This document shows positions 1-64,000 of a stretch of DNA of 64,000 nucleotides, piece by piece. Made by a program: the position numbers and the translations under genes. This DNA is from a virus (taxonomy: Duplodnaviria > Heunggongvirae > Uroviricota > Caudoviricetes > Ackermannviridae). Numbering within the stretch: the stretch's first letter is position 1; each line of letters begins with the position of its first letter. The notes below the pieces were generated by a model, which was given only the letters and a program-made list of their open reading frames with translations, searched no databases and was not told where the DNA came from. Location: positions 38,803 through 102,802 of IMG/VR virus record IMGVR_UViG_2974693523_000001; one strand, written 5' to 3'.

Positions 1-289
1 TATTTGTTTTAGAACCCATTGAATAACCTTCAAGTGAAACGTCTGTAACACCCTCAGAAACAATAACAGCCTTTACCCAATTTGCCACTTTTCTAAATCT
101 TTCTTCTTCTGTAGCATAAGGTTCTTGAACAAGAATATTGACGTTACCCTTTGCATAAGTTCCGTTCAATCTCTTTATTTTACCATAATTATAGAAACGA
201 ATGTTTTCAAACTTGTGTGGGTGTTCAGTATTCCAAACACAGATAGCGGGTGAGTTTATTGATAGATCTAATCCAGCGACAATAGCCAT
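1..289 (-). CDS. RuvC/YqgF-like Holliday junction resolvase, partial (C-terminus beyond window edge)
   Basis: Minus-strand ATG at 289. N-terminus MAIVAGLDLSINSPAICVW matches the RuvC-fold motif (xLGxDxGxxxxGxAv). No stop before position 1. Confidence 0.35.
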   Translation of the reverse strand, partial: MAIVAGLDLSINSPAICVWNTEHPHKFENIRFYNYGKIKRLNGTYAKGNVNILVQEPYATEEERFRKVANWVKAVIVSEGVTDVSLEGYSMGSKTN

Positions 290-335
290 AAAAATGCCTT
301 ACACGTTGTTAACCATATAAGGCATATAGTTGGAT

Positions 336-1190
336 TTATACAGACATTGGGTATTTTAGTGGTCCGTGACTCTGATAACAAATAACATCAAAATCATCAG
401 TGTTGCATTTGAGAACATCATCCCAGTCTTTGATGCGAGGGTTAATCCATAGAATAGGTAAATCCATTGGCTCACGTTGAATTTGAATAAGCATTGTATC
501 ATATTGGTCCTCATAAATATGAGGATTTACAATGATATGAGTTGCTTCTGTAGGTTTATTACCTGTGATGCGCGCCATTAAACAAAGGAAAACAAACACC
601 TGAATCATGTTGAAATTTAATCCAAGAGGGACATCACATGAACGTTGATATGAGATCAGTGATAGATCTTTTTGAATTAAACTAAAATGATGTTGGTACA
701 TACATGGGCGTAGACAAGCCTTGTCAAAATCATCTGGTTTCCAGAAAGTGATGATTTCACCACGATCGTCAATACCCATTTTTAAATTTTCATAGACTTT
801 TGTGAATTGATTAACACCACCAAAGTCATGACCAATAACGCCATAGCATTTACCCATATCACCATCGCCGCGATAGTGTGGGTTGCTAGTCCAAGACGGA
901 CTAGATGCGTTTGCCAGCCATGTTTTAGTGCCTAATGCTACAAAGTCATAGGCATTATCATATCCCCTTAGATAACCGAGTAACTCGGCTACAGCTGACT
1001 TCCAAAAACTTTGACGTGTTGTATCCATTGGTAAGTTATTAAAATAAGCGCCATCTTCGGACATAACGGGATTGTACTCAAAAATAGCTTTTTTAAGTGT
1101 TAAGCATTTTTTACCCGTTCTTTCATTATGGATCCAAGTACCTTCTTGAACCAACTTACGACAAAGGTTTATATATTGATGATCAATCAT
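336..1190 (-). CDS. thyA: thymidylate synthase family enzyme (ThyA/Td-like; dUMP-specific by conserved Asn)
   Basis: Motifs MIDHQYINLCRKLVQEG (matches ThyA N-terminus), RTGKK, IITFWKPDD, PCMYQHHF (active-site Cys), YQRSCDVPLGLNFN. Start moved to the ATG at 1190, which has GGAGA upstream. Confidence 0.7.
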   Translation of the reverse strand: MIDHQYINLCRKLVQEGTWIHNERTGKKCLTLKKAIFEYNPVMSEDGAYFNNLPMDTTRQSFWKSAVAELLGYLRGYDNAYDFVALGTKTWLANASSPSWTSNPHYRGDGDMGKCYGVIGHDFGGVNQFTKVYENLKMGIDDRGEIITFWKPDDFDKACLRPCMYQHHFSLIQKDLSLISYQRSCDVPLGLNFNMIQVFVFLCLMARITGNKPTEATHIIVNPHIYEDQYDTMLIQIQREPMDLPILWINPRIKDWDDVLKCNTDDFDVICYQSHGPLKYPMSV

Positions 1191-1425
1191 GTATATTCTC
1201 CGAGGAAAATTGTGGGAGTGCATTTATGCGCTTGATACTAAATGAACCACTTTCAGCGTTCATTATAACTAAAAAATTTTCGCTATCTACATCAAGAACA
1301 AAAATAGAGGTTTTACATTGTAGAAACTTTTTATAAAGCCATTGATAAACCTGTGGTTCTGAATACATGTTTACTGAAACACTATCAGGTTTTGTTTTTA
1401 AATGTTCTATGAATTTTTCAATCAT
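1183..1425 (-). CDS. hypothetical protein
   Basis: ORF; internal ATG at 1425 preceded by GAGGAA. Track start at 1452 is TTG. Confidence 0.4.
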   Translation of the reverse strand: MIEKFIEHLKTKPDSVSVNMYSEPQVYQWLYKKFLQCKTSIFVLDVDSENFLVIMNAESGSFSIKRINALPQFSSENIHD

Positions 1426-1783
1426 TTTGTTCCTCAACATAATTAATTTCAAAAACTGTAATAGCTTTAATTATAATCTCATACCATGCAGAACGAAAAC
1501 CTGATTCATGGTATGAGAATAAATATTTATCACCATTGATGTTCACAACACCGTTTTGTAATTCACCATTATTAGAGGCAATGGTCATAAAATCAAAAGC
1601 TTTTCTATGGGTTTCATAATTGATAACAAACCAATCTTTCTTTTGTTCGATAGCGCTTTCTAATAAACTGTTAAATTCTAGGATCTGCTCCTCAGATACA
1701 TCTGTATCTCCATTGAGAATTTCTTCACAACATATCATACCAAAAGTACTGATTCTTTTTGCTACAAATTCCATTTTAGTCAC
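1418..1783 (-). CDS. hypothetical protein (121 aa)
   Basis: ORF packed tightly in a same-strand operon. Confidence 0.5.
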   Translation of the reverse strand: MTKMEFVAKRISTFGMICCEEILNGDTDVSEEQILEFNSLLESAIEQKKDWFVINYETHRKAFDFMTIASNNGELQNGVVNINGDKYLFSYHESGFRSAWYEIIIKAITVFEINYVEEQND

Positions 1784-2312
1784 CTAATTTTATTTGTCTG
1801 TCTTGAGGTCTTGAAAAAACATATGCTTCGCTTAGATTGCAATAGGTAAGAAGCCAATTCACATTACCTGTTGAAACAATCATAGGCGCATTTGAATTAC
1901 CAACACCAAGGTAAATGACATCACAAATGTTATAGAAACGGCTGTTTAGTGATATTTTTACAATGTGATCAAAATCAACAATACACTCAAGAAGAAACTC
2001 ATTAAGTTCCTTTTTCATTTTTTCCATAGGTTGATTATCTTTTAGATCATCATATGGTGTAACTACCTCACGGGGCTCGATACACATATTCATTATTTCA
2101 AAAGAATACATGAGTCGCTTCACAAGGAATTGCCCTTTACCACACTTGATGATAAATTTTGAACCAGAACCCTTATTTCTTTCTTCTATAAAATATCTAT
2201 CCAAAATAGGATAGGCAATATTAGACGTATCAATAACCGTTTTATCCCATAGACGTAAAGGTAATTGAGAACTCAATATAGATGCAAATCTGTTAAGTTT
2301 CATTTTAAACAC
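1776..2312 (-). CDS. hypothetical protein (178 aa)
   Basis: ORF in a same-strand operon; 8-nt overlap with downstream gene. Confidence 0.5.
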   Translation of the reverse strand: MFKMKLNRFASILSSQLPLRLWDKTVIDTSNIAYPILDRYFIEERNKGSGSKFIIKCGKGQFLVKRLMYSFEIMNMCIEPREVVTPYDDLKDNQPMEKMKKELNEFLLECIVDFDHIVKISLNSRFYNICDVIYLGVGNSNAPMIVSTGNVNWLLTYCNLSEAYVFSRPQDRQIKLGD

Positions 2313-2314
2313 CT

Positions 2315-2665
2315 TTAAAATATAGCTGTAATGGATGTTTCAATAAATTCTGGTGCGACCAATGTGTAACGCTCAGGGCATAGCGCATTATCAGCAGTAT
2401 AGAACGCGATATAAACAACACCATTAATAATAAAACGATGTACATAGTTGCTATGTTCTACCGCGTTTTCAATGAACCGGAATGCTTTCTCATTACCTAC
2501 GCTACAGATATCAAAAATTTCTTCTTTTTTGCGACCAACAAACATTTGTAAAAAAGCAGAACGCATTTCAAAAAATTCTTCTTTTGTTAAATCAGAATTC
2601 ATCATGACAATATTCCTATTAAAAGTTATTTTGAATACTTTAAACCAAAAATCTTCAATAAACAT
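2315..2665 (-). CDS. hypothetical protein
   Basis: ORF; track start at 2692 is GTG and lies inside a hairpin. First ATG is at 2665. Confidence 0.4.
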   Translation of the reverse strand: MFIEDFWFKVFKITFNRNIVMMNSDLTKEEFFEMRSAFLQMFVGRKKEEIFDICSVGNEKAFRFIENAVEHSNYVHRFIINGVVYIAFYTADNALCPERYTLVAPEFIETSITAIF

Positions 2666-2677
2666 CAATTTTTTAAG

Positions 2678-2706
2678 AAAAAAAAAATCCACCCCGAAGA
2701 GTGGAT
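2678..2706 (-). terminator. intrinsic terminator (hairpin ATCCAC/GTGGAT followed by U-run on minus strand)
   Basis: A10 run, 6-bp stem and loop on the plus strand equal stem plus U-run on the minus strand. Sits immediately 3' of the tRNA-like element. Confidence 0.4.
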
Positions 2707-2716
2707 TTTAATGGGT

Positions 2717-2782
2717 TGGCGAGGGCGGGAGTTGAACCCGCTGTTTAGCTGTGCGGACTAAACAAAAACCTCTATCTACGCC
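2717..2782 (-). pseudogene. degenerate tRNA-like element (intact T-arm GCGGG-TTCAACT-CCCGC and acceptor 3' strand; no canonical D/anticodon arms; possible GCA loop)
   Basis: Manual folding: the T-arm and a 7-nt acceptor 3' strand are present, but the 5' acceptor partner and D-arm are not recoverable in about 66 nt. Confidence 0.3.
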
Positions 2783-2961
2783 TTTAATTTTTTGATGGTC
2801 CAGTCAAACAATGTCCACTTTGTTAGATAGCGATATGCATCTCTATAACTTTTAAACTGTGTTGCCTTATTAATATCCAAAGTATAACAGACATCACCTG
2901 GGAAACTAACAATATATTGTCTTTCACTGTTTGCTATAACAAACATATCACACCTTTAAAA

Positions 2962-3038
2962 TGGTGGGTCTGAGGGGAATTGAACCCCTGATCCTAGAGT
3001 TATGAGCTCTCCGCTTTAGACCGCTAAGCTACAGACCC
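2962..3038 (-). tRNA. tRNA-Met (anticodon CAT; could be initiator/elongator/Ile-lysidine type)
   Basis: Manual cloverleaf: acceptor GGGTCTG/CAGACCC, D-arm GCTT-AGCGGTCTAA-AGC, anticodon stem GAGAG/CTCTA with loop CTCATAA, T-arm AGGGG-TTCAATT-CCCCT, encoded CCA. Confidence 0.85.
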
Positions 3039-3706
3039 TTATAACGTATTAACTCCTTGATAGTATCAAAAGTGTTTGTATCAAGAAGTTTGATGTGTTC
3101 GCCTCTGATGATATACAATGGTTTAGTGCAATATGCCCATTTGCATTCATCCCTTTCTGTTTTATAACCCTTAACTTCTATAAAACATTCATAAGCGGGT
3201 AAATAAAAATCAGGGAAATATAAATGAGGACTTTCTCTCCAAATATACTCTTGAGGGTGTGTTTCACCTTCCCACTCTATGTTATTAGCATCAAGCCATT
3301 TGGCTACTAATAATTCCCAGTTACCCTTTAGTTTGTGGCCTCTGTATTCGATACAATTTCTTCCACAAACATTATTGGATGAATAAGAACTAGGGTTTTC
3401 AGAAACAGCCCTTTTCATCCTTTCTGAATGAGCCTTCCTTCTTTGATCAGTCCATTCAATGTTAGAACTCGCAACACTTAATTTTTCTCTAGTATCTTGA
3501 GAAACGATACACTCACGGCCTTCCTGTTTAGCTTTAGTGAATTGATTCTGACCATTACCTCTCCTTTCACTCATAGCTTTCAACCAAGCTTCTGATTTAG
3601 GTTTTTTAGGTTTGATGTTTATGTTATTCTTGCATGCGGACTCATGCACTGCTAAACCTCCAGTGTTCCCACATGTTTTCCCACAATATTTACATTGTAG
3701 CTGCAT
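3029..3706 (-). CDS. freestanding homing-endonuclease-like protein: N-terminal Cys/His zinc finger plus C-terminal PD-(D/E)xK nuclease core
   Basis: CKYCGKTC...HESAC zinc finger; C-terminal PDFYLPAYECFIEVKG fits D...ExK. Start moved to the ATG at 3706, where the preceding GAGG is an SD. The track's N-terminal extension (3707-3826) is built from tRNA remnants. Sits between tRNA genes. Confidence 0.5.
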   Translation of the reverse strand: MQLQCKYCGKTCGNTGGLAVHESACKNNINIKPKKPKSEAWLKAMSERRGNGQNQFTKAKQEGRECIVSQDTREKLSVASSNIEWTDQRRKAHSERMKRAVSENPSSYSSNNVCGRNCIEYRGHKLKGNWELLVAKWLDANNIEWEGETHPQEYIWRESPHLYFPDFYLPAYECFIEVKGYKTERDECKWAYCTKPLYIIRGEHIKLLDTNTFDTIKELIRYKGL

Positions 3707-3711
3707 AACAA

Positions 3712-3736
3712 CCTCTAACCACTGAGCTAAGGGGCC
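3712..3736 (-). pseudogene. tRNA 5'-half remnant (GGCCCCT-TA-GCTC-AGTGGTTAGAGG)
   Basis: Perfect tRNA acceptor-plus-D-arm signature with no matching 3' half nearby. Its GAGG now serves as the SD of the endonuclease gene. Confidence 0.45.
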
Positions 3737-3806
3737 AAAATTGGGAGCGGGATGGTTGATAGCCATCAGTATGTAATCCATCATAGGCAAGGCTTTGATG
3801 CCTTGG

Positions 3807-3842
3807 GTCTGTGTGCCTAGAATCACATACCTCTCCGCTTTA
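3807..3842 (-). pseudogene. decayed tRNA-Met-like remnant
   Basis: Shares the segments gggtctg, cctaga and cctctccgcttta with the intact tRNA-Met at 2962-3038, with internal deletions. Confidence 0.35.
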
Positions 3843-4115
3843 TTCTTCTGGTTCTTTCAAACTTTGTTCTTTTGAAAGATTGTTCATAATAAAATCGAAT
3901 AAAATTTCTGTTTTGTCTACGGACCAACATTCATGCCCATTTTTCATAACAGCAACAGAAACAGGTCTTCCTTTATCATCCCAACAATTAACTTCTGTAT
4001 AACAGGCACTTTGATCAGCGTCAATATCACCGTGGACTTGCTTGAACATCCACAATAGCTTCTGTTCATCGTTCATTTCAGAAATTAACATTTTATTCAC
4101 CAAATGGTTCTTCAT
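3840..4115 (-). CDS. hypothetical protein (91 aa)
   Basis: ORF between tRNA genes. Confidence 0.4.
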   Translation of the reverse strand: MKNHLVNKMLISEMNDEQKLLWMFKQVHGDIDADQSACYTEVNCWDDKGRPVSVAVMKNGHECWSVDKTEILFDFIMNNLSKEQSLKEPEE

Positions 4116-4323
4116 AAAAACGAAGCGGGTGTTTAGAGGCCATTAGGTTCACACAAAAAGACAACTCCTTTACATCTTCATGGATAATAGCGTCAGGGTT
4201 GTTTTTGTATTCCTTGCGTTGCTCTTGTGCAACCTGTAACACAAGTTTCACAAAGCCGTAAAGTCCTTTAGCTCGGATACCTTTTCTGATGTTCTCGACC
4301 AGTTGTTGATCTAAATTTTCCAT
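4093..4323 (-). CDS. hypothetical protein (76 aa)
   Basis: Track ORF starts inside tRNA-Arg. Internal ATG at 4323 is preceded by AGAGGTG. Confidence 0.4.
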   Translation of the reverse strand: MENLDQQLVENIRKGIRAKGLYGFVKLVLQVAQEQRKEYKNNPDAIIHEDVKELSFCVNLMASKHPLRFYEEPFGE

Positions 4324-4340
4324 AAACACCTCTAAACAAA

Positions 4341-4417
4341 TGGCGCGCTGTACAGGATTCGAACCTGTGACCACAAGCTTAGAAGGCTCGTGCTCTATCC
4401 TACTGAGCTAACAGCGC
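4341..4417 (-). tRNA. tRNA-Arg (anticodon TCT)
   Basis: Manual cloverleaf: acceptor GCGCTGT/ACAGCGC, D-arm GCTC-AGTAGGATA-GAGC, anticodon stem CGAGC/GCTTG with loop CTTCTAA, T-arm ACAGG-TTCGAAT-CCTGT, discriminator G, CCA. Confidence 0.85.
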
Positions 4418-4652
4418 ATAAATTAATGAGGGTTACGCCGTCCCTCTGCTACCGCTTGCCGGCCATTACGCCTCATCAAAGTAGCCGATTTATTTTATTG
4501 AAATCCTCTTAAGTCGAATATAATAGAGCATACCTCTAAATTCTTTATAGCCATGTGCCACTCAAAAGGATTTCAATAAAGGGGCTGTTTCAAACCCCTT
4601 GGAATGGTGTGGATTAACAATCGCTGACCTGTAATTGTACAGGCACCACACG

Positions 4653-5282
4653 CTAGTTCACAGCGTCACCAATATGACTGAGTTGGTGAACGTCCCCATT
4701 GTCTAGGGCATCTCTCCACCTAAGCAAGGCTTCTTTAACTTCTTTATTACTCTGAGTCATAGCTAAACGGTAAGCATATTCAGATTTTCTTCTGCGCCAA
4801 GCATAATGAGCTTCTAACTCTCTTTCAAAAAGACCTAGATATCCACGTTTTTTATTGAATGGGTCATTACATTGCGCTTTGAACTTACCCGCTACTTTAC
4901 ACCAGCAAACACCTATGAGATATTCTCCAGAACTAGCTTTGTGATCATTTATGAACGCATTAATTTGCCTTGTCACAAACATACATGTATCAGGTGAATA
5001 TAATTTGTTCCCTACTAGCTTTAAATCTTTGTCTAGTACATAATCAAACCCATCTGTTGGGTAATTAGATTCATACCATTCAGCAAAATTTTGGTAGTGT
5101 AACCAATCACCACAAACTTCACATTCTTTATACGTTGGTTGCCTAGAATGATATTTCACGTCGTAGCATCTCTGGAGCATACTTCTCCATTTTATGTACG
5201 AATCTGTTAGAACGCCATCTTGACTCGCTTTATGACGCCCCTTTTCATAGACACCAACACCAAACAATAATTTGTTTCTCAT
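4653..5282 (-). CDS. freestanding homing-endonuclease-like protein with HNH-like region and AP2-type DNA-binding domain
   Basis: YLIGVCWCKVAGKFKAQCN..RGYLGLFERELEAHYAW fits the AP2 pattern. N-terminal GVYEKGRH...YIKWRSMLQRCY and LDKDLKLVGNKLYSPDTCMFVTRQINAF resemble phage HNH/AP2 homing endonucleases. Sits inside the tRNA cluster. Confidence 0.5.
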   Translation of the reverse strand: MRNKLLFGVGVYEKGRHKASQDGVLTDSYIKWRSMLQRCYDVKYHSRQPTYKECEVCGDWLHYQNFAEWYESNYPTDGFDYVLDKDLKLVGNKLYSPDTCMFVTRQINAFINDHKASSGEYLIGVCWCKVAGKFKAQCNDPFNKKRGYLGLFERELEAHYAWRRRKSEYAYRLAMTQSNKEVKEALLRWRDALDNGDVHQLSHIGDAVN

Positions 5283-5840
5283 AACAAATGTACTCGACGA
5301 AAACTTCTCAAAATATACTTTCTCAAATACATTTTGAGAAGTGGGTTGGGAAAATACCCACGTCCCGTCTGTCTCACGACAGTCTCAATCTAGCGGGTCT
5401 TAGGCTCCCGTTAGAAGGGTTCTGTACGGCTTGAGGGATGTAAGCCACCAGAACTAGCGAAACACAACATTTGATCGCGAAATGGCATGTTTATAGCGGT
5501 TGACTTCCCGCGACTGGCAAAACCCCAGTCCATAGAGCGTGGTATGCGTTGCCTCACTCTTTTAAGCGGTCTTAATCTTAGATGAGGAATCCGTTAGCAA
5601 CAATGTTAATCGGATTGATTAAGACCGCTTAAAAAAGACCCCTACACTAAAGGGGTGAACATAAATTTATGTCCTTTTAAAACGCACTTTATCACATCAA
5701 AACAAACTTGAAAAATTTATTTTGATGTGACCCCTATACAGGGACCACAACTGACCTCCGAATCCCAACAAAACGAGGGTCACTGGTTTGCCATGCCATG
5801 TCTTACCAGCTTTAAACACTCTTGACAAAAAGCGCTTAAA
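5283..5840. other. 558-bp structured non-coding region (multiple perfect hairpins/palindromes); candidate stable small RNA(s)
   Basis: 14-bp perfect stem aagcggtcttaatc...gattaagaccgctt (5563-5632) with an internal aatccg/cggatt stem. 14-nt palindrome acataaatttatgt. 11-bp inverted repeat tcacatcaaaa/ttttgatgtga. No credible ORF. Confidence 0.4.
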
Positions 5841-5842
5841 GA

Positions 5843-5919
5843 TGGCGTCCACAATGGGATTTGAACCCATGACCTTTCCCTTAGGAGGGGAATGCTCTAT
5901 CCAACTGAGCTACGCGGAC
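5843..5919 (-). tRNA. tRNA-Arg (anticodon CCT)
   Basis: Manual cloverleaf: acceptor GTCCGCG/TGTGGAC (two G-U pairs), D-arm GCTC-AGTTGGATA-GAGC, anticodon stem TTCCC/GGGAA with loop CTCCTAA, T-arm ATGGG-TTCAAAT-CCCAT, discriminator G, CCA. Confidence 0.75.
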
Positions 5920-5921
5920 GG

Positions 5922-6011
5922 TGGTGGGTGCAGATGGATTCGAACCATCCCGTTTCAAACCTCATTCCTCACAAGGATATGCGCGACCTCTCGCTATTAC
6001 AGTTTACACCC
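5922..6011 (-). ncRNA. 90-nt tRNA-like RNA (intact acceptor GGGTGTA/TGCACCC, T-arm GATGG-TTCGAAT-CCATC, CCA) lacking a canonical anticodon/D arm
   Basis: Manual folding: the ends are perfectly tRNA-like, but the interior 55 nt folds as a GCGA-GAGG-TCGC hairpin and gives no 5-bp/7-nt anticodon arm. Either a type-II tRNA that needs tRNAscan-SE, or a tRNA-derived stable RNA. Confidence 0.35.
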
Positions 6012-6019
6012 AAATTGAA

Positions 6020-6106
6020 CACCCCGTGCAGGATTCGAACCTGCGTCACTTTCGGTATCTCGAGCACGAGTCTCCGACTAATCTTAACCGCTAGAATGAA
6101 CGGGGT
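6020..6106 (-). ncRNA. 87-nt tRNA-like RNA (acceptor ACCCCGT/ACGGGGT, T-arm GCAGG-TTCGAAT-CCTGC, no encoded CCA) with non-canonical interior
   Basis: Manual folding: acceptor and T-arm are perfect, the D-arm is weak, and the interior forms an extended interrupted hairpin TCGG-AGA-CTCG-TGCT-CGAG-ATA-CCGA instead of an anticodon arm. Confidence 0.3.
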
Positions 6107-6322
6107 GGTTGGCGGTGAGTAATTTAGCTAACTCACCTTATCAATTTATATTATTAAAGAGCTTTTGGGTGTTTTAAGTAAGGGCGGATTTTAACCCGCC
6201 CTGTACTTTGGACGCCCCGTTAAGTAACTAAGCTGCTGTTTTTGAACTGCTTATTCCTTAACTTGAGACCATTAAAACATGCTTAATTTATGAAAGCAAC
6301 ACATTTTTAATTTTTTTTTTTG

Positions 6323-6469
6323 TTACTCGTCTTCGTCTTCCAAACCACCACTCAATTCAATGTCAGGTGATTCACAAAATGGGCAAACTTCTGGCTTTAT
6401 GTGTGAATTACAAGAAATTGAACACTCTTCGTCACAGTTTTGACAAATTATACCGTAGACAACATCCAT
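6323..6469 (-). CDS. small Cys-rich (zinc-ribbon-like) protein, 48 aa, acidic C-terminus
   Basis: Own translation: MDVVYGIICQNCDEECSISCNSHIKPEVCPFCESPDIELSGGLEDEDE. GAGGA SD lies 8 nt upstream. Absent from the ORF track (under 60 aa). Confidence 0.4.
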   Translation of the reverse strand: MDVVYGIICQNCDEECSISCNSHIKPEVCPFCESPDIELSGGLEDEDE

Positions 6470-6514
6470 CTTAATATCCTCATGATTTGTTTGATGTTAT
6501 GCGTTTAATTAGTA

Positions 6515-7051
6515 TCATTTTCCTTCTAGAAAATCAGCTTCTTTGTTTCTTCTTGATTTATAGCGATCACCAAAATTTCTAAGATTTTTTACCACTGCTA
6601 CCCAATCATGTGATGTGACCTGCTTCCAGAAATTAGGCGTTTTCTTTGATAAATCACCATACTGAAATGATACAGAAGCAATAACGGTTGCCTGTCGCTT
6701 GGTAAGCTGTTCGAAAGGTATTTTACTAACTGCATTAAATGACTTAACTAATCTGTCTATGCTCTGTTTATGCGCTACAGCGTTGATCTCTCTAGCTTGC
6801 TCCTTTGTAACTGTCAAAGGTTTTAATTTTAGAGCGTTTAATGCTGATTCTTTTTTCAAACCAACATATGGTTTTAATTTATTGGCTATTTCAGGTTTAA
6901 AAAGTTTATCCAATTCAGCGCTAGTCCTTGCACCTATGTCAAAACCTGATGCTATGGTAACACCACTTTGACTGTTCTTTGGATCCGGAACATAACCCTT
7001 TAATTCAAAACCTTCTAATTTTTCTATAAATTCAAAATCTATGTTTTTCAT
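6515..7051 (-). CDS. lysozyme-family protein (T4-lysozyme/pesticin-like fold), endolysin candidate
   Basis: N-terminal LEGFELKGYVPDPKNSQSGVTIASGFDIG fits the EG..L..Y.D...G.TIG.G pattern of GH24/pesticin-like muramidases. Position next to the tRNA cluster mirrors T4 gene e. Confidence 0.5.
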   Translation of the reverse strand: MKNIDFEFIEKLEGFELKGYVPDPKNSQSGVTIASGFDIGARTSAELDKLFKPEIANKLKPYVGLKKESALNALKLKPLTVTKEQAREINAVAHKQSIDRLVKSFNAVSKIPFEQLTKRQATVIASVSFQYGDLSKKTPNFWKQVTSHDWVAVVKNLRNFGDRYKSRRNKEADFLEGK

Positions 7052-7085
7052 TTTTCATACCCCATTGTTGAATGGGATATTTAGA

Positions 7086-7120
7086 GAAAAAAAAAAAGAC
7101 CACTTATGTGGTCTTTTTTA
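7086..7120. terminator. bidirectional intrinsic terminator (A-run, AGACCAC-TTAT-GTGGTCT, T-run)
   Basis: Perfect 7-bp stem flanked by A11 and T6; lies between convergent ends of minus-strand genes. Confidence 0.6.
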
Positions 7121-7131
7121 GGATATGAAAA

Positions 7132-7614
7132 CTATTTCAAGGCAATAATTTTTGGTTCATCACCTTTGTTTAATGCCTGACCATCTAAGCCAACAAGTTG
7201 TGGTGTTGTCACTTGCTTAATGTCTTTTTCGTTCATACCTTCTTGCACCATTTCTTCAATAAGTGCTTTGGCTTCATTACGGCGTAAACGATCTAGAGCT
7301 TCTAATGATTCGTTATTACCAACGGTTACACTACCTTCAATAGGATCAACAACGTGACAATGAGTAAGATATACGTTGTCAAAGCCTAAAAGAACCATCT
7401 GCAATTCATGCAATACCATGATTGGATGACCTGTAATGTTTGCGGAGAAGTATCCTTCAACAACACCATTATTTTCTTTTACAACCAAAAAGGATGATGA
7501 AAAATAGACATAGTAGTCACCATTTTTCATCTCAATTAAAGGTTCTTCAGAACCTTTAAAAGTTTCTTTGTATTTTTCTGCTACTTGTTGACAGAAATTC
7601 TTTCTGATATCCAT
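7132..7614 (-). CDS. hypothetical protein (160 aa)
   Basis: ORF followed by the terminator at 7086-7120. Confidence 0.5.
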   Translation of the reverse strand: MDIRKNFCQQVAEKYKETFKGSEEPLIEMKNGDYYVYFSSSFLVVKENNGVVEGYFSANITGHPIMVLHELQMVLLGFDNVYLTHCHVVDPIEGSVTVGNNESLEALDRLRRNEAKALIEEMVQEGMNEKDIKQVTTPQLVGLDGQALNKGDEPKIIALK

Positions 7615-7619
7615 TATTG

Positions 7620-8033
7620 TTACCTTTTATCAAGTGTTATAGCGGTCTTATCCATAACATAAACAAGACCTACATAGTTTAGTGCCTCACATTCTGCACA
7701 CAATTTATTTCCAAAAACAATAACTTCTCTTGAATTTTTATTTTCATAAGTTTCAAGGAAATGTTGTAATGACTTGCATTTATTGACATATAGATCGGAA
7801 ACTTCTGAATCAATAAGATATACTTCTTTTGGGTAAGCAGGCAAACACTCGTATTCTAAGCCCTCAACAACAAAAACGGCCTCATCTTTAACTTTTTTCT
7901 TAACAAATTCTCGGTAGATTTTTGTCTGATTAAATAAATCAAAATCAGGATCCGCCATAAACAAGACGCTAACCTTCATGTTATATCCTCTCAAAAACTT
8001 TTTGAATTTTGTGACTAAGTTTATCATGGTCAC
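7620..8033 (-). CDS. hypothetical protein (137 aa)
   Basis: ORF; 5-nt spacing to downstream gene. Confidence 0.5.
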   Translation of the reverse strand: MTMINLVTKFKKFLRGYNMKVSVLFMADPDFDLFNQTKIYREFVKKKVKDEAVFVVEGLEYECLPAYPKEVYLIDSEVSDLYVNKCKSLQHFLETYENKNSREVIVFGNKLCAECEALNYVGLVYVMDKTAITLDKR

Positions 8034-8090
8034 ACCAACTATATGTGTTTAGTAAACCAATTTAGTGTATCTTACATTAGGAACAACATT

Positions 8091-8843
8091 ATGAAACAAT
8101 TACCTAAAATCCCGCGCACAAGACGTTCATTTACTTGTAAAGAAGTTAAGGGTGAGATTGTTTACCAAGCTTTTAGCATGGGTATGACTTCTGTATTACT
8201 AGAAGCAAAAGAAGAATCAAACGTTGGTGTTCTCCTTACTGCATTAGAGCACGTTGTTGAAGATGTTCTTGTTAGTGATCAGGATATTAAGAAAATCCCC
8301 ATTCACATTATTGAAAAAATATTTGTTAGGGCAAGATCCATTTCATTAGGTTCTGAAATTGACCTGAATTACACCTGTAAGAAAAAGGTTGTAATTGATG
8401 AAAATACATCACATGAATGTGGTGGTAAAATGGAACTCAAACTTGACTTAGACACTGTTGATATAGTTTATAATGAAGATTTTAAAAATGTGTTTGAATT
8501 AGAAGGTGGTTATTCACTTAAACTAGGTGAACCAACCATTGACAGATTTAAGAAACTTGAAAATGTTCTTACTGGTGAGACAAAAGATCCTAAACCAACA
8601 GATATTGTCAAATTATTTTTTGAGTGCATATACACTGATGAAGAAGTTTGGTCTGTTGATGAAATTGAAGAAGAACAGTTAGACCAATTTATCAAAGATT
8701 TGGATGCAAGCGTTATGTTGAAAGTAATTACTGATTTCTACGCTAAACTTCCATATTTTGGTACAAACATAGAACTAAAATGTCCTTCATGTGGTGCGCA
8801 ACACAAAACAACATTAAGGGGCGTCCAAAACCTTTTTCAATAA
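8091..8843 (+). CDS. hypothetical protein with C-terminal CxxC motif (250 aa from ATG at 8091)
   Basis: ORF; AGGA SD before ATG 8091; C-terminal KCPSCGAQHK. Confidence 0.5.
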   Translation: MKQLPKIPRTRRSFTCKEVKGEIVYQAFSMGMTSVLLEAKEESNVGVLLTALEHVVEDVLVSDQDIKKIPIHIIEKIFVRARSISLGSEIDLNYTCKKKVVIDENTSHECGGKMELKLDLDTVDIVYNEDFKNVFELEGGYSLKLGEPTIDRFKKLENVLTGETKDPKPTDIVKLFFECIYTDEEVWSVDEIEEEQLDQFIKDLDASVMLKVITDFYAKLPYFGTNIELKCPSCGAQHKTTLRGVQNLFQ

Positions 8844-9034
8844 CCCTCTCAGATCATAGTTTGGAAGAGTTTTTTCAAATGGTTGCCAGATCTTCTGAGT
8901 GGGGTATTGATGTAGCAACATTTTATGAATTAGTCCCGTGGCATGTTTTGTCAATTATTGACATCAACATTTTCAGAAATGAAGAAAAATTAAAAGAACT
9001 TGAAAAACGAAGAAATCTTGGTGGATTGAGTTAA
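8780..9034 (+). CDS. ORF overlapping the 3' end of the upstream gene in the +1 frame (possible frameshift extension or separate small gene)
   Basis: 64-nt overlap across a T5 homopolymer (8834-8838). A strong terminator follows at 9041. Confidence 0.25.
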   Translation: MSFMWCATQNNIKGRPKPFSITLSDHSLEEFFQMVARSSEWGIDVATFYELVPWHVLSIIDINIFRNEEKLKELEKRRNLGGLS

Positions 9035-9040
9035 AACAGA

Positions 9041-9072
9041 AGAGGAGCTTTATGAAAACTCCTCTTTTTTAT
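9041..9072 (+). terminator. intrinsic terminator (AGAGGAG...CTCCTCT + T7)
   Basis: 7-bp perfect stem followed by TTTTTTT. Confidence 0.7.
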
Positions 9073-9237
9073 TAATTAAACTAAATAATTTATTAGTTAT
9101 CTTATTAATTATCTTAATACAAAAAACCTGTGATGCTTCGTCGTCAGTTAAGTTCGTTGACACTCCTTAACTTCCTCCAAAGCATCATACAAAGTAGGTT
9201 TTCAAACGACAAGCAATTTTTTTTGGGGGTTTTAAAA

Positions 9238-10320
9238 ATGAATATCTGTTCTGATTTGAAATGGTTTTTTGGTATAGTTGAGGAACATAAAAAGCCCACT
9301 CTTGCAAAAGTAAGAATTTTTGGTGTGCATAACATTGATCCTAATTTACTCCCAACAGAAAACCTACCAGAAGCATCAATAATGAAAGGGACTAACAGTT
9401 CAAACATTAATGGTCTTGGTGAAAGTACAACAGGATTATGGGAAGGAAGTTTTATATTTGGTTTTAGTATTGATGAAGCTTACACAAACATCTACATTGT
9501 GGGTACATTATCAAACAGTGACGATCTACCAAACGCGGCACAAAACAATAAAGATGAATTGATCAACTTCATAAATTCCAGTCTAACAAGCTCTGAAGGT
9601 AAGGGTACGTCATTTAAAGAACCAGAACTTAAAACTAATTTTCAATACCCATACACGGATGTCACTGTCACAAAATCAGGTCATATAAAAATAGCTGATA
9701 ACACTAATGGTCAGGAACAACTAATAGAATCGCACCGGAACGGGTCTTACAACGCTAAACATGCGTCAGGTGATGTAGTAAACAAAACAACCAACAACCT
9801 TATAGACATCGTTCTAAACGACCACAATATGTTTGTGAAAAGACATTATAGATATAGGTCGCATGGTTCTTATAGTATGAGATTGGATGGAACAAATTAC
9901 ATGCAATCAAACAGACAAGAAATTGAATCAGCAAATATTCTTTTTAAAACAAATCTTTTTGAAGTAAACGGCAACACAAATGTCTACGGAAATCTAATTG
10001 TTTCATCATCAATAACAGTTCCATTATTGAAAGTGAAAAAAATTATTTGTGATGATATTGAAGTTTCAAACATTATGTTAGGCACTGCTGCTTTTGCTAA
10101 TCAAGCTGGTATAGCTGGAGGGTTAGGTGGTGTTTCACCTGTAAAAGGTTCAAAACCTGACGTAAACATACCTTCACCTATTGCATTAGAACAAGGTGAA
10201 AAGACAAATGAAGCATCAAACAGATCTCAAGAACCAGTTACTAGAAACTGGAAGAAAGTTTTAGATAAACTAGGTCCACTAAAATCATTAGTGGTTTATT
10301 GTTTAGGTAAGAGGGATTAA
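9238..10320 (+). CDS. hypothetical structural protein (360 aa from ATG 9238), possible baseplate spike/hub partner of the gp25-like protein
   Basis: Immediately precedes and is translationally coupled to the gp25-like gene. C-terminal region has beta-rich repeats (NVYGNLIVSSSITVPLL). No enzymatic motif. Confidence 0.35.
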   Translation: MNICSDLKWFFGIVEEHKKPTLAKVRIFGVHNIDPNLLPTENLPEASIMKGTNSSNINGLGESTTGLWEGSFIFGFSIDEAYTNIYIVGTLSNSDDLPNAAQNNKDELINFINSSLTSSEGKGTSFKEPELKTNFQYPYTDVTVTKSGHIKIADNTNGQEQLIESHRNGSYNAKHASGDVVNKTTNNLIDIVLNDHNMFVKRHYRYRSHGSYSMRLDGTNYMQSNRQEIESANILFKTNLFEVNGNTNVYGNLIVSSSITVPLLKVKKIICDDIEVSNIMLGTAAFANQAGIAGGLGGVSPVKGSKPDVNIPSPIALEQGEKTNEASNRSQEPVTRNWKKVLDKLGPLKSLVVYCLGKRD

Positions 10321-10322
10321 TA

Positions 10323-10697
10323 ATGAACGATTTTGATCTAACGTTTAAGAGACATCCCATCACTGGTGATGTGGCTCAACGCAATGGTACTAATGCCATA
10401 TTACAATCGGTTAGAAACATTGTATTAACAGCATCAGGTGACTGGAAAGCTGAACAGGGTTTAGGTGTTGGTGTTTACAAATTACTTGGTGAAAACAGTA
10501 ACGGGATTCTTACATTACTTAATCTAAAAACAAAAATAAATGAACAACTATCAGATTTTGAAAAACGTATTGAGATAAAACAAGTTGACATCAAGTATAT
10601 TAATGAAGATTATGGTATTAAGATTTACATCAGTTTTATTGTTAAAAACATGTCCCAAATTCTGGAACTAACCGAAACCATAAACGTTCTAAGGTAA
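10323..10697 (+). CDS. baseplate wedge protein, GPW/gp25 family
   Basis: HPITGDV...NAILQSVRNIVLTASGDW matches the gp25/GPW core (I.QSI..IL.T..GER). Size 124 aa versus T4 gp25 at 132 aa. Confidence 0.5.
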   Translation: MNDFDLTFKRHPITGDVAQRNGTNAILQSVRNIVLTASGDWKAEQGLGVGVYKLLGENSNGILTLLNLKTKINEQLSDFEKRIEIKQVDIKYINEDYGIKIYISFIVKNMSQILELTETINVLR

Positions 10698-10702
10698 AGA
10701 AA

Positions 10703-11089
10703 ATGGATTACACAAGAATCATACTACCCATGTTTGATTTTTTATCAAAGTTTGTTGACGAACATTCTTTAAGTAGACGTTTCATAACACGTGAAGTTGA
10801 ACGTCAATTTAAGGAAATTGTTGCTGATTTAAACAGACCTAAAATAACTGATTCCTTTGAATTTAAGTTTAGTAATAAAATTTATGTGCGCATCACATTA
10901 CCCCAAGGTTTGGAGCGCAATGAGTACGACGCTATTATTAGGGAAGTTGCACACAAACAACTTCAAAAGTTACCACCTAGTATTAGTGAAAAAATTAATT
11001 ATGGATATACCCTAGTTTCTTACCAGTTGAAATTGAGTAAGTTAGAAGGGAATAAACAGAAACCTTTTGTAGGGGTTAGATGGTTATGA
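10703..11089 (+). CDS. hypothetical protein (128 aa)
   Basis: ORF coupled to the gp25-like gene. Confidence 0.45.
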   Translation: MDYTRIILPMFDFLSKFVDEHSLSRRFITREVERQFKEIVADLNRPKITDSFEFKFSNKIYVRITLPQGLERNEYDAIIREVAHKQLQKLPPSISEKINYGYTLVSYQLKLSKLEGNKQKPFVGVRWL

Positions 11090-11508
11090 TAGCAGCATTA
11101 ATCTATTTGGGTTTGATTATTTTTATTGTTGAGATTTTCTACTACTACAACCCACCACAAAAAAGATACACTGATGGTGAAGGTGATGATCTACCAACAG
11201 AAATAAGATCGTTATTCAGTGCGATCTACAACGCGCACCCAATAACAGTGACTAAAAAATCGAAGCATATATGTGACATAACATTGAAAATTGAGATGTG
11301 TCGCTTTCAGGCTTTCATAACCCAACACAAAAGAAAGATAACCATTTTTGTCTTTACGTACTCACATGAGTACATTTATGAATCAACAAACATAGAACGT
11401 AACTTGATTCTACTAAACGCACTAAATGGTCACAGTGATGACATAATTGAGATCCCTGAGGCCTACAAAAAGTTGTCTAAGTATGACAAAGTCACATATT
11501 TTAAATAA
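11080..11508 (+). CDS. hypothetical protein (142 aa), N-terminal hydrophobic segment
   Basis: ORF; ATGGTTATGA start/stop overlap with the upstream gene. Confidence 0.45.
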   Translation: MVMIAALIYLGLIIFIVEIFYYYNPPQKRYTDGEGDDLPTEIRSLFSAIYNAHPITVTKKSKHICDITLKIEMCRFQAFITQHKRKITIFVFTYSHEYIYESTNIERNLILLNALNGHSDDIIEIPEAYKKLSKYDKVTYFK

Positions 11509-11535
11509 ATAATATGTTGTTTTTCAACAACTTAT

Positions 11536-11572
11536 AAAAAAAGATTCATTTTTTTGAATCTTTTTTTATTTT
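11536..11572. terminator. bidirectional intrinsic terminator (AAGATTCA/TGAATCTT flanked by A- and T-runs)
   Basis: 8-bp stem with a T-rich loop and T7 downstream. Confidence 0.55.
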
Positions 11573-11577
11573 TTCGC

Positions 11578-11605
11578 TTGCTAGTTTCTACCATCAATGT
11601 ATTAT
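11578..11605 (+). promoter_or_regulatory. sigma70-like early promoter (-35 TTGCTA, 16-bp spacer, -10 TATTAT)
   Basis: Hexamer match and spacing; lies about 70 nt upstream of the strongly SD-led gene at 11674. Confidence 0.4.
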
Positions 11606-11673
11606 GAATTCATCAAGTGAGGGAACAGTCCCACAAACCAAAAACCCAATGTAAACCTAAAAAGGAAAACATC

Positions 11674-12171
11674 ATGAAAACTGTAATCACTAACGGCATC
11701 ATCACTATCAACTTTGACAAAAATGCTAGTATCCTTGCAAACTTCAAAAATGCTAAAGAGCAAGGTTACCCAGGTGGTAAAACTGGTTTCTTCCACCTAG
11801 TAAAAGGTGATCAACCTGAAGCAGTAGGCTTCAAAATGGTTGAAGTAAAAACCGAAGCTAAGAAAACGCTTGAAGTTGCTCGCAAAAATCTAAACATTGC
11901 AACGTTCGCTGAAGCTGAAGCGGCGATCCATGCACTAAGCACAAGCTTCACTGTTCGTCAAGGCACCAAGTATGTTTACGGTAAAGCTCGCGGAACTGAA
12001 GGTCGTGTTCAAATTACTCCTAAAGTTGACGGCGTATACCGCGTTGAATACCACGGTACTGTTGACAAAGCAACTATGGAAAAATTCAACATGGTTAGCA
12101 AGCAACAATATGTGTACGCATTCCTTAACATGGATGAAGCTAAACAGCTAATCAAACAACTCGGTATCTAA
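11674..12171 (+). CDS. hypothetical protein (166 aa), likely abundantly expressed early protein
   Basis: AAGGAAAA SD before ATG 11674; own promoter and own terminator; codon use favours cgt/ggt/aaa. Confidence 0.55.
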   Translation: MKTVITNGIITINFDKNASILANFKNAKEQGYPGGKTGFFHLVKGDQPEAVGFKMVEVKTEAKKTLEVARKNLNIATFAEAEAAIHALSTSFTVRQGTKYVYGKARGTEGRVQITPKVDGVYRVEYHGTVDKATMEKFNMVSKQQYVYAFLNMDEAKQLIKQLGI

Positions 12172-12178
12172 TCAAACT

Positions 12179-12207
12179 AGGGTGGTAAAATTACCACCCA
12201 TTTTTTA
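12179..12207 (+). terminator. intrinsic terminator (GGGTGGTAA...TTACCACCC + T6)
   Basis: 9-bp stem followed by ATTTTTT. Confidence 0.7.
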
Positions 12208-12230
12208 ATCAAACCCATAGGGGAAAGTTT

Positions 12231-12635
12231 ATGTCTAATTTACGTCAATCAGTAGAAGTCACGCTTATTACCATCCACAATCAAGTTGGTACCATCCGAG
12301 TAGAACAGAAAATTGGTGCAATGCATATTGATATTGGTGGTAAAGTCACTAACGTTGTTTGTGGTGGTCTGAGTTGTCCTGTAATTGAACGCTTACCAGT
12401 ACCGCAAACCGCAAAGCTAGACAATGTACCTGTATTCTCTTACCTTATTCTTGTAGGTCACACCGATGGCCCAGATATTAAACAGGAATATACAGAAATG
12501 CTTATTGAGCATCATTTGAAATCTTTGTTTAATTATTACAATCACTGTCGCTCTGTTATGAAAGCCGCTGGTCGTACAATGCAAGAGTTTTCTTCTGGTT
12601 ACGGACTACATGAACTAGATCTGAAAGGTGTGTAA
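12231..12635 (+). CDS. hypothetical protein (134 aa)
   Basis: ORF with GGGGAAAG SD. Confidence 0.5.
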   Translation: MSNLRQSVEVTLITIHNQVGTIRVEQKIGAMHIDIGGKVTNVVCGGLSCPVIERLPVPQTAKLDNVPVFSYLILVGHTDGPDIKQEYTEMLIEHHLKSLFNYYNHCRSVMKAAGRTMQEFSSGYGLHELDLKGV

Positions 12636-13071
12636 GATGTGGTATGTTGAATTAAAAGAAAATGGTTCTGTTTGGTATTGTGGTGCACAACAATCAACCC
12701 AATGGTGCGTAAATCCAATATCTGGTGTAACTGAGAGTGTAGAAGGTTTTTCAAGTTATAAACACTTCTGCAGTGTTGAGAATGTTGGTAAAATTTTCTC
12801 AACCCGCTTAACACCAAAAGGTGAATTATCAACCTATGTGTTTACTGAAGATCCTTTAGACCCTTTGTTAAAGAAGCTTCTTGTAATAGCATTGGCAAAA
12901 AGTTTGGAAACAGAAGCTTTTAAAGCCGCTCAGTTGTGTAGTGATTTACAAAAGCGAATGTTTAGTGTTCTCAAAAATGAAGAATACAACTCTGTTGGAT
13001 TACACGCTCCGGTTACTCTCGATAAAAGTAATTTTTCTAAATCTGTTTGGATTGCAAGGAATTGGATATGA
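12628..13071 (+). CDS. hypothetical protein (147 aa)
   Basis: ORF, overlapping stop/start. Confidence 0.5.
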   Translation: MCKMWYVELKENGSVWYCGAQQSTQWCVNPISGVTESVEGFSSYKHFCSVENVGKIFSTRLTPKGELSTYVFTEDPLDPLLKKLLVIALAKSLETEAFKAAQLCSDLQKRMFSVLKNEEYNSVGLHAPVTLDKSNFSKSVWIARNWI

Positions 13072-13739
13072 AAACTAATCTAAAGTGTGTGTATGTTACC
13101 GAATATGGTGCTCAAGGTGTTTGTAATGCTGGTGTTTCACTAGTACGTAGCCCTGATGAATATAAACAAAGTTATCTTGCTGGTACACCTCATTTAACCA
13201 ATGTGAGCTTTGACAAACTTAATGAACCAAAATATATTCTTGTTAATGAACAATTTATTGGTGTTGTCATTACAACAGAAGAAAATATTGGTGAAATGAA
13301 AAGAGTTATGCGCGAGCATATCCATACACTCATCAAAAATTCTGTGGTCAAAGCACAAGAATATAAAGATGCGGCTGTTAAGCGTCTTGAATATTTTCAA
13401 ACAAAGATGCTTCGTTTTTGTAATAGTGCAAAAATGTTAGTCTTAACTGATGAAGGTGATCTTGAGATTATTACTGATGTTGAAGTACGCGGTGATCAAT
13501 ACATTGCAAAAAGTGATTTAGCACAATGTTCACTTCGTGGTAAAATGGGTGATTTCAAGCATATGTCCCACGCCTTTTTCTTTGTAATCTGTATGCCGGA
13601 TGCACCTAATGGTGAAGTTGAAACACTATTGAGGAATTATGCTGCGGATCAAATGATAGTTCTTGCTGGTCAATACAATAAGAGTTCTGATATTGTATTA
13701 GAGCGCGCTGCTAAACTGGTGTTAGGGAATTCAAAATGA
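13047..13739 (+). CDS. hypothetical protein (230 aa)
   Basis: ORF; its last 12 codons are duplicated downstream of the next gene. Confidence 0.5.
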   Translation: MDCKELDMKTNLKCVYVTEYGAQGVCNAGVSLVRSPDEYKQSYLAGTPHLTNVSFDKLNEPKYILVNEQFIGVVITTEENIGEMKRVMREHIHTLIKNSVVKAQEYKDAAVKRLEYFQTKMLRFCNSAKMLVLTDEGDLEIITDVEVRGDQYIAKSDLAQCSLRGKMGDFKHMSHAFFFVICMPDAPNGEVETLLRNYAADQMIVLAGQYNKSSDIVLERAAKLVLGNSK

Positions 13740-14053
13740 GTACAATCAGAAACCCGCTAGAGCTTTTAGCACAAGATCCAATCCAGCTAAGCTTGGTAAG
13801 CGTCAAATCAAAACTGATGATCATCATAACCAAGCTCATCAGAGAAAAATGTTGGACACAAGCTCAAGCGGCAAAGGAATTCGGTATATCACAGCCGAGA
13901 ATTAGCGACTTAATGAATGGAAAGATTTCAAAGTTCTCCATTGATACGTTATTAGAAATTCTAGGGTATTTAGGTTATTTATTGGACATCAAATTTAACC
14001 CAGAAGATGATAGCAATCCAATAAAAATGGACATAAAAAAGACAGCGGTGTGA
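13736..14053 (+). CDS. XRE-family HTH protein, HigA-antitoxin-like (orphan; no toxin gene adjacent)
   Basis: WTQAQAAKEFGISQPRISDLMNGKISKFSIDTLLEILGYLG fits the HigA/XRE HTH signature (LTQ..LA..LGVSQPRISDL..GK...SLD.L..LL). Confidence 0.55.
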   Translation: MSTIRNPLELLAQDPIQLSLVSVKSKLMIIITKLIREKCWTQAQAAKEFGISQPRISDLMNGKISKFSIDTLLEILGYLGYLLDIKFNPEDDSNPIKMDIKKTAV

Positions 14054-14083
14054 ACGCTGTCTTAAACCATATATATATTGTTG

Positions 14084-14122
14084 AGCGCGATGCTAAACTG
14101 GTGTTAGGGAATTCAATATGAG
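14084..14122 (+). repeat. direct repeat copy of 13700-13738 (37/39 identical) flanking the HTH gene
   Basis: gagcgcgctgctaaactggtgttagggaattcaaaatgag versus gagcgcgatgctaaactggtgttagggaattcaatatgag. Confidence 0.8.
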
Positions 14123-14516
14123 AAATATTCATTTTAAACTCTTCATTATGGATCTAAAACAGTTTGAATCCTATGGTCGTGTTGTTATCCATTGTCAAAC
14201 AATGGTGTACAATAGCGGGGAATATAGAGTTAACAACTTACCCGTGATTGGTGATATGCAATTTACTGAAGATTTTGTTAGACAGAATTTCAATTGCGTT
14301 ATCAAGGATGCTTCTGAATTAGCTTTAGTGTTTATTACCCCTTTTAATAATAGCGAACCTGATGCAATTGCTAGTGGTGTAAAAGCTGAAAAGATGTTCC
14401 GTGAATTTGTAGAAATTGACATTCTTTTCAAAAAGCGTGATCTTCTCGACCAACAAAACAAAATAGGTAACAAAATTGAAGATCTTGATTTTCTATTATC
14501 AAAGGTAAGGGAATAA
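14118..14516 (+). CDS. hypothetical protein (132 aa)
   Basis: ORF starting inside the right-hand repeat copy. Confidence 0.5.
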   Translation: MRNIHFKLFIMDLKQFESYGRVVIHCQTMVYNSGEYRVNNLPVIGDMQFTEDFVRQNFNCVIKDASELALVFITPFNNSEPDAIASGVKAEKMFREFVEIDILFKKRDLLDQQNKIGNKIEDLDFLLSKVRE

Positions 14517-14517
14517 C

Positions 14518-14943
14518 ATGATCTATCAAATAAAAGCAGTATCACAAGAACAAATTAAAACATCGGATAAGGTTGTTTTTCATACTTGTGTTCTATCAAC
14601 CAATGAAAATTCAGATGGTTTTGACGGCGAGTTAAAAGTAAAATCTCAAGAAAATTCAAAGGGTTCTGTTATATATCCTTTTTATTTTAATCGTGAAAAT
14701 CTTTTGCTGATGTTGTGTAAAGTCCACGCAAACAATGATCTTATCTACATTGTTTACCCTCTTTTTGAAGGTATTGATGGGTTTTACAAAAATGACGCTA
14801 TTTGTCAAACAGTTGAGACCATGCTTAGAATGTATCTTATAGGTGCAAGGGATATTACCCTGATGAACCTAAAAGACCAATCACAATCCATCGAAAAAAC
14901 AATCGATGGGATTAAACTTGAAATTGATAAAATAAGGTTTTGA
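14518..14943 (+). CDS. hypothetical protein (141 aa)
   Basis: ORF, operon packing. Confidence 0.5.
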   Translation: MIYQIKAVSQEQIKTSDKVVFHTCVLSTNENSDGFDGELKVKSQENSKGSVIYPFYFNRENLLLMLCKVHANNDLIYIVYPLFEGIDGFYKNDAICQTVETMLRMYLIGARDITLMNLKDQSQSIEKTIDGIKLEIDKIRF

Positions 14944-15419
14944 AAATGTCTAATTTTGTTTTGTTAAGTACAAAAAATGAACGTTATCCTAATGGTTCTT
15001 TAAAAATTTATGCTGAAGTAATGCATAACAAGGTTGAAGAACAAAGGCTAACGGCTTTCAATACCGCAGGTTTGTTAGGTGTAACTAAGGAAGATTTATC
15101 CTTTACCTATCAATCTGTAATCCTTACTACTGGTGTTCCACAAACAATTGATAGAAATTCACAAAAGGGTAAAATGTTTACTATTGTACCTCTTTTGATC
15201 AATCTATGCGATTCAATTTCTACTTCATCGGATCTTGAATTAAGCACAAAACACTATTTGTATGAGTATGCAAACGTTCATTTTCTAAGTCAAATGATTG
15301 CGGCAAACAACATCCATCTATTGGAAAATTTACAATCATTACAACATCTTGAAAATATTCGTCAAGAACTTTTAAAGAAAAATAAAGAAATTCTAACAGG
15401 TTATACAAAGAAACAATAA
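14940..15419 (+). CDS. hypothetical protein (159 aa)
   Basis: ORF followed by a terminator. Confidence 0.5.
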   Translation: MKMSNFVLLSTKNERYPNGSLKIYAEVMHNKVEEQRLTAFNTAGLLGVTKEDLSFTYQSVILTTGVPQTIDRNSQKGKMFTIVPLLINLCDSISTSSDLELSTKHYLYEYANVHFLSQMIAANNIHLLENLQSLQHLENIRQELLKKNKEILTGYTKKQ

Positions 15420-15446
15420 TTTGTCTTTTTGAATTTACCATGTTAT

Positions 15447-15480
15447 AAGGGGTGTAATTATTACGCCCTTTTTATTTTTA
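15447..15480 (+). terminator. intrinsic terminator (AAGGGGTG...CGCCCTT + T-run)
   Basis: Imperfect 7-bp stem followed by TTTTATTTTT. Confidence 0.5.
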
Positions 15481-15489
15481 AGAGGTTTT

Positions 15490-16167
15490 ATGAAAATTAC
15501 TAGTGATGCAATTGCGTTGATTGATGTAATAGGTGAAGCAAATGATAAAAAATCTAAGGCTTCAATTAGTTACATTCTTTCAAAGTTTGGTAGTACCAAA
15601 AAACATATTGAAGCCTGTATGGATTCACTTAAAAAACTTGATCTTGTGAATTATCTTGTGGGTACTGGTTCATACCACCTAACTGACAAAGGTAAAAATC
15701 TTTATCAAAATACTGTTGATGTAGAAGTCGTTCTAACTGATTATACTCGATCAAAATATTTTGATGATGAATCAAGTAAGTGGGTTAAATCAAACGTTGC
15801 ACCTACTGTAGAGCTTGTTGGAGATGTGATTGCATTAAACATGCCTTACGAGGATGATGCAAAGTTAGTAGAACAGATTGTTGGACGTGGACAGGTAATC
15901 TTTAATGAAAAACTCAACGAGTGTCAATACATTATTTCTTGTCGCTTCGGTGACACCATCTATGAGTTCACACCTTCATCAGATGTGCTGGTTATTAGAC
16001 CACGTTCTATACTTGTGGATGAAATGGCACAATTTTTAGATGAAGAGATCTCAACTAAGTTTATGCAAGAACACAAGGATTTCTTCATTAATCATAAAGA
16101 ACATATACTTCAAATAAGTAATGTTTCGTTTAACTTTAATTTTTCTGATTTAAGGAAATTGTCATGA
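15490..16167 (+). CDS. hypothetical protein (225 aa)
   Basis: ORF with GAGG SD. Confidence 0.5.
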   Translation: MKITSDAIALIDVIGEANDKKSKASISYILSKFGSTKKHIEACMDSLKKLDLVNYLVGTGSYHLTDKGKNLYQNTVDVEVVLTDYTRSKYFDDESSKWVKSNVAPTVELVGDVIALNMPYEDDAKLVEQIVGRGQVIFNEKLNECQYIISCRFGDTIYEFTPSSDVLVIRPRSILVDEMAQFLDEEISTKFMQEHKDFFINHKEHILQISNVSFNFNFSDLRKLS

Positions 16168-17411
16168 CTAAAAGTGTTATTCGTGTTAGTATTGATGCCA
16201 ACAATTTTCTAATGGCTGAGCTTGCTGGTTCTGATTCATCTAGCAATAAATATACTTTAGAACGAATTAATAATGATCTTTATCTTACAACCCCTTTTGT
16301 TATGAGCCCTTTTACAAAACTCGATGGATTAATTGCTCTTGATGTTTTGGAAAATTGCTTAGCTTATATTTACCCAAAAGATTTGACTGAAGTTATTGGG
16401 TACAATGAAAAATGTGAGCGCGTTAATTTTGCAATTCGTGGACCTCATTGTCCATATGTAGAAATGCTTGCGCTTAATCCTGATATAATGACTCAAAACT
16501 ATATTCAAACTATTATTGATCTCTTGGATAATAGAAGATTTTTCTTTGATCAAAAAACGGGATTCCCAACACTCAATAGCACAGGTTTGTCAATGGCTGA
16601 GGCAAGAAAAATTAAAGCTAATGAATTGAGCATAGAAAAAACACCACAACCAGACGAAACACAAGAACCAACTCAACAAAAGTCAAATAAGGTTTTCTTA
16701 CGCTATGTGATGAGTTGCTGCGGTACAGAAGTAAGAATGGAAGAATTTGATGTATGTACAGATCATCCGTCAGGACCAAAACATTCTTCTGAGTATAGTT
16801 TCAGTGTGGTTGGCACTACTGTTTATCTTTACGCGGTTATAGCTGTTACTCTTGATGAATATGTGACTTGTGATGAGTTTATGGAAAAACTGTATAACTC
16901 TCGTAAATGGCGTAAAAATTTAATTGATATGACTCAAGGTACGCCGATTCAAAACGCTTTTTTTGGAAGTGGTGTTCGTGGTAGTTTTGGTGAAGCTGGT
17001 AAGATCCTTAATTGTTTTGGTGATTTTATTGTTGAAGGTAAAAAGAATCCAGAAGAACCACAGGAACAATCTGGTGATCTTTTCGTAAAAATTATAGGTG
17101 GGGTTGAAGGAACTTTGAAAGATGTAGGTAACATCATTAACCAAGTCAAGCAAAGTAGTCAGCTTTCACAAGCAAAAGCTATGATTAAAACACTCTTGCA
17201 TGGTATTAAAAAAGGTGAAGTTGATGTGGTTGACGTCGGTGTTGACGTGCGCGGTAAGAAATACGCCCTACGCATGAACGATCAACTAGGAGCAAGTGAT
17301 TGGCTAACTCTCCACAAAGCGAAAATCTTTATGGGTGGGAAAGTTGATGTTGGCCGTTACATTGTACCCACCGCGATGATGGAGCAATTTAAAGAAGCAT
17401 TAGGAGAATAA
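16164..17411 (+). CDS. hypothetical protein (415 aa)
   Basis: Long ORF, overlapping start/stop. Confidence 0.55.
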   Translation: MTKSVIRVSIDANNFLMAELAGSDSSSNKYTLERINNDLYLTTPFVMSPFTKLDGLIALDVLENCLAYIYPKDLTEVIGYNEKCERVNFAIRGPHCPYVEMLALNPDIMTQNYIQTIIDLLDNRRFFFDQKTGFPTLNSTGLSMAEARKIKANELSIEKTPQPDETQEPTQQKSNKVFLRYVMSCCGTEVRMEEFDVCTDHPSGPKHSSEYSFSVVGTTVYLYAVIAVTLDEYVTCDEFMEKLYNSRKWRKNLIDMTQGTPIQNAFFGSGVRGSFGEAGKILNCFGDFIVEGKKNPEEPQEQSGDLFVKIIGGVEGTLKDVGNIINQVKQSSQLSQAKAMIKTLLHGIKKGEVDVVDVGVDVRGKKYALRMNDQLGASDWLTLHKAKIFMGGKVDVGRYIVPTAMMEQFKEALGE

Positions 17412-17413
17412 TC

Positions 17414-18322
17414 ATGCCTTATCTAAACGGACAAGAACTTTTTGAAAAGACTACGGGGCAACTGGTATTCTTTGACCGTTATCTCGATAAAACAGAAATG
17501 TTGATTTCTAAAGCTGTGACATACATGCACGAATGTCCAGATTCTGGTCAATGGGAGGAGCCCGTACCATCAGTTGCGAAATATGTTGTAGCTAGAGCTG
17601 ATTACACTGGCGTCAAACCTAAAGAATGCATACCAAAGTATTTGGCTAATGACATATTAAACGCTGAAGAAAAACTGCGTAAACTTGAAGAACGTTGTGA
17701 AGCCGCTCGAAAAAATTACGTTGCGGAAAGGGAAGCCCACGCTAACACTATGAAAGAGATTACTGAGCGCGCTAAACGTCTAACACCAAAACGTAAGCGG
17801 CAGATTGAGCTTGTGCTAGCACATCTAGAAGGTGTTGATCTGTATGTCATGAACGTGGGAAGTACATCATACGCGGTCAAGCGTCTAAGTGAATTCAAAG
17901 GTGATTATGGTGCCCGAATGTTGGGACTACACGGTGACTTCAGAGACGATAATAAGAAGTACGACTGGCACATCCATCAATATTCTGATGACTCCGGTAG
18001 CTGGACGCATTGCCTAGTTGCCCAAACTATGGAAGAGCTCAAAGAAAGGGCTTTGGAGTATAAGAAGACTCTTACTTCCGGTAATGATTGGCGAAGAGTC
18101 CACTTCCTGAAGTTCTTAGTGGAAAGGTTTCAATATGAGCTTACTGATGAAGAATTATCGGCAGTGCAAAAGGCTGATAAAGAAAAGGCTGAAGCGGAAA
18201 GTAAGCAGCGTGACAAACAAATTAATTCTCTTGTCCAACAAGCTGAGATTTTGGGTTATGTACTACATCCTCTCCCTCAAGGGGCTAACCTCGCACCCAA
18301 GCGACCAGAGCAACCATATTAA
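17414..18322 (+). CDS. hypothetical protein (302 aa), coiled-coil-rich
   Basis: ORF followed by a terminator. Confidence 0.55.
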   Translation: MPYLNGQELFEKTTGQLVFFDRYLDKTEMLISKAVTYMHECPDSGQWEEPVPSVAKYVVARADYTGVKPKECIPKYLANDILNAEEKLRKLEERCEAARKNYVAEREAHANTMKEITERAKRLTPKRKRQIELVLAHLEGVDLYVMNVGSTSYAVKRLSEFKGDYGARMLGLHGDFRDDNKKYDWHIHQYSDDSGSWTHCLVAQTMEELKERALEYKKTLTSGNDWRRVHFLKFLVERFQYELTDEELSAVQKADKEKAEAESKQRDKQINSLVQQAEILGYVLHPLPQGANLAPKRPEQPY

Positions 18323-18332
18323 CTAAATTATA

Positions 18333-18358
18333 GGCGGGATAATTCCCGCCTTTCTTTT
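18333..18358 (+). terminator. intrinsic terminator (GGCGGGATAATTCCCGCC + TTTCTTTT)
   Basis: 6-bp GC stem followed by a T-run. Confidence 0.7.
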
Positions 18359-18371
18359 AGGAGAAAATATC

Positions 18372-18722
18372 ATGACCAAGATACATTCACATAAACTAAA
18401 GAAACTAGCTGTAAAATTCCTAGAGCATTGTTTTGTTGCGGTTCTGTTGAGTATTGGTTATCTTATCCATCTATTACTTGAAACAAAAAGAAATTGGAAA
18501 AATTTAAGTTTCCACCAAGTAATAATGAATGATTCTGATTTTCATGAAGACGAAATTAGTTTATTGAAGTTTATTTGGTTATTATGTAATCTTGTACCAC
18601 TAAACGGTTATTATGTATCTGTTAATCCCGTTAAGCGTGGGTTATACATTGTTAATGGTCGCATCAATCGTATTTCTTTTGAGAGTAATTTCATAAATCA
18701 AGTTAAATCAGAGGAACTATAA
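18372..18722 (+). CDS. hypothetical membrane protein (116 aa)
   Basis: ORF with an N-terminal hydrophobic helix. Confidence 0.45.
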   Translation: MTKIHSHKLKKLAVKFLEHCFVAVLLSIGYLIHLLLETKRNWKNLSFHQVIMNDSDFHEDEISLLKFIWLLCNLVPLNGYYVSVNPVKRGLYIVNGRINRISFESNFINQVKSEEL

Positions 18723-19234
18723 TGAGAGTAATAGGATGGTTGTCGTTGTTTCTAAGTTTAAACACTTGGGCTATTACAAAATGTGATGTTGATTTCACAA
18801 CGGATCAATATCACGTAATGCAGAAAGCATATGACTATGCTGAACCAAAGGGGTGGGGATTTGTTATGGCTGCCATAGCATGGCAGGAATCATCAGCTGG
18901 TGAGGATCTAGTAAGATTTGAACCACCCTATACCTATAAAGATGTTAGTCTAGGTGTATTTCAAGTTCTCCTAAAAACCGCTATGGTTCATGAGAAATGT
19001 GATAATTCAAAATGTGCGGGTAAAATCCATCAAAACTTGCTAAACGACTTCCAGTACAACGCTGATCACGCTTATCAAGTTTTAATGTTTTGGGAAAAAG
19101 TGAGGGGTAGGGGCAACATTAAAGGAATATTAATGGGATATAATGGCGGTTACAGTAACTCAGATCGTTCCAAGCATTATGCTCATAAAGTGGCTGACAA
19201 AGTTGTCTATTTGAAAAATTGTGTGAGGTTATAA
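18722..19234 (+). CDS. secreted lytic-transglycosylase-like (SLT domain) protein
   Basis: Signal-peptide-like N-terminus; AIAWQESSAGE...SLGVFQV matches the SLT catalytic ES...G.MQ motif. Confidence 0.5.
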   Translation: MRVIGWLSLFLSLNTWAITKCDVDFTTDQYHVMQKAYDYAEPKGWGFVMAAIAWQESSAGEDLVRFEPPYTYKDVSLGVFQVLLKTAMVHEKCDNSKCAGKIHQNLLNDFQYNADHAYQVLMFWEKVRGRGNIKGILMGYNGGYSNSDRSKHYAHKVADKVVYLKNCVRL

Positions 19235-19425
19235 TGGTTTACGTTGCTGGTGAATACTCACTCATTTTTGTTAGTTTAATGGTTGTTTTTAATATGTTAC
19301 CTCTGCTCGACTATACAAGGTTCTTCATGAACGTTTGTTTGGTTATGTTGTACATGATTGGATTAATGAATAACGTCCACGAATTATTGTTTAATGTTTC
19401 TGGGACTGTTTTTATTGGAGAATAA
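19234..19425 (+). CDS. small hydrophobic membrane protein (63 aa)
   Basis: ATG at 19234 with GAGGT SD, overlapping TAATG with the upstream gene. Two predicted TM helices. Confidence 0.35.
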   Translation: MVYVAGEYSLIFVSLMVVFNMLPLLDYTRFFMNVCLVMLYMIGLMNNVHELLFNVSGTVFIGE

Positions 19426-19426
19426 A

Positions 19427-19945
19427 ATGGAAAATGAACAATTTATCACTTCTAAGGGTCTTGTTGTTATTAAAGGTGATTTGATAAAAGCCTATGTTAA
19501 TGATGATGTAAGTGAAATAGGTCATGGTGTTAACTGTCATTTTGTTGGCGCTGGATTTGCAGCTTTACTCGAAGAAGCTATTTACGAAAAACATGGTGTT
19601 AACTGTTACACCCAATTCAGAAATGAGCGTCACATTGTTGGTGAAGTAGTAGATCAACCCATTTTTAGTGATGTTATTTTCCATATGGTGACGCAACCAC
19701 AGCCTGGGCCATATGCGCGTTTAGACGCTATAGAGACATGTCTACGCAAGATCATTTTAAATCGTTACGTTAGCAGCATTAATATCCCATTTATCGGTGG
19801 TGGTATTGGTGGTCTGCCTGCTGATAAGGTTCTTATGTTATTAAACAAAATGGCTTCTGAGTTCAAAGAAAATCAAAAATGTTTAGTTCTTTGGTTACTA
19901 CCAGAATTCTACAACACTGCGAAATTATTCTATAAGGTGAAGTAA
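19427..19945 (+). CDS. Macro-domain (ADP-ribose binding/processing) protein
   Basis: GDLIKAYVNDDV..HGVNCHFVGAGFAALLEE and IPFIGGGIGGLP fit the macro pattern GD(I/L)T..VDAIVNAAN..GGGV and G.GI.G.P. Start moved to ATG 19427, which has GGAGA upstream. Confidence 0.45.
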   Translation: MENEQFITSKGLVVIKGDLIKAYVNDDVSEIGHGVNCHFVGAGFAALLEEAIYEKHGVNCYTQFRNERHIVGEVVDQPIFSDVIFHMVTQPQPGPYARLDAIETCLRKIILNRYVSSINIPFIGGGIGGLPADKVLMLLNKMASEFKENQKCLVLWLLPEFYNTAKLFYKVK

Positions 19946-20616
19946 TGAGTACAATTTTTGATTGTAAAGGTGGTGGTACCAACCAATTGGTCACACTGGA
20001 TACCGAAACACTTTCTAAATGGAGTGATGCTGTTGTATTGAGTATTGGGGTAACTGGTGGTGATATTACAATACCCACAACATTCAATGAATTAATTGAA
20101 AGTGGTTCATTCATTAAACTAGACGCAAAAGACCAATCTATTTTAGGAAGAAAAACATCCCCTGATACAGTTGATTGGTGGCGCAAACAATCACAAGAGA
20201 ACAAAATTGCTAGTTTCTACCCATGTGAAAATGATATTAAAATTTCACAATTAAAGGGTATTCTAATCAAAAAATTTGAAGAACTATGCGGTACGGGTAA
20301 TAGAGTCTATGCAGATCGTAATCTTTTTGATTTTTCCAAACTCCAACATATGTTTGAAGAAACACTGAAAACTGAAATTCCGTGGGATTATCATAATCTT
20401 TTTGATTTTGCAACTATGTTTAAAAGTTGGGGTGTTGGTCGTTACGCATCAATTTTTCCAAATGATATTCCTCCACGATTCGGATTCATATACCATGATC
20501 CTCTACATGATGCTGCACTGGACTGGTTAAGAACCCAACATGCTTTAGTGAAAATTGGTGTTCTTGACTTTGGTGAAGAATACAAGTTCAATGGGTTGTT
20601 TTATGAAAAACTATGA
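19945..20616 (+). CDS. DEDDh 3'-5' exonuclease (T4 DexA-like)
   Basis: LVTLDTETL (Exo I DxE motif) and YHDPLHDAALDW (Exo III H...D motif). Confidence 0.55.
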   Translation: MSTIFDCKGGGTNQLVTLDTETLSKWSDAVVLSIGVTGGDITIPTTFNELIESGSFIKLDAKDQSILGRKTSPDTVDWWRKQSQENKIASFYPCENDIKISQLKGILIKKFEELCGTGNRVYADRNLFDFSKLQHMFEETLKTEIPWDYHNLFDFATMFKSWGVGRYASIFPNDIPPRFGFIYHDPLHDAALDWLRTQHALVKIGVLDFGEEYKFNGLFYEKL

Positions 20617-20803
20617 GATAAGATCCAACAATCAAGGAAAAACTGTAGGTATTTACAGAAGATCTGATGGTTCACCGGTTGTTGTTCGTAATTTTAGTTG
20701 GTTTTCAAATAACTCATTAACGTCTGCAACCAAAGAACTTAATGAAATAATGGAAATTTTAGAACAGGAGAAGGAATATGAACAACAAAGAAACTCAAAA
20801 TAA
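20600..20803 (+). CDS. hypothetical protein (67 aa)
   Basis: ORF from ATG 20600; overlaps the upstream gene end. Confidence 0.35.
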   Translation, partial: FMKNYEIRSNNQGKTVGIYRRSDGSPVVVRNFSWFSNNSLTSATKELNEIMEILEQEKEYEQQRNSK

Positions 20804-20854
20804 GTCACCAAATTTACCTAAATCTCGTTCGTTTGGGCGCCCAAGAGGGTAGTC

Positions 20855-21250
20855 ATGAAACTATCCAAAACAACACTATCCAATACCCTGATTTGGATAT
20901 ATCTTAATCAAAACACAAAATTCCAACGCAAGGAAGTCCTCCAAGCGTTGGAGAATCATTTTATTTGCCTACCTGATGGTAAAATAGCCTTAACCAAATC
21001 AGGGCTTCTAATGCTGTCTACAGCGAATTCTCCCATATGGGATACATACACATTTCTAGAAAAACATGGGTATTTTATAGATGTTACCCCTACCAATAGG
21101 GATACCATTGTATTCAGACATTCAACACTACCATTAGACGATAGTTTGTCTTTAGTTGTTTTTCAAAACCTTACTTCGTTATATGATAAGAACAATAAAC
21201 TTATTAACAAATACGTTATTCTTAAGAGGCTGAAAAATGCTAACCAATGA
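20855..21250 (+). CDS. hypothetical protein (131 aa)
   Basis: ORF. Confidence 0.45.
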   Translation: MKLSKTTLSNTLIWIYLNQNTKFQRKEVLQALENHFICLPDGKIALTKSGLLMLSTANSPIWDTYTFLEKHGYFIDVTPTNRDTIVFRHSTLPLDDSLSLVVFQNLTSLYDKNNKLINKYVILKRLKNANQ

Positions 21251-21695
21251 AGAACAAATAAAGAAAATTATTGATGATCTAGGTCAACAAGCTTTGGTCA
21301 GTACCAAGAAAATGGAATATACCCAGTTTGTTATCAACAAACAGCCTTCCGTAAATGCACATAGTTACATGATCAAATTGACCCAGCCATTCTCTGGTGA
21401 TGAACTAAAACTTGTTGTGAAAATTGCAATAGCTAACATTTTTTCATATTGTGAGTCAGTAACTGACGTTGTTAATGATCTCAAAGATGTTCTTGAATCT
21501 GATGCCGCTCTAACTATGATTGAGTTGGATATGAAAAATGATATGACTGTTCTTTATTTTGGTAATCATAAAACTGTTTTTTATTCAATAAACACATATA
21601 ACAACAATGTTAATTTATTGAAGGAATATCCATTATCCCCTTACACCATTTCACAAATGCTTTCATTTTGTGCTGGTTCTCAGTTGGTACAATAA
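21237..21695 (+). CDS. hypothetical protein (152 aa)
   Basis: ORF. Confidence 0.45.
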   Translation: MLTNEEQIKKIIDDLGQQALVSTKKMEYTQFVINKQPSVNAHSYMIKLTQPFSGDELKLVVKIAIANIFSYCESVTDVVNDLKDVLESDAALTMIELDMKNDMTVLYFGNHKTVFYSINTYNNNVNLLKEYPLSPYTISQMLSFCAGSQLVQ

Positions 21696-21696
21696 T

Positions 21697-22161
21697 ATGG
21701 TTACATTAGAGAAAATTAGACAAAAATTCCCTGAACATTATCGCGTAACTTTTGGCTTTCAAGAAAGTGATTTTGAGGTTTTGGATAATAGTGACAAATT
21801 CTTACCTTTAATGATCAGTCCAGAACTTCTTACAAACATACATCTATCTTCAACACCACTTTTGAAAAATAGTGATGTAGTTGGCATTGTTCATAGTCCA
21901 GAAGTTTTACCACAAAATGAAAATTTTGTTGGTATACCTTGTAGATTTTCATTTAATGTTAATGAAACAATTGACAAGGCATTAGTCAAACAACTTCTTA
22001 ACATAAGATTTATCATCAGTAATATGGGTGGACCAAATAGATTGATTGGGTTTTATGTATTTGAAAATAAAACTAAAACTAAAGAAATGCCAGTAAAGGA
22101 ATTAGCTGCGTTTAGACTAGCATTAATGAATTTAAACAAAGGGAATAAAAATGGTTGTTAG
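21697..22161 (+). CDS. hypothetical protein
   Basis: ORF from ATG 21697, right after the upstream stop. Confidence 0.45.
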   Translation: MVTLEKIRQKFPEHYRVTFGFQESDFEVLDNSDKFLPLMISPELLTNIHLSSTPLLKNSDVVGIVHSPEVLPQNENFVGIPCRFSFNVNETIDKALVKQLLNIRFIISNMGGPNRLIGFYVFENKTKTKEMPVKELAAFRLALMNLNKGNKNGC

Positions 22162-22390
22162 TATTATTGATGCACTGAATCAAATTAGTTTGACCAACAT
22201 AAAGTATCAAATTCTAAACAAAGCGCTTACCAAAGCGAACAAGAAGCGCAACCACACCGAGATCACTCTGGTTACTGATGTAACACCCAACCAGTTGATT
22301 AGTAATGAACGTGTAGGTGTTATTGTTTGGATGGACAGATCAGAATATCAAAAAATAATTGATTATGTTAATGCTGGAGGTGAGAAATGA
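22151..22390 (+). CDS. hypothetical protein (79 aa)
   Basis: ORF. Confidence 0.4.
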   Translation: MVVSIIDALNQISLTNIKYQILNKALTKANKKRNHTEITLVTDVTPNQLISNERVGVIVWMDRSEYQKIIDYVNAGGEK

Positions 22391-22875
22391 AAACACATCT
22401 TTTAAAAGGCACGGGCTGTAAAGTACGAAACGAATCTGAGTATGGTATTGCCGTAGGGATCTATTTGGCTGCAGGTTGTTCTATCTGGCCGTGGCATAAA
22501 GGATGGCAAGGGCTACCAGAAGGTGAAGACCATATTGTGATCTCGTGGGAACCTCGCGGTATCATGGCTCAGGCTGGTTGTCCCAAACAAGTTTTTGAAA
22601 ATATTATGGAACTAATCTATGAGTTCCAACGCAAGGTAGATACGATGTGTGTTATACGTGTTTATCTACACGACGATAAAATTCTATATCTTGCGCGCGG
22701 TGTTGGTAAAAATGAACCGTTTATGCTTACCTCTGTTTACTCAGAAGCTTGGCAAATGGATCGGACTTGTGCTGAGCAAACTATGAAAAGTCTCGAAGAA
22801 TATTCAAAGAAACGCGATCTATACAGGGATTTGACGGTAGTTCCTCTAATGTGGGTTGAAGAATATGGATACTAA
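22387..22875 (+). CDS. hypothetical protein (162 aa)
   Basis: ORF, ATGA overlap. Confidence 0.45.
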   Translation: MKTHLLKGTGCKVRNESEYGIAVGIYLAAGCSIWPWHKGWQGLPEGEDHIVISWEPRGIMAQAGCPKQVFENIMELIYEFQRKVDTMCVIRVYLHDDKILYLARGVGKNEPFMLTSVYSEAWQMDRTCAEQTMKSLEEYSKKRDLYRDLTVVPLMWVEEYGY

Positions 22876-23275
22876 CAACGACAAGGCTCAAGATTTGATT
22901 GCCGCCCTAGAGTGGGAAAAGAGTCTTAAGCGCGAGCATACGGTTGATGAGGTTTTGAAGACTGAAAAAGACCGTTGTATTACCATCGGGTTCGTTGACG
23001 CCCTATGCGGGCATAAGACGGATATTAGAAACTTACTAGCCCGCATTGATGAGGAGACTAGAGCCATATCAGAAATGACCAGAAGCGGTGAAGTCACCAC
23101 GGTTCTGATCACTAACTCGCGTGGTTCAATTAAGTTAGAAGTTAATGGTTCTGAGCCACTAGTATTCATTGATGAAGCAGAAGTTCCATCTAACTTAGAA
23201 ACCCTACGTCGTGAAGCCCGACGCCTAGATCGCGAGCTGTTAGAGAAGGAGCGTAAGTTATGGAAGCGGAAATGA
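22856..23275 (+). CDS. hypothetical coiled-coil protein (139 aa)
   Basis: ORF. Confidence 0.45.
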   Translation: MKNMDTNNDKAQDLIAALEWEKSLKREHTVDEVLKTEKDRCITIGFVDALCGHKTDIRNLLARIDEETRAISEMTRSGEVTTVLITNSRGSIKLEVNGSEPLVFIDEAEVPSNLETLRREARRLDRELLEKERKLWKRK

Positions 23276-23529
23276 AAATAGTATTAGCCCAAGAAGAAGA
23301 TATCTATTGTCCAACATCTACCCTACCCCCTAAAGTGTGCCCGACGTGCGGGGGCAAGTCTGGAACCAGATCAGGGCACAGTACGATGGATTGTGTCAAC
23401 AACATGAAGAACCTTCTTCGTTTGACCTACACGTATATTGAAGCGACAGAGGAACATACTAACGCGGGTGAGAAAATCCGTTCACGTATGCTAGACAAGC
23501 TCAAAAACTTCAACCCTAACAAGGGGTGA
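23260..23529 (+). CDS. small zinc-ribbon protein (89 aa)
   Basis: CPTSTLPPKVCPTCGG...DCV: two Cys pairs. Confidence 0.4.
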   Translation: MEAEMKIVLAQEEDIYCPTSTLPPKVCPTCGGKSGTRSGHSTMDCVNNMKNLLRLTYTYIEATEEHTNAGEKIRSRMLDKLKNFNPNKG

Positions 23530-23591
23530 TCACTTTACAGCCGCGCATTTTCAAATTAATATGACCCTGAATAATTTCGGGGTTTTATTTT

Positions 23592-24233
23592 ATGAATATT
23601 TTTTATCTCTCACACAATGTTGAAGAATGCGCCCGCCATATGATTGACAAGCATATTGTCAAAATGCCGCTTGAGTCTATGCAGCTACTTTCAACAGCCG
23701 TTAGGCTTACTGTAGGCGTTTCTAAACCCTTTGTTGATGACACTGGCGCCACGCATTATGTTAACGTCTTAGAGGGTGAGAGAGTTCTGTTTGCGGATGT
23801 GTGCGTAGCGCATTACGCCGACGGCTCAACCAAGCGCATCACATTACGCCACGACAGCAAACTTCCCAAACATGTGATCGCACTTGATTTCATTAAGCAG
23901 AAGCCTTATTACGATCCAGAAACTCAGCGGGCGTTGGCTATAAGCCATGTCAACCATCCCTCTAATGTATGGGTTCGACAGTCTATACAGAATTTTAATT
24001 GGCTTAAGGATTTGACACTTGCAATGGAGTGTGAATGGAAGCTTAGGTATGCGCATCCAGAACACGTAAGACATAAATCAGTACAGTTGCTTGACGTAAT
24101 GCCGCAACCGATTCTAAACGATTCTGGCTTTACTCAACCGACTCCGGCGATGCCAGACAAATACAAGGTTGAAGGTGATAGCATCGCTTCTTATTGGAAT
24201 TATTACCGCGCTGAAAAATTGTTGTTGCAATAG
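23592..24233 (+). CDS. hypothetical protein (213 aa); weak resemblance to pyrimidine-dimer DNA glycosylase (DenV) N-terminus
   Basis: N-terminal LSHNVEECARHMIDKHIVKMPLES loosely resembles T4 endonuclease V's [20 protein letters not shown]. The rest is unrelated, so this is tentative. Confidence 0.3.
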   Translation: MNIFYLSHNVEECARHMIDKHIVKMPLESMQLLSTAVRLTVGVSKPFVDDTGATHYVNVLEGERVLFADVCVAHYADGSTKRITLRHDSKLPKHVIALDFIKQKPYYDPETQRALAISHVNHPSNVWVRQSIQNFNWLKDLTLAMECEWKLRYAHPEHVRHKSVQLLDVMPQPILNDSGFTQPTPAMPDKYKVEGDSIASYWNYYRAEKLLLQ

Positions 24234-24292
24234 TTGTTTTTTCAATATACTATGAATTTAACTTCTTAAGGCAAACTATAAGGAAAGCCAAA
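24225..24292 (+). promoter_or_regulatory. promoter (-35 TTGCAA, 17 bp, -10 TACTAT) plus conserved 5'UTR cassette CTTAAGGCAAAC-TAAAGGAAAGCCAAAATGAA
   Basis: The same UTR and SD block is found at 32906-32941 and 33240-33274. Confidence 0.45.
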
Positions 24293-24577
24293 ATGAACCA
24301 GTACAACAAAGCAATCATCAAAGCGGCAGTCGCTCAAGGCTATTGGTTATCAGTAGCGGATGAAGAGGGTGTTATCCTAACCCGTACCCAAAACGTCGAA
24401 GCGGTTGAGACCCACGTTGATGACGTGGATGAAGCTGTGGTGATCGTGCGCGCTAACAATGACGGCGTATTCACAAAAATCGGCTGTTTATATTTTGCTG
24501 ATAGTGAAATGTATGACTACACGGCCAATGACTTCATTGAGCGTATTGTTCAATCAGTGCAAGACACTCGTCTATAA
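24293..24577 (+). CDS. hypothetical protein (94 aa)
   Basis: ORF led by the conserved UTR cassette. Confidence 0.5.
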   Translation: MNQYNKAIIKAAVAQGYWLSVADEEGVILTRTQNVEAVETHVDDVDEAVVIVRANNDGVFTKIGCLYFADSEMYDYTANDFIERIVQSVQDTRL

Positions 24578-24588
24578 GGAGTACAGTC

Positions 24589-25062
24589 ATGGAAAAGGTA
24601 TGTGTAGCAGTTGACCACAAACACGACGATTCTAACGGCGCGTACAGCATCTTTTATATGTGGGATGGCAAGGAAGTTTCCACAGAAGGTGGTATGTACT
24701 CCGGTTTAGCTTACAATCACTATTCGGTAGACGCTTCTGAAGAACAAATCAAGGCGGCTAGTGATTACATGCGTGAAACTGCTGAAGAGGGGTATGCCTA
24801 CAACAGAAACGCAAATTGTTTTCGTGGTGATTACACTTATATTGGATGTGTTGTTAAGCTGGCGCGCTCACGCAAAGCCCCGAACAACACTGAACTAGAA
24901 GTGATTGATTATATTGATCGCTTTTACAATAAAAAGTTCCACAGTTGGGTAGAAGCTAAAATTGTTGTTCAGAATTCTGATGGCAACACATACTATGTTT
25001 CTGTGGGTTGTATTAAGGAAGTTGTGAAAGGTGTTAAGGAATTGCCTTATTGGGTGAAATAA
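24589..25062 (+). CDS. hypothetical protein (157 aa)
   Basis: ORF followed by a terminator. Confidence 0.5.
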   Translation: MEKVCVAVDHKHDDSNGAYSIFYMWDGKEVSTEGGMYSGLAYNHYSVDASEEQIKAASDYMRETAEEGYAYNRNANCFRGDYTYIGCVVKLARSRKAPNNTELEVIDYIDRFYNKKFHSWVEAKIVVQNSDGNTYYVSVGCIKEVVKGVKELPYWVK

Positions 25063-25089
25063 TAGGTCTGTTATCAGAATAAAAAAGAA

Positions 25090-25120
25090 AAGAGCGGCTA
25101 AAGCTGCTCTTTTTTGTTTG
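25090..25120. terminator. intrinsic terminator (AGAGCGGC-TAAA-GCTGCTCT + T5), A-run upstream so potentially bidirectional
   Basis: Hairpin plus TTTTTGTTT. Confidence 0.55.
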
Positions 25121-25231
25121 TTGTAATAATAGTCAGTAACTATCTGTTACCTAACTTAACCCCATTGACACAGTAGACACACTACAACCTACATTATCTG
25201 TTGCAATTTCAGTACTTGTTTTAAGACCTTC

Positions 25232-25573
25232 TTAGTAACGTGGATAAACACAAACAATGAGTTCTCTGTTAGCAGACAACCCAGATGATGTGAACTTATA
25301 CTTACCACCTACAATTCTGGTAGATGGAATTTTGGTTGATTCAGTTGTTGTGAATGGTGAACCTTCTAACGGTTCCCATGCGGTTTCTTCAAAGCAAATT
25401 TGTTTTTCAACTGATATTGTTACACCACCCGTAGAAGCGGGGACAACATGGGTTAGGGTGTCAGTTGAAGGATCGCGTTCAAATACACCCCATTCAATAT
25501 AGAGTTCAGCAATTTCTGGGTTGATTTGGATTACTTTTTCGGGGTTTGTGTTTGTTAGATAAATCTTTTGCAT
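25232..25573 (-). CDS. hypothetical protein (113 aa)
   Basis: Lone minus-strand ORF in a plus-strand block. Confidence 0.4.
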   Translation of the reverse strand: MQKIYLTNTNPEKVIQINPEIAELYIEWGVFERDPSTDTLTHVVPASTGGVTISVEKQICFEETAWEPLEGSPFTTTESTKIPSTRIVGGKYKFTSSGLSANRELIVCVYPRY

Positions 25574-25676
25574 GATATAAACCTCTTGTTACGTTTGTTC
25601 TATTTAGTGAAAAGTTTACTTCGTTGTTGATTCATGTTATGTTGATGCAAATTAATCCCAACTAGGAATTTTCAAA

Positions 25677-26657
25677 ATGTCTAAAGAAGATCTAAACAAA
25701 ATCAAAGAATCAAAACCAAGTGAGGTTACTGCGGCTCAATTACGAAGCCTCTACAACAACATTCTCACCCGAACTGATGAAGCAAACAGAACAATCGGTT
25801 CAAAAATGAAAATGATTGATTTTGATGAAACTCAAAAAGAAGTTCAAAAGGCTTACGTTACTATCTCTCGCATGTCACGAAAAGAAAGTCGTGTAGGTAG
25901 TTTTCTTTCAAAAATTTTGCCTGATGCAGCATTTAATAAACTATACGATAAAGCTGCCGAAGAGTCTGTTAACGGTAAAACGGTTTTGGAAATTTCCAAT
26001 AATCTCATTAAAAGTGTTGAAGAACGCCGTCAGCGTGTAGAAAACATTTATGGCGATCTTGTAGATTTGCACAATAGTATTGTCGCAGCTCATAAAGAAC
26101 TTAATGCAGTTATTGAAGGTATTGATGAGCATTTGGATGAATTTGATCCCGTTGAGCGAGTGAAAATGATTGCACTTAAGAGTGAAATGCTACTCACGTC
26201 ACAAGCGCACGAAGACAATATCATTACATCGAAGGGTACGATTAAGACGGCAGAAAACGCCTTAATGTTGTATTCAGGCATGATTCCAAGTATCCGCGCC
26301 CAGATCAACGATGGTCTGTCTATTCGTAGCGCACTAAAAGAGCTTGAGAACATGACAGAAATCACAGAACAAATTACTGAATTGTGTAATGCTGTGCGTG
26401 AAGATAACCGAGCTGTAATGACACAACAACTAATGACAACACTTGATAAAACAGTTATTAGTGAAAAACAAATTCAGCGGCTTGTTAGCAACCAAAATGA
26501 ACAAGCAAAACTTCACAAACAGCTATCCGAACAAATTCAACTTGTAAATAATCGTCGTGAAAACATGGTTAATAAGCTGCAACAACTTGGCGAGACATCA
26601 AAAGTAAAAACAGCATTGTTGAATAATAAGGATGTGTTTGATGGATACGGTTGCTAA
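25677..26657 (+). CDS. hypothetical coiled-coil protein (326 aa)
   Basis: ORF with AGGAAT SD. Confidence 0.5.
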   Translation: MSKEDLNKIKESKPSEVTAAQLRSLYNNILTRTDEANRTIGSKMKMIDFDETQKEVQKAYVTISRMSRKESRVGSFLSKILPDAAFNKLYDKAAEESVNGKTVLEISNNLIKSVEERRQRVENIYGDLVDLHNSIVAAHKELNAVIEGIDEHLDEFDPVERVKMIALKSEMLLTSQAHEDNIITSKGTIKTAENALMLYSGMIPSIRAQINDGLSIRSALKELENMTEITEQITELCNAVREDNRAVMTQQLMTTLDKTVISEKQIQRLVSNQNEQAKLHKQLSEQIQLVNNRRENMVNKLQQLGETSKVKTALLNNKDVFDGYGC

Positions 26658-27471
26658 CGTACGACAACAAAGAATTTCAGCAATAAAACATATTGTTCCT
26701 GAACCTACTGAATTTCAAAAAAGTTGTTTAGAACCAGCATCCTATTACAAGGATGTTTGGTTCAACTATAGACAAAATTTGAAAAATTCTTGTTACAAAC
26801 CTTCACCTAATGGTTTTGCAATGCTAGAAAAACATGAATTAGGTACATCAGGAAGACAACTTGGTGAAACATTGTACCGATTGCAAATAATCAAAATTTG
26901 TGAAGAACTGATGTGGGCAAAGTTTATTGAATCTAGTATGTTATCTTCTGTAATGGCTTTATCCATGGCGTATAAAAAACAGAATGATTCAATCTGTAAT
27001 ATTTTATTCCCTATTTCAACCAATTCAGATATTTATGGTCTTGCCAATGATTCACGTATTGATATTCTTGATGTTTATGGATTAACAAATTTTAAGAATG
27101 CAATTCACAATATTGTGAATGATAAAACAAAGGATTTAGAAAAACCTAGTAAGGAAAAATCTGAATACATTTTCAAAATGTGTGTTGGTGCGGCCAGAGC
27201 GTATGGATTTGATAATTCTGATTCTGATTTCTTTACATTAATTTCGGCTATAGGTAACATCAGAACGTCTGATGAAGAGATCTGGAAATTCTGTATCACT
27301 TACATGTTTGAAATAATCATTGGTGCGTACTTAACAATGGTAAGAGATAGAAAATGGGGTGTTTCTTATTCTTCTAAGGCTATTGTTCTAACAGATGCAG
27401 AAAACATACCTACAACACTAAGAAAATACTTTGTTGGTATTTCTTCCGAACCTTTGTTTTACTGCTCGTGA
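26632..27471 (+). CDS. hypothetical protein (279 aa)
   Basis: ORF. Confidence 0.5.
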   Translation: MCLMDTVANVRQQRISAIKHIVPEPTEFQKSCLEPASYYKDVWFNYRQNLKNSCYKPSPNGFAMLEKHELGTSGRQLGETLYRLQIIKICEELMWAKFIESSMLSSVMALSMAYKKQNDSICNILFPISTNSDIYGLANDSRIDILDVYGLTNFKNAIHNIVNDKTKDLEKPSKEKSEYIFKMCVGAARAYGFDNSDSDFFTLISAIGNIRTSDEEIWKFCITYMFEIIIGAYLTMVRDRKWGVSYSSKAIVLTDAENIPTTLRKYFVGISSEPLFYCS

Positions 27472-28037
27472 GGATTAATAAAATGGCTATTTTTAGTTCT
27501 GCAGATATGGAAGATATGAACCAAAAACAACCAAGAAGATTAAACGTTGTTGATAAGGTTGAGTTGATAGGTGTTGGCTATGAATCAATTCTAGACCTAC
27601 ACATCATTAAATCCCATACAGAGGATATGGATCGCATCCTTGGTCTCCCTAATGGCGTTGAACATATTCAAGTAAGAATAAAGGATGTTTTGTTTCAGTA
27701 TGATGAAAAACATAAAAAATTAATAGTATCACCAAGAAACTCCAACACAATGTTTTTCAATTCAAAAATTGAAGTCTATAAAGAAATTGTTTCTCTAATG
27801 GATCAGTGGATGAAATCACTAACAACCCCAGACACTGAAACCCTAATAGAAGTGGCATCACAAATTGCAAAACAATCAATTGAACAACACTTAAAAATCT
27901 TCACTCAAAGTCTTATCAAATTAACTGATACATTAGAGAAATCAAACGTTGTATTATCGGGGATGAATGATCTTGCTAAGAAAGCAGAATGCATTCGAAA
28001 AGATTTTGATTCTATAGGTTCTTTATTTAAGGATTAG
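27468..28037 (+). CDS. hypothetical protein (189 aa)
   Basis: ORF. Confidence 0.5.
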   Translation: MRINKMAIFSSADMEDMNQKQPRRLNVVDKVELIGVGYESILDLHIIKSHTEDMDRILGLPNGVEHIQVRIKDVLFQYDEKHKKLIVSPRNSNTMFFNSKIEVYKEIVSLMDQWMKSLTTPDTETLIEVASQIAKQSIEQHLKIFTQSLIKLTDTLEKSNVVLSGMNDLAKKAECIRKDFDSIGSLFKD

Positions 28038-28039
28038 TT

Positions 28040-28363
28040 ATGAATACCGCAGCTATGCTCTATATTAATCACGGTCAGGCCAGATTTATGTTGAAAAAGA
28101 AATCAATTATTAAAATCATGGCTGGTTTTAAAAATGGTGTGGATAAAAGTAAACCCGCAATTGGCATCAAGTATGAAAACTCGCATAGCGAACTACAGAT
28201 AATTTTCGATGAAGACTATACCGCCGATGTGGTTGCCAAAATTCGTGATAAGCTTGTTAAACTCACTAGAAATACTTGGTGGTCATCAACGATCAATATA
28301 GACAACTTTATTAAAGAAGTATTGGCTGAAAAACAATTACAGGAGCAATCCAATGAAAACTAA
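28040..28363 (+). CDS. hypothetical protein (107 aa)
   Basis: ORF. Confidence 0.45.
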   Translation: MNTAAMLYINHGQARFMLKKKSIIKIMAGFKNGVDKSKPAIGIKYENSHSELQIIFDEDYTADVVAKIRDKLVKLTRNTWWSSTINIDNFIKEVLAEKQLQEQSNEN

Positions 28364-28613
28364 ACTAGTGGTTTTAGGCAAACACTTTACCGAGCGTATC
28401 TATATTGATGACATTGATTATATTCAAGAAGTTTCATCTGATGCTAATGGTAAACCAAAAGTTAAGTTACAGATTCAAAACGATAGTGGTGGCGGCTATT
28501 ATGATACTTTTATTCTATTTTCGGGTGAATCTAATAAAGATGAATTTCTAAGACAAGTTCAATGTCTAATGTGTAATCCTACAGGTGCGGTGCATTATTT
28601 TGAATTGATATAA
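28353..28613 (+). CDS. hypothetical protein (86 aa)
   Basis: ORF. Confidence 0.45.
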   Translation: MKTKLVVLGKHFTERIYIDDIDYIQEVSSDANGKPKVKLQIQNDSGGGYYDTFILFSGESNKDEFLRQVQCLMCNPTGAVHYFELI

Positions 28614-28647
28614 ATCACTTGTATCTATTAGGTTTTCAGTGTAATTT

Positions 28648-28677
28648 AGCCCCATAATGATCAAAAGGGGCTTTTTT
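28648..28677 (+). terminator. intrinsic terminator (AGCCCC...GGGGCT + T6)
   Basis: 6-bp GC stem, 13-nt loop, TTTTTT. Confidence 0.55.
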
Positions 28678-29001
28678 ATGAAACTTAAACATGGTATCCC
28701 CACCACATCAAGCATGGGTGCAATGTTAGCGCGCACAGGTGTGAGTGGACGTTCATTCTTAATGTCAATTACCTACGGTCAAGAGCGCCACCGCGTAGCG
28801 GGTAAATTTAACGCGCTTATCATTCGTGATGGTAAACACTGGCAAAGTGATTTCGAAACGCTAGAGAATCGTCTGTCTGAATTAACAGAAGGTCTTCAGC
28901 TTCGTCTAGTGAACCAACCAAACGGTATGAAGCACGGGTTAGCTCTGGTTTGTAACCCGCGCTTCAATGAAGGATTTCAAAATGGAGAATCCAATGTCTA
29001 G
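28678..29001 (+). CDS. hypothetical protein (107 aa from ATG 28678)
   Basis: ORF; start placed after the terminator. Confidence 0.45.
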   Translation: MKLKHGIPTTSSMGAMLARTGVSGRSFLMSITYGQERHRVAGKFNALIIRDGKHWQSDFETLENRLSELTEGLQLRLVNQPNGMKHGLALVCNPRFNEGFQNGESNV

Positions 29002-29920
29002 TCTTGTTAATAAAATTGTTGGTTTATTTTATGAAAAACCATCAACCCATTATATTGAACACACTATGGAAACTCATCTTAGTGTGAGTGTTAGTGAAAC
29101 TATCAAAACCCAAATGCAAAAGGGTCGTGATAAGGGTTATCACTCTTGGTGGCATAACCAACGTTGCACTAAAGAAGATCTTCATCTATCACTCCAGAAT
29201 GCTGTAGACCGCGGTGATTATTCAACCGCTATGATCTTTTCAGCTATGTTAGAGTTCCGTGCCAAACACGAACTGGAACAGGTTGTTGTAAACCCGTTTG
29301 AAATTCTTTCGCAAACAAAATTTGTTCTTAACCGATTGCGCGTAAACATGTATTCGGATAATTTAGAATATCTTCAGCATGTATATGAAGCTTATATCCT
29401 TAATCAAGATTCAATGATTAGTGATGATTTTGTTATGGATAATGGTGAAACAACCTTTGCTGATATGCTTGTGACTAAACTTATTGAGAACAAACTATTA
29501 GCAAAGCCGTATCATATCATTTTTGTTGGGGTTCCACATACCGCAAATGATCTAACACTTACGGGTAATTGGGATGTTATTCCTCAAGGTGAAGTCTATC
29601 CAGTTGAAGAAGATCGGATGATAATTGATCATTCAGGTATTGAATATCATATTGATGATTCTATTTCAACATTTATCTTCCAAAAATCTACAGAAGGTGC
29701 AAATGTTGTTTTGGGTGGTCATAATCTACCTTACTTTATTGATGTTCTGTGTGATGATGGTAGAAAGAATGATCTGTACCTAGTGTACACTGGTGACACT
29801 AACGACCGTGAAAGTGTTTTCAATAAAAATAAATATGTCTTTATGGGAAAACACAAATTAACAGAAACAAAAAACAAATATTCTTTCCGAGGTGAACCAT
29901 GTCAAGCAGTATTTCTATAA
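28994..29920 (+). CDS. hypothetical protein (308 aa)
   Basis: ATG 28994 with GGAGA SD; 8-nt overlap with the upstream gene. Confidence 0.5.
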   Translation: MSSLVNKIVGLFYEKPSTHYIEHTMETHLSVSVSETIKTQMQKGRDKGYHSWWHNQRCTKEDLHLSLQNAVDRGDYSTAMIFSAMLEFRAKHELEQVVVNPFEILSQTKFVLNRLRVNMYSDNLEYLQHVYEAYILNQDSMISDDFVMDNGETTFADMLVTKLIENKLLAKPYHIIFVGVPHTANDLTLTGNWDVIPQGEVYPVEEDRMIIDHSGIEYHIDDSISTFIFQKSTEGANVVLGGHNLPYFIDVLCDDGRKNDLYLVYTGDTNDRESVFNKNKYVFMGKHKLTETKNKYSFRGEPCQAVFL

Positions 29921-30762
29921 ACACTGAAAAGAAACTAGAAAAGTTTCTTAAATCATATCATAAAGGCGTTGATGCCGAGGGTATGGTAAAAGCTCTTTCA
30001 GACGATGTTGTCTCAATTGAGTTTGTAATTGGCGATCCTATTCTAGCGGGATATTTGACGGCTACGAAGAACACCGTACCTCAACTACCCCAACGGAATC
30101 TAACAATTTCCATCAAACCATCTAGTAACGTTACCGCGACTTACGGTTACGTGAAGAATGGCGCTTGTGGTCAATTCAGAAACGTTTTCAAACTATACGA
30201 AAACTATTTTGGTCCTAGCAATACATTTTTTGTTCTTAAAATGACGAATGAACAAACTGTAGAAGTGCCTGCAATAATGTTTATGAATTATCTGTTAGGT
30301 ATTGTATGGAATGAGACTGTCAACAACTTTCTTGTGTCGAAGTTAGTTTATCAATCAAGAAATATCTTTAGTCGTTATTCATCAATGCTTGCTGGTTATA
30401 TCATTTGTTTGTTCTTTAAAAATTTACCAGCAGAAACATTTGTTTTTGGTTTAAGAAAAGTTGAATACAAAAATCAAAACGTATTGGGTAGTTTCGAACT
30501 GTATGTTACATCATATAATAGAACTGATGTATTCACACACGAAAAATATCTTAAGAATTTTTCTGATAATACATGTCTGTTAGTTGATGTTGGTTCAGGT
30601 AGTTTCTTTGTCAATGTAACCCGTGACAATGTAAACAACGCTATTTTTGGTGTTAATATTGACAAACACGGGTTTACTGAGGATTTCTATTTTTCTTTGT
30701 CTGATTATACAGATAATAAAAATGACATCCTTAATGAAGTACGTAATTCATTTAGTTTTTAG
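29899..30762 (+). CDS. hypothetical protein (287 aa)
   Basis: ORF. Confidence 0.5.
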   Translation: MSSSISINTEKKLEKFLKSYHKGVDAEGMVKALSDDVVSIEFVIGDPILAGYLTATKNTVPQLPQRNLTISIKPSSNVTATYGYVKNGACGQFRNVFKLYENYFGPSNTFFVLKMTNEQTVEVPAIMFMNYLLGIVWNETVNNFLVSKLVYQSRNIFSRYSSMLAGYIICLFFKNLPAETFVFGLRKVEYKNQNVLGSFELYVTSYNRTDVFTHEKYLKNFSDNTCLLVDVGSGSFFVNVTRDNVNNAIFGVNIDKHGFTEDFYFSLSDYTDNKNDILNEVRNSFSF

Positions 30763-30773
30763 AGGGATGTGAC

Positions 30774-31127
30774 ATGGCGGTTGCTATTGGTGTTCTTATT
30801 TTTGTAATTGTGTCTATTATTATATCACTTACACTAGCCAGATTTATGGCTACTGTTAAGCGTGATACAAAGTTATTGATCGGTCTTATTGACTTAAAAT
30901 TTGATGATCCAGAAGTCAAAAATGTAATTGTTTTTTCTAAACAAAATTCTATGTCTGGTAGATTTATTGTGGAGGAACTTGGTGAAGTAGGTATTCCCGT
31001 TGAGGATTACTTTCTAACTGATACATCCATAAGAACAGATATAGAAGAACATGTTAGTAAACTTGGTTATAAAATTCATTTTGAATTTGACGGAAAGTTT
31101 TTAGATCATCTACGAATTTATAAATAG
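30774..31127 (+). CDS. hypothetical membrane-anchored protein (117 aa)
   Basis: N-terminal TM helix. Confidence 0.45.
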   Translation: MAVAIGVLIFVIVSIIISLTLARFMATVKRDTKLLIGLIDLKFDDPEVKNVIVFSKQNSMSGRFIVEELGEVGIPVEDYFLTDTSIRTDIEEHVSKLGYKIHFEFDGKFLDHLRIYK

Positions 31128-31205
31128 TTTTTTCATTAAGTTTTATTGAAGTAAATTATTCTTGAACTGCCCAAGTGGGCTTCCAACAACAAACGGAGTT
31201 ACACA

Positions 31206-32849
31206 ATGTTCTCTTTAATTTTAACGATTTTGTTCATCGGTCTGGCGGTGGTAGTACCGTTCCTAGCACCGAACAAGTTTGCCAAGGTTGGCGCTGCTGT
31301 AGGCTTCGGTCTACTAGCCTTTGTTACTATGGCAATGACATCAGTTATTTCAATTCAAAAAGATCACATTGGTTTGAAGTATCGTTCTATTTTGGCTACT
31401 AACCTTCCAGCTGGGCGCATTATGATGCCCCGTGATGAAGAAGGCACCATTTACAAAGGTCCCCAACCAGATTGGTTCACCGAGGGTACGTACTTTATCC
31501 CATTTGTGAACGTGTTCTTCGATATTAAAGAAGTTCCAAAGGTTGAAGTTCCACCTAACCATTATCTGAAACTTGTTGCCCGTGACGGTAAAGATCTACC
31601 GAAGGGTGAAACAATGGCTCCCGAGTGGACTGGTTCATTTGAAGACATGCTTAGCCCAACTTCATTCCTGAACGGCGGTGGCTACAAAGGTTCTCAGCTG
31701 ACAGTTCTACCCCCTGGAAAATACGCCATCAATACGGATTTTTGGGTGGTTTCTCTAGGCAAGGCAACTGAAATCGAAACTGGTCAAGTGGGTGTTGTGC
31801 GCTCAAATGTGGCAAGCGGTCGTGTTGAGTGTCCTAAAGTAACCCAAACAGGTTCGGCACAAATTCAAGCAACGCTAGTCCCTCGTGGTTGCCGTGGTGT
31901 ATGGGCTGAGTCTCTAGAGCCTAACAAGTATTACCTACACGATGACGCCTACAAAGTAACGATCATGTCTACACGCGCTACTTCATGGGTCTATGCAGGC
32001 GGATACAAACGTCGTACTATTTCTCTAACAGTGGGAAATGATGGTTCTATTATTCAAGAACCAGATACAACGGCAGTTGGTTATGAGCCATCTAAACACG
32101 CTGGTCAAGCAGTTATCGCTAAAACTAACGATGGTCAAGAAGTACCAATCGAAATCCGTTTGCAAGCGCAAGTTCAGGCTAATAGCGCTTCGCGGGTGGT
32201 TGCTGGTGTGGGTGATTTAACTGCGGTTGAAGATCGTGTGGTTGCGCCTATTGTTAATGACATTGTGAGACAGATTGCAGCAACGGAAACCGCTTTGAAT
32301 TTGATGTCTAAACGCCAAACAATCATTGAAGCTCTTGAAAAAGCTGTTATTCCAGAAGCTGCTAAAGCGGGTGTGACAGTGACTGAAGTGCGTATCGATG
32401 ACATTGTTATTCCACCAGAAGTAACGCTCCCACAACGTCGTACCACACTAGCGACAAGTTTGGCAGCAACTTACAAACAAGAGAAAGCAGCCGCTGAAGC
32501 GCGTAAAGATTCAGAGAATGCTATTGCAGTAGCTAACCAACAAGGCACGATCGTTGCTGCACAAATGGCTCGTGACGCTGCCAAGCTGTACGGTGAAGGT
32601 GAGCGTGATCGTCTGGTCGCGGTTGCCGCAGGTCAGAAAGCTCAACTGGATGTTATTGGTCGTGAGAAAACAGTGGAACTACAAATGTTTGAGCGCTTGA
32701 TGCAAGCTGTTGAGAAGAACCCAAGTATTATCAAGGTTCCGGTCATTAGTGTGCAAGGTGGCAACGGTGGTTCATTGGAAGGTGCGGCGGCTGTGCTTGG
32801 TGCAAGCAGCAACATCGGTCAGTTCATCGGTAACACCAGTTCAAAATAA
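31206..32849 (+). CDS. SPFH/band-7 (flotillin/HflK-like) membrane protein, 547 aa
   Basis: Two N-terminal TM helices, then a prohibitin-like core (IQKDHIGLKYRS...) and a long Ala/Gln/Glu-rich C-terminal coiled coil. Architecture typical of SPFH proteins. Confidence 0.5.
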   Translation: MFSLILTILFIGLAVVVPFLAPNKFAKVGAAVGFGLLAFVTMAMTSVISIQKDHIGLKYRSILATNLPAGRIMMPRDEEGTIYKGPQPDWFTEGTYFIPFVNVFFDIKEVPKVEVPPNHYLKLVARDGKDLPKGETMAPEWTGSFEDMLSPTSFLNGGGYKGSQLTVLPPGKYAINTDFWVVSLGKATEIETGQVGVVRSNVASGRVECPKVTQTGSAQIQATLVPRGCRGVWAESLEPNKYYLHDDAYKVTIMSTRATSWVYAGGYKRRTISLTVGNDGSIIQEPDTTAVGYEPSKHAGQAVIAKTNDGQEVPIEIRLQAQVQANSASRVVAGVGDLTAVEDRVVAPIVNDIVRQIAATETALNLMSKRQTIIEALEKAVIPEAAKAGVTVTEVRIDDIVIPPEVTLPQRRTTLATSLAATYKQEKAAAEARKDSENAIAVANQQGTIVAAQMARDAAKLYGEGERDRLVAVAAGQKAQLDVIGREKTVELQMFERLMQAVEKNPSIIKVPVISVQGGNGGSLEGAAAVLGASSNIGQFIGNTSSK

Positions 32850-32863
32850 TTCTAAAATTATTT

Positions 32864-32941
32864 TTCAAAAGGGGCTTGCAAAGGCCTCTTTTTCATTTTA
32901 TAGTGAACTCAACTTAAGGCAAACACTAAAGGAAAGCCAAA
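32864..32941 (+). promoter_or_regulatory. terminator-promoter-UTR cassette (hairpin AAAAGGGGCTTGCAAAGGCCTCTTTTT; -35 TTGCAA inside the hairpin, -10 TATAGT; conserved UTR)
   Basis: Own inspection. The same module recurs upstream of 33275 and 34842. Confidence 0.5.
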
Positions 32942-33184
32942 ATGAAAGTACAAGAAGCACACAAAAACAATTTTATTAATATTGTTAATAAGGGTTATCT
33001 ACTTTGTGTAACAGATAGCATGGGTAAAACATTACTTAAACCCACAAACATCGTAGATTCTGTTATTATTGTTGTTGAAAATAATAGATATTCAGACGTT
33101 TGGGCATACGATCCTAATAGAACGGGACAACGTTCAAAATATAAACATTTAAATCAGTATGTGACATCAATTCAAAGTAGTTAA
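32942..33184 (+). CDS. hypothetical protein (80 aa)
   Basis: ORF behind the cassette. Confidence 0.45.
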   Translation: MKVQEAHKNNFINIVNKGYLLCVTDSMGKTLLKPTNIVDSVIIVVENNRYSDVWAYDPNRTGQRSKYKHLNQYVTSIQSS

Positions 33185-33196
33185 TAAAATTATTTT

Positions 33197-33274
33197 TCAA
33201 AAGGGGGCTTTTCAAAGTCCCTTTTTCGTTTTATTATGATCTAAACTTAAGGCAAACACTAAAGGAAAGCCAAA
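33197..33274 (+). promoter_or_regulatory. second copy of the terminator-promoter-UTR cassette (-10 TATTAT)
   Basis: Sequence similarity to 32864-32941. Confidence 0.45.
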
Positions 33275-33481
33275 ATGAACGCTCTAGAAATTGCTAATGA
33301 AGTCCTAACTGAAATGAACGTAATCATTCCTGTTGAACTTGTTAACGCTGCGGGCTTTACCAACTTGAAAGAGATGGTGATGCACAACGCAACAACCCGC
33401 CGTCTTTTTGTTGGAATGTTTGTTGAACGCTGTGGTTCAAATGATGCTGCTATTGAACTTCTACAAAGCTGGAGCGCGTAA
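33275..33481 (+). CDS. hypothetical protein (68 aa)
   Basis: ORF behind the cassette. Confidence 0.45.
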   Translation: MNALEIANEVLTEMNVIIPVELVNAAGFTNLKEMVMHNATTRRLFVGMFVERCGSNDAAIELLQSWSA

Positions 33482-33672
33482 TGGAATACATTGTACAAGG
33501 AAGTTTTGAAACTATCCTATTGGTGGATGGTTTGGCCATTAATCTGATAACCGGAGAGATATGTGATGTTAATGTGGATTCTGGACACTCTACTCATGTT
33601 TGCAGCACTGTTCTGTGTGCTTGCTGTGGTAGTAGTGATAATGCGGATAACGTTCTGCTATCGCGGGATTAA
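33481..33672 (+). CDS. hypothetical Cys-rich small protein (63 aa)
   Basis: ORF; conflicts with the overlapping 33566 ORF, and only one is likely real over 33563-33672. Confidence 0.25.
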   Translation: MEYIVQGSFETILLVDGLAINLITGEICDVNVDSGHSTHVCSTVLCACCGSSDNADNVLLSRD

Positions 33673-33823
33673 GCGCATAAAACGCATGATTGCGCGCAAT
33701 GGCGTTCCTGATTTATGTTGCTGTGGTGATATTCGTGATAATCACGGGTGGGGTACAGGTCATGCATTTGTAAGTCAGGATGATTACTTTTTTCAAAATG
33801 CTTCTAAACATTACAGAGTGTAG
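33566..33823 (+). CDS. small membrane protein (TM helix plus Cys-rich cytoplasmic tail)
   Basis: ATG 33566; strongly hydrophobic helix LMFAALFCVLAVVVVIM. Confidence 0.35.
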   Translation: MLMWILDTLLMFAALFCVLAVVVVIMRITFCYRGIKRIKRMIARNGVPDLCCCGDIRDNHGWGTGHAFVSQDDYFFQNASKHYRV

Positions 33824-33831
33824 TTAATATC

Positions 33832-34029
33832 ATGGATAATGAAATTCTATTTTGGTTACAAATTCTTTACTATGGGGTAAGTGGTGGCTTAGTCTTTCTG
33901 ATATTTCTAGCCTTTCGTAATGTCGTAAGGAAAAAGGATATGCGTTCTTTCGTTCTTTTTCTGGCAATGTTAGCAATTTATATCAATATGGTGTTGCTCA
34001 CTCACAAAGTCTCAGGGGGTGCGTTGTGA
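33832..34029 (+). CDS. small membrane protein (65 aa, two TM helices)
   Basis: ORF, hydrophobic. Confidence 0.4.
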   Translation: MDNEILFWLQILYYGVSGGLVFLIFLAFRNVVRKKDMRSFVLFLAMLAIYINMVLLTHKVSGGAL

Positions 34030-34278
34030 GAGACTGGAGCATCAAAAGAAAGGTGATGGCGGTGATTGGCGTCTCCGCCTATTTGTTTATGGTAGGTCAT
34101 ATGTTCTATCAATACATTGGGTGAAATATGGAAGACTTGAAAATTGTTATACAGGGTTTGAAGTATTGGAAGTGTTGGAAGTGTTGGAAGGATTTGACAT
34201 GGCGCGGTCGCGTTGGATTAGTTACCCTAACGTCAATAGTCTTGGCCCAGGTTGTGATCGTGGTGTCGGTGGTGTACT

Positions 34279-34578
34279 ATGGCTCAAACCTCTAATATAA
34301 AACGTCTGTCCTGTCATAAAGTAAAAGGTAACCCCTATTACCTACTGACTATAATCCACAACGGTGGTGAGCTAGGGTATTACCTAGAGGAGCATATGGT
34401 CAAGGAATTTGGTTTAACCCATTCGGTGGACGCGCTTTTGAACCTTATGGGTGGGCTTTCTTTTATCACAGAAAATCTACCTAGAGAAGAAGTTGAGAAG
34501 TGTGAAATGGAATTAGACTTACTGACGCAAGCTAGGGAATTTATTGGTTCTAAGCGAGTTTTAGAGAGGACTTTTTAA
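34279..34578 (+). CDS. hypothetical protein (99 aa)
   Basis: ORF. Confidence 0.4.
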   Translation: MAQTSNIKRLSCHKVKGNPYYLLTIIHNGGELGYYLEEHMVKEFGLTHSVDALLNLMGGLSFITENLPREEVEKCEMELDLLTQAREFIGSKRVLERTF

Positions 34579-34761
34579 ATGGTTGTTGCTATAGCGTTTC
34601 TTCTTCTTTATGTTTCTGCTCTATTTTATGTAGCGGGTGTAATAAATAACAATATTCTGTTGGGTTTAGTTGCTGTTCTTGTTGGTTTATTGGACGTTTG
34701 GTTTGTGTTGGACCCAGAGTTCTTTGGCTTTGTGATACCTGTGGAAACTATTTGTAATTAA
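34579..34761 (+). CDS. small membrane protein (60 aa, two TM helices)
   Basis: ORF, hydrophobic. Confidence 0.4.
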   Translation: MVVAIAFLLLYVSALFYVAGVINNNILLGLVAVLVGLLDVWFVLDPEFFGFVIPVETICN

Positions 34762-34764
34762 TTT

Positions 34765-34803
34765 TGAAAGGGGCTTGCATTAGCCTCTTTTTCATTTTAA
34801 TAT
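34765..34803 (+). promoter_or_regulatory. third copy of the terminator hairpin plus promoter (-35 TTGCAT, 17 bp, -10 TAATAT)
   Basis: Similarity to 32864-32904. Confidence 0.45.
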
Positions 34804-34841
34804 GACCTCATCAAGTAAACATTTGGCCTCAGGAGGCTACC

Positions 34842-35207
34842 ATGAAAACTAGAATTCTACTCACCGTAATGGCATCAGCAATTTCTTTCAACGCTTTTTC
34901 TGCTTCTGGTACTCAAGTCGAGCCACGTATGATCCCAGAATTCGCGGGTTATATCGACGGTATTGCGCATCTATGTCCGGAAAATGAAGAAATTCTTCGT
35001 ATCCAAGAGAAGTCGTTTTTGGCTGGTATCACGCGTGATTACCGCGAGGGCTCAGTACAAGAGCGCGTATATAACACTAACTTCAAAACAACTTCAGAAT
35101 CCAAGTTCATTACTTGTGAAGAATTTGTGAAGTATCTTGACAAACAAGAGAAAATTCTAGACAAGTTCATTGAAAAGTACACTATGTTCAACACTGCAAA
35201 ACGATAG
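34842..35207 (+). CDS. secreted/periplasmic protein with signal peptide (121 aa)
   Basis: MKTRILLTVMASAISFNAFSASG has a signal peptide with an AXA-like site; GGAGG SD. Confidence 0.5.
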   Translation: MKTRILLTVMASAISFNAFSASGTQVEPRMIPEFAGYIDGIAHLCPENEEILRIQEKSFLAGITRDYREGSVQERVYNTNFKTTSESKFITCEEFVKYLDKQEKILDKFIEKYTMFNTAKR

Positions 35208-35218
35208 ATAGGTGAATC

Positions 35219-35497
35219 ATGTCTAAACAAAGTAAAGAGGCGGGTCTAGAGTTTATCATTGCTAAACTCAAAGAAGCTTGGAAAGAACTACTGTTCACGG
35301 ATCGTGCATCGCTTGCCCGTGGCACAGCCGCCCTTCAAGACGCTCGCAGTCGTATTGTAAACCACTACGACATTGACGTTGATCATGACCTACCGTTTGA
35401 ATTTGTCCAGCTGAGTTTGGCTTGTGGCTACGCGGAAGATCGTGATTATGGAAATGCTGTTAAGCATTTAAGACAAATTTTGAATGGAATGAATTAG
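35219..35497 (+). CDS. hypothetical protein (92 aa)
   Basis: ORF. Confidence 0.45.
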   Translation: MSKQSKEAGLEFIIAKLKEAWKELLFTDRASLARGTAALQDARSRIVNHYDIDVDHDLPFEFVQLSLACGYAEDRDYGNAVKHLRQILNGMN

Positions 35498-35504
35498 GTG
35501 TGTT

Positions 35505-35759
35505 ATGCTCGAACATATAGCTAAAAGATTCAATGCGAATGCACGTCGTAAACATTTCCTTAATCGTATCGTTAATCACATTGAAAAAGGTGAGCGTCGT
35601 CAAGCGCTGAACGTGCTTGAAAAGGGTGTGCGTGGGCGCTATTATACTGGATTGCCGCGCGCAGAACGTCCTCTAATCCTTCTTTGTGTTTGGTTGGTAG
35701 ATATGGGAAAACCAGAGAAGGCGCTAGTGTTAATTAAACGCATGGTTGAGGAATCATAA
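35505..35759 (+). CDS. hypothetical protein (84 aa)
   Basis: ORF. Confidence 0.45.
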   Translation: MLEHIAKRFNANARRKHFLNRIVNHIEKGERRQALNVLEKGVRGRYYTGLPRAERPLILLCVWLVDMGKPEKALVLIKRMVEES

Positions 35760-35760
35760 A

Positions 35761-35985
35761 ATGTGCCAAGTTATTATTGATAATGTCCCGGACATAATTG
35801 CCAAAATTGAAGAAGGTGCATGGAACTTTGCACAATGGGATCTTGAAGCATTGATCTCCAGTTGTGAAATTACTCCATTACAGGCTGATAAATTGAAAAA
35901 CGCAAAAGCTGATTTGATTGTAGGTCGTGGTGATGTTTGTATTTCAAAACTGAATGCTATTCTTAGTGAATGTCAGTATCTATAG
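35761..35985 (+). CDS. hypothetical protein (74 aa)
   Basis: ATG 35761 right after the upstream stop. Confidence 0.4.
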   Translation: MCQVIIDNVPDIIAKIEEGAWNFAQWDLEALISSCEITPLQADKLKNAKADLIVGRGDVCISKLNAILSECQYL

Positions 35986-35995
35986 GTGGAACATG

Positions 35996-37717
35996 CAATG
36001 TAAATGTGGTGGGGATTGTCCTACAGATATTGAAAAATTTACGGTGAAGCAGGTAGATGAATGTCTATCTGTTTCACATCCTTTGAAGCCTATATCATTA
36101 CCAGCAACGTTAAGATCTGGTGTATGTAAAGCGTGTGGTCGTCGTTCACTATCGTTTTATTACGAGGCTAATGGTGTTAAACTAACCGAACTAGTTAAGG
36201 CATCTAAAACTAGTCCTAAACCGAAATCAAATGCAAAACCATTATGGGGAAAACCAATAATGAATCAGAATATCAATCCCAATTTTGACATCATTTCTAA
36301 ATTTGTTGAAGAATTAACTTCTGCAAAAGGTGGTGACAAAAAGATCGTTCTTCAGAACTATGCTAATAATGCTGACGTTTTCCGTTACATTAAGTTGGTT
36401 CTTGATCCGTCTCTAACACTTTATCAAAAACTTGATGACAAAATGCGTCAACCTTTTGGACAGTTTTCAAAGCCTGCAATTACCATACCATCATTGGATA
36501 ATGGTCTTATTGCAATTCTTGAATTCTTGCGTCTAAAAGCTATTGCAAAAGAAACCCGTGGTGATAACGGGTTAGCTCTATTCCGTTGTGTCTATACATT
36601 GGTCCCAAAACAATACCATAATCTTATTGATTGCTTTGTTCTGCGTAACCTAAAAGCGGGTGCAGGTGCAAAAACAATCAACTCTGTTGTACCTAAAACA
36701 GTGATGGAAATTGGTTATCAACGCTGTGAATCAGGCACAAAACAAATGATTCAACAGATCATTGATCAAGAAGGTGAAGTGTATATTCAGGAAAAAGAAG
36801 ACGGTATGTTCCTGAATGCGGTAACTGATAAGGATGGATTGATCGTTGATTTTTATTCTCGCTCAGGTAACATTCTAAAGTCAAAGAGCTTGAGTAAAGT
36901 TGCCATGGAAATAGAAGTACAAGAATTCTGTTCTAAAGTTCTTCTTGGTGAGTGTCTAGTTTTTGAAAATGGTCTATTACTTGACCGTAAAACAGGTAAT
37001 GGATTATTGAACAGTATTATTCAAACCGGTGAAGATATTGGTGATGAATACGAAATTGTTTATATGGTTTGGGACTATGTTGAGCGCGAAACATGGGAAG
37101 CGGCGCGCAACAATAAAGAAACCAAAGCATTGCTGAATGATCCTGTTCACCGTTACACCCCATACAGCTACAACTACGAAACACTGGAACTCATTTTTAG
37201 TGGTTGTAAAAACGTGAAACATGTTTGGAATAAACGTGTTACTGATGTTTCTGAAGCCATTTCTATCTTCAAGGATATTCTAAAACGTGGTGGTGAGGGT
37301 ATTGTTGCAAAAAGTCCAAAAAACTATTGGTTTGATGGAACATCACAAACAATGCTCAAATTCAAGGCTGTCATTGAAGCAGACTTTATTTGTGTTGGTG
37401 TTAATGAAGCCGATGCAAATGGTAAGTATGCGGGAATGGTTGGTTCTCTTGAAATGGAATCACATGACGGTTTAATCAGATTTGGTTGCTCCGGTATGAC
37501 AGATGAATTCCGCAAAGAAGTTACTGAAAATCCTCAGTCATTTATTGGTGGTGTTTTTGCTGTTAAGTTTAACCAGATCATTACCAATGAAACTGATCCT
37601 AGTATATTCTCAGTAACGTTTCCTCGTTTAGCTAGTGAAAAACGCTTGGATAAACTAGAAGCAAATACATATGATGAAGTAATTAAGATCATTGAATCTT
37701 ATTTTGAATCTCTGTAA
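35996..37717 (+). CDS. ATP-dependent polynucleotide ligase (nucleotidyltransferase superfamily) with N-terminal zinc finger
   Basis: Motif I KEDG (IQEKEDGMFLNAV), motif IV/V EGIVAKSPKNYWFDG...MLKFK, N-terminal CKCGGDCP...CKACG. AGGTGG SD before ATG 35996. Confidence 0.55.
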   Translation, partial: QCKCGGDCPTDIEKFTVKQVDECLSVSHPLKPISLPATLRSGVCKACGRRSLSFYYEANGVKLTELVKASKTSPKPKSNAKPLWGKPIMNQNINPNFDIISKFVEELTSAKGGDKKIVLQNYANNADVFRYIKLVLDPSLTLYQKLDDKMRQPFGQFSKPAITIPSLDNGLIAILEFLRLKAIAKETRGDNGLALFRCVYTLVPKQYHNLIDCFVLRNLKAGAGAKTINSVVPKTVMEIGYQRCESGTKQMIQQIIDQEGEVYIQEKEDGMFLNAVTDKDGLIVDFYSRSGNILKSKSLSKVAMEIEVQEFCSKVLLGECLVFENGLLLDRKTGNGLLNSIIQTGEDIGDEYEIVYMVWDYVERETWEAARNNKETKALLNDPVHRYTPYSYNYETLELIFSGCKNVKHVWNKRVTDVSEAISIFKDILKRGGEGIVAKSPKNYWFDGTSQTMLKFKAVIEADFICVGVNEADANGKYAGMVGSLEMESHDGLIRFGCSGMTDEFRKEVTENPQSFIGGVFAVKFNQIITNETDPSIFSVTFPRLASEKRLDKLEANTYDEVIKIIESYFESL

Positions 37718-37723
37718 TTCCGT

Positions 37724-37756
37724 TTGCCCCTTTTAATTAAGGGGCGTTTCTCTTGT
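37724..37756 (+). terminator. intrinsic terminator (GCCCC-TTTTAATTAA-GGGGC + GTTTCTCTT)
   Basis: Hairpin followed by a T-rich tract. Confidence 0.5.
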
Positions 37757-37766
37757 GTGGTGTATT

Positions 37767-38444
37767 ATGTCATACGAATTAACTGATTTCGATAAAATTG
37801 AATTAGAAGATTCCTTTATTACTTACCAAATATGGGAGGGAATACGCTCTCATTTTGCATATGATAAATATAATTGGGAAGATTACGGCCCAAAATCAAA
37901 CCTGAAATTTGAAAATTATATGAATCATAAACATAGGATGCACTTCCTAAAACTTCATAGACGTTTCAAAGGTAAGCGTGGTGAATTAACTGCTCATATT
38001 GCCGCTAATTTTATGGTTAATCCAAAATTCTTCATAATGTCAGCTTTGTCAAAAGAAGCTTTTAAAAATGCTCTTGAATATAACGCAATATTTGAAGACT
38101 TTGAGTTAAACTTTAGACAGTGGGTTATGGTTAATATTCCTGTTATCATGCAAGAGCATAATGTTACCAGCTTTATGGAGCTGATTAGAGTAAAGGAATA
38201 TGATGAGCCTTGGCTTTTATCAGCTATTAGTAATAACGATGTACCAGAGTGGTTTGCTGTCGGTTTAGACTTGATGATCAACTACCGAGTTAGATACAAT
38301 GAAGCATACAGTGAACATTTTGTATGGCAGGGTAATAGTAAGCGCATTTCAAAACTTTTACCTTGGTTCCCGTTTAATGATGCAGAAATAAATTCGTTGC
38401 GAGTTTGGCTAACAAAATTCCTAAAAGAAAAGGGGCTTAATTAA
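37767..38444 (+). CDS. hypothetical protein (225 aa)
   Basis: ORF from ATG 37767. Confidence 0.5.
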   Translation: MSYELTDFDKIELEDSFITYQIWEGIRSHFAYDKYNWEDYGPKSNLKFENYMNHKHRMHFLKLHRRFKGKRGELTAHIAANFMVNPKFFIMSALSKEAFKNALEYNAIFEDFELNFRQWVMVNIPVIMQEHNVTSFMELIRVKEYDEPWLLSAISNNDVPEWFAVGLDLMINYRVRYNEAYSEHFVWQGNSKRISKLLPWFPFNDAEINSLRVWLTKFLKEKGLN

Positions 38445-38458
38445 GCCCCTGTTTTTAT
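38427..38458. terminator. bidirectional intrinsic terminator (AAAAGGGGCTTAATTAAGCCCCTGTTTTT) between convergent genes
   Basis: Perfect 8-bp stem flanked by A- and T-runs. Confidence 0.65.
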
Positions 38459-40164
38459 TATGGTAGGACCAATGCTCTTTGTGGTCCTCCAAAATCACTG
38501 TCTGAATAATCAACAGTGTATATTTTATCGTTATTATAGTTGTGCTGGACGTTGCTAGAGTTACTTGAGTTTTGTTGTATTATGGGTGAATTAGTTGGGT
38601 TAGGTGTAGAATCAAACACTGACATCTTTTCAGTGTTCTCTTTATCCCTGTCTATTAAATTTTGCATCATGCGTTTTTGTGCTGCTTCCATTTGTGCGTC
38701 AAAACGCTCTAATTCTTCTGGTGTTGCTGTATCAAGTTCTATTGGATCAATACCAGTATCTGGGTCAGTTTCTCTTAAACTACTTCTATATCCACCAACT
38801 TGACGGAGCATTGTTTCTTTCCCAGGAGTCCAATCTGGTAGCCAATCTACTAAATCCATTATTTTACCAAGCATGTCATCAAACATACCTATAAAAAAGT
38901 TGTTTAATACATCACCTACAGTGGCAATTTTTTCATGTAATGCATCCAAAGCGGCTTGTTTTACCACTGACATTCTTTCTTCAGCTTTTTCTACCAAGTT
39001 CATATTTGCCACAGTGTTAACAGCATCACGGATCATTCCCTTAACGTTTTCATATATAATTCCTGGGATGTCAACAAGATCAGTACCTAAACCTATACCG
39101 TCAAATGCTTGACCAAGATACCCAGTAATGTGATTAAGAATATCAACTGGGTATTGGAGTATATTTCTTGTGATTGTTCTTATTGTTTCACCTACATTGG
39201 TTTCAAAACCAAGTAAGTCGGCACCAAGATCAAACAGATCACCAACACTTCCTAATAGTTGCATTGCACCAGCTTGAAGACGCTCGGCAATGGTTACGTC
39301 AGTTTTACCTAAAATTTCTTTAGCGTCAAAGAAACCCATACCAAATTCAATTACAACCGCAGCAAGAGCAAGTGGTCCAACCTTTAAGAAATTCAATGCT
39401 TTCTTTAACATAGGTACAACCGCGCCGAAAGCCAACATTGATGCCAATGCACCGCTCATACCACCAAGTACAGACGACATTAAATTATCCAACATGCCTT
39501 TCTTTTCTTCTATTTCTTTTGGCATTGTTGTACTTGATGTTGATTCAAATTCTGGATTGTTTTCAGTTTGTTGTAAGCTAAGAAGATCAGCTTCTGCTTG
39601 ACGCTGTAATTCAGCTTCAACCATCAACTGTCTCTGTTCCTGTAACTCTTTAAGAATAGGATTGTCAACATCCCAAACGCGCAAAAGTTCATAAAGAACA
39701 TCTAATTGACGATTATTAACATCCAAAATTTTATCAGAATAATCATTGCTCTCGCGCTGTAATTCCTGAGATGTATCATTTTCTATCTCAGGTTCTGAAA
39801 CTTGTTTTAATGTTTCTAATTCTTTTCGAAGTAATTCAATTTGCTCGTTTCTATCCTTGGATGCATCAGCATCAATTTTTTCCCTATACGCTTGCTGTTT
39901 CTCATAAATTGAGCGCAACGCTGCAAACATAGGGCTTGCTGAAGTAGCTGCCGCGATCATTGCACCCGTATTTGGTTTCAACGATGCCATGAGCGTTCTA
40001 GACACATCCTTAAATGTGCTATTAATCTGTTCATTGATGCTTGCGCCTTGTTTAGCAAATTCATCAATATTTTTTGAAATTCTAGAGATGTCGTCAGACG
40101 TAACGTCACGGCCTTTAGCCTTAGCGACGCGCATTTCATCAAGAATTTTAGAAATGTCAGCCAT
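38458..40164 (-). CDS. coiled-coil/Gly-hydrophobic-rich 568-aa protein, tape-measure-like (T4 gp29-size) candidate
   Basis: Long coiled-coil N-terminus, central Gly/Ala/Met-rich hydrophobic block (LGGMSGALASMLAFGAVVPMLKKALNFLKVGPLALAAVVIEFGMGFF). Size is close to T4 gp29 (590 aa). Last gene of a 4-gene minus-strand operon. Confidence 0.35.
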   Translation of the reverse strand: MADISKILDEMRVAKAKGRDVTSDDISRISKNIDEFAKQGASINEQINSTFKDVSRTLMASLKPNTGAMIAAATSASPMFAALRSIYEKQQAYREKIDADASKDRNEQIELLRKELETLKQVSEPEIENDTSQELQRESNDYSDKILDVNNRQLDVLYELLRVWDVDNPILKELQEQRQLMVEAELQRQAEADLLSLQQTENNPEFESTSSTTMPKEIEEKKGMLDNLMSSVLGGMSGALASMLAFGAVVPMLKKALNFLKVGPLALAAVVIEFGMGFFDAKEILGKTDVTIAERLQAGAMQLLGSVGDLFDLGADLLGFETNVGETIRTITRNILQYPVDILNHITGYLGQAFDGIGLGTDLVDIPGIIYENVKGMIRDAVNTVANMNLVEKAEERMSVVKQAALDALHEKIATVGDVLNNFFIGMFDDMLGKIMDLVDWLPDWTPGKETMLRQVGGYRSSLRETDPDTGIDPIELDTATPEELERFDAQMEAAQKRMMQNLIDRDKENTEKMSVFDSTPNPTNSPIIQQNSSNSSNVQHNYNNDKIYTVDYSDSDFGGPQRALVLP

Positions 40165-40165
40165 G

Positions 40166-41356
40166 TTACACCTCTTTGAATAGTGAATCTTTTATTATTT
40201 CACAACTTGTTGTATATTCTTTTGTTGTAAAAGTTCTCTTGATGTTAGTTAGTAGATATCTTCCTCTAATAAACGTTTCTGGATACTTTTTACCATCAAT
40301 TGTCACTTCTGTATTAATTGGGTCAAATTCATAAACGTAACCTACTCTCAGGTGATCGCCCGCTAGGGTTACAAACTTAAATCCAAATTGGTCCAATATC
40401 TGCACAAAGTAATCCCGATAAACTTTAAAAGAGTGTGAATTATCATCAAGTTTACCTTGCCAAACAATAGCCGAATCTTGTAACATGTACGGGATTTTGT
40501 TTTTCTCTAAAGTGGGTACGCTATTGAAAATTGATTCGTAACTGGTACTTACTTTTTCACAACTTTTATTTCTTGGGTCAAAGAAAAATTGGTTTCTGTT
40601 TGGTAGTGATTTTGCTAATTCATGATGGTTAAATGTATTGCGCTTAAACTCTAGTTTTCTTATTGTAAACAATTGTCTAAGACCATCATCATCAGTTAAA
40701 CCCAATGGCTCATAGTAAAATTTACCTGAACTAGGCAGTGACAATAACTCACCAATTGACTTGAAGTTATAACCCTCAACATCTTCATAAAATAGGAAAG
40801 GTGTTTTGTCTAAACCATATGCGCGTGAACAAGCCCATCTAATTCCAGTTAATGGAGAACAATAAGGCATTGCTGAAGTTTGTTTATTATTGATTGTTGA
40901 AATACCCACACTAATTTTCTTTTCTGTTTGTGTGTATTTCAATAAAGTTTTTACCAAAGAACCATAATCACCGTTAAAAGGTATACTGTATGTTTTCTGT
41001 GAATCAATAAATGCTTCTTCTGTAATAAGTTGATAGCGTATGGCTGCAGCCATGTTCATTTGTATTTGCTCGCCATGACACTTGACAACATATTTCAATT
41101 CTGTTGTTTTGTCCATACCAGCGTTTTTGTATTTTATGGTAATAAGTTCACCACCAAAAATGGCTTGGTTGAAGCGAATATTAGATGGATCACCAACGAT
41201 AAGATTACCTGTTGATGTCATTTGGAACAATGAATGGTAAATATTCATTTCTATCAGAAAGTCTTTAATATCCCACTCATTACCATAACGATCGGTAAGC
41301 GTCAATTTAATTATTTCAAAGTGGTTTGATGGGGTAAAACCTATGTTATTAGCCAT
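40166..41356 (-). CDS. putative baseplate hub protein (gp27-size, 396 aa)
   Basis: Size match to T4 gp27 (391 aa) and operon context; weak N-terminal pattern similarity. Confidence 0.3.
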   Translation of the reverse strand: MANNIGFTPSNHFEIIKLTLTDRYGNEWDIKDFLIEMNIYHSLFQMTSTGNLIVGDPSNIRFNQAIFGGELITIKYKNAGMDKTTELKYVVKCHGEQIQMNMAAAIRYQLITEEAFIDSQKTYSIPFNGDYGSLVKTLLKYTQTEKKISVGISTINNKQTSAMPYCSPLTGIRWACSRAYGLDKTPFLFYEDVEGYNFKSIGELLSLPSSGKFYYEPLGLTDDDGLRQLFTIRKLEFKRNTFNHHELAKSLPNRNQFFFDPRNKSCEKVSTSYESIFNSVPTLEKNKIPYMLQDSAIVWQGKLDDNSHSFKVYRDYFVQILDQFGFKFVTLAGDHLRVGYVYEFDPINTEVTIDGKKYPETFIRGRYLLTNIKRTFTTKEYTTSCEIIKDSLFKEV

Positions 41357-41885
41357 TGAATTTTACCTCTATTTCATCAACAACTTGTTGGACGTAAGCT
41401 TCTAAAAGAACTTTTATGTTTCTTTTCTTATCGTTCATTGCATAGGCATGTTCCAAATAAGTGACGGGTTTTAGACTAAAACGTGAAATGATAAGGCTAT
41501 CACTCTCATTTTCTAAACCCCACAAATACTTGAGTCCTCTTATATCAGTTTTTGTTCCGCGTGAATCAACATAATGTGAAATTGAGTGGGGATTAATAAA
41601 TGATTCTTCAAGTTCTTTATTGATAGCCGATTTGGATTTAGGCCATTGTTCTTCTAGACTGTGAATATCATTCATTAAGAAAATAAGATAAAAATATTCA
41701 CTATCACCATAATAGCGTTGAGCAATATCGCGAGGATCCTCACCATCACCTATTTCGTATGGTAAATAACAAAGCGGATTGTTTTTGATCTCGGGTTTGA
41801 TGCCTACTCTTCTAGTCAAATTGGTCACTTTGACATAAGAGCCATCCAAATATTGCATCCAACGAGCTGGTATTACATCAAGCAT
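41349..41885 (-). CDS. putative baseplate hub component (gp28-size, 178 aa)
   Basis: Size match to T4 gp28 (177 aa); operon context only. Confidence 0.25.
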   Translation of the reverse strand: MLDVIPARWMQYLDGSYVKVTNLTRRVGIKPEIKNNPLCYLPYEIGDGEDPRDIAQRYYGDSEYFYLIFLMNDIHSLEEQWPKSKSAINKELEESFINPHSISHYVDSRGTKTDIRGLKYLWGLENESDSLIISRFSLKPVTYLEHAYAMNDKKRNIKVLLEAYVQQVVDEIEVKFNG

Positions 41886-41896
41886 GATTTAACCCC

Positions 41897-42859
41897 TTAA
41901 AAAGTATCTTCATCATCAGTAAATCTACCTTTATGAAGTTGTTCCATTTCGGTAAATGTTAATGAAAGTTTTATGGCTGGAAGTGAGTTGTCTTCTCTAT
42001 TAACGTTATATTCACCATCTGGTGTGTAGTCAACCGACGCATTAGTTAGAGCACAAGTGGATAATCGGTGTAACCATACGTTCCTCTTTGCTGTGCCGTC
42101 ATCATCAATATACATAAACGTTATATCAAATGTTGAAGGTCTTAAGAAATATGCAGAACCTTCAGCTCTGTATTTATATTCAGGGTATTGGTGAAACTTA
42201 AAACGTCTTACAATAGATCTAGCAACTTGCATTTCTTCAGAGCTTCTTGGAGTAAATTTGAAACTTACTGAAAAATCCCTATTACCTACACCTTTGAATA
42301 AAACCTCAACGAATGGATTTGTCAAAGTACCTGTATAAAATTCTATCGCGTCTGCCGCGTTAATAGGTGTTAATGCTTGTACCGCACCACCAATCATTCT
42401 TTTTAGTTCTTCACTAACTGTATTTTTCACATCACCTAGAGTAATGTTTTCAAAGTTACCATATGCTTGGATTGCCCTACCAGCTAAACCCAAACCTGAC
42501 GCACCCCATTGAACACCATAATTTGTAGTTATTGATGAAGGCATATGCAATGCAATTGACTCAGTTGATCTTACGTTTCTGGTACCTGCATAGCGTGATA
42601 TTGAGCCCGCTGCTGACTGGTTAACAACAGGTGATTTAAAAGGTGATTCTACGTCGTTCTCTGTGCGTCTTTTAGCTGTTTTAAACCTAGTACCTTGGAT
42701 AGTGTTTATATTAAACAAAATAAAGTGGCCGTGACCACCATCACTACTAAAGAGATCTCTTGGATAAACTAATTGGGCATCCTTCTGGGTATCACCTTTC
42801 AGTTTCTTTATCTCTTTTTCTGTTTCTGTTGATTGAGTAATTTCTTTAGGGATAGCCAT
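41897..42859 (-). CDS. putative baseplate/tail-tube junction protein (gp54/gp48/tube-fold-like, 320 aa)
   Basis: C-terminal ...LPAIKLSLTFTEMEQL resembles tail-tube-family C-termini. 320 aa equals T4 gp54. Confidence 0.3.
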   Translation of the reverse strand: MAIPKEITQSTETEKEIKKLKGDTQKDAQLVYPRDLFSSDGGHGHFILFNINTIQGTRFKTAKRRTENDVESPFKSPVVNQSAAGSISRYAGTRNVRSTESIALHMPSSITTNYGVQWGASGLGLAGRAIQAYGNFENITLGDVKNTVSEELKRMIGGAVQALTPINAADAIEFYTGTLTNPFVEVLFKGVGNRDFSVSFKFTPRSSEEMQVARSIVRRFKFHQYPEYKYRAEGSAYFLRPSTFDITFMYIDDDGTAKRNVWLHRLSTCALTNASVDYTPDGEYNVNREDNSLPAIKLSLTFTEMEQLHKGRFTDDEDTF

Positions 42860-42910
42860 AATGTAAACCTCTAAACTAGATATTGATTATTTAGTCTTTA
42901 TGGGGTTCAC

Positions 42911-43516
42911 ATGGCTTACAATTATTTTCAGGGTTATTACCACCCAAAAAATCCTCAAAAGTATGAATTTCCTAGCGGTCCTAAGAAAATTTATCCATAC
43001 CATAGATCAGGTCTTGAATTTTCAGCTTTCAAATGGTGTGATACTAACAGCAATGTTATTTCTTGGTCAAATGAAAGAGTTGTAATCCCTTACATAAGTC
43101 CAGTTGATGGAAAAAGACATAATTATTTTATGGATTTGAAAATAACTGTTAAGACTTCTGAAACCACAGTAAAAACGGTGTTGGTTGAGATCAAGCCAAT
43201 AGCGCAAACAAAAGAACCACAACGACGTGGTAGGCCGGAAACATATTTGGAAGCATGTCGTACATATGCAGTCAATAAAGCTAAATGGGCAGCGGCGGAA
43301 GCGTATGCAAAGAGTCAGGGTTTTGGGTTCATTATCTGGACTGAACACGAATTAATTGAAGGTTATCAAAATGATGCTGAGTTAAAACAGCGTATGAGAG
43401 AACATCAGAAGAAAGTCAGACAAGAAAAAGAAATGAATAACGTAAGAAGACAAAGAGCCCGCGCAATGGCTAAGGCTCTCAAGGATAGAATAAAATCAGA
43501 TATTAACATTTCTTAA
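42911..43516 (+). CDS. T7 endonuclease I-family junction-resolving nuclease with basic C-terminal tail
   Basis: RSGLEFSAFKW...VVIPYISPVDGKRHNYFMDLKI...LVEIKP parallels T7 gp3's SGLEDKV...VPYVIP...YTPDFLL...VETKG catalytic E/D/E/K layout. Confidence 0.5.
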   Translation: MAYNYFQGYYHPKNPQKYEFPSGPKKIYPYHRSGLEFSAFKWCDTNSNVISWSNERVVIPYISPVDGKRHNYFMDLKITVKTSETTVKTVLVEIKPIAQTKEPQRRGRPETYLEACRTYAVNKAKWAAAEAYAKSQGFGFIIWTEHELIEGYQNDAELKQRMREHQKKVRQEKEMNNVRRQRARAMAKALKDRIKSDINIS

Positions 43517-44558
43517 CTTCATTAAAGCGGGTTTCAGCAACAATCCCCTTGAAAATGTTATTCCTTATGATGTTAAGAACTTCTTTAATACCCCTATTTT
43601 TTACCATGTCATTTATATCTTTTTCATACACGTTCTCAGGGAAGAGAACTACACGTTTATTAGCTTCTATAATTTTTGAAATACCCCGACACACTTCACT
43701 ATTTCTATACTGATTATCAGGTATGTAAATATCACCGTCAAATTTTAATAGATTGGCGTCAGCAGTTGCCACACAATTAGGAATAAACAAACTATCAATT
43801 GGACCTTCAACAACCAACTTAGGTTTTGAAAAATCCAATCTTTCTAACCCAAAAGTTTTTTCAGTGTTTTTTGTCTTTTTACAAGTTAGATAGCGAAGTT
43901 TTGCATCAGCTTGAAATGAACGTCCCTGAATAACTTGGATCTTACCTGTGGTCCCATAAAACGGTATAACTAGACGTGGTTCATCATTGATTAATTTCTT
44001 TACTGGTTCTGTTTCCTCTGGATCAAAAGATTCACAAGTCTTTTTCCAGTCATTTGTAAACCAGAACAAATCAATTGCAAAATTAGGTAAGTTACGACCT
44101 ATTACATATTTCTTAGCGTAATGATCGTCAGGTAAATCCTTTAATCTAACCATTGTTTCAAATACAGGATCTGTTACTGTTTGTGTTGGTTTAAACAAAG
44201 GCATTGGTCTAGCTTTTATAGCTTTAGCCCTTTGCTCTTCTTGTTCTATTTGATCAATGGTTTTTCTTTGTCGTTGACCATCAGCTGACTGTTTAAATTG
44301 CTCAAAGAAATACTCGTCAGCTAATAAATTATTAACGTTTCTTAAGAACGTCCCCATTCTTGCATTACGCAATACATCACAGTTATGGCAATAGTAATGA
44401 TAAGCATCAGTTTCATTTCTATAAATCAAATAACCACGGCGCTTCTTAGTATCATTACAAAATGGACATGAAAAACGGGCGAGACCTCCACGCTCCCACC
44501 CGAATCTTTCCAAATTTCCTGCGACTCTCTGAATAAAGTCTTCGTCAACTTCCCGCAT
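43503..44558 (-). CDS. DNA primase (T4 gp61-like; zinc ribbon plus TOPRIM)
   Basis: CPFCNDTKKRRGYLIY...YHYYCHNC zinc ribbon as in gp61; central acidic TOPRIM-like region. Confidence 0.5.
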   Translation of the reverse strand: MREVDEDFIQRVAGNLERFGWERGGLARFSCPFCNDTKKRRGYLIYRNETDAYHYYCHNCDVLRNARMGTFLRNVNNLLADEYFFEQFKQSADGQRQRKTIDQIEQEEQRAKAIKARPMPLFKPTQTVTDPVFETMVRLKDLPDDHYAKKYVIGRNLPNFAIDLFWFTNDWKKTCESFDPEETEPVKKLINDEPRLVIPFYGTTGKIQVIQGRSFQADAKLRYLTCKKTKNTEKTFGLERLDFSKPKLVVEGPIDSLFIPNCVATADANLLKFDGDIYIPDNQYRNSEVCRGISKIIEANKRVVLFPENVYEKDINDMVKNRGIKEVLNIIRNNIFKGIVAETRFNEVKKC

Positions 44559-44567
44559 TGAATTACC

Positions 44568-45305
44568 TTAATTTGTGTAATTTCTTATAATGTCATGAAC
44601 TTGGTGTATCTCGGTATCAGTTAATAATACGCCCATAACCTTCTCAATGTTAGTCATTGGTGTAATAACTTGCTCACTTGTGTTATCTTTAGCGAACGCC
44701 TTAGATATAAAAGTGATATCTGATACAACTTCAGGTCTATTGATCAATTTAGCCATTTCTTGTGATGGCATTAGATCACCATCAACACAAATTTCATCAA
44801 CTGCATTAACAAAATTCAAAATATGTTCTAGCATATTGTTAACTTCTTTGCCATAACGAACATTCTTGTTGAACTGCTTACCACGGAACATCATATAAAC
44901 AGCCTGAGGACTCATGTTACTCATAATGTTTACTGGGTAAATAAAGTTACCTGAGAATCCTGGGTATAGCTTCATAGCAATACAGATGAGTCTTATAGAC
45001 TTTTTGTGATATTCCTCAGTTAACTCATAAGGATCATGTTCACTCTTCTGGAACAATAGCACAGAGAAAGGGGTGTATGTTAGCTCACTGAGATACATCA
45101 AATCAATAACTCGATTCTTGATGTGGGTCAAAAATAAAGAAGTTGTTATAGAGAACATAGTGTTTTTCCTTAATAACCATTCATTGACTTTATATCGCTG
45201 AACAATAAACAATACCACATATTTTATTAGGTTATACAACATATTGCCCAGAAACCCAGAAATTGCTGCCACTACTAGTGTGACCTCAATAGAAGTTGTA
45301 TTCAT
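44568..45305 (-). CDS. hypothetical membrane-anchored protein (245 aa)
   Basis: ORF with N-terminal TM helix. Confidence 0.45.
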   Translation of the reverse strand: MNTTSIEVTLVVAAISGFLGNMLYNLIKYVVLFIVQRYKVNEWLLRKNTMFSITTSLFLTHIKNRVIDLMYLSELTYTPFSVLLFQKSEHDPYELTEEYHKKSIRLICIAMKLYPGFSGNFIYPVNIMSNMSPQAVYMMFRGKQFNKNVRYGKEVNNMLEHILNFVNAVDEICVDGDLMPSQEMAKLINRPEVVSDITFISKAFAKDNTSEQVITPMTNIEKVMGVLLTDTEIHQVHDIIRNYTN

Positions 45306-45312
45306 TTGCTAT

Positions 45313-45447
45313 CCTTAAACTTCATGTCGGTCATAAAACAAAGAAGTTGTTTAAAGAAGTTGTTTGTGGGAGAACACTATGTTCTCCCTAAACTTCGTGT
45401 CGGTCAAAAACAAAGAAGTTGTTTAAAGAAGTTGTTTAAAGAAGTTG
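45313..45447. repeat. iteron-like region: two ~55-bp direct repeats (45313-45366, 45388-45447) each holding 2-3 tandem 13/14-mers AGAAGTTGTTTAA, separated by an 8-bp-stem palindrome GGGAGAAC-ACTAT-GTTCTCCC
   Basis: Own inspection of the intergenic sequence. Confidence 0.8.
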
Positions 45448-45450
45448 CGT

Positions 45451-46497
45451 TCATTTCACCGCCTTGAAAGTTTCTCGCATGGCTGAAACCACTTGATGTA
45501 ATGCAGCCCCGCAGTCAAGACCTTCCATTACCGTATTGTAGACCGCTTGGTAAGTTAAACCTGCTTCTTCAAGGAACATTTCAACCATATCTTTCTTATC
45601 CCTTGGACTCATCCAAGGTTCATTAAATGTGCTTAGAATGTAATAAGTGACGCTCTTAGGACTGAACGGAGTTTTAGTTGTGTCTACTTCGAATAGCTGG
45701 TTGTAATAAGCCAGCTCATCTTCGCGTAGTTTGCGCGGGAGCTCCGTTGCCGTTGAGGTCCCAACATTTACGCCCGCAGTAATAACGTTGATTTCACCTT
45801 TCTTAACACCACAGTGATCAACAAGATTTTTCAGCATTTCATGAGAAATATCGCTCTTTCCTTGAGCACCAGTATGTTTGAATGCCTCTAAGTCAAACTT
45901 AGGCAAACAGTCAGAAGGCATTGGTTGGACTTCAGTTAATTCTTTAGCAATTTGCTCACTGCCGAATGCAATACAATCGCGGGCTTTCACAGAAGCACCA
46001 ATATCAACACCGGAGCGAATCTGTTCAACTTCTTCATGTGAAAATAAAGGCCAGCGCGCACCATAACCTAGTTCAGTAGGTTCGTACTTGAATCGGAGTT
46101 GCATTGAGTTGCGTAGCTGTTCCTCTTGGCGCACTAGAACTTCTTCAGGTACGTTGTGGACGTCGGTATTACCGTGACGATTTTCCAACACCAAACTAAT
46201 AAACATGTGGCCATGACGCTCAGCATACTCTTGGTATACGCGAACATCACTTTCACGCGTTGATGTGTTATGCACCACGACACCACTCAGGTGGGGGTTC
46301 TGGAGCAGAGCCAGACAGCGTTCCTGACACCACGCATGAGCCAACACGGTCTTCTTAGGATCGTATTGATAGTTGCCTTCGCTATCCGTGAAATAATCAT
46401 CAGCCGCTACAATACCAAAACCGAAACGTTCAAACATTTTAGCGAGGGTTGTTTTGCCCGCGCCGCTGACTGCGCGCAAGAAAATTAAGCTTTTCAT
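45451..46497 (-). CDS. P-loop kinase, dNMP-kinase (T4 gp1)-like N-terminal domain with extra ~150-aa C-terminal domain
   Basis: MKSLIFLRAVSGAGKTTLAKMF..AADDYF resembles T4 gp1's MKLIFLSGVKRSGKDTTADFIM. Start set to ATG 46497. Confidence 0.45.
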   Translation of the reverse strand: MKSLIFLRAVSGAGKTTLAKMFERFGFGIVAADDYFTDSEGNYQYDPKKTVLAHAWCQERCLALLQNPHLSGVVVHNTSTRESDVRVYQEYAERHGHMFISLVLENRHGNTDVHNVPEEVLVRQEEQLRNSMQLRFKYEPTELGYGARWPLFSHEEVEQIRSGVDIGASVKARDCIAFGSEQIAKELTEVQPMPSDCLPKFDLEAFKHTGAQGKSDISHEMLKNLVDHCGVKKGEINVITAGVNVGTSTATELPRKLREDELAYYNQLFEVDTTKTPFSPKSVTYYILSTFNEPWMSPRDKKDMVEMFLEEAGLTYQAVYNTVMEGLDCGAALHQVVSAMRETFKAVK

Positions 46498-46804
46498 TTT
46501 TGTATGTCCCATTGGTTAGTTCGAATTTATCACAAATTTCAACGGCTTTGCTGTCAAGCCAAACCATCACTTCTTCTGGCGTTAACGCCATAAATTTAAA
46601 GGTAACCCAATCCCAGCCAATACCGCCGCTGGAGTTGCGTGTAATCACTCGCACCGATGCATGGTACTTATTGCTACCGACATGATAAACAATTTGTCCC
46701 ACACGCTTACCAGCCGCACTAATGTGGAAATTGCGACTTGTGCGATACTTTTCAACGGCCTTAGCAACGTATTTGAATTTGGTTACCATAATACGTTTAG
46801 TCAT
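46439..46804 (-). CDS. hypothetical basic protein (121 aa)
   Basis: ORF; 58-nt overlap with the downstream gene leaves the end uncertain. Confidence 0.35.
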   Translation of the reverse strand: MTKRIMVTKFKYVAKAVEKYRTSRNFHISAAGKRVGQIVYHVGSNKYHASVRVITRNSSGGIGWDWVTFKFMALTPEEVMVWLDSKAVEICDKFELTNGTYKNEKLNFLARSQRRGQNNPR

Positions 46805-46805
46805 A

Positions 46806-47243
46806 TTAAATCTCTTCAGAATTAATTTGTTCTAAAACTTGTTCAACTTGTTCAACAAGTTTTGAGATCATTACCCAACGATCTTCATTTTTATAAAGAA
46901 GTCCTTCAGCACGGGCAACACAGAATTTACTAGCTGTTTTCTCTACTGGGAAAAATTTGCTGTAACCAATATTTGGTAGCAAGTCGTAAAATGCTGCCGA
47001 ACGGATTCGGTTAAACTCAAAGAAGTTGTCGATAATTTCTTTACCTAGGTCAAAACTACCAAAGTTAAGTTCCGGACCGCACTCAGGGATCACAATAAGT
47101 GTACTAGGTTCCCCATCAACAACCTGAACATCAAAATTTTCAATTTGATCGCGTTTAGCTAAAACCGCGCGCATATAAGAAACAAAGTCAACGCCGTTTT
47201 CTTTGATGTACTTAACTAGGATTGGGTTTACTTGAATTTTCAT
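46806..47243 (-). CDS. hypothetical protein (145 aa)
   Basis: ORF. Confidence 0.45.
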   Translation of the reverse strand: MKIQVNPILVKYIKENGVDFVSYMRAVLAKRDQIENFDVQVVDGEPSTLIVIPECGPELNFGSFDLGKEIIDNFFEFNRIRSAAFYDLLPNIGYSKFFPVEKTASKFCVARAEGLLYKNEDRWVMISKLVEQVEQVLEQINSEEI

Positions 47244-47291
47244 TTGGCTTTCCTTATAGTTTGCCGTTGAACTAAGAGGGATACTAAAGTG

Positions 47292-47320
47292 AAAAAGGGG
47301 CTAATGCAAGCCCCTTTTTG
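47292..47320. terminator. bidirectional intrinsic terminator (AAAAAGGGGCTAATGCAAGCCCCTTTTT)
   Basis: Perfect 7-bp stem flanked by A5 and T5. Confidence 0.65.
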
Positions 47321-47324
47321 AAAA

Positions 47325-48038
47325 TTATTTATATTTTTCCAAAATAAATTTTCTTAAACCTTCAGTAAATGCCCAACACGCTTGCCCATAAGGATCTGAA
47401 ACCCACTTAACTCTATTATTACCATATTGTTCAGACGCCTTTTCTTCACTGTATTCTGCGCAATCAATACAGATTGGATAACCATGATCAACATCTAAAG
47501 AATCACAAAACGAATGCATTAGAATAGAGGCAGCTTTTTTCTGAAATTCGGTCATACCACCATAATTTACAAAATAAGCACAAAGACCAGATCCAGAAGA
47601 AAAACCACAGAATAAAACACCTTGAAGTTCTTTGTCAACCTTACTTTGATCACTAATTCGTGTCAAGAATTCACGTCTATCTAAAAGTAAATCCAATGAA
47701 GTTACTATGTCTTCTGAAATAAGTTTGATGCAATGATCATTCAAAAGAGTTTTCATTAATGATCTGCCCAGATTACGAATATAGGCATCCCTTGCACTCA
47801 TATCCATTAATGTATGAACTTTTCTTGTAAGTTTTAGAATACGTGCTTGGATAAACTCACTTTCTTGTGTTTCGATTCCCAATCTTGTATTAGACAATGC
47901 ATTAGACAAAGAAATTAGACGGAGTAAATGAGTGTCACTAAGTTTATTATTCTTAATGTCACTAAAAACCGAAATTAGATGTTTATCAATTTCTTGAGAA
48001 ACACTTTTGAGTGTTTTATCAAATATTTCTGATTTCAT
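47325..48038 (-). CDS. paralog family member 1 (237 aa), unknown function
   Basis: Shares SGLC...FC...YPICIDC...KWVSDPYGQACWAF motif series with the four genes upstream. Confidence 0.55.
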   Translation of the reverse strand: MKSEIFDKTLKSVSQEIDKHLISVFSDIKNNKLSDTHLLRLISLSNALSNTRLGIETQESEFIQARILKLTRKVHTLMDMSARDAYIRNLGRSLMKTLLNDHCIKLISEDIVTSLDLLLDRREFLTRISDQSKVDKELQGVLFCGFSSGSGLCAYFVNYGGMTEFQKKAASILMHSFCDSLDVDHGYPICIDCAEYSEEKASEQYGNNRVKWVSDPYGQACWAFTEGLRKFILEKYK

Positions 48039-48060
48039 GTTAGTACCTATTAACCAAAAG

Positions 48061-48801
48061 TTAAAAAGTTGAAGGAGTAGAAATTGTCAAAAACTCACTT
48101 TCCAAATACTTTTTGAAATTGATTACATGCTCCCAGCGCGCTTGACCATAATCACTTGAATCCCACTTCAACAAGTTTGTATCAAATTGTCTTTCTGCTT
48201 CTCTAGCATCGTAATTACCCAAACAAATTGGATAGAAAGTATCCACTTTTAAATTACGGCAATATTCTTTGTGAAGACGGCTGACAACACCATTTTCAAA
48301 AACTGTGATACCTTTTGTTTTTTCACTAATGTAGCTACAGAAACCGGATGTAATGTTACAATCCAAAACATTCACATAATTTAACTTTTTGATTTCTTTA
48401 TCTTTTAACAAGTCACTTATTTCAGTGATTACACCACGGTTTTCTAACAGTTTATCAACTAATTGAATGGAATAGTTAATACCATATCGATTGTTAGCTG
48501 CTACATTACCAAGCGCAACCATCAAAGAGTGATACAGATTTTTAGTAAACCCACTAAAAATTAAAATATCATCAATTGACTTAACATCAATAGAAATTTT
48601 TTCTAAAGTTTTAGCAACTATATTTGATACTTCGAGTCTAAATTCCGATCTATGACCATAAAACAGTGCATTATCTTTCAGACATCTAAGAAGACATTTT
48701 AGTTCATCTACATTTTCTTTATCAAATTCTACGTCTTTTAGAGCTAAGAATTCATTCTCTAGCATTTGCGCAAAAGAATCTACTTGTGTAATTGTGAGCA
48801 T
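48061..48801 (-). CDS. paralog family member 2 (246 aa)
   Basis: SGFCSYI...YPICLGNYDA...KWDSSDYGQARWEHV. Confidence 0.55.
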   Translation of the reverse strand: MLTITQVDSFAQMLENEFLALKDVEFDKENVDELKCLLRCLKDNALFYGHRSEFRLEVSNIVAKTLEKISIDVKSIDDILIFSGFTKNLYHSLMVALGNVAANNRYGINYSIQLVDKLLENRGVITEISDLLKDKEIKKLNYVNVLDCNITSGFCSYISEKTKGITVFENGVVSRLHKEYCRNLKVDTFYPICLGNYDAREAERQFDTNLLKWDSSDYGQARWEHVINFKKYLESEFLTISTPSTF

Positions 48802-49538
48802 TATTTCACCTCATCTTCAACATCAATAAATGATAGGAAATCTTCAATAAATTTCCAGCGCGCTTGACCATAATCACCTTTATCCCATTTAGGTTCTTTA
48901 CAGTATAGTTGCTCAGCAATCTTTTTATTGTATTCACCAACACAAACGGGGAAAACGTTACTGACATTGATTTTCTTACAGTAAGTGTGAAGAAGACGCT
49001 CAAAGATTTTGTACTCTAATGAAGAATCTAAATAATTCTCTACGGCTTCACACATACCACAATTAAGTGAAAGTGTACCATCAATAAACCAAATTTGTTT
49101 ATCTTCATCGTAAGCCCCACAAAATTCGGATTTAGATGCGTACTTAATGATCAACTTCTTATTGCCTAAAATAGTTCCGATACAGTGGATAACGGTACTG
49201 CGAATGTGATATGAATGAAGGCCTAACTTTGATACATAATCTTCCAAAATAGAACCAGTCCGGATCATAGCGTGTTGAATTTGTCTAAATTCATCATAAT
49301 TGAGTTGTTGTAAAGTTATTTTTTCAAAAAATTTGTAAATGAATTGATTAATAGTACCCTCACAATGTTTAAATCTTTCATCTATTGGGATAGAAGATGA
49401 CTCTGTGAACATTGTATATATGTACACAATATGATGGTAATTTTTGATAGAATCAGAGTAAAGATTTTCATCTTTTATCAACTCTTTTAAGTCTGTAAAA
49501 TAATTTTCAATAATTATTGAAACGTTTTTGGTGTTCAT
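48801..49538 (-). CDS. paralog family member 3 (245 aa)
   Basis: NCGMCEAV...FPVCVGEY...KWDKGDYGQARWKFI. Confidence 0.55.
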   Translation of the reverse strand: MNTKNVSIIIENYFTDLKELIKDENLYSDSIKNYHHIVYIYTMFTESSSIPIDERFKHCEGTINQFIYKFFEKITLQQLNYDEFRQIQHAMIRTGSILEDYVSKLGLHSYHIRSTVIHCIGTILGNKKLIIKYASKSEFCGAYDEDKQIWFIDGTLSLNCGMCEAVENYLDSSLEYKIFERLLHTYCKKINVSNVFPVCVGEYNKKIAEQLYCKEPKWDKGDYGQARWKFIEDFLSFIDVEDEVK

Positions 49539-50272
49539 TTTTGTGCCTCAATTTGTTGAAATTTGTTAAAGATGAAATTATAGAAATTTTCTACCATTTT
49601 CCAACGCGCAGCCCCATAGGGATCTGAACCCCACTTGAGAACTGAGCCATGGTATTGTTTTTCTGGTGCATCACCACAAGCGCTGACAGGATAGTTTGGG
49701 CTTAAATTATTAGCTTCACAAAATTGTGAAAATAGTGTATCCGCAAGATCGCGAAATACATCGTCTTGAGAGCTTTTAAATCTTTTATCAAAAAACTTAC
49801 ACAGACCAGAAGTTAGATCTAAAGCGCCGTTACGCATGTAGAAATCAATATCATCTCCTAATTTAGTTAATCCAGATAACTTATCACACGTTTTAATAAT
49901 ATCATGTTTATTTCTTAAGAGTAGATAAACCGTTGCTTTAATATTGTTCAACATGACCTTATTGTTAAGTGAAACCTTAACAAGATAACGATTTAAGATA
50001 ACTGACAATTCTCTACAGGATGATGAAAAATCCAAGTATTGTTCTGCATTTTCAAACTTTGTGTTGTCCTTCAAATACTCAATAATTGGTGTGGCAGCGC
50101 AGTTGACTTCACTCTCAAGGTTAAGATCACCGCAAACAAGACACTTTAATGGTTCGTGGCGTAGATAATTTGCAGTGATTATCAATTTGTTGATTGTTTC
50201 TATGTGGACAATATGATTGTCAGCTGTACGGACTAAATCACCTAGATGATTAAACAATTCATTTTTGTTCAT
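49535..50272 (-). CDS. paralog family member 4 (245 aa)
   Basis: SGLCKFF...YPVSACGDA...KWGSDPYGAARWKMV. Confidence 0.55.
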   Translation of the reverse strand: MNKNELFNHLGDLVRTADNHIVHIETINKLIITANYLRHEPLKCLVCGDLNLESEVNCAATPIIEYLKDNTKFENAEQYLDFSSSCRELSVILNRYLVKVSLNNKVMLNNIKATVYLLLRNKHDIIKTCDKLSGLTKLGDDIDFYMRNGALDLTSGLCKFFDKRFKSSQDDVFRDLADTLFSQFCEANNLSPNYPVSACGDAPEKQYHGSVLKWGSDPYGAARWKMVENFYNFIFNKFQQIEAQK

Positions 50273-50317
50273 GAGATTTTCCTATTAAAGTTTATCAAAC
50301 CTAACCACAATAAAGTG

Positions 50318-50345
50318 AAAAAGGGGTTTTGTAAACCCCTTTTTG
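50318..50345. terminator. bidirectional intrinsic terminator (AAAAAGGGGTTTTGTAAACCCCTTTTT)
   Basis: Hairpin flanked by A- and T-runs; near-copy of the 47292 terminator. Confidence 0.6.
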
Positions 50346-50349
50346 AAGA

Positions 50350-50721
50350 TTAACCTTGGTTTAACTCCCAAGCACCTAACATGAATTCAAACGCTTTTGC
50401 TTTCCATTTTTCATTAATGAATCCGTGCCCGTTAGGTCTTCCCGAATAGACAAGCCAAGCATAATCATGGCTATAATTAAACTGGTATTCAACTGGCTCA
50501 CTATCCTTCTGTAACCAAATTTTTGTTAGATTAGGGAATCTTGGTGTATCTTCAAGAATACTTACGTGTTCACAAAGAACAATCATACCCCGTTTGACAC
50601 CAAGTAATTCTAATTGTTCATTAGATTCATGAACTTCAGCAAAAAATTTCTCACCTATTTGAATATAGGCTGCATTGGCATCAAACATTTTTTGACTCCG
50701 CTTTTTCAACAATGTAATCAC
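50350..50721 (-). CDS. hypothetical protein (123 aa) embedded in the paralog array; possibly a truncated/diverged relative
   Basis: C-terminal ...GHGFINEKWKAKAFEFM loosely echoes the paralogs' PYG.ARW.F tail. Confidence 0.4.
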   Translation of the reverse strand: MITLLKKRSQKMFDANAAYIQIGEKFFAEVHESNEQLELLGVKRGMIVLCEHVSILEDTPRFPNLTKIWLQKDSEPVEYQFNYSHDYAWLVYSGRPNGHGFINEKWKAKAFEFMLGAWELNQG

Positions 50722-51451
50722 GTAGCTCTTTTACAAAATTCCAGCGCGCTTCACCATACGGGGTTCTTCCCCACTTGATATGATTTTTATTCCACTCAAA
50801 AGAACCACTAGTCCATCTAGTTGAAAGAGTAACTGGGAACACACGATGATAACCTTTTTCAGTACAGAAAAGTGAAATAAGTATATCAGCAATCTCACGA
50901 TCATTCCCACTAAGTCTTTCATCAAAAACATGACACAAACCAGCGGTCAGTTTGACTGTATCATATGAAAAACTTATTGCTGAGGTGCGATATCTTTTAC
51001 TATCTTCATAGAATTCAGCTTTTGAAATATTGGAGCAGAATTCTTCTATTCCCTGCCTTAAGGATAACAATCTATCGAGAACTTTAATAATGTATTCAGT
51101 TCCAAAATAAATACCATACTGATTAACAATCCTTTGACAGTAGCTATTAACCATTTTTGAAACTTTGGTAATCACCGAAATAGAATCTTTAACCGTTTTA
51201 CAATCAACAAGAAAATCATTAATTATCTCTTTGAGTTGTACGGCATATTCATTATATTCTGGTAATTCGTTATAGAATTGAACTGGATCTGTAGACCATT
51301 CCTGTACTTGTTCCTTAAGTAACAGAATTTTTTCATATTGTTCTTTTGTTTGGTTTCTAAAACAATCAGTATTTAGAGTGTTTCTGAAATCTCTAACAGT
51401 GTCAGAAACTTTAGCATTTAACCCAGGTTGTTCAATGTTTATTGTGATCAT
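50681..51451 (-). CDS. paralog family member 5 (256 aa)
   Basis: AGLCHVF...FPVTLSTRW...KWGRTPYGEARWNFV. Confidence 0.55.
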   Translation of the reverse strand: MITINIEQPGLNAKVSDTVRDFRNTLNTDCFRNQTKEQYEKILLLKEQVQEWSTDPVQFYNELPEYNEYAVQLKEIINDFLVDCKTVKDSISVITKVSKMVNSYCQRIVNQYGIYFGTEYIIKVLDRLLSLRQGIEEFCSNISKAEFYEDSKRYRTSAISFSYDTVKLTAGLCHVFDERLSGNDREIADILISLFCTEKGYHRVFPVTLSTRWTSGSFEWNKNHIKWGRTPYGEARWNFVKELRDYIVEKAESKNV

Positions 51452-51460
51452 GTTATACCC

Positions 51461-52066
51461 TTAATGATTATTAAACTTAACAACGTTACAAGAACCTTTT
51501 AAGATTTCAGGTTTTTCAAAAACTTCATTCACATTTATCACTTCACCCGCTTGACTAGCCATTACTAGTTGTCTATATGCCGAGTAAAGATAATCCATAT
51601 GACCTTTTTCATTACACTGATCAAAGAAGAATTCAATAGTATCTTTTTCCTTTTTGTTTAGCAACCCATCATTCCTTTTTAGGTATGCTGATTTATGCAC
51701 AAGACAGCGTATAAGGGAGGGAACATGAGTTTGCTTCACTGTTGCATTGTTTGTTACTTCAAGCAAACCCCATCGTTCTGGTAGCTCATCAACGCTTATT
51801 AAACCTTTCGGCGCAATATAAAATCTGTAATGACCTACACCCCGAGACGGATCCTTTCTGTGTGGTTTTGTTTTATCCTTTAAGAAATCACTTCTGGTAG
51901 CTTTTGCTTCAATGTTGATCATCACACCTGCACGATAAGCTGCAACATCCACAATTTCCCTTGTTGTTGCGCATTTATGCTCTTTAAAGACTGCACCACA
52001 ATTCATTTGATTAGTTGCATACTTTGCCGCTATCATTACTAATTCTTCATGACTAAACATAATCAC
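51461..52066 (-). CDS. PD-(D/E)xK nuclease, VRR-NUC-like
   Basis: IVDVAAYRAGVMINIEAKAT fits D-x(n)-E-x-K. Immediately downstream of Dam, overlapping it by 14 nt. Confidence 0.4.
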   Translation of the reverse strand: MIMFSHEELVMIAAKYATNQMNCGAVFKEHKCATTREIVDVAAYRAGVMINIEAKATRSDFLKDKTKPHRKDPSRGVGHYRFYIAPKGLISVDELPERWGLLEVTNNATVKQTHVPSLIRCLVHKSAYLKRNDGLLNKKEKDTIEFFFDQCNEKGHMDYLYSAYRQLVMASQAGEVINVNEVFEKPEILKGSCNVVKFNNH

Positions 52067-52904
52067 TCTCCATTAATATAATCTTATGTTTTTTCGCAAG
52101 CTCCTTGAACAAAAATACATCAACATTTTTGATAGCGATCATTTCACGAACTGGTTTCCTACCACTAGCATCACATGACACAGAACGTCTAGCCATATAA
52201 CAGAATACCTTAAACCCTGCATCCTTATACAGATTAATGATTTCTGGCTCGTATGAATTGGTTGTAACTGTAGGACAAACAACATTTTCTAATGATTTGG
52301 CCAGTTTAACTTGGTCTTCATAAGTGAATGTGGTTTGGGAGTAACTTACAAAGGTTTTGAAATAAGGTGGGTCAACAAACAATAAATCATTAACCAAAGA
52401 CATATTAATGACATTAACAAAATCATCAATAATAAACTGATAATTTTCAATCCATTTTTGATGCGAGCGAAGATTACCTCTTATGTTTGGTGATTTTATA
52501 TTACCAAATGGGGTGTTAAATCCAGTCTTTTTAGAAAAACGACATAACCCGTTATAGCACGTCATAATGAGGTAGTAAAAATATTGTGCTTTTAGTACAT
52601 CACTCTGGCTGCTAATTCCATAAGGTGTTTGATTAAACAAATCACGAATATGTTCATAATTTTCCTTCGTATTTGTTATGTCAATATCCATATACAACCC
52701 ATTTTGCTTGATTTGTGTCCAGAAATTGATCACGTCGCGGGAGTTATCGTTAAGAATTGCTCGCTTAGGGTGTATGGCTAACGTAACTGAACACCCTCCA
52801 CAAAATGGTTCAACAACGCCTTCTAGTTTTAGACAACGATGTAATTCTCTAAGAAATGTGGTGATCCAACGTTTACCGCCTACCCATTTAATTGGTGGTT
52901 GCAT
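52053..52904 (-). CDS. dam: DNA adenine methyltransferase (Dam family, GATC-type)
   Basis: N-terminal KWVGGKR (SAM-binding) and catalytic DPPY (LFVDPPYF). Confidence 0.7.
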   Translation of the reverse strand: MQPPIKWVGGKRWITTFLRELHRCLKLEGVVEPFCGGCSVTLAIHPKRAILNDNSRDVINFWTQIKQNGLYMDIDITNTKENYEHIRDLFNQTPYGISSQSDVLKAQYFYYLIMTCYNGLCRFSKKTGFNTPFGNIKSPNIRGNLRSHQKWIENYQFIIDDFVNVINMSLVNDLLFVDPPYFKTFVSYSQTTFTYEDQVKLAKSLENVVCPTVTTNSYEPEIINLYKDAGFKVFCYMARRSVSCDASGRKPVREMIAIKNVDVFLFKELAKKHKIILMESDYV

Positions 52905-52917
52905 AGATTTTCCTCGT

Positions 52918-52943
52918 AAAAAAGCCCCTATAATATGGGGCTT
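52918..52943 (-). terminator. intrinsic terminator on minus strand (AAGCCCCATATTATAGGGGCTTTTTT)
   Basis: 7-bp stem plus U6 when read on the minus strand, downstream of phoH. Confidence 0.6.
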
Positions 52944-52969
52944 AAATTAGCATAATTGAGTATTGTGAA

Positions 52970-53833
52970 CTAAATGTTCTCGAATTCAAAAATCTCAATC
53001 ATTAAGCGTGTAATTCCACTTCGCACACAATGTTCTTTCTTGAATTCGATAATAGGTACAATAATTTCCCAAGGTTCTGGTTCGCCACCATCATTGATCT
53101 TTTGCTGAATGCGTTTGTTTGATGCATCAATAGCCTTAACAAAGCGCATAAATGGCGAGCCTTTAATGCGTTCGTTCTCTTGCCTTACATCGCCATTAAG
53201 GAAAACCTTTGACGTCTCACCCGCACGAGTAGACAGATTCTTAAGTTGTTCGAGTGTCATTTCCTGACACTCTTCACCTAGAATAACTGTATCATCCCAC
53301 GATGAACCTTTAATGCTTTCTAGTTCGCGCATACGCACAGCACCAGTGGCTAAAAGGTAGTTATAGAAACCATCACTACCTGATGGTGTTCTACATGTTT
53401 TCTTAATGTTATCAAGAATAGGACTTAACCAAGGCAGGAGTTTTTCTTGTTCAGTTCCGGGATTGAAACCTGTTGAGTGGCCTGTTGGAACTGGTGAACG
53501 TGTTAGAATGGCTTTAGAGATTGGGGAGTGGGGACTTGCAATTAATCTTACCATTGCAGCCGCTTCACAAAATGATTTAGCTGTACCTGCGGGACCTATT
53601 GCAATAACCAAAGGTGCATCTAAACAAGCATTGAACAGATCTGCTTGGGCATCATTCAATGGGATAAATGGCTCAAACTTCATACCACCTTTTGCATAAC
53701 TATCCCATTCATGCGCTTGTTCATCTGCTTTTTTTACACGGTCAGATTTATTGCCTTTAGATTGTGGGGCCATACTTGGTTTCCTTATCATTTTAGTAGA
53801 GAGGAGGAGCTTTCGCCCCTCATTCTTCTTCAT
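52970..53833 (-). CDS. phoH: PhoH-like ATPase
   Basis: Walker A AIGPAGTAKSF and PhoH-like downstream blocks (LATGAVRMRELE...ILGEECQ). Confidence 0.6.
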   Translation of the reverse strand: MKKNEGRKLLLSTKMIRKPSMAPQSKGNKSDRVKKADEQAHEWDSYAKGGMKFEPFIPLNDAQADLFNACLDAPLVIAIGPAGTAKSFCEAAAMVRLIASPHSPISKAILTRSPVPTGHSTGFNPGTEQEKLLPWLSPILDNIKKTCRTPSGSDGFYNYLLATGAVRMRELESIKGSSWDDTVILGEECQEMTLEQLKNLSTRAGETSKVFLNGDVRQENERIKGSPFMRFVKAIDASNKRIQQKINDGGEPEPWEIIVPIIEFKKEHCVRSGITRLMIEIFEFENI

Positions 53834-53967
53834 CTGATTCTTGCTTTTTCTTTTTCAAGAGACCAGTTGTTGCCATGTCACCAGTTGTTGACGTAGGCGC
53901 TTCAGATTCTTCTAAATCACTTTTGTTTTCATGAGTTAAAAGAAATTCTTTGAATCTACCCATAGGA

Positions 53968-54723
53968 TTAACCTTGCTTTTCAATGATCTTGTTAGCTAG
54001 TCTTTCCTTACTTTTATCCTTAACACCAAAAGAATTACCAATTTCACGGACTTCTTCCATTTCCATTGCCATTAATTGGTCAAAGGTGTACTTGGTTACT
54101 TCTTCAGTTTCAGTTGGTTGCTCAACTTCAGTTTGTTCTACGACTTCTTCAGTTTCAGTTGGTTGCTCAACTTCAGTTTCAACTTCAACCTTAGTTTCTG
54201 ACTCAGTTGTTTCTGTTGGCCAGTATGATTCTTCATCTGATTCAACATTTTGGGTAGGTATTAAATGTGCGGGTGGTGTTGGAATTAGATCAGCACCTGA
54301 AGGCAAATCACCATGCACCATGTCTTCTGGCATCACGGGCAAAGCTCCAGGGAATTCACTTTGTAATTGAACTGTTTCTTGCGGTATAAACTTTTCTTCT
54401 ACAAATGTTTGTGGTTGTGAATTGAAATCTTCAACACCAAACACAACAAGAGGAGAAAAATGTTCAAAGCCGTACTTGTTTACAGTTTCAGCCCAGTATT
54501 TTGGGACATATTTATCAACTTCATTACTAACAATTTCATTACCTTCTGAAGTTAAGAAATTTTCATAAAGAATTTGATCTAAACCAAAGATTTCATAAGA
54601 GATAGAAAACCCCTTATTATCAAAACAGTTAGGGACTGCCCATCCATATTTTGTGGCAAAAGCAATACCTTCACGCGGTTGTGGTCTTGTATTCAAGTAC
54701 AATTGTATTGATTGATTGTTCAT
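53968..54723 (-). CDS. hypothetical protein with acidic tandem repeat (TEVEQPTETEEV x2) and Rho-N/SAP-like C-terminal helix-hairpin
   Basis: In-frame DNA tandem repeat at about 54090-54176; C-terminal FDQLMAMEMEEVREIGNSFGVKDKSKERLANKII resembles the Rho N-terminal domain. Confidence 0.45.
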   Translation of the reverse strand: MNNQSIQLYLNTRPQPREGIAFATKYGWAVPNCFDNKGFSISYEIFGLDQILYENFLTSEGNEIVSNEVDKYVPKYWAETVNKYGFEHFSPLVVFGVEDFNSQPQTFVEEKFIPQETVQLQSEFPGALPVMPEDMVHGDLPSGADLIPTPPAHLIPTQNVESDEESYWPTETTESETKVEVETEVEQPTETEEVVEQTEVEQPTETEEVTKYTFDQLMAMEMEEVREIGNSFGVKDKSKERLANKIIEKQG

Positions 54724-54734
54724 GATTAATTACC

Positions 54735-55589
54735 TTATTTGTGAATCCAGTTATCTAGCTTTAATTGGTTGATATAACTAGGGAGATCATGTTTTGGGGA
54801 CCAACCTAATTCTCTAACCGCATCAGTGTGTAATTTTGCACTCATCCGGTTACCCATTCGCTCAGGTTTGAATTTAATTTCACCACCAAACATAGTGGCA
54901 ACATCCAAAATAGAGTAATTGTCTTGATGTCCTATACCATATAGATCACCACTACCATGCTTTCCTACGCGAATAAGACCATCAACAATGTCACTAACAT
55001 GCGTAAAGTTACGCTCTTGATTTCCTGGGAGTGTAACGTTAAGTGGTTTACCCCTGAACATGTTGCTTCTAAAGATACCAATAACGGTACCATAGCGCCC
55101 ATTTGATATTTCTCTAGGACCATAAACGTTGTAGAAATAAGTGATTGCATAATCTATGTCATACCACTTTGCATACTCTTTTAGAGTTTCAACGTTTTGG
55201 GATTTTGATAAAGAATATGGTGAAGTTGCATCACCGAACGCTGTACTACTTCCCGCATATACAATTTTCGCACCAATATCACGAACATAATTAAAGACCG
55301 TTCTGGTACCCACAACATTAGATTGGAAAACTTTATCAACATCATCAAAACTTTCTTCAACGCGCGAATACTCACCTAAATGAAAAATAATATCAGGTGT
55401 TATTTCGAGTTGATAAATTTCAAATGTATGCATATGATGATATGTGACACCACTCACATGGTTATTCATACTACCAGTGGAATAATTATCAAGACTATGT
55501 ACTTCATAACCTTCATTAACTAAAGCTTCACATAAATGGGAGCCAATAAATCCAGCCCCACCCGTTACCAATACAACTTGCTTTTTCAT
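54735..55589 (-). CDS. NAD-dependent nucleotide-sugar epimerase/dehydratase (SDR; UDP-glucuronate decarboxylase/4-epimerase-like)
   Basis: Rossmann VLVTGGAGFIGSHL, catalytic YxxxK region (YSLSKSQ), 284 aa. Confidence 0.65.
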   Translation of the reverse strand: MKKQVVLVTGGAGFIGSHLCEALVNEGYEVHSLDNYSTGSMNNHVSGVTYHHMHTFEIYQLEITPDIIFHLGEYSRVEESFDDVDKVFQSNVVGTRTVFNYVRDIGAKIVYAGSSTAFGDATSPYSLSKSQNVETLKEYAKWYDIDYAITYFYNVYGPREISNGRYGTVIGIFRSNMFRGKPLNVTLPGNQERNFTHVSDIVDGLIRVGKHGSGDLYGIGHQDNYSILDVATMFGGEIKFKPERMGNRMSAKLHTDAVRELGWSPKHDLPSYINQLKLDNWIHK

Positions 55590-56860
55590 TAGTCTTTACC
55601 TGTAATATCACGAGAATAAACGTTAGTTGTTCCGCAGTACATTTCAAGCCTATCATCAACTCGGTTAGCGACAATAACATCTGTCATTTGACCAAACTGT
55701 TTTAGATTTTTGATGACTTTACAACCCATATATTCATTTTCTGTAATGCTAGGATCATAAATAACAATGTAATCTAAAACATCTTTACCAATTTTTTGAA
55801 GTTCTTTAATTAAATGAGAAGATGGAGACTCACGGTGATTGTCAGAACCCGCTTTCATAGCTAGTAAATAGATGCCAATGCGTTGATACCCATAACTAAG
55901 AATATCGTTTGCTATGAATTTAATGCGTGAGTCATTTGATGCAACAATGGCATTAATGATGTCTCTTGGGATTAGTGTATTCGGCTCTCCGTTAAACGTA
56001 GACGCTAATTGTTTTGTGTCCTTGGGGAAACAATAACCACCGTAACCAAACGACGGGTTAGCATACATGGAGCCGATTCTGCGATCACTTGTAACACCTG
56101 CCATAATATCAGATGATTTAAGTTCGTTTTCCAATGCAAAACTATCAAGTTCATTAAAAAATGCTACACGCATGGCAAGGTATGCGTTTGAAAACATTTT
56201 AACTGATTCAGCCGACTGAGTTGACATTTTTAAGCATTTAACTTCACTTGAATTGACACAAGCATTTTTCATCATACTAATATAAAGATTAGCAATTTCA
56301 GTTTGGTCATAAATGTTATCATAACCAATTATAATTCGGTCTGGGTTTCGGTTATCAAGAAATGCTTGACCCTCACGAAGAAATTCAGGTGAAAACATAA
56401 TATCAACACCTGTATCAGCTGATAATTTACCGCAATAACCAATAGGGATAGTTGACTTAATGACAATATTTGCATCTGGTTTAACTTTAAGAACGTCTGC
56501 AACCACTTTTTCAATAATTGATGTGTCAAATGATTGTGTTTCTGTATTGTAATTGGTGGGCACACAAACCATAACAAAATCAGAATCAGTAACAGCGCTT
56601 GATATATCAGTGGTTGCTGACAGACATTTCGTAATATCCTTACGATTTGTTTCCATAAGACGATCTGCAATTTTATCACGTACTGGTAAAATACCACTAT
56701 TGATCATCTTGACACGTTCTTCATTAATATCATTAACCACAACATTATGGTTATATTTGCTGTTGTTATAAGCTAAGAGAACAGCCATTGCAGAACCAAC
56801 ATAACCACTACCAATAATTGCAATTTTCATAGGAGTATCCTTTTGTTTAACAGTGTGCAA
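55589..56860 (-). CDS. ugd: UDP-glucose 6-dehydrogenase (UDP-glucose/GDP-mannose dehydrogenase family)
   Basis: N-terminal MKIAIIGSGYVGSAMAVLLA Rossmann and catalytic GGYCFPKDT. 423 aa. Confidence 0.7.
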   Translation of the reverse strand: MHTVKQKDTPMKIAIIGSGYVGSAMAVLLAYNNSKYNHNVVVNDINEERVKMINSGILPVRDKIADRLMETNRKDITKCLSATTDISSAVTDSDFVMVCVPTNYNTETQSFDTSIIEKVVADVLKVKPDANIVIKSTIPIGYCGKLSADTGVDIMFSPEFLREGQAFLDNRNPDRIIIGYDNIYDQTEIANLYISMMKNACVNSSEVKCLKMSTQSAESVKMFSNAYLAMRVAFFNELDSFALENELKSSDIMAGVTSDRRIGSMYANPSFGYGGYCFPKDTKQLASTFNGEPNTLIPRDIINAIVASNDSRIKFIANDILSYGYQRIGIYLLAMKAGSDNHRESPSSHLIKELQKIGKDVLDYIVIYDPSITENEYMGCKVIKNLKQFGQMTDVIVANRVDDRLEMYCGTTNVYSRDITGKD

Positions 56861-56895
56861 ACTATAGCAATTTTATCTTCATAAACATATTTAGA

Positions 56896-56924
56896 AAACA
56901 AAAACGGGGCAAAAAGCCCCGTCT
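56896..56924 (-). terminator. intrinsic terminator on minus strand (GACGGGGCTTTTTGCCCCGTTTTTGTTTT)
   Basis: 7-bp GC stem plus U-run, downstream of the 644-aa gene. Confidence 0.6.
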
Positions 56925-56940
56925 TAATTAACAACATTTA

Positions 56941-58875
56941 TTAATGTTTGTCAGCTTCACTAGTAGCGAAAGCACCTTTAGAATCAGCACGGATTTTACC
57001 ACTATGATACGCAATGGTTACATCCTCAGAAACGTAGTATTTACAACAACGAATCTTACGAGCGTTGTAATCTTGTGGGATAGCAACAATGTCAGCTGGA
57101 CTTAATTTTGCGCGCATGATCTTACTGTCAACCTTTGAGTAACCAGACATACGATTAACGTAATCCAACGAACAAACGTGAAGACCTTGAGTACATGTGG
57201 CTGATGTACTTGGATCTATTTTTGAACGGTCCATGTAAACAGTAGAACCAACAGAGTTGTCAATCTTATTAGTGTAATCATCACGATAGAACTTGTTAAC
57301 CGCTTTATAAACGTATAGATCACCGTCTTCACAGATCTGAACATCACCAAACTTCATAAAGTGTGGGATCCGTTCAATAATATCATCCAGTGGGTTTTGG
57401 AACATCTTCTGAATAAAGTTATCCAATGCATTTAGAGCGGCATAATCACCCAACTCGAGTAGGTGTTCAACTCGGTTTTGAATAATTGAAATTGATGGAT
57501 GTACTTTTACATCTTTAATCTTAATTACAATACCTTCACCTACACTGTATTTGAAGTGAATACCTTCATAAGCAGAAATGTCTTTAATACCTTGAGCGGC
57601 AAGGAACGCGGCGTTATTATCACCCATAACTAAACAGCGATAGACCTCGTCATACCCTGTACTTCCTTTGGTCACAGTGATTTGTTTACCACTTTCCAAT
57701 TCAATCATTTGAATCTGTGTGGCTGTTGAGAATACGCGATAACCACCACCTGATTGAGGTACCAAGTCCTTATTATCACAACTCATACGCTTCTGATAAA
57801 CTTTTTCACTAACTTTAATAAGCAATTGCTCATTATTGCGTTGAGTTTTTGTAACATCAACCTCGGTTAGATCATAGCTTTTATCAGCAATATCACGAAT
57901 GATAAATTCTTTGATGATATTTGAATCAGGGCTAATTTCAATAGTATTACCTTCGCGATCAATAAATTGACCTAGTGTTTCCGCTTGTAGAATGATCTTT
58001 AAATCGTATGCAAAACCACTAGCAAATTCACAAGCAACAACCTCACTTTCGTTATCCAATTCTACTTCATCACCTAACAGAAGTAAGGTTTGGATATGCT
58101 CTAGTTTAATGCTGTCAACATTTTTCAATAGTTTAGAGCAATCAACTACGACTGTTTTTAAGTCGTTTTGTGAAACAACAAAATAGTTACGATTAATTGA
58201 GCGATCTTCAATATTCGTATCTTCACTGTTTTTAAAGATAAAAATTGTCCCAGGCATCATATCTTTAAGGATTTGTTTACTTACGGCAAGTGATGCAATT
58301 TCACCTTCTTTAAAGTATTCAATTTTCAAAGCCATAAGTTTGTCTAGCTTATTACGACTCCAACCTAATTCATCCATATACTGTTGTTTTGTTTTAACAC
58401 CAGTTTTGATATTCTCTTGGATTTCAATTAAGGTTTCAGGTGGGATTTCAGTAAAATCACCTTTTTTAGCCGTTGCCAAAACATCTTTAAATCTATCAAG
58501 ATTTTCAGGTTTAGAAGCAAAGTTGTTGAAATCCATACGGCCTTGCTCAATAAGTATTTCTAAACGATACTTACTAGGGATATTATATTTTTTCATTATC
58601 CCAGGACGTGAAAGACGTTCTGTATTTACGCCTTCATAATCCATATAAACCTTAACCGCAAGCCCATCAGGGATTTTGCTTTCTACAGGTTTTTCTTTTT
58701 CGGTTACAGAGGTTTTTTCAAACTTCTCTTTTGCGCGAGGTACCAACAGGCACGTTTTATACATAGACAAACCAATACGACCTTTGATTTGTTCCCTTGT
58801 CAGACCTTGTTGGACATACTCAAAAATTCTTTTTAGAAGATCTAAATCTTCCATTTCTTTAATAAACACTGGCAT
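56941..58875 (-). CDS. hypothetical protein (644 aa), co-oriented with the GHKL gene
   Basis: Long ORF with no recognisable motif; own terminator. Confidence 0.5.
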   Translation of the reverse strand: MPVFIKEMEDLDLLKRIFEYVQQGLTREQIKGRIGLSMYKTCLLVPRAKEKFEKTSVTEKEKPVESKIPDGLAVKVYMDYEGVNTERLSRPGIMKKYNIPSKYRLEILIEQGRMDFNNFASKPENLDRFKDVLATAKKGDFTEIPPETLIEIQENIKTGVKTKQQYMDELGWSRNKLDKLMALKIEYFKEGEIASLAVSKQILKDMMPGTIFIFKNSEDTNIEDRSINRNYFVVSQNDLKTVVVDCSKLLKNVDSIKLEHIQTLLLLGDEVELDNESEVVACEFASGFAYDLKIILQAETLGQFIDREGNTIEISPDSNIIKEFIIRDIADKSYDLTEVDVTKTQRNNEQLLIKVSEKVYQKRMSCDNKDLVPQSGGGYRVFSTATQIQMIELESGKQITVTKGSTGYDEVYRCLVMGDNNAAFLAAQGIKDISAYEGIHFKYSVGEGIVIKIKDVKVHPSISIIQNRVEHLLELGDYAALNALDNFIQKMFQNPLDDIIERIPHFMKFGDVQICEDGDLYVYKAVNKFYRDDYTNKIDNSVGSTVYMDRSKIDPSTSATCTQGLHVCSLDYVNRMSGYSKVDSKIMRAKLSPADIVAIPQDYNARKIRCCKYYVSEDVTIAYHSGKIRADSKGAFATSEADKH

Positions 58876-58944
58876 GATATTTCCTCAAACTAATGGGAGT
58901 AGGTGGTCTGACATATAATATCAAACCACCAATTAGTGAATAAA

Positions 58945-61900
58945 CTAAATTTCGTCGTCTGTATCCGCTAAAGCATCAATTACATCAACTACGAAATTAT
59001 AAACAACTTCAGTCTCGTCGTTACTTTGTGAAAGAACGGTATATTTGTAGAACAATCTTAAATCATCGGATTCTAGATATTTTTCAAGTATATCCTCAAT
59101 TTCATAAAGTGCTGACTTGATAGGTTTATTACAAACACTAGACTTTGAATATTCTCTAATAGATTTAGCAATCTCAGTTCTTAAATTATAATTAGAGATG
59201 TAACAAACACCACTATCAATCCAATCTCTAATAAGTTGATTTTCATAATGATTAGGTATCATGTTTGCTCTTCGATAAACTTCTTCATATTCAAGACGTT
59301 TTGTTAGTTTCCGCAACACATTTTTTTCGGAGAAATTATCGGATTTATTAATACCAAAACGCGAAGTAAATGGGGTAAAGATATCTAAGTAAGACTCCCA
59401 GAATTTATAAATTCTTTGATAATGGCGCTCTAACTTAACAACTTCACTATTTTGAGAAGCAATTTCTAATAGATATGCACCAACTTTTAAATCTCTATGT
59501 GATTTTGTAGGTCTAAACTTATCATAAGATTTTTTGAAACATTGCTTATGATAAGATAACTGTTGTTCCGTAAATGAATTAGGAACATACAAATTAGCGG
59601 TTGACATAAATTTAAAGTCTTTCACTAAATCATGTTTGTTAGGTTGAATATTATAAATTTCGCGGGTTTTATTAGAGATAATAGTATCAATAAGTTTTGA
59701 AACACCTAGAGAAATACATGTATCCAACATTTCTTTAAGAGGTACAAAAACTTCTTTGTGTTCCTCAAAGAATTTTCTTCCAACAACACGTACCCCGATA
59801 ACACGCTCATGATAAGAACTTTTGATTAGATCTAATTCATCAGAATATTGTTTAATACCTTTTATCTCAAGATTGATAGTCGATACACTGTTGATCTTTT
59901 TACCTAAGTTTGAATCTTCATGTATCTCGTGACCACGCAAATAAACAAACGGTATTTGTTTGTTTTCATTTTGTGCTTCTTTGATCCACTCCATAAGCTT
60001 TTCACCTGAGATAGGGCACCATTTATGATGCTCAATAACGGTAATACCCTTTAACTTCTTGATATTCTCAAGAGTGATTTCCTCAGGTTTTATGGCAATA
60101 TTATCAACGTGATAGATCTCAGCACCTACAGACTCAAAATATTCGCGTAAAAATGCATAGACTTTGAAGCTTGTGTCACGGTTCATTAAAACTTTATTAA
60201 AGCAATCATTTGCAAGAACTTTTAAATGTTCACTAACACGTACCTCATAAAGTTCAAAAGACTTTTCTTTTATTTCTTCTTCAGTTGGTAAAATATCCAT
60301 CAAATCAGTTTCTTGACGATCTCTGATTAATGACATTCTAGCATCTATTAGAAACTCTTCGGGTTTTGGTGCAAAAGTATATCCAAATTTTTCTTTTAAT
60401 GTGCCGCTATAAAATGCATCTTCAATATCGGTAGCAAATTTTTCTTTAGATATACCGTACACTTTATTGAGTATTAATGACGTTAGCTTACCATCTATAG
60501 TGATTGGTGTTAGATAAGGATAGTATCGGTTTGTTTTATCTACTTGTGATAATTGTGATACAAGATTTGAATACAGTTCTTGAGCCTTTTTAAGTGCCCC
60601 TTGACCATCCATAAAAACAAAATAGTTTTTGTATGGTGTGCCATCAGATCTGAATTGCGGGTAGATATATTTTGTGTCAATATCGTATCGACAATATTTA
60701 CTTAGTGAAAAATCACGACCTTCGGCATAACCATATTCAGTAATTTGTTTACTAGAACCAAAATTAACGTGATTCCCCATAAACTCAACACCCAACATAT
60801 CACACATATAGGTCGTCGGATTTACACAGGTATCTTCCTCAATTACTGCTTGTGTAGGTAGATAATCACGAAGAATTTCAGTGTTGAACATTGTTTTAAG
60901 TTTTTCAAAGTTTTTGATCTTCTCAAAAATATTGTTCCCAATACGATACGTTTTAAGAAATTCAGTTACTTTATTTACCGCTTCACCAAGAACATCCTCT
61001 AAAACCCTGATAGTGTGTTGATCATATTCAAGGTCTTCACGTGAAGGTTGCATATTTACTTGGCCAATATCAAAGAACGTGTAGGTATCACGTTGTAGAC
61101 ACTGAAAGAAGTGTGAAATATCATACGACAACATGTTTATATCAATAGGATAAACAACACCACCTTGAACGGCATAGTGACGACCGGTACCACCAGAGGT
61201 AATATAAGTGTTATGGAAATAACTAACAAAATCAGGTTTTCTTACAATAACTTTCTTATTAGTGAATAAATAAGGTGTGTCAAAGAAACGCATAACTTTA
61301 GAAAGAGCTGAACTAAATTTCTCAATACGATCAACTGTTACTGGTACGCGAACAGTCATACCGTTATATTCTTGCCCTTTGACCATTGGGATGGGTTTAG
61401 GTAAACCATATTCATCACACGAAATTAATTCGGCTGTTGGCATACGCTGCGAATCTTCATAAATAAAGATAATGTATTTTTCACCATTAAAGCGTGTTTC
61501 AACTGTATATGAATCAGAGATAGTTGAAGGTGATTTTGCACCCAGTCCAAACCCACCAATTTGTGAATTGTCATCATCCTTAGGACTGTCAAATAGTGTG
61601 GTGTACATACCACCAGACCAAATAACCTTACCATTAGGACCAAACAAGTACATTTCTTCAGGTTTTGTCATTAACGCTCTTTCTTCTTCTGAAGCGTTAA
61701 TATAATCTTGATTGAATAAAGGTAGTCCAAGAATTTTTTCAAGTGGTAGACCAACACCAAAATCCTCACATTCGAAATAAGGTTCTTTTTCGGTTGGTAC
61801 GTGAAGATTAAATGGTTTATTGAAAGGTGCAAGCCACTCAAGTTCTTTATTGTTTTCAAAATAAAGCTTGTTAGCGTAAACGCTTTGAGTGTGAGAGACC

Positions 61901-62109
61901 GACATAGAGGGACGATGTTTTTGATCTCGTAGTTTATGTGCATCAACACAATTTGACACTAATTCACGCGCCACAGCCTCTTCTTTGTATCGATACAGTG
62001 TATCAACCAATGTGCGAATTGTTTTTGCTGTAGCCTTAATTTTAAAACCTACACCACCAAGCATTTGATCTGAGTTGACGAATCCAGAATTAGGGGTATT
62101 AAATTTCAT
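58945..62109 (-). CDS. 1054-aa protein with N-terminal GHKL (Hsp90/MORC-type, HATPase_c_3-like) ATPase domain; remaining ~800 aa unassigned
   Basis: Bergerat N-box ELVSNCVDAHK (compare Hsp90's ELISNASDALDK) and G2-box IGGFGLGAKS...YTVETRF (compare Hsp90's IGQFGVGFYS...VTVTSK and MORC's FGNGFKS). No TOPRIM EGDSA motif. Confidence 0.5.
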   Translation of the reverse strand: MKFNTPNSGFVNSDQMLGGVGFKIKATAKTIRTLVDTLYRYKEEAVARELVSNCVDAHKLRDQKHRPSMSVSHTQSVYANKLYFENNKELEWLAPFNKPFNLHVPTEKEPYFECEDFGVGLPLEKILGLPLFNQDYINASEEERALMTKPEEMYLFGPNGKVIWSGGMYTTLFDSPKDDDNSQIGGFGLGAKSPSTISDSYTVETRFNGEKYIIFIYEDSQRMPTAELISCDEYGLPKPIPMVKGQEYNGMTVRVPVTVDRIEKFSSALSKVMRFFDTPYLFTNKKVIVRKPDFVSYFHNTYITSGGTGRHYAVQGGVVYPIDINMLSYDISHFFQCLQRDTYTFFDIGQVNMQPSREDLEYDQHTIRVLEDVLGEAVNKVTEFLKTYRIGNNIFEKIKNFEKLKTMFNTEILRDYLPTQAVIEEDTCVNPTTYMCDMLGVEFMGNHVNFGSSKQITEYGYAEGRDFSLSKYCRYDIDTKYIYPQFRSDGTPYKNYFVFMDGQGALKKAQELYSNLVSQLSQVDKTNRYYPYLTPITIDGKLTSLILNKVYGISKEKFATDIEDAFYSGTLKEKFGYTFAPKPEEFLIDARMSLIRDRQETDLMDILPTEEEIKEKSFELYEVRVSEHLKVLANDCFNKVLMNRDTSFKVYAFLREYFESVGAEIYHVDNIAIKPEEITLENIKKLKGITVIEHHKWCPISGEKLMEWIKEAQNENKQIPFVYLRGHEIHEDSNLGKKINSVSTINLEIKGIKQYSDELDLIKSSYHERVIGVRVVGRKFFEEHKEVFVPLKEMLDTCISLGVSKLIDTIISNKTREIYNIQPNKHDLVKDFKFMSTANLYVPNSFTEQQLSYHKQCFKKSYDKFRPTKSHRDLKVGAYLLEIASQNSEVVKLERHYQRIYKFWESYLDIFTPFTSRFGINKSDNFSEKNVLRKLTKRLEYEEVYRRANMIPNHYENQLIRDWIDSGVCYISNYNLRTEIAKSIREYSKSSVCNKPIKSALYEIEDILEKYLESDDLRLFYKYTVLSQSNDETEVVYNFVVDVIDALADTDDEI

Positions 62110-62175
62110 GGTAATCCTCTAAAATTAAATAAAATAACAAGAAATTATGATTACAATAACACAAAAATATTCATA

Positions 62176-62200
62176 ATAAAAACCCGCACTAGGCGGGCAT
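62176..62200 (-). terminator. intrinsic terminator on minus strand (GCCCGCCTAGTGCGGGTTTTTATT)
   Basis: Stem plus U5 downstream of the gene at 62216-62731. Confidence 0.55.
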
Positions 62201-62215
62201 TTTATGAATATTTAA

Positions 62216-62731
62216 TTACTTCATATTTGGTGGTAAAATTAAACCAGATTCTTCATCAGGTTTTTCATCACCAAACATTTTAATTAGTCTATCTTCAACA
62301 CTAATCTTTTCAGATTCTTCGAAATCCAAATCTAAAGAAACACGTTCTTCAACTAATTTTGGTGGTGTGTAAATTTTACGATCAATAACTTCAACTTCAT
62401 CCTCACCATTAGTCTGTTTAACCCTGAAGCTCATGACTGGTTGTCCTTCATCACCAAGTTGTAGAATATGCTCAAAGCGTACACGAACATTTTCTTCCCA
62501 AATCTTTTCCTGATCTTCTACTTTTTCCGCTGTTAGATCATTTGCTAAGCGAGTGAAAAATACATCAAGTGTAAGCATATCAAAAACAGGCTTAACAGTT
62601 AGATCAACAAATTGAACTTGACTAAGATTAATACTTTCCAAACCAAGATAACCACGGACATTGGTTAGGAAATGATTTAGTCTTTCTTCATTAATATTAA
62701 AAGTTAATTGCATTGTTTTATCCTCAATCAC
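62216..62731 (-). CDS. hypothetical acidic protein (171 aa), downstream of the helicase (loader/accessory candidate by position)
   Basis: ORF, overlaps the helicase stop by 8 nt. Confidence 0.45.
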   Translation of the reverse strand: MIEDKTMQLTFNINEERLNHFLTNVRGYLGLESINLSQVQFVDLTVKPVFDMLTLDVFFTRLANDLTAEKVEDQEKIWEENVRVRFEHILQLGDEGQPVMSFRVKQTNGEDEVEVIDRKIYTPPKLVEERVSLDLDFEESEKISVEDRLIKMFGDEKPDEESGLILPPNMK

Positions 62732-64000
62732 TACTAAAATTCCAATTCAATACGCTATCAGCTTCACTCAAACTGGCGTTTTTCTTGACCATGGTTTGGA
62801 GTTCTTCTTTACGTATTTTATCGGATATTGATGTTGTTTGCTCATCCATAGGCTGGATAAGACTATTACTGAATTTTTGCATACTGTTATCCAGACTTAA
62901 TCTGAATGTTCGCATTTTATCCTTGTCATCGTAACGACTCTTAGTTTGAGTAGCCGTACATTGTTTTAGCAATACGTCTGCTTCTTCCCTGCCTAGAACG
63001 AGCATAAAGTCAGCAACCTTAGGAATACTAATCGCATCAGCAACATCGCCTGTCTTTGCATTTAGACCGTCTTGTTTGTCACGTTGTAACTGCATCGCAG
63101 TCCAAACAGGTACATCAAATTCAAAGCCTAAACTACGAAACTCACGAGCAACTGAACCGAAATAGGTGTTTGTATTACCTATCATATGGATTGGTAGTCG
63201 GTTACTAATAGCTTCTGTAATGTAGTCAATTACAATGAGATCTGGTTTTACACCATATTTCATGTAAATTTCTTTGATGTAATGTCTAAAGTGACCTATA
63301 TGCGCAGTTCCAGGAGCATATTCTTTAATGAATAGTTGACCTGAGCATTTCCTTCGTTTTTTATCAACCGCTGCCAAATACTCTGGTTTAGTTAATTTTT
63401 CCAAACGATCAAAATCCATACCAAGCATCCTAGCATCGGTACGGTGACGGATTTTCTTCTCTTGTATTTCTAGGGTAAAATAAAAAACGTTTTTACCCAT
63501 TTCAACTTGTTCTGCTGCTCTATCAATCAACCAAGTGGTTTTACCCACGTTGATACCTGCCAAAACAACATTTAGGGATTTTGTTTCAACACCACCTCTA
63601 GTAATAACATTCATATAACTTATGTCATCACCAAAAGGTAATTTAACCCCCTCAACATTCATTTCATCATAATGCTTTCCAGCCATTTCCCAATAAATAT
63701 GACCTAGGTCTTCTTTAAATGAGATGCTGAGTGCATCCTGAAACAACTCAGGTAAAATATTAGGATCTCCATCCTTTTCTTCACCTGCATATATTCTTGA
63801 AGCTTTTCTTACCGCGTTTGCTAATGCACGATCCCGAGCCCATCCTTCAGTCTCTTTTATAAGCCAATCATAATGTTCGTTACCGGCTTCCATGTCAGTA
63901 ACAATTGATAAAGCTTCATTATAAATAGATTCCGAAAGTTTAGAACGCTCTAATTTAACCACCAGAACTTCTGGGGTTGGGGCTATACCATACTCATTAA
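62724..64000 (-). CDS. DnaB-family replicative helicase C-terminal (RecA-like) domain, gp41-like; 5' end beyond window
   Basis: Walker A LNVVLAGINVGKTTWL, DnaB-like H2/H3 (DLIVIDYITE). The reading frame stays open from 63962 to the window edge, so the gene is 5'-partial. Confidence 0.55.
   Translation of the reverse strand, partial: NEYGIAPTPEVLVVKLERSKLSESIYNEALSIVTDMEAGNEHYDWLIKETEGWARDRALANAVRKASRIYAGEEKDGDPNILPELFQDALSISFKEDLGHIYWEMAGKHYDEMNVEGVKLPFGDDISYMNVITRGGVETKSLNVVLAGINVGKTTWLIDRAAEQVEMGKNVFYFTLEIQEKKIRHRTDARMLGMDFDRLEKLTKPEYLAAVDKKRRKCSGQLFIKEYAPGTAHIGHFRHYIKEIYMKYGVKPDLIVIDYITEAISNRLPIHMIGNTNTYFGSVAREFRSLGFEFDVPVWTAMQLQRDKQDGLNAKTGDVADAISIPKVADFMLVLGREEADVLLKQCTATQTKSRYDDKDKMRTFRLSLDNSMQKFSNSLIQPMDEQTTSISDKIRKEELQTMVKKNASLSEADSVLNWNFSSD

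Follow-up and report, generated by a model that had tools for sequence, protein, structure and literature searches.

We consider it fairly probable that Vibrio phage vB_VchM_Kuja recently took the antitoxin gene alone from a Gp49/HTH_37 toxin-antitoxin (TA) module of a Vibrio cholerae plasmid, inserted it at the junction of its own genes gp169 and gp167, and uses the product, gp168, to neutralise the toxin when infecting. The DNA analysed here, a 64-kb stretch referred to below as the window, is 100% identical at the nucleotide level (megablast) to the genome of Kuja (NC_048827, 148,180 bp; Ackermannviridae, Kujavirus), a phage that is represented by a single genome assembly; its record gives V. 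cholerae O1 El Tor as the host and River Kuja, Kenya, as the source. The gene sits in a tightly packed, co-directional block, gp171-gp165 (window ~12231-15419), whose functions are unassigned and which is bordered by a hairpin (12180-12199) on one side and a terminator-like site (15447-15471) on the other. In NC_048827 it is annotated as 'HTH DNA binding protein' and nothing more, and a literature search on the functions of Kuja genes found nothing relevant. The features that bear on its origin are collected in Table 1.

Table 1. Features at the gp169/gp167 junction of phage Kuja, in coordinates of the window
Feature	Position	Strand	Basis and remarks
gp169, 223 aa, upstream phage gene	13068..13739	+	CDS in NC_048827; 37% aa homologues in contigs L028-L030
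Left repeat copy	13701..13740	+	Coding, C-terminus of gp169; holds the SD-like GGGA and the ATG serving gp168
gp168, HTH_37/XRE protein, 105 aa	13736..14053	+	Orphan; homologous to the antitoxin from a Gp49/HTH_37 module on a Vibrio plasmid
Horizontally acquired segment	13736..14066	+	322/331 nt (97.3%) match to a V. cholerae ~3.4-kb plasmid, L004 1298-1628
Hairpin and T-run	14039..14063	-	Terminator scan and donor sequence; shows where the captured DNA ends on its right side
AT-rich junction/filler CCATATATATATTGTT, 16 nt	14067..14082	.	Separates the captured DNA from the right copy
Right repeat copy	14083..14122	+	Non-coding relic of the gp169 3' end; SD-like GGGA and ATG of gp167
gp167, 132 aa, downstream phage gene	14118..14516	+	CDS in NC_048827; start region kept via the duplication

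An earlier note on this DNA had placed a 105-aa gene of the XRE/helix-turn-helix (HTH) type at 13736-14053, and the ORF found there indeed matches the Pfam family HTH_37 (PF13744; E=2.8e-19, 69.1 bits against a gathering score of 27). Among the ~5.8 billion proteins searched, the closest relatives of gp168 all come from Vibrio (95% identity in V. cholerae, 88% in V. fluvialis, 83% in V. parahaemolyticus, then lower). The AlphaFold model is confident (mean pLDDT 90) and comprises N-terminal helices (residues 7-37), the HTH (42-60), a helix (69-78) and a C-terminal β-hairpin (81-102); its best matches in the PDB are the HTH_37 proteins 2a6c and 2o38, followed by the antitoxins M. tuberculosis HigA2 and HipB. 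Judged by its sequence, gp168 is of the HTH_37/Gp49 (HigBA-like) type and is not close to V. cholerae HigA-2, which qualifies the label 'HigA-like' of the earlier note. A kinship with HigA-2 or HigA-1 of V. cholerae was considered and dropped, since no V. cholerae HigA2 entry appeared among the PDB sequence matches.

In cellular genomes, members of this clade are encoded next to a toxin gene. At all 26 bacterial and plasmid loci with sequence available downstream of the antitoxin gene, which span V. cholerae, V. fluvialis, V. harveyi, V. rhodolitus, Aeromonas, Pectobacterium, Rep3 plasmids and ICE-like islands, a convergent ORF of the Gp49 family (PF05973; 102-139 aa) lies 15-27 bp past the antitoxin stop codon; in contig L010 this ORF is truncated because the contig ends there. 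The partners are listed by NCBI as 'RelE/ParE family toxin', and the combination of Gp49 with HTH_37 is acknowledged as a type II pair of the HigBA-like kind, made up of a RelE/ParE-superfamily toxin that degrades mRNA and of an antitoxin from the HigA superfamily (PMC7157771, PMC11980606). The published modules of this (tad-ata) type resemble the source of the Kuja gene in combining PF05973 with PF13744 and in residing on mobile elements (PMC7157771, PMC11980606), but they are co-directional with the toxin first, whereas the Vibrio/Aeromonas clade from which the Kuja gene derives is convergent, and Kuja has the antitoxin alone. Distant cyanobacterial relatives are likewise co-directional, toxin first. 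In the donor clade, the last codons of the antitoxin gene contain the intrinsic terminator of the toxin gene (a minus-strand hairpin followed by a T-run). A literature search on convergent Gp49 modules found no study of this layout, and we note, as a point against the explanation favoured here, that the convergent order departs from the canonical co-directional, toxin-first arrangement. PADLOC returned no significant match for either the toxin or the antitoxin, and a PDB sequence search with the toxin gave no match.

No homologue of Gp49 was found in the 64-kb window with ten Gp49 queries (tblastn), and a Gp49 search across all deposited phage genomes did not match the Kuja record. Adjacency to a cognate toxin of the RelE/HigB superfamily, which is present for the 95%-identical plasmid counterpart, is thus absent for gp168. 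As judged from these relatives, gp168 is the antitoxin half of a TA module, without the toxin in Kuja, and the earlier suggestion of an antitoxin-type gene lacking its toxin is borne out, given that the plasmid relatives with 95% amino acid identity are always paired with Gp49.

The foreign origin of the gene can be followed at the nucleotide level. The 97.3% match listed in Table 1 was found by local alignment with the V. cholerae contigs L004-L011, which represent a circular plasmid: the ends of L005 (3489 nt) overlap by 77 nt, so that it closes to 3412 bp, and L006 (3412 nt) is a circular permutation of the L004 unit. The plasmid carries 11-bp iterons, and the part of L004 that adjoins the module matches 3.2-3.5-kb V. 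cholerae plasmids, e.g. pSO5Y. Homology to the donor starts at the exact ATG of gp168 and ceases ~12-13 nt after its stop codon, 3 nt beyond the foot of a hairpin; in the donor this hairpin, inside the 3' end of the antitoxin gene, serves the convergent toxin gene as its intrinsic terminator, and in the phage it is a relic. The captured DNA ends 6 nt before the stop codon of the donor toxin gene, which occupies L004 1634-1948 on the minus strand (GCA_052000075.1, contig ACAGBG010000071.1). The exact Kuja allele was found in Kuja only; contigs with the plasmid allele number a few dozen and come from V. cholerae and V. metschnikovii. The nine nucleotide differences between the two cluster in 13885-13996, i.e. 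in codons 50-87 (P≈0.001). At five of these positions the Kuja state is also found in other Vibrio alleles; therefore, the actual donor was probably an unsampled, slightly mosaic allele.

At the protein level, the ORF of gp168 is intact and residues 1-57 and 79-105 are the same as in the plasmid antitoxin; the five substitutions (N58D, Q63K, M71T, M75I and H78Y) are confined to the stretch from the recognition helix to helix 5 of the predicted fold. As a further point against the explanation favoured here, N58D changes a near-invariant residue of the recognition helix. Among the orphan copies of the gene in phages, described below, residue 58 is D in Kuja, S in phage 172-1 and N in the others, and the idea that the loss of N58 is a hallmark of orphan copies was dropped, as only Kuja and 172-1 depart from N.

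Two ways of acquiring such a gene were considered and rejected. It is not a superintegron cassette, since the donor is a ~3.4-kb circular iteron plasmid and the captured DNA is too short to accommodate an attC site (VCR) of ~120 nt; the word 'cassette' used in the earlier note does not hold in the integron sense. Neither is it a transposon insertion, as there are no flanking inverted repeats and no transposase (the sole ORF is the HTH gene), and a duplication of at least 40 nt is too long. It might also be argued that the arrangement is an assembly chimera of phage and plasmid reads, or that a gene of phage origin moved into Vibrio plasmids, given that the phage was grown on V. cholerae and is known from one assembly. 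Both are very unlikely indeed: a chimera would not yield an imperfect 40-nt duplication of phage DNA, an in-register ATG and nine substitutions relative to all sampled plasmid alleles, and the reverse direction of transfer is at odds with the wide distribution of the toxin-paired family in Vibrio, Aeromonas, Pectobacterium and plasmids (50-95% identity), with the phage-specific character of the genes that flank gp168 in Kuja, and with the lack of the insert in relatives.

The captured segment is bracketed by a direct repeat of phage DNA. A repeat search of the window found two 40-nt copies, identical at 38 of 40 positions, with 382 nt from start to start and with mismatches at 13708 (C, against A at 14090) and 13735 (A, against T at 14117). 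The repeat and its two mismatches had been recognised previously, but with boundaries that were 1-2 nt off (13700-13738 and 14084-14122) and with a length given as 37 bp or as 39-mers. Exactly two copies are present in the 64-kb window, the number expected from 100 shuffles being 0.00. The left copy comprises the final 12 codons and the stop codon of gp169, which encode …ERAAKLVLGNSK; the right copy, as had been noticed, duplicates this 3' end and runs into the next ATG, that of gp167. Its translation would read …ERDAKLVLGNSI before the stop codon, and no ORF covers it. Both copies end with ATGAG, which contains the start codon of gp168 on the left and the start codon of gp167 (14118) on the right. 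At position 13735 the left copy looks ancestral and the right copy (ATATGA) looks derived, because the AAATGA of the left copy matches the state in the relatives described below. An upstream match, ATATTGT, with an in-frame gap of 3 nt, could stretch the repeat to ~51 nt, but it is weak. The 16 nt that separate the captured DNA from the right copy may be either filler with no evident source or a part of the duplication that has since degraded.

As far as it can be read from the junctions, the insertion may have occurred in the following way. The ancestral junction would have read …GGGAATTCAAAATGAGAAAT…, with ATGA common to gp169 and gp167, and the donor reads …GTTATGAGTACA…, so that the ATGAG common to the donor and to the start of gp167 would be the left crossover. 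Either template switching or illegitimate recombination guided by microhomology would have joined the two molecules where stop and start codon overlap in ATGA. On the right, the border lies at a stable hairpin, where a polymerase could plausibly have stalled and switched back, or where a break could have occurred, and copying that restarted on phage DNA ~40-50 nt upstream of the point of exit would generate the direct duplication. In the resulting arrangement the original ribosome-binding site (SD-like GGGA) and ATG serve gp168, which is thereby in stop/start coupling with gp169. A second copy of this initiation region, 64 nt 3' of the new stop codon, belongs to gp167; thus, neither phage gene was damaged. 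The divergence between the repeat copies (2/40) and that of the insert (9/331) are compatible with one recent event. A recent insertion by recombination, as the earlier note had proposed, is supported both by the sharp borders of the foreign DNA and by the distant syntenic relatives, which have the ATGA overlap and no gene.

Classical morons, in the sense of Hendrix and co-workers, are extra genes with their own promoter and terminator, located between genes that are adjacent in relatives. The insertion between neighbours is shared by gp168, which, however, is a bare ORF on the initiation region of the upstream gene, with a hairpin that faces the wrong way. No promoter-like site was found upstream in the insert, the foreign DNA beginning at the ATG, and the terminator scan detected no forward-strand terminator after it, only the minus-strand hairpin with its T-run. 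Since the insert brought neither a promoter nor a forward-strand terminator, it is not a textbook moron, and the use of this term in the earlier note is apt for the position of the gene but not for its equipment.

A junction without the gene was found in distant, syntenic relatives of Kuja, namely in three Logan metagenome contigs (L028-L030) from a large protein collection. Their identity to Kuja is 73% for gp171 and 37% for gp169, and the order of gp166, gp164 and gp163 is kept. The homologue of gp169 ends with …KK and a stop codon, its AAATGA overlaps the next ATG, and there is no 105-aa gene in between. The next gene encodes 139 aa, and because its similarity to gp167 is only marginal (E=0.001 over 29 aa) we regard it as the positional equivalent of gp167 and not as a proven orthologue. 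Homologues of the flanking genes were found neither in other deposited phages nor in IMG/VR, and no close relative of Kuja with the exact empty site was detected by megablast and tblastn in 50,697 phage records or by protein and DNA scans of IMG/VR. The empty site is predicted to contain one repeat copy reading …GGGAATTCAAAATGAGAAATATTC…; scans of JGI metagenome DNA found neither this sequence nor the Kuja-specific allele. The comparison of empty sites proposed in the earlier note thus has an answer in the gene-free ATGA junction of distant relatives, and none in close ones. Together, these data establish the insertion into the gp169/gp167 junction and the TA origin of the insert, with empty-site relatives that are distant (37% amino acid identity).

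What the phage would gain can be envisaged as follows. In the course of infection of a plasmid-bearing Vibrio, host expression would collapse, the labile plasmid antitoxin would decay and the toxin would be freed, with abortive infection as the outcome. An antitoxin made by the phage would hold the toxin bound, allowing the infection to proceed, and might also keep the promoter of the module repressed. We infer this role of gp168 in counter-defence from the conservation of the protein, its predicted fold and the toxin-less copies of the clade in other viruses, and by analogy with the viral systems considered below; toxin binding has plausibly been retained, as the regions on both sides of the substituted stretch equal those of the plasmid antitoxin. 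The donor module is rare (dozens of contigs), hence the phage would gain only on vibrios that bear the plasmid, which are probably environmental.

Alternatively, gp168 could be a neutral passenger, introduced by an accidental illegitimate recombination with a multicopy host plasmid, useless to the phage and persisting only because it is recent. The gene is known from one Kuja genome only, its divergence from the plasmid allele is low (2.7%) and the donor module is rare, all of which would be expected of a passenger; the pN/pS of 0.32 relative to the plasmid allele derives from just five non-synonymous and four synonymous changes (pS 0.06), and nine substitutions are too few to separate selection from recency in the phage copy. 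We nevertheless find this explanation unlikely. The ORF is intact and set exactly on an existing translation-initiation site, and a 40-nt repeat flanking 342 nt would be expected to delete readily unless selected or extremely recent. Moreover, toxin-less members of the clade are present in several unrelated phage lineages, one of them with a decayed toxin.

It is also conceivable that gp168 is mainly a DNA-binding regulator and not a toxin binder, acting as a transcription factor of the phage or as a repressor of the plasmid toxin/antitoxin promoters or of host genes. It has the entire XRE helix-turn-helix core, the fold of which is predicted with confidence; the solved structures nearest to it are annotated as transcriptional regulators, and PHROG labels read 'HTH DNA binding protein' or 'transcriptional regulator'. 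An adjusted DNA binding would also agree with the location of the five changes, which lie between the recognition helix and helix 5. Type II antitoxins usually both bind the toxin and regulate, and because they do both jobs this possibility overlaps with toxin neutralisation. As the main function of gp168 we hold it to be quite improbable, since the linkage to a Gp49 toxin at every bacterial locus and the TA pairing at the level of the family (PMC7157771) point to neutralisation.

Virus-borne orphan antitoxins are already documented, and Kuja represents a new, unusually well-resolved case that can be compared with several experimentally supported systems if the neutralising role of gp168 is accepted. 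The Dmd protein of phage T4 is non-homologous to the cognate antitoxins RnlB and LsoB and in this respect differs from gp168, which is 95% identical to a cognate antitoxin. According to the account in PMC12548467, Dmd stands in for the labile antitoxin after host shut-off, acting against RnlA and LsoA (Otsuka & Yonesaki 2012). The same source describes how the virulent phage ΦTE captured the ToxI antitoxin from the ToxIN plasmid by recombination (Blower et al. 2012); as presented there, the case is similar to that of Kuja in that the antitoxin of a plasmid-borne abortive-infection TA system was taken and the toxin left behind (PMC12548467), but ToxI is a type III RNA and the phages were laboratory escape mutants, whereas in Kuja a type II HTH protein was acquired in a natural event. 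SMV1 gp44 and other Phd homologues of archaeal viruses are single-gene anti-defence factors for which neutralisation was shown experimentally (PMC11065993). Like gp168, SMV1 gp44 is a lone viral counterpart of a type II antitoxin that in the hosts invariably occurs together with its toxin (PMC11065993); unlike gp168, SMV1 gp44 is archaeal, belongs to the Phd/Doc family and has neither a nucleotide-level donor nor an insertion scar, while in Kuja the donor and the junctions are resolved, from sequence alone. AdfN proteins, the orphan DarG1-like NADAR enzymes of T-even phages, counter TA defence and were co-opted several times independently (PMC11825919). They are phage-borne orphan antitoxin homologues, as is gp168 (PMC11825919), but of type IV, i.e. 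enzymes that reverse ADP-ribosylation of DNA, and of old acquisition, whereas gp168 would bind a HigB/RelE-like toxin and its capture is very recent. Outside viruses, orphan antitoxins were found to be enriched in the leading regions of plasmids (PMC11541004).

If gp168 does neutralise the toxin, Kuja would provide a natural case, resolved to the nucleotide, of a virulent phage that has taken a counter-defence gene from the very defence locus it faced, the donor, the two junctions, the unharmed neighbours and the ancestral empty site all being legible in the sequences. It would also imply an anti-phage role for a small cryptic plasmid of V. cholerae and for the convergent variant of the Gp49/HTH_37 module, it would make the genes labelled 'HTH DNA binding protein' in Kuravirus, Karamvirus and other phages candidate anti-toxin factors, and it would be relevant to the choice or engineering of therapeutic vibriophages and coliphages.

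Other viruses also possess members of the gp168 clade. The Kuravirus phages 172-1 (gp009), SGF2, SR02 and pEC-N1203-2Af.1 have orphan copies with ~50% identity, and toxin-less copies are present in IMG/VR contigs of 20-100 kb as well. The Karamvirus phages EnC15 (EnC15_0074), KMB20 and KMB17 have the HTH gene in intact form, next to a convergent Gp49 remnant that lacks the first ~37 residues. No repeat signature like that of Kuja was seen around the Kuravirus and Karamvirus copies. We put forward, only tentatively and as less than an even prospect, a broader view, in which the convergent type of Gp49/HTH_37 module found in Vibrio, Aeromonas and enterobacteria is an abortive-infection system of plasmids and islands, and capture of the antitoxin alone is a recurrent escape route of virulent phages (Kujavirus, Kuravirus, Karamvirus and uncultivated viral contigs). 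Under such an abortive-infection scenario, the convergent layout, with separate transcription units and the toxin terminator in the 3' end of the antitoxin gene, would make the antitoxin separately capturable, and Kuja would be a natural theft of a type II antitoxin 'caught in the act', with the donor, the junctions and the empty site all visible.

Recognising type II orphan antitoxins by bioinformatics is regarded as difficult (PMC11825919), and a comparison of pairing in cells with orphanhood in viruses would offer a simple, reusable screen for them. The gp168 clade shows the pattern that such a screen would look for, being orphan in viruses and paired in cells: an intact toxin gene is missing at 11 of the 15 viral loci and at none of the 26 cellular loci (p=4e-7), and the difference persists when distinct types are counted (8 of 11 viral versus 0 of 8 cellular; p=0.003).

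In the bacterial Gp49/HTH_37 modules of the Vibrio/Aeromonas/Pectobacterium clade, a HigB/RelE-like toxin gene and a HigA-like antitoxin gene are arranged convergently, with the stop codons only 15-27 bp apart, and the last codons of the antitoxin gene contain the intrinsic terminator hairpin of the toxin gene. More distant HTH_37 relatives, from cyanobacteria and others, instead exhibit the canonical operon, co-directional and with the toxin first. We found no description in the literature of the convergent layout with an embedded toxin terminator.

Coordinates of the modules, genes and repeats discussed in the text
Feature	Coordinates	Source
Convergent Gp49/HTH_37 module	L004 1298-1948; further examples L012, L018, L022, L025, L031-L033	bacterial loci
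HTH_37 ORF and Gp49 remnant	L003 2384-3034 = PQ096439 42188-42838	Enterobacter phage EnC15
gp165	14946-15419	window
Stem-loop cassettes	32854-32956, 33187-33289, 34762-34810	window
Iteron-like cluster	45117-45450	window
36-nt motif	47373-50776	window
37-nt perfect repeat	54098-54179	window

The Kuja gene differs from the V. cholerae plasmid allele at nine nucleotides, and every one of these lies in a 112-nt stretch (window 13885-13996, codons 50-87; P≈0.001). No difference occurs in the first 149 nt or in the last 70 nt. This distribution points to a mosaic donor allele or to change concentrated in the part of the protein that reads DNA. One contig with the plasmid allele (L004 1-6470, from V. 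cholerae GCA_052000075.1) comprises two plasmid-like units of ~3.4 kb in tandem. They have in common a backbone of iterons (2575-2716) and a pair of genes encoding 81 aa and 78 aa, but differ in cargo, which is the Gp49/HTH_37 module in one unit and a YjaZ-like gene with a DnaD_N/HTH_36 gene in the other, suggesting that such small plasmids form a modular family, or that the contig is a co-integrate.

The T4-like Karamvirus phages carry the HTH_37 ORF with an in-frame N-terminal extension of 39 aa, and the resulting 142-aa fusion is annotated as 'inhibitor of host Lon protease'. It is followed by a convergent Gp49 remnant that lacks about the first 37 residues. This locus looks like a second, older capture, whose toxin has since decayed.

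In metagenome contigs of distant Kuja relatives (L028/L030), the homolog of gp166 directly adjoins that of gp164, with no gene in between, so gp165 (157 aa) is a second gene of the block that is found in Kuja and missing there.

Other repeats were also observed in the window. Cassettes of 50-100 nt, repeated at distances of 333 and 1566 nt, are made up of a GC-rich stem-loop and its T-run (AAAGGGGCTTGCAAAGGCCTCTTTTT) and, after these, a TATA-like box; they resemble terminator/promoter cassettes flanking small ORFs. A cluster of iteron-like direct repeats (unit AAAGAAGTTGTTT), including perfect 31-nt copies at 45335 and 45407, could represent an origin or a regulatory array. A 36-nt motif (CCAGCGCGCTTGACCATAA…CCCACTT) occurs five times at a spacing of 720-1140 nt (in most cases about 750 nt), which suggests paralogous genes arranged in tandem. 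Finally, a 37-nt perfect repeat (ACTTCTTCAGTTTCAGTTGGTTGCTCAACTTCAGTTT) is present in two copies, whose starts are 45 nt apart.

Follow-up and report, generated by a model that had tools for sequence, protein, structure and literature searches.

Promoter-early stem-loops (PeSLs) have been described in the T4-type phages RB49/phi1 and T4/PST and in the vibriophages KVP40/nt-1, by Arbiol et al. 2010 (PMC2839356) and Comeau et al. 2014 (PMC4122927). A PeSL is built of an AT-rich stretch, a stem-loop and a sigma-70 promoter, followed by a Shine-Dalgarno sequence and the start codon; the nt-1/KVP40 consensus is A3-4G3-loop-C3T3-4, TTGYVH-N17-TAWWAT, and crossovers were mapped between the -10 element and the ATG (PMC4122927, PMC2839356). 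A second system of relevance acts on mRNA: the RegA protein of T4 represses the translation of about 30 early mRNAs (review PMC3014915).

The 64,000-nt stretch analyzed here (the window) is identical (100% match) to record positions 38803-102802 of Vibrio phage vB_VchM_Kuja (MN718199.1), a Vibrio cholerae phage classed in Ackermannviridae, Kujavirus, with a genome of 148 kb and a T4-type replication and recombination gene set. No close sibling genome was present among the collections searched, and the sole relative usable for comparison is the distant phage VPALA (about 40-85% amino-acid identity). Searching the whole genome with nhmmer, as the initial annotation had advised, we identified nine full hairpin-promoter copies (E 3e-13 to 1e-6; five inside the window) and seven leader copies (E 6e-12 to 5e-6; four inside the window), all of them intergenic and oriented as the downstream gene, on both strands and spread over ~100 kb (record positions 19 kb to 121 kb). 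These repeats are not due to chance. The elements in the window are:

24225-24253, plus strand: promoter-only copy (TTGCAA 24225-24230, 17-nt spacer, TACTAT 24248-24253), without hairpin, overlapping the Kuja_0880 stop codon
24259-24295, plus strand: leader variant 2 (..CTTAAGGCAAACTATAAGGAAAGCCAAA), to the Kuja_0890 AUG at 24293-24295; nhmmer E 2.9e-10
24293-24577, plus strand: Kuja_0890, cargo gene, 94 aa, orphan; single-gene insertion, no VPALA homolog
32854-32904, plus strand: cassette before Kuja_1020, with AT-rich lead-in and hairpin 32867-32892 (-13.8 kcal/mol); E 7e-13
32876-32881 (-35 TTGCAA) and 32899-32904 (-10 TATAGT), plus strand: promoter before Kuja_1020, 17-nt spacer
32906-32944, plus strand: leader variant 1, to the Kuja_1020 AUG at 32942-32944; E 7.6e-12; -2.8 kcal/mol, z about 0
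32942-33184, plus strand: Kuja_1020, cargo gene, 80 aa, orphan; bracketed by two direct cassette copies
33187-33237, plus strand: cassette before Kuja_1030, hairpin 33199-33226 (-13.7 kcal/mol); E 1.2e-10
33209-33214 (-35 TTTTCA) and 33232-33237 (-10 TATTAT), plus strand: promoter before Kuja_1030, 17-nt spacer
33239-33277, plus strand: leader variant 1, to the Kuja_1030 AUG at 33275-33277; E 6.3e-12
33275-34761, plus strand: cargo block after the Kuja_1030 cassette (Kuja_1030, 1040, 1050, three unannotated small ORFs, Kuja_1060, 1070), no VPALA homolog for any member
34753-34844, plus strand: cassette before Kuja_1080, hairpin 34766-34791 (-13.1 kcal/mol), different leader, AGGAGG ribosome-binding site, AUG at 34842; E 6.8e-12
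34775-34780 (-35 TTGCAT) and 34798-34803 (-10 TAATAT), plus strand: promoter before Kuja_1080, 17-nt spacer
47241-47325, minus strand: complete cassette before Kuja_1230, bordering a Kuja-specific paralog block; hairpin 47292-47319 (-16.7 kcal/mol); E 2.8e-13
47304-47309 (-35 TTGCAT) and 47281-47286 (-10 TAGTAT), minus strand: promoter before Kuja_1230, part of the 47281-47325 copy
47236-47277, minus strand: leader variant 2 (GGCAAACTATAAGGAAAGCCAA) before Kuja_1230, AUG 47241-47243; E 9.8e-9
50270-50350, minus strand: hairpin-promoter copy before Kuja_1270, hairpin 50318-50344 (-13.8 kcal/mol), unrelated leader, AUG 50270-50272; E 1.2e-6
50330-50335 (-35 TTTACA) and 50307-50312 (-10 TATTGT), minus strand: promoter before Kuja_1270, in the copy at 50308-50347

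A cassette is ~95 nt long and occupies one entire intergenic gap, in the order A-tract – GC hairpin – T-tract – -10 – A-rich 5′UTR with AAGGA – AUG, with a conserved AAAATTATTTTTCAAAA in its AT-rich lead-in. Judged by sequence and folding energy, the A-tract, GC-rich hairpin and T-tract probably form an intrinsic terminator that ends upstream transcription. Folding energies of the hairpins range from -13 to -17 kcal/mol (z -3.2 to -5.1), 90.7% of the cells in their alignment are paired, as against 35.5-79.6% in slid registers, and compensatory changes occur at two pairs. The pattern of conservation suggests that a sigma-70-type promoter is overlaid on the terminator bases: the TTGCAA-like -35 lies at the hairpin apex, spanning the upper ascending arm and the loop, while the descending arm and T-tract make up the spacer before the -10 TAnTAT. 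This spacer is 17 nt in 9/9 hairpin-promoter copies, and among the columns without variation are TT in the -35 and, in the -10, its two key positions, A and the last T. A generic sigma-70 scan of the region returned no surplus of promoter-like sites (59 found, 58.4 expected). One Kuja protein, of 685 aa, has sigma-70 region 2 (E 5e-8), region 4 and helix-turn-helix domains, and the cassette promoters thus need not be host-sigma-70 early promoters.

The initial annotation had located three of the hairpin-promoter copies (32864-32904, 33197-33237 and 34765-34803), each with its 17-nt spacer, and the promoter-only copy at 24225-24253, all of which we recovered. Its count was too low, as it missed 47281-47325(-) with the leader at 47236-47277(-), and 50308-50347(-). 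The -35 had been assigned to the descending arm, which instead belongs to the spacer, and had been read as TTGCAA/TTGCAT, correctly so at 32876-32881 and 34775-34780 and erroneously at 33209-33214.

Across copies, mean pairwise identity reaches 0.82 for the hairpin, 0.77 for the spacer plus -10 and at least 0.76 for the leader, but outside the cassette it drops to 0.34 upstream and 0.36 in coding sequence; similarity ends at the upstream stop codon on one side and at the AUG on the other. Kuja terminators outside the cassette family have unrelated, quite different stems, from which we conclude that the cassette copies are homologous and not mere functional look-alikes.

The cassettes resemble PeSLs in several respects: (i) a promoter and a stable stem-loop share one short intergenic element, preceded by AT-rich sequence and closed at its 3′ side by a Shine-Dalgarno sequence and start codon, all parts standing in the matching order, including the GGGG...CCCC stem-loop and the 17-nt spacer; (ii) the Kuja consensus nearly equals that of nt-1/KVP40; (iii) many conserved copies are dispersed over the genome, intergenic and amid small orphan gene clusters of variable regions with indels, as judged against the single, distant relative VPALA; (iv) stem-loop and promoter also overlap in RB49; and (v) the best-conserved Kuja stretch, from the -10 to the ATG, is where PeSL crossovers were mapped. 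They differ in that PeSL phages are T4-like myoviruses (Straboviridae), whereas Kuja belongs to Ackermannviridae, a restriction that reflects where PeSLs were found and is not a property of the element itself. Unlike in PeSLs, the Kuja -35 is placed at the apex of the hairpin, with the result that terminator and promoter have every base in common, and a fixed 30-nt leader is repeated verbatim in 3-4 copies. For the RB49 PeSLs, experiments established promoter and terminator activity as well as mini-circles, whereas the activities of the Kuja cassettes are predicted from sequence and folding.

The leader, present in seven copies, is a near-invariant A-rich 5′UTR whose AAGGA ribosome-binding site stands 8 nt ahead of the AUG. 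It is unstructured: its folding energy of -2.8 kcal/mol (z 0.16 to 0.55) is no lower than expected from shuffling. The same 34-nt string occurs at 32913-32946 and 33246-33279 (0 matches in shuffles), and the copy at 24265-24297 departs from it by two substitutions and a 1-nt deletion. The shared 34-nt leader of the initial annotation, which had not mentioned the deletion, is exact at two loci and altered at the third, and its ranges finish at the ATG as drawn, having been begun ~7 nt too early. In three copies 29/29 leader positions are identical; the promoter and hairpin next to them reach 66-81% (Fisher p 9e-5 to 9e-3). No known signal corresponds to CTTAAGGCAAACAC, the 5′ half of the leader, which is identical on opposite strands up to ~37 kb apart (Kuja_0360, minus strand, versus Kuja_1020/1030); a further copy 16 kb farther away lacks only the first bases. 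Four hairpin-promoter copies are followed by other leaders, and promoter subtypes and leader variants are paired in mosaic fashion among the Kuja copies.

The cargo genes are orphans. Downstream of cassette elements, 10/11 genes have no VPALA homolog, compared with 83/186 genome-wide (p 0.0016) and 27/76 among genes preceded by a gap of 40 nt or more (p 7e-5), where a missing homolog can reflect divergence from this distant phage and not insertion or deletion, and recent events are not datable. The products are essentially unrelated, as had been claimed; the sole exception is a weak similarity between Kuja_0890 and Kuja_1020 (36% over 44 aa; E 7e-4 for the pair, 0.01 within the set). Kuja_0890 sits exactly at the leader/AUG junction, between a conserved promoter-leader and the Kuja_0900 start codon: in VPALA its flanking genes are adjacent, the leader directly precedes the Kuja_0900 ortholog, and the ortholog of the 24225-24253 promoter reads TTGTAA-N17-TACAAT. 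The two direct cassette copies around Kuja_1020 lie 333 bp apart and share 103 nt at 80% identity with a perfect block of ~40 nt. In Kuja, the slot from the SPFH gene to Kuja_1120 contains three cassettes together with ~3.1 kb of orphan genes; in VPALA it contains one orphan gene between two direct hairpin/-35 repeats. Conservation of the leader in relatives, which the initial annotation had made a condition of its proposal, extends to leader-like sequence at two syntenic VPALA sites, both diverged, and to nowhere else in that genome.

We consider it probable that the Kuja elements are PeSL-type composite regulatory cassettes with module exchange at cassette boundaries. Each cassette would provide a self-contained, insulated expression unit for one to several small orphan genes downstream. 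The copies have 29-45 nt of perfect or near-perfect identity in common; these patches may serve as homology for the T4-type recombination system of the phage, which would render gene modules insertable, deletable and swappable at cassette boundaries, and the comparison with VPALA suggests that such insertion, deletion and swapping has occurred. The portable cassette and modular shuffling first suggested from the window gain support from the spread over both strands, the excess of orphans without VPALA homologs, the position of Kuja_0890 and the VPALA orphan flanked by its own direct repeats. The idea itself is already published in the form of PeSLs (PMC2839356, PMC4122927), which the Kuja cassettes look like. 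Repeated exchanges would also hold the leader homogeneous, although recombinational homogenization alone does not account for the greater uniformity of the leader compared with the promoter beside it.

That uniformity is accommodated by a reading which is compatible with PeSL-type cassettes and which we regard as rather unlikely, namely that the invariant leader is the RNA operator of a RegA-family repressor, Kuja_0080, a candidate for the common translational regulator that the initial annotation had proposed. The repressor would occupy the unstructured RNA immediately before and across the AUG and jointly silence the early orphan genes. Kuja_0080, an unannotated gene, matches Pfam Translat_reg PF01818 (E 3e-18; 66 bits, cutoff 25) and the T4 RegA structure 1REG (E 7e-17), retaining R21 and W81, and directly follows the gp44/gp62 clamp-loader genes, the canonical place of regA after gene 62 in T4-related genomes (PMC3014915). 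However, its 219-aa product carries a basic C-terminal tail, and the RNA-contact residues K14, T18 and F106 are substituted. RegA sites abut or overlap the AUG and lack structure (PMC3014915), precisely the properties of the single-stranded, AUG-adjoining leader; yet T4 targets show no clear sequence conservation, the SELEX consensus AAAAUUGUUAUGUAA of T4 RegA is unlike the Kuja leader (PMC3014915), as are the sites selected by RB69, and the other leaders on four cassette copies also speak against a common operator. VPALA, where we found no RegA homolog, has just the two diverged leader-like sites, a contrast that amounts to one comparison.

It is improbable, in our view, that no shuffling took place and that the elements are optimal host signals made alike by convergent selection, or the products of a few old local duplications. 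AAGGAAA-type ribosome-binding sites are indeed frequent among Kuja genes generally, and a sequence of Enterococcus Saphexavirus phages, AAAAAGGGGCTTGACGAGGCCTCTTTTTTGTGTTATAGT, has 75.6% identity with the Kuja cassette over ~80 aligned nt and an equally overlapped layout. These elements (e.g. EF_CW, PP063009.2, 33796-33877) are compact overlapped terminator/promoters of nearly equal bases, with AAAAAGGGGCTTGAC forming stem and loop, a T-tract spacer and a -10 TATAGT, but they occur in unrelated phages of a Gram-positive host before a different leader. The resemblance is most likely convergent, and part of the hairpin-promoter similarity within Kuja could accordingly reflect convergent optimization and not descent. 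Against the reading without shuffling stand the unrelated stems of the other Kuja terminators, the identity of CTTAAGGCAAACAC on opposite strands, the strong association of the copies with genes missing from VPALA and the insertion of Kuja_0890 exactly at the leader/AUG junction.

Still less probable is a function at the DNA level, with the conserved +1 to +30 serving a phage transcription factor as operator or the phage sigma-like protein as recognition element. The conserved block starts near the predicted transcription start, a GAAyTyAAC just after the -10 is semi-conserved and recurs in a distant metagenomic relative, and the 685-aa sigma-70-domain protein would be a candidate partner; but no dyad symmetry or internal repeat other than CTTAAG can be read in the leader, and conservation stops exactly at the AUG, as would rather be expected of a feature of the mRNA. 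Hardly credible is the initial proposal of an sRNA target (stretch GGCAAACACUAAAGGAAAGCC), or a leader that is itself a structured riboregulator, for which strong 5′UTR conservation is the one argument, against folding equal to that of shuffled sequence, no Rfam family match at E <=1 and no antisense leader core in the whole genome, where all leader cores are sense copies preceding genes.

Another Ackermannviridae phage of Vibrio, 207E48.1, has a repeated cassette family of its own.

The window is 100% identical to vB_VchM_Kuja (MN718199.1), a 148,180-bp genome (Ackermannviridae, Kujavirus; host V. cholerae O1 El Tor), and window positions equal record positions minus 38802. The span flagged in the initial annotation consists of long same-strand stretches of small genes annotated as hypothetical. 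Three loci joining a terminator hairpin to a promoter, a promoter-only locus and three near-identical leaders (the A-rich 5'UTR that runs to the AUG) had been described there, and all are present in the sequence as described, apart from corrections to the -35 element. The recommended search of the rest of the genome, carried out as a profile search (nhmmer) covering the whole Kuja genome including parts outside the window, yielded nine full hairpin-promoter copies (E 3e-13 to 1e-6) and seven leader copies (E 6e-12 to 5e-6); the window itself had been under-counted. The repeat family is real and statistically solid.

Hairpin-promoter and leader copies in the window and in the Kuja record (record and profile-search rows include the window copies)
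Window 32867-32904: hairpin and promoter, initially listed
Window 33199-33237: hairpin and promoter, initially listed
Window 34766-34803: hairpin and promoter, initially listed
Window 24225-24253: promoter only
Window 47281-47325, minus strand: hairpin and promoter, not initially listed
Window 47236-47277, minus strand: leader of the 47281-47325 copy, not initially listed
Window 50308-50347, minus strand: hairpin and promoter, not initially listed
Record 19059, 71662, 71996, 73565 and 121100, plus strand: hairpin and promoter, profile search
Record 29765, 34968, 86083 and 89110, minus strand: hairpin and promoter, profile search
Preceding Kuja_0160, 0360, 0890, 1020, 1030, 1230 and 1640: leader, profile search

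The modules occur in different combinations: hairpin, promoter and leader together at five loci, hairpin and promoter with a different leader at four, and promoter and leader lacking the hairpin at two. The -35, initially placed in the descending arm, takes up the loop together with the two final bases of the ascending arm, and at the second copy it reads TTTTCA, not TTGCAA or TTGCAT. The descending arm and T-tract together make up the spacer, which is always 17 nt long. The hairpins fold with energies of -13.1 to -16.7 kcal/mol (z -3.2 to -5.1), the stem pairs in 90.7% of cells over the nine copies versus 35.5-79.6% in slid registers, and two-sided changes are found at stem pairs 12-27 (GC/AU/GU) and 15-24 (CG/UA). 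Among the invariant alignment columns are TT in the -35 and, in the -10, the A and the last T, positions that are key sigma-70 contacts. A generic sigma-70 scan had no discriminating power here (59 found versus 58.4 expected) and was set aside as evidence. When the copies are anchored on the AUG, similarity starts about 12-20 nt 5' of the stem, directly after the upstream stop codon, and stops at the AUG. Averaged over pairs of copies, identity is 0.70 for the AT-rich lead-in, 0.82 for the hairpin, 0.77 for the spacer and -10 and at least 0.76 for the leader, compared with 0.34 farther upstream and 0.36 in coding sequence. The stems of other Kuja terminators are unrelated (for example GCCACCGTATGGTGGC, GGGCTATTAATAGCCC and GACCACATAAGTGGTC), and GGGGCTTGCA is therefore not dictated by terminator function alone. 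Window 38428-38462, between the convergent genes Kuja_1130 (+) and Kuja_1140 (-), holds a hairpin of perfect symmetry, AAAAGGGGCTTAATTAAGCCCCT; it is called as a terminator whichever strand is read, and it is related to the cassette stem but consists of the hairpin alone.

This layout closely resembles the promoter-early stem-loops (PeSLs) of T4-type phages, which comprise an AT-rich region, a stem-loop (often GGGG...CCCC), a sigma-70 promoter, a Shine-Dalgarno sequence and a start codon, and which are concentrated in variable regions adjoining orphan genes (PMC2839356, PMC4122927). Their promoter and terminator activity is proven, and recombination between copies yields mini-circles, with crossovers mapped between the -10 and the ATG (PMC2839356). 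Agreement with the PeSL consensus of the vibriophages nt-1 and KVP40, A3-4G3-loop-C3T3-4 followed by TTGYVH-N17-TAWWAT (PMC4122927), is almost exact, and the Kuja cassettes appear to carry every sequence-level and context-level feature that defines a PeSL. PeSLs have been described in T4-like phages, whereas Kuja belongs to the Ackermannviridae, and our literature search found no description of such elements in that family or in Kuja. We consider it probable that the Kuja family represents PeSL-type terminator-promoter-leader cassettes, which would insulate, express and probably shuffle orphan genes. The concept is already known; its extension to another phage family, the complete overlap of terminator and promoter, the constancy of the leader and an unannotated RegA homolog are useful but unsurprising additions. 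The assignment carries such "plug-and-play" cassettes past the T4-like phages to a V. cholerae phage of the Ackermannviridae.

An overlapped layout like that of the Kuja cassette is also found in Enterococcus Saphexavirus phages (AAAAAGGGGCTTGACGAGGCCTCTTTTTTGTGTTATAGT; for example phage EF_CW, PP063009.2, 33796-33877), where TTGACG sits at the apex of the terminator hairpin, the T-tract serves as spacer and TATAGT follows. The element is 75.6% identical to the Kuja cassette over about 80 aligned nt and occurs in 105 Enterococcus phage records, from phages unrelated to Kuja; the hairpin-promoter resemblance may therefore reflect, in part, convergence on an optimum, an explanation that does not cover the leader's 5' half. 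In 207E48.1, another Vibrio phage of the Ackermannviridae, minus-strand intergenic regions (MW824375.1, 1-50000) carry a repeated early cassette of that phage's own, with a hairpin, TTTTAAGAAAA...TTGCGC-N17-GAGTATAATGG and a start context, GGATATCAYYATG, common to at least six genes; this phage carries regA. The comparable designs in 207E48.1 and in the unrelated Enterococcus phages suggest that large lytic phages commonly use overlapped terminator-promoter cassettes for insulating and exchanging orphan genes. Where annotation of a genome is poor, the cassette is a marker of likely early transcription units and sites of gene gain; as a compact part for synthetic expression, it packs a terminator and a promoter into 45 nt and adds an unstructured leader.

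Two copies of the 34-nt leader, 32913-32946 and 33246-33279, are identical to each other (100 shuffles gave 0 matches), and the copy at 24265-24297 differs by two substitutions and a 1-nt deletion. Across Kuja_0360, Kuja_1020 and Kuja_1030 the leader is identical at 29 of 29 positions, versus 66-81% in the promoter/hairpin part (Fisher p 9e-5 to 9e-3), and AAGGA lies 8 nt 5' of the AUG. Folding rules out a structured RNA, as the leader reaches -2.8 kcal/mol (z about 0), no more structure than shuffled sequence. A permissive-threshold Rfam search of window 22000-52000 returned nothing relevant, and the genome-wide leader search, folding and Rfam together lend no support to the proposal of an sRNA target. 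A sub-threshold Rfam match to RSV_RNA at window 43763-43910 (+) reached 27 bits, where the gathering score is 105 (E 2.9e-4), and is almost certainly due to chance. The exact pattern GGCAAAC-N3-5-AAGGAAAGCCAAA had no match in IMG/VR viral contigs, 13 in GTDB genomes, none of them in Vibrio, and 22 single matches in metagenomes, mostly within unrelated coding sequence and none from a Kuja-like contig (tblastn). These outcomes indicate that the leader is not host-derived and occurs in no other sequenced phage beyond chance matches.

The 11 cassette-driven proteins are 35-245 aa long (median 94 versus 176 genome-wide), and PHROGs annotation gave no functional match for any of them. That the downstream proteins are unrelated holds for all but a weak likeness between Kuja_0890 (24293-24577) and Kuja_1020 (32942-33184), 36% over 44 aa (E 7e-4 pairwise, 0.01 within the set); these two may be distant paralogs. 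Cargo paralogy is rejected as the source of the leader likeness, as only this pair is weakly alike and similarity stops at the AUG. Kuja_1270 is a member of a local paralog array: the genes Kuja_1240 to Kuja_1290 (window about 47325-51451, minus strand) include five tandem paralogs of about 240-255 aa with 27-33% mutual identity, none present in VPALA, with one cassette inside and a common 36-nt motif repeated every 720-1140 nt. Separately, a 455-nt unannotated gap between Kuja_1050 and Kuja_1060 (window 33832-34295, plus strand) is tiled by three small ORFs whose stops and starts overlap or abut and which probably encode unannotated small membrane proteins:

33832-34029, plus strand: small ORF, 65 aa, two hydrophobic segments
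34026-34124, plus strand: small ORF, 32 aa
34128-34295, plus strand: small ORF, 55 aa, hydrophobic C-terminus

High-identity matches in the sibling search were to Kuja alone, and IMG/VR gave one distant contig via Kuja_0900 and none via the SPFH gene (Kuja_1010). The nearest relatives are the Vibrio phages VPALA and SUMAE, with about 67% nucleotide identity in conserved genes; VPALA shares synteny with Kuja, and its proteins are about 40-85% identical in amino acids. VPALA homologs exist for 103 of 186 Kuja genes versus 1 of the 11 cassette-driven genes (hypergeometric p 0.0016; p 7e-5 when restricted to the 76 genes preceded by a gap of 40 nt or more), statistics that rest on one distant relative and in which an absent homolog may reflect divergence. 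The Kuja cassette and leader models gave only weak matches in VPALA (leader E 0.21, at the syntenic site), and the exact family is thus Kuja-specific. The Kuja interval between Kuja_1010 and Kuja_1120 holds three cassettes and orphan genes amounting to about 3.1 kb; the same slot in VPALA contains a single orphan gene of 63 aa with a direct copy of VPALA's own hairpin-GTTTAC repeat on either side, and after the first copy come TATAGT and a leader, GACACTAAAGGAATTCCAAAATG, recognisably related to that of Kuja. Elsewhere in VPALA, a TTGTAA-N17-TACAAT...CAACTTTTAGAGACAAACCAAAAAGGAAAGTCTAATCATG promoter and leader appear to drive the Kuja_0900 ortholog directly; downstream of the orthologous promoter and leader, Kuja has Kuja_0890 first and Kuja_0900 second. 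Because the leader directly precedes the Kuja_0900 ortholog in VPALA, Kuja_0890 appears to have been inserted at the leader/AUG junction.

A query with T4 RegA matched the Kuja ORF at 10349-11005, which belongs to Kuja_0080 (MN718199.1 10349-11008, plus strand, outside the window; 219 aa), a gene annotated as hypothetical. Matches to Pfam Translat_reg (PF01818, E 3e-18) and T4 RegA (PDB 1REG, E 7e-17) identify it as a RegA-family protein. R21 and W81 are kept, K14, T18 and F106 are replaced, the C-terminal tail is basic and Arg/Asn/Gly-rich, and the gene lies directly 3' of the clamp-loader genes, the canonical regA position. RegA sites are unstructured and abut or overlap the AUG, and those of T4 lack sequence conservation (PMC3014915); the Kuja leader is likewise unstructured and abuts the AUG. 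In VPALA we found no RegA homolog, and its two leader-like sites are decayed. The family and position of Kuja_0080, the leader properties and the VPALA contrast make the initial idea of a translational regulator concrete: leader reuse could conceivably, though we think it unlikely, define a regulon of seven early orphan genes sharing one operator for a divergent RegA-like repressor, Kuja_0080. The Kuja/VPALA contrast behind this doubtful idea is a single comparison, and the lack of sequence conservation among T4 RegA sites also counts against it. If such a regulon existed, a gene recombining in behind the leader would join a common translational shut-off automatically, the word-for-word reuse of the leader would be more than a by-product of recombination, and RegA-less VPALA would have let its leader decay. 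The cassette thus points to Kuja_0080 and the leader RNA as a pair that can be tested.

Transcription from the cassettes could involve a phage sigma-family protein, Kuja_1500 (MN718199.1 111444-113501, minus strand, 685 aa, outside the window), as reader of their promoters; it matches sigma-70 region 2 (E 5e-8), has borderline sigma-70 region 4 and helix-turn-helix domains and has an ortholog in VPALA. Other promoter-like motifs, of the CTATATAT type, lie 5' of structural genes outside the window (MN718199.1 about 124700-142470) and resemble T4 late promoters. Several directly follow a GGGGCTTG...CCCC hairpin, as in AAAACGGGGCTTGCAAGCCCCGTTTTGCTATATATG before the neck gene, and are, as read from sequence, putative composites of terminator and late promoter. 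Upstream of Kuja_1200, the intergenic region carries five direct AAACAACTTCTTT copies and two TGACCGACAYGAAGTTTA copies around a GGGAGAACATAGTGTTCTCCC hairpin (window 45305-45451, minus strand, with 45117-45147 and 47007-47029 also included); these repeats resemble iterons and may be an origin or a regulator-binding array.

Follow-up and report, generated by a model that had tools for sequence, protein, structure and literature searches.

What are the minus-strand genes of similar size that follow one another in this window (the whole 64,000-nucleotide stretch of DNA analysed), do they form one family, and what might they do for the phage that carries them? The phage is Vibrio phage vB_VchM_Kuja, a cholera phage. 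The earlier note had taken T4 as its frame of reference; Kuja belongs instead to the Ackermannviridae, though the domain described below is also present in T4-like phages. The family members are gp107 and gp109–gp112 (n = 5, 237–256 aa), and the array is flanked by rIIA/rIIB-PhoH-Dam on one side and by an AAA_33 ATPase on the other. The features are as follows.

44571–45305, minus strand: gp116; matches phrog_8153 at E 0.0028 (L005 homolog, E 0.017)
46806–47243, minus strand: gp113, 145 aa; FPV...RW helix only, HMM E 0.17
47244–47324, minus strand: predicted cassette A; hairpin 47319–47292, dG -16.7 kcal/mol, z -5.0
47325–48038, minus strand: paralog 1, gp112, 237 aa; ORF and annotation, HMM E 1.6e-37; last gene of its predicted unit
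48061–48801, minus strand: paralog 2, gp111, 246 aa; ORF and annotation, HMM E 2.2e-43
48801–49538, minus strand: paralog 3, gp110, 245 aa; ORF and annotation, HMM E 3.7e-39
49535–50272, minus strand: paralog 4, gp109, 245 aa; ORF and annotation; first gene of a predicted four-gene unit
50273–50349, minus strand: predicted cassette B; hairpin 50344–50318, dG -16.3 kcal/mol, z -3.5
50350–50688, minus strand: outlier gp108, 112 aa; annotation
50681–51451, minus strand: paralog 5, gp107, 256 aa; ORF, annotated as hypothetical, C-domain HMM E 1.7e-42

The five ORFs had been read as highly diverged paralogs, and ORF, tblastn, Foldseek and HMM evidence bears this out. With one paralog as query, tblastn picked out each of the five loci in the Kuja record (E<=1e-3), and the top Foldseek matches in BFVD were the other four paralogs (E 6.5e-9 to 2.3e-6). 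The genes are true paralogs of an undescribed protein family, with pairwise identities of 18–28% and 13 invariant columns. The four motifs first proposed for them survive alignment in part: of S-G-(L/F)-C only G-x-C holds (SGLC, SGFC, CGMC, SGLC and AGLC in the five copies), L-x-x-F-C keeps its ends but reads L-x3-[FY]-C, the third motif retains [YF]-P-[IV] without a conserved trailing Cys, and the fourth, around K-W and Y-G-x-A-R-W, is corrected to K-W-x3-[PD]-Y-G-x-A-[RC]-W. The genes are tightly packed: the start of gp110 overlaps the stop of gp109 by 4 nt, and that of gp111 overlaps the stop of gp110 by 1 nt. Between gp107 and gp109 lies gp108, which is outside the family and overlaps the gp107 stop by 8 nt; annotation and its L002 homolog agree on an ATG at 50688, shortening the 123 aa given previously to 112 aa. 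This protein has no Pfam or PHROG match and is strongly conserved (79% identity in L002, dN/dS 0.10 versus L006), and is found in only some relatives, being missing in L003–L005. Beyond the array, fast-evolving gp113 (ortholog 32% identical) has a weak hhalign match to the family (probability 43% over 49 columns) and may be a degenerate relative, while gp116 contains the T4-like-array subtype signature FSGNFIYPV...F...RYG, with its motifs kept in the L005 homolog, and probably belongs to the wider superfamily as a divergent, still tentative member.

Each protein combines a helical N-module of about 100–120 aa with a conserved C-module of about 140 aa. Between the five copies, the N-modules have no significant BLAST similarity; the C-modules are 23–35% identical, share the signature G-x-C ... 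[YF]-P-[VI] ... W ... Y-G-x-x-R, and occur as stand-alone domains of 104–190 aa in other phages and metagenomes. The C-module is modelled as two helices, a beta-hairpin and four helices (pLDDT 93.4; for the AF2 model of gp109, pLDDT 84 and pTM 0.82). Searches of the PDB and BFVD gave no fold match for it, BFVD returning the family's own members; its fold has no counterpart in the PDB. Across 54 domains, G, C, P, W, Y and R are the only universal residues; they could be purely structural and therefore give no support for a shared binding site. The suggestion that conserved Cys/His positions mark a small metal-binding (zinc) fold is now very improbable. Each protein does contain 6–8 Cys, two of them invariant among the five; however, none of the His positions is conserved, wider relatives lack the second Cys, so that the 54 domains have a single universal Cys, no universal His and no Cys cluster, confident modelling gives helical bundles with a single beta-hairpin but no knuckle or treble-clef element, and a zinc-finger Pfam match is absent. 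It is just as remote a prospect that a known family was overlooked, such as an ADP-ribosyltransferase of the Alt/ModA/ModB type or a Bcl-2-like fold. The one match in this direction, of gp111 to Poxv_Bcl-2-like (E 0.023, 14.9 bits, below the 23.6 cutoff), is confined to the variable N-module of that single copy, whereas no curated family in Pfam, NCBIfam, PADLOC or PHROGs was found for the five Kuja and 20 related proteins. The five themselves have neither a sequence match in Pfam, PHROG, NCBIfam, PADLOC or the PDB nor a PDB fold match, and no ART match was found in Pfam, NCBIfam, PADLOC or PHROGs, so the initial description of an uncharacterised family distinct from Alt/ModA/ModB stands.

The hairpins around the array had been described as near-identical bidirectional terminators bracketing it. 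They appear instead to be composite cassettes of the PeSL kind, a terminator combined with a sigma70-type promoter, that split the array into two units. The hairpin assigned to the array's right edge (47292–47319) lies at its low-coordinate edge, the transcriptional 3' end, and together with the second (50318–50344) it encloses four of the five paralogs. Near-identity applies to the flanks (TTCAAAAAGGGG...CCCCTTTTTCACTTTA), whereas the inner stems and loops differ (GGGGC-TTGCATTA-GCCCC versus GGGGTTT-ACA-AAACCCC). In cassette A, a predicted -35 box (TTGCAT, 47309–47304), a 17-nt spacer and a -10 box (TAGTAT, 47286–47281) are followed by a conserved leader, ...AAGGAAAGCCAAATG, that runs into the gp113 start at 47243, and L005 and L006 have a homologous cassette ahead of their gp113 homologs. 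Cassette B, kept at the identical position in L002 and L006, has its predicted -35 (TTTACA, 50335–50330) within the hairpin, a 17-nt spacer and a -10 (TATTGT, 50312–50307), then a leader with a Shine-Dalgarno (SD) sequence and the gp109 ATG at 50272. Five cassette copies in the window follow the common layout hairpin/-35/17 nt/-10; relatives retain them, their stems showing compensatory and wobble changes. Promoter-early stem-loops (PeSLs) are described as mobile regulatory cassettes of T4-type phages built from an intergenic GGGG...CCCC stem-loop with sigma70-like -35/-10 boxes, including a subclass whose stem-loop overlaps the -35 box (Arbiol et al. 2010, PMC2839356; Comeau et al. 2014, PMC4122927). 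The Kuja cassettes match the published definition and would represent PeSL-type terminators with early promoters: they share this core, an A/T-rich stretch that follows the preceding gene's stop codon, an SD and start codon at the 3' end, repetition in the genome and a location adjoining ORFans. Unlike the T4-type hosts of PeSLs, Kuja belongs to the Ackermannviridae, and the promoter and terminator activity of its cassettes is predicted from sequence. Three of the five also share a conserved leader of about 30 nt (AAGGCAAAC..TAAAGGAAAGCCAAAATG), of which no counterpart was found in the accessible part of the PeSL description.

Comparison with relatives indicates how the array changes. Copy number is five, three, or three plus a remnant: Kuja has five copies and the L003–L005 relative three, and at another, short-form locus the relative has three copies where Kuja has one. 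In L006, gp109 is replaced, the gp110 N-module is swapped for unrelated sequence, and a frameshifted remnant is apparently kept where gp109 and half of gp110 were lost. The left breakpoint, at window position 50303, falls at the 3' edge of the cassette B promoter, downstream of the -10, which resembles the indels between close relatives reported for PeSLs, with a left breakpoint just past the -10; unlike in PeSLs, the right breakpoint falls within a gene, where the two modules meet, rather than in a cassette. The genes have been duplicated, lost and partly replaced at or near cassettes and at the N-/C-module boundary. They also diverge quickly: paralog orthologs are 29–41% identical (29% for gp107 and its positional ortholog P0007 in L003, 38–41% for gp109 and P0003), versus 69–79% for flanking gp106, gp108 and gp114. 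The dN/dS comparison proposed in the earlier note likewise indicates faster evolution, with a pooled pN/pS of 0.49 in the paralogs versus 0.08 in neighbouring genes (Fisher p = 6e-5), from a small count of 46 substitutions in paralogs. Since dN/dS is below 1 in every gene (0.35–0.82; for example, 0.35 for gp111 and 0.48 for gp112 versus L006), relaxed constraint is as good an explanation of the rates as positive selection. The copies might be largely dispensable, drifting as by-products of PeSL-mediated recombination with little adaptive role, as a pooled ratio not above 1, the L006 loss with its apparent remnant, and N-modules that cannot be aligned would allow. However, each of the five ORFs is intact, pN/pS stays well under 1, the C-module signature is retained across Ackermannviridae, Straboviridae, Demerecviridae and other phages, and positional orthologs persist where the relatives' other genes are only 32–71% identical, making drift an improbable explanation.

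The long form is rare, with 16 matches among 1.84 billion cluster representatives. The C-domain is assigned to a phage superfamily that lacks annotation (PHROGs 8153, 28830, 13228, 11598), a link that runs through profile transitivity rather than a direct match: the five Kuja proteins match no model among PHROGs 8153, 28830, 13228, 12785 and 11598, all labelled 'unknown function', whereas the distant members P0013 and P0016, which the Kuja profile retrieved, as well as the PspYZU05, Thanatos-1 and KASIA proteins, match these PHROGs at E 1e-8 to 3e-44. Both sides share G-x-C, (F)SG..YP[VI] and W.GEYG..R..L; they differ in that Kuja proteins have the extra N-terminal module of 100–120 aa and read FC...YPV and KW...YG-ARW where the PHROGs read WPKFSG..YPVP and W-GEYG-LR. 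The same domain is expanded to about 16–19 tandem copies in two T4-like phages: at E<0.01, a Kuja-seeded HMM detects 16 of 17 array genes in PspYZU05 and 19 of 22 in Thanatos-1 (non-array loci: KASIA 1/21, phi 3 1/6). T5-like vibriophages carry single copies within terminal repeats, as in KASIA and in phi 3, whose homolog is in the left repeat, next to A1, A2 and dmp. Scans of IMG/VR and bacterial genomes revealed no cellular or plasmid member; because the patterns were narrow, 'phage-restricted' is a weak negative.

These neighbourhoods also bear on a role within the phage's own programme, in which the proteins would, for instance, be subunits that regulate, or confer specificity on, transcription, replication or DNA hypermodification. 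The arrays adjoin dam in Kuja and PspYZU05 and motA in Thanatos-1, Kuja encodes annotated glucosyltransferases and sugar-nucleotide enzymes, several carrier phages have modified DNA or annotated genes for it (Thanatos-1 DNA is reported to contain pentosylated cytosine), and a single phage enzyme could be the docking partner of a conserved C-module. We nevertheless consider this unlikely, though less so than drift, given that a range of 1 to about 19 copies with whole-copy loss between close relatives is unusual for core-programme factors, that dN/dS exceeds the value for neighbouring genes about sixfold, and that T5-like phages, which to our knowledge do not modify their DNA, carry homologs too, with the copy in the pre-early terminal repeat.

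We favour a reading of the locus as a tandem, modular multigene family within an early, plastic region of Kuja that serves host takeover or counter-defence, to which, taken whole, we give a probability of roughly 0.45. Two sigma70-driven early transcription units would carry the genes: an upstream unit (Dam MTase, gp106, gp107, gp108), in which gp107 is penultimate and the family member transcribed earliest, and then gp109–gp112, with PeSL-type cassettes (GGGG...CCCC terminator, embedded -35, downstream -10) separating and closing them. The products, mildly acidic (pI 5.4–6.6) and without hydrophobic segments, would be soluble, cytoplasmic and made early. The conserved C-module would act as a common scaffold or dock to one common partner, and the variable N-module would give each copy a different target, so that the set would form a battery of host-takeover or counter-defence adaptors. 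We are highly confident in the anatomy, expression logic and evolutionary dynamics; the function itself, suggested by genomic position, architecture and evolutionary rate while no homology points to a host target or a defence system for any member, remains tentative. Copy-number variation and fast evolution are consistent with an accessory host-interaction set, and the expansion in two T4-like phages makes the family a good candidate for host takeover or counter-defence. Diversified tandem accessory arrays and fast evolution would fit equally well with an array directed against mobile elements or other phages, by excluding superinfection or in competition between phages, or with an immunity-like one, and V. 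cholerae phages do face parasitic elements such as PLEs. Yet the signal peptides or membrane segments common in exclusion proteins are lacking (gravy values), and no toxin-like partner gene adjoins the copies in Kuja, PspYZU05 or Thanatos-1; we rate this as improbable as drift.

The locus also has parallels elsewhere. The ORFan clusters of hyperplastic regions and the internal-protein (IP) loci of T-even phages are early, non-essential and highly variable genes in plastic segments, for which adaptive or anti-defence roles have been proposed and whose flanking promoter/stem-loop elements are thought to drive shuffling (PMC2839356). Unlike IPs, the Kuja proteins have no evident capsid-targeting signal, and they share neither sequence nor architecture with them; the Kuja cluster is also one paralogous family, whereas T-even clusters are mixtures of unrelated ORFans. 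In poxvirus ankyrin/PRANC and ASFV MGF genes, tandem paralogs of variable copy number combine a conserved with a highly variable module, and we suggest that the Kuja array may be analogous to them in logic, without homology.

Over window positions 47000-52100 the sequence matches Vibrio phage vB_VchM_Kuja (NC_048827; 148,180 bp; Ackermannviridae, Kujavirus), a phage of V. cholerae O1 El Tor, at 100% identity; position 1 of the window is position 38803 of the record. This places the phage outside the T4-like group, which was the frame adopted in the earlier note. The minus-strand block runs in the order rIIA, rIIB, UDP-glucose dehydrogenase, epimerase, PhoH, Dam-type methyltransferase, gp106, the array, gp113, gp114 and an AAA_33 ATPase, and gp107-gp112 are all labelled 'hypothetical protein' in the Kuja record. 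The five minus-strand ORFs of the array, described earlier from the sequence, are present (gp107 at 50681-51451; gp109-gp112 within 47325-50272). They are true paralogs, since tblastn with gp109 as query hits the Kuja record at five places (E<=1e-3), the best Foldseek matches in BFVD are the other four paralogs (E 6.5e-9 to 2.3e-6), and a MAFFT alignment of the five shares 13 invariant columns at 18-28% identity. The ordered motif series reported for them holds once it is corrected to G-x-C; L-x3-[FY]-C; [YF]-P-[IV]; and K-W-x3-[PD]-Y-G-x-A-[RC]-W. The original spellings were not upheld, and neither the Cys placed after YP[IV] nor any His is conserved in the five-paralog alignment.

The five proteins share a two-module architecture and match no known family or fold. 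Their conserved C-modules are 23-35% identical among paralogs, and the N-modules (100-120 aa) have no significant similarity to one another. The confident AlphaFold2 model of full-length gp109 (pLDDT 84, pTM 0.82) predicts a helical bundle at the N-terminus, then a beta-hairpin, then a helical C-terminal part, and the C-module by itself, modelled from 17 sequences, reaches pLDDT 93.4 and pTM 0.88. All five proteins are predicted to be soluble and mildly acidic (pI 5.4-6.6). Each copy bears the signature G-x-C, [YF]-P-[VI], W, Y-G, R in order; across 54 domains the P is kept in 52, the W in 51, the Y in 52 and the R in 51, and, of the 39 sequences aligned over the G and C, all except one or two keep them. 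No Asp, Glu, His, Lys or Ser is conserved across the 54 domains, which speaks against a hydrolase or metal site of the standard kind. The C-module would fit a scaffold or binding domain, and a Cys-dependent activity may also be conceivable.

Several identities were considered and rejected. The small metal-binding fold proposed earlier, for which a compact knuckle or treble clef with three or four conserved Cys/His ligands would be expected, does not agree with one universal Cys, no conserved His and a helical model. For a T4 Alt/ModA/ModB ADP-ribosyltransferase, we found neither the ART fold, nor R-S-E-type motifs, nor a Pfam ART match, and a Bcl-2-like identity was likewise set aside. When the five paralogs, the outlier gp108 and the products of neighbouring genes were compared with Pfam, PHROGs, NCBIfam and PADLOC, the family stayed unmatched, in line with its earlier description as uncharacterised; the only match among the PADLOC defence models was a chance-level 12 bits, of gp111 to DrmD. 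No fold relative of the family was found in the PDB. An insensitive word-indexed search of 5.8 billion proteins returned 3, 4 and 18 matches, none of them named, an IMG/VR scan gave no match, a hand-made degenerate DNA pattern gave 0 matches there, and Rfam returned eukaryotic matches at chance level only. The literature searched on Kuja, PspYZU05, Thanatos-1 and the linked PHROG families mentions neither these genes nor either of the arrays described below.

Our main reading, to which we assign a probability of roughly one in three, is that these are early cytoplasmic host-interaction proteins serving host takeover or counter-defence. The conserved C-module would act as a scaffold or partner site common to all copies, and target specificity would lie in the variable N-module of each. 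The clues that favour this reading are all indirect, and its main rivals are a part in the phage's own programme of DNA or transcription, anti-phage or anti-MGE competition, and near-neutral drift of duplicates.

The domain also occurs more widely. When 1.84 billion cluster representatives were searched exhaustively by hmmsearch, a six-sequence profile returned 16 proteins only at E<=1e-3: the Kuja proteins, together with near-identical copies of them; four relatives of full length (P0007-P0010); the shorter P0011-P0015 (126-176 aa), which match the C-terminal half only; and P0016, which bears two copies of that half. A Kuja-seeded profile reaches P0011-P0016 at E 7.6e-10 to 6e-4 (1.84 billion sequences). 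With the two-domain P0016 as query, tblastn matched 54 phage records, every match annotated hypothetical, including Acinetobacter myoviruses, Aeromonas T4-likes, Delftia PhiW-14, Shewanella KASIA, Pseudomonas PspYZU05 and Shewanella Thanatos-1. The T5-like V. cholerae phage phi 3 encodes P0013 as its gp009, and JSF10 and JSF12 carry homologs. An HMM of the Kuja-centred C-module alignment matched 35/39 genes over two large arrays at E<0.01, and it is specific, because it matched just 1/21 genes at the KASIA locus and 1/6 at the phi 3 locus.

Arrays and further members, established or probable, of the superfamily
L008, 143252-152958: array in PspYZU05 (T4-like), adjoining dam; 16/17 consecutive genes downstream of dam match at E<0.01; all genes annotated hypothetical
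L009, 113476-125438: array in Thanatos-1 (T4-like), adjoining motA; 19/22 consecutive genes upstream of motA match at E<0.01; all genes annotated hypothetical
Record 120123-120557 (L016:21943-22377), outside the window: gp073, a sixth, short-form Kuja member (144 aa); HMM E 4e-15
44571-45305, minus strand: gp116, matching phrog_8153 at E 0.0028, with the motif FSGNFIYPV...RYG

Proteins of the arrays and distant members match PHROGs 8153, 28830, 13228, 12785 and 11598, all of 'unknown function', and these PHROG-linked proteins have no Pfam match. PHROG models gave no family match to the five Kuja proteins at E<=0.01, only an unrelated weak match of gp109 to phrog_26057. On these sequence comparisons, the Kuja proteins are members at superfamily level only, linked to the PHROGs by transitivity. 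The short-form gp073 lies near UvsY and a PD-(D/E)xK exonuclease, and this locus holds one copy in Kuja versus three in tandem in a metagenomic relative (L011-L013; 176, 150 and 166 aa). Tentatively, gp116 is probably a divergent superfamily member with the T4-array subtype signature. It is annotated with one transmembrane segment; its homolog in the relative's contig L005 begins at the equivalent of Met51, and the annotated N-terminus, transmembrane segment included, may therefore be over-extended. For gp113, an hhalign probability of 43% to the family makes a degenerate relative, or sixth array member, possible.

The phi 3 and KASIA homologs are located in terminal repeats, the phi 3 gene beside A1, A2 and dmp. 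In T5-like phages the terminal repeat is the first-step-transfer, pre-early region, and the pre-early region of T5 encodes takeover functions. These terminal-repeat copies favour host interaction, as does the position of the arrays in early regions adjoining dam or motA. Host interaction is further favoured by the lack of cellular homologs in narrow scans. Bacterial contigs, taken as one genome per species, held no true member under narrow patterns, the one sequence that fitted a pattern, from a Myxococcota MAG, being out of frame and without HMM signal, and narrow patterns found no member in a plasmid collection; both negatives are weak because the patterns are narrow.

The genes around the five paralogs were delimited as follows.

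Neighbouring genes in the window
52053-52904, minus strand: Dam MTase (D12-class adenine methyltransferase); stop overlapped 8 nt by gp106
51461-52060, minus strand: gp106, matching phrog_631 and, more weakly, the 'DNA repair protein' phrog_5429
50350-50688, minus strand: gp108, the outlier inside the array; 112 aa, ATG at 50688
45451-46437, minus strand: gp115, an AAA_33/polynucleotide-kinase-like P-loop protein (phrog_2071, phrog_505)

An E-x-K-like motif (IEAKATRSDF) in gp106 suggests a PD-(D/E)xK nuclease. In the L003 relative, gp106 is retained at 71% identity and the methyltransferase is missing. The C-terminal extension of gp115, about 190 aa, has no family match, and its L005 ortholog is just 35% identical. 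The outlier, previously given as 123 aa, is 112 aa long, and its homolog in the relative L002 begins at the same Met. No library scanned gave a family match for gp108. Its pN/pS of 0.10 and its 79% identity to the L002 homolog show strong purifying selection, in sharp contrast with the flanking paralogs, and it is missing from the three-copy relative (L003-L005).

The twin hairpins reported at the array do exist. They bracket four paralogs and not all five, since hairpin A lies downstream of the last paralog and hairpin B between gp108 and gp109. Nor do they look like the plain terminators they had been taken for; by their anatomy they appear to belong to terminator-plus-promoter cassettes of the promoter-early stem-loop (PeSL) type.

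Cassettes and associated ORFs in the window
47319-47292, minus strand: hairpin of cassette A; dG -16.7 kcal/mol, z -5.0; stem GGGGC...GCCCC
47309-47281, minus strand: promoter-like hexamers of cassette A, TTGCAT-17-TAGTAT
50344-50318, minus strand: hairpin of cassette B; dG -16.3 kcal/mol, z -3.5; stem GGGGTTT...AAACCCC
50335-50307, minus strand: promoter-like hexamers of cassette B, TTTACA-17-TATTGT
32854-32941, 33187-33274 and 34753-34841, plus strand: cassettes with hairpin, -35, 17 nt, -10 and leader
32942-33184 (80 aa), 33275-33481 (68 aa) and 34842-35207 (121 aa), plus strand: ORFs following these cassettes

For both hairpins, 0/200 shuffles were as stable, and the 64 kb contain exactly two occurrences of the pattern AAAGGGG-N(3-16)-CCCCTTT, versus 0.01 expected by chance; the two hairpins share A-runs, T-runs and 16 nt downstream (CCCCTTTTTCACTTTA). 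Of the five cassette copies in the window, the two in the array are on the minus strand and the other three, near 32.9, 33.2 and 34.8 kb, are on the plus strand. Each copy is intergenic (stop codon to next SD/ATG) and beside hypothetical genes. Their common layout is an A-rich stretch after the stop codon, a GGGG...CCCC stem-loop, -35, spacer, -10, and a leader with SD and ATG. The -35-like hexamer (TTGCAT, TTGCAA, TTTACA) lies inside the loop and 3' arm, the spacer is exactly 17 nt in all five window copies and in the relatives' copies, and the -10-like hexamers are TAGTAT, TATTGT, TAATAT, TATAGT and TATTAT. Cassettes recur at the corresponding sites of relatives: L002 has one between its gp108 homolog and the gp109 ortholog P0003, L005 has one before P0009 and one before the gp113 homolog, and the close relative L006 keeps them at both array positions. 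In L002 and L005 the stem is preserved by G-to-A plus C-to-T double changes and G.T wobbles. The first two plus-strand cassettes have a near-identical leader of about 35 nt (CTCAACTTAAGGCAAACACTAAAGGAAAGCCAAAATG), common to the L005 cassettes, with the gp113 leader less close; the 80-aa ORF has a cassette on either side, resembling a PeSL+ORFan module.

Within the array, neighbours among gp109-gp112 overlap start to stop by 4 nt in one case and 1 nt in another and leave a single gap of 22 nt, and the matching PeSL-type anatomy indicates that these four genes form one tightly packed unit, with gp107 and gp108 as the end of the preceding unit. We infer that cassette B drives this unit and that cassette A closes it and restarts transcription into gp113. 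Promoter type and context point to early, sigma70-dependent expression.

Between relatives, the array changes in copy number and its paralogs have raised pN/pS. In L002 the order is a gp107-like gene, the gp108 homolog, P0003 (38% identical to gp109) and the next gene. Contigs L003-L005, joined as one relative through overlap at the near-identical P0010, read PhoH, gp106, P0007, P0010, P0009, gp113 (32%), gp114 (69%) and ATPase; this relative has three paralogs, without gp108 and the methyltransferase, and its family members are merely 23-33% identical to their best Kuja matches. L006 is about 98% identical to Kuja overall, and in it window 50302-49127 (1.18 kb; the whole of gp109 and the gp110 N-module) is swapped for 160 nt of unrelated sequence. 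In this single event, the left breakpoint (window 50303) falls at the 3' edge of the cassette B promoter, just downstream of the -10, and the right breakpoint lies inside gp110 at the boundary of N- and C-modules. The 160 nt encode a new 46-aa ORF, which at L006:3866-4310 abuts the C-module of gp110 but is shifted by one base relative to its frame (GTTGGC vs GTGGGGC); the junction is either a decaying remnant, a G-run assembly error or a chimeric short-form gene. If in frame, it would yield a product similar to the short-form members of 126-176 aa.

Between Kuja and L006, pN/pS is 0.35 for gp111, 0.48 for gp112 and 0.82 for the gp110 C-module, compared with 0.02 for PhoH, 0.14 for the Dam MTase and 0.10 for gp108. 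Pooled values are 0.49 for paralogs versus 0.08 for neighbours (Fisher p = 6e-5, on small counts), and no gene exceeds 1. Divergence is mosaic between L006:2068-3447 and window 52060-50681, with one substitution in the 1,371 nt of gp106 and gp107; pS is 0.06 and 0.14 for the adjacent Dam MTase and gp108, and this near-zero divergence beside them suggests a recent recombination patch. Cassette-assisted recombination would be the route of gain, loss and replacement. That the family is dispensable and variable between close relatives again favours host interaction.

If host interaction is the true function, a large unannotated effector family would be common to Ackermannviridae, T4-like, T5-like and other virulent phages infecting Vibrio, Pseudomonas, Shewanella, Acinetobacter and Aeromonas, many of them therapy candidates, and pairing copies with host systems would help host-range prediction. 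Regardless of function, the work defines the domain of a family outside Pfam and supplies its seed alignment, and it provides a tractable set of five paralogs with clear two-module architecture and evidence that PeSL-type cassettes also organise plastic regions of an Ackermannviridae genome. A bolder proposal, which we consider less likely than not, is that the G-x-C/YPV/W/YG-R domain is an undescribed fold defining a new class of modular early effectors that neutralise host systems in large virulent phages through a shared docking module and interchangeable N-modules, their 5-to-19-copy arrays being a phage-side counterpart of bacterial defence islands.

Set against known systems, the protein family appears to be new: it is undescribed in the searched literature, lies outside Pfam and has no fold relative in the PDB, and its arrays in two T4-like phages are unusually large. 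As a candidate family it is well defined and testable, with no sign yet of a mechanistically unprecedented feature. The cassettes have closer precedents. In the published accounts, PeSLs combine a strong sigma70-like early promoter with a polyG/polyC stem-loop terminator, are repeated in hyperplastic regions beside ORFans and demonstrably mediate modular shuffling (Arbiol et al. 2010, PMC2839356; PMC4122927), and one subclass has a stem-loop overlapping the -35 box (PMC2839356). The Kuja cassettes likewise have sigma70-like -35/-10 hexamers at consensus spacing, a predicted stable polyG...polyC stem-loop and intergenic repeats beside ORFans, and their stem overlaps the -35 as in that subclass; unlike the published PeSLs of T4-type phages, they sit in an Ackermannviridae genome. 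The organisation of ORFan-rich plastic regions by PeSL cassettes is a known phenomenon, and the Kuja cassettes are its straightforward extension to an Ackermannviridae phage.
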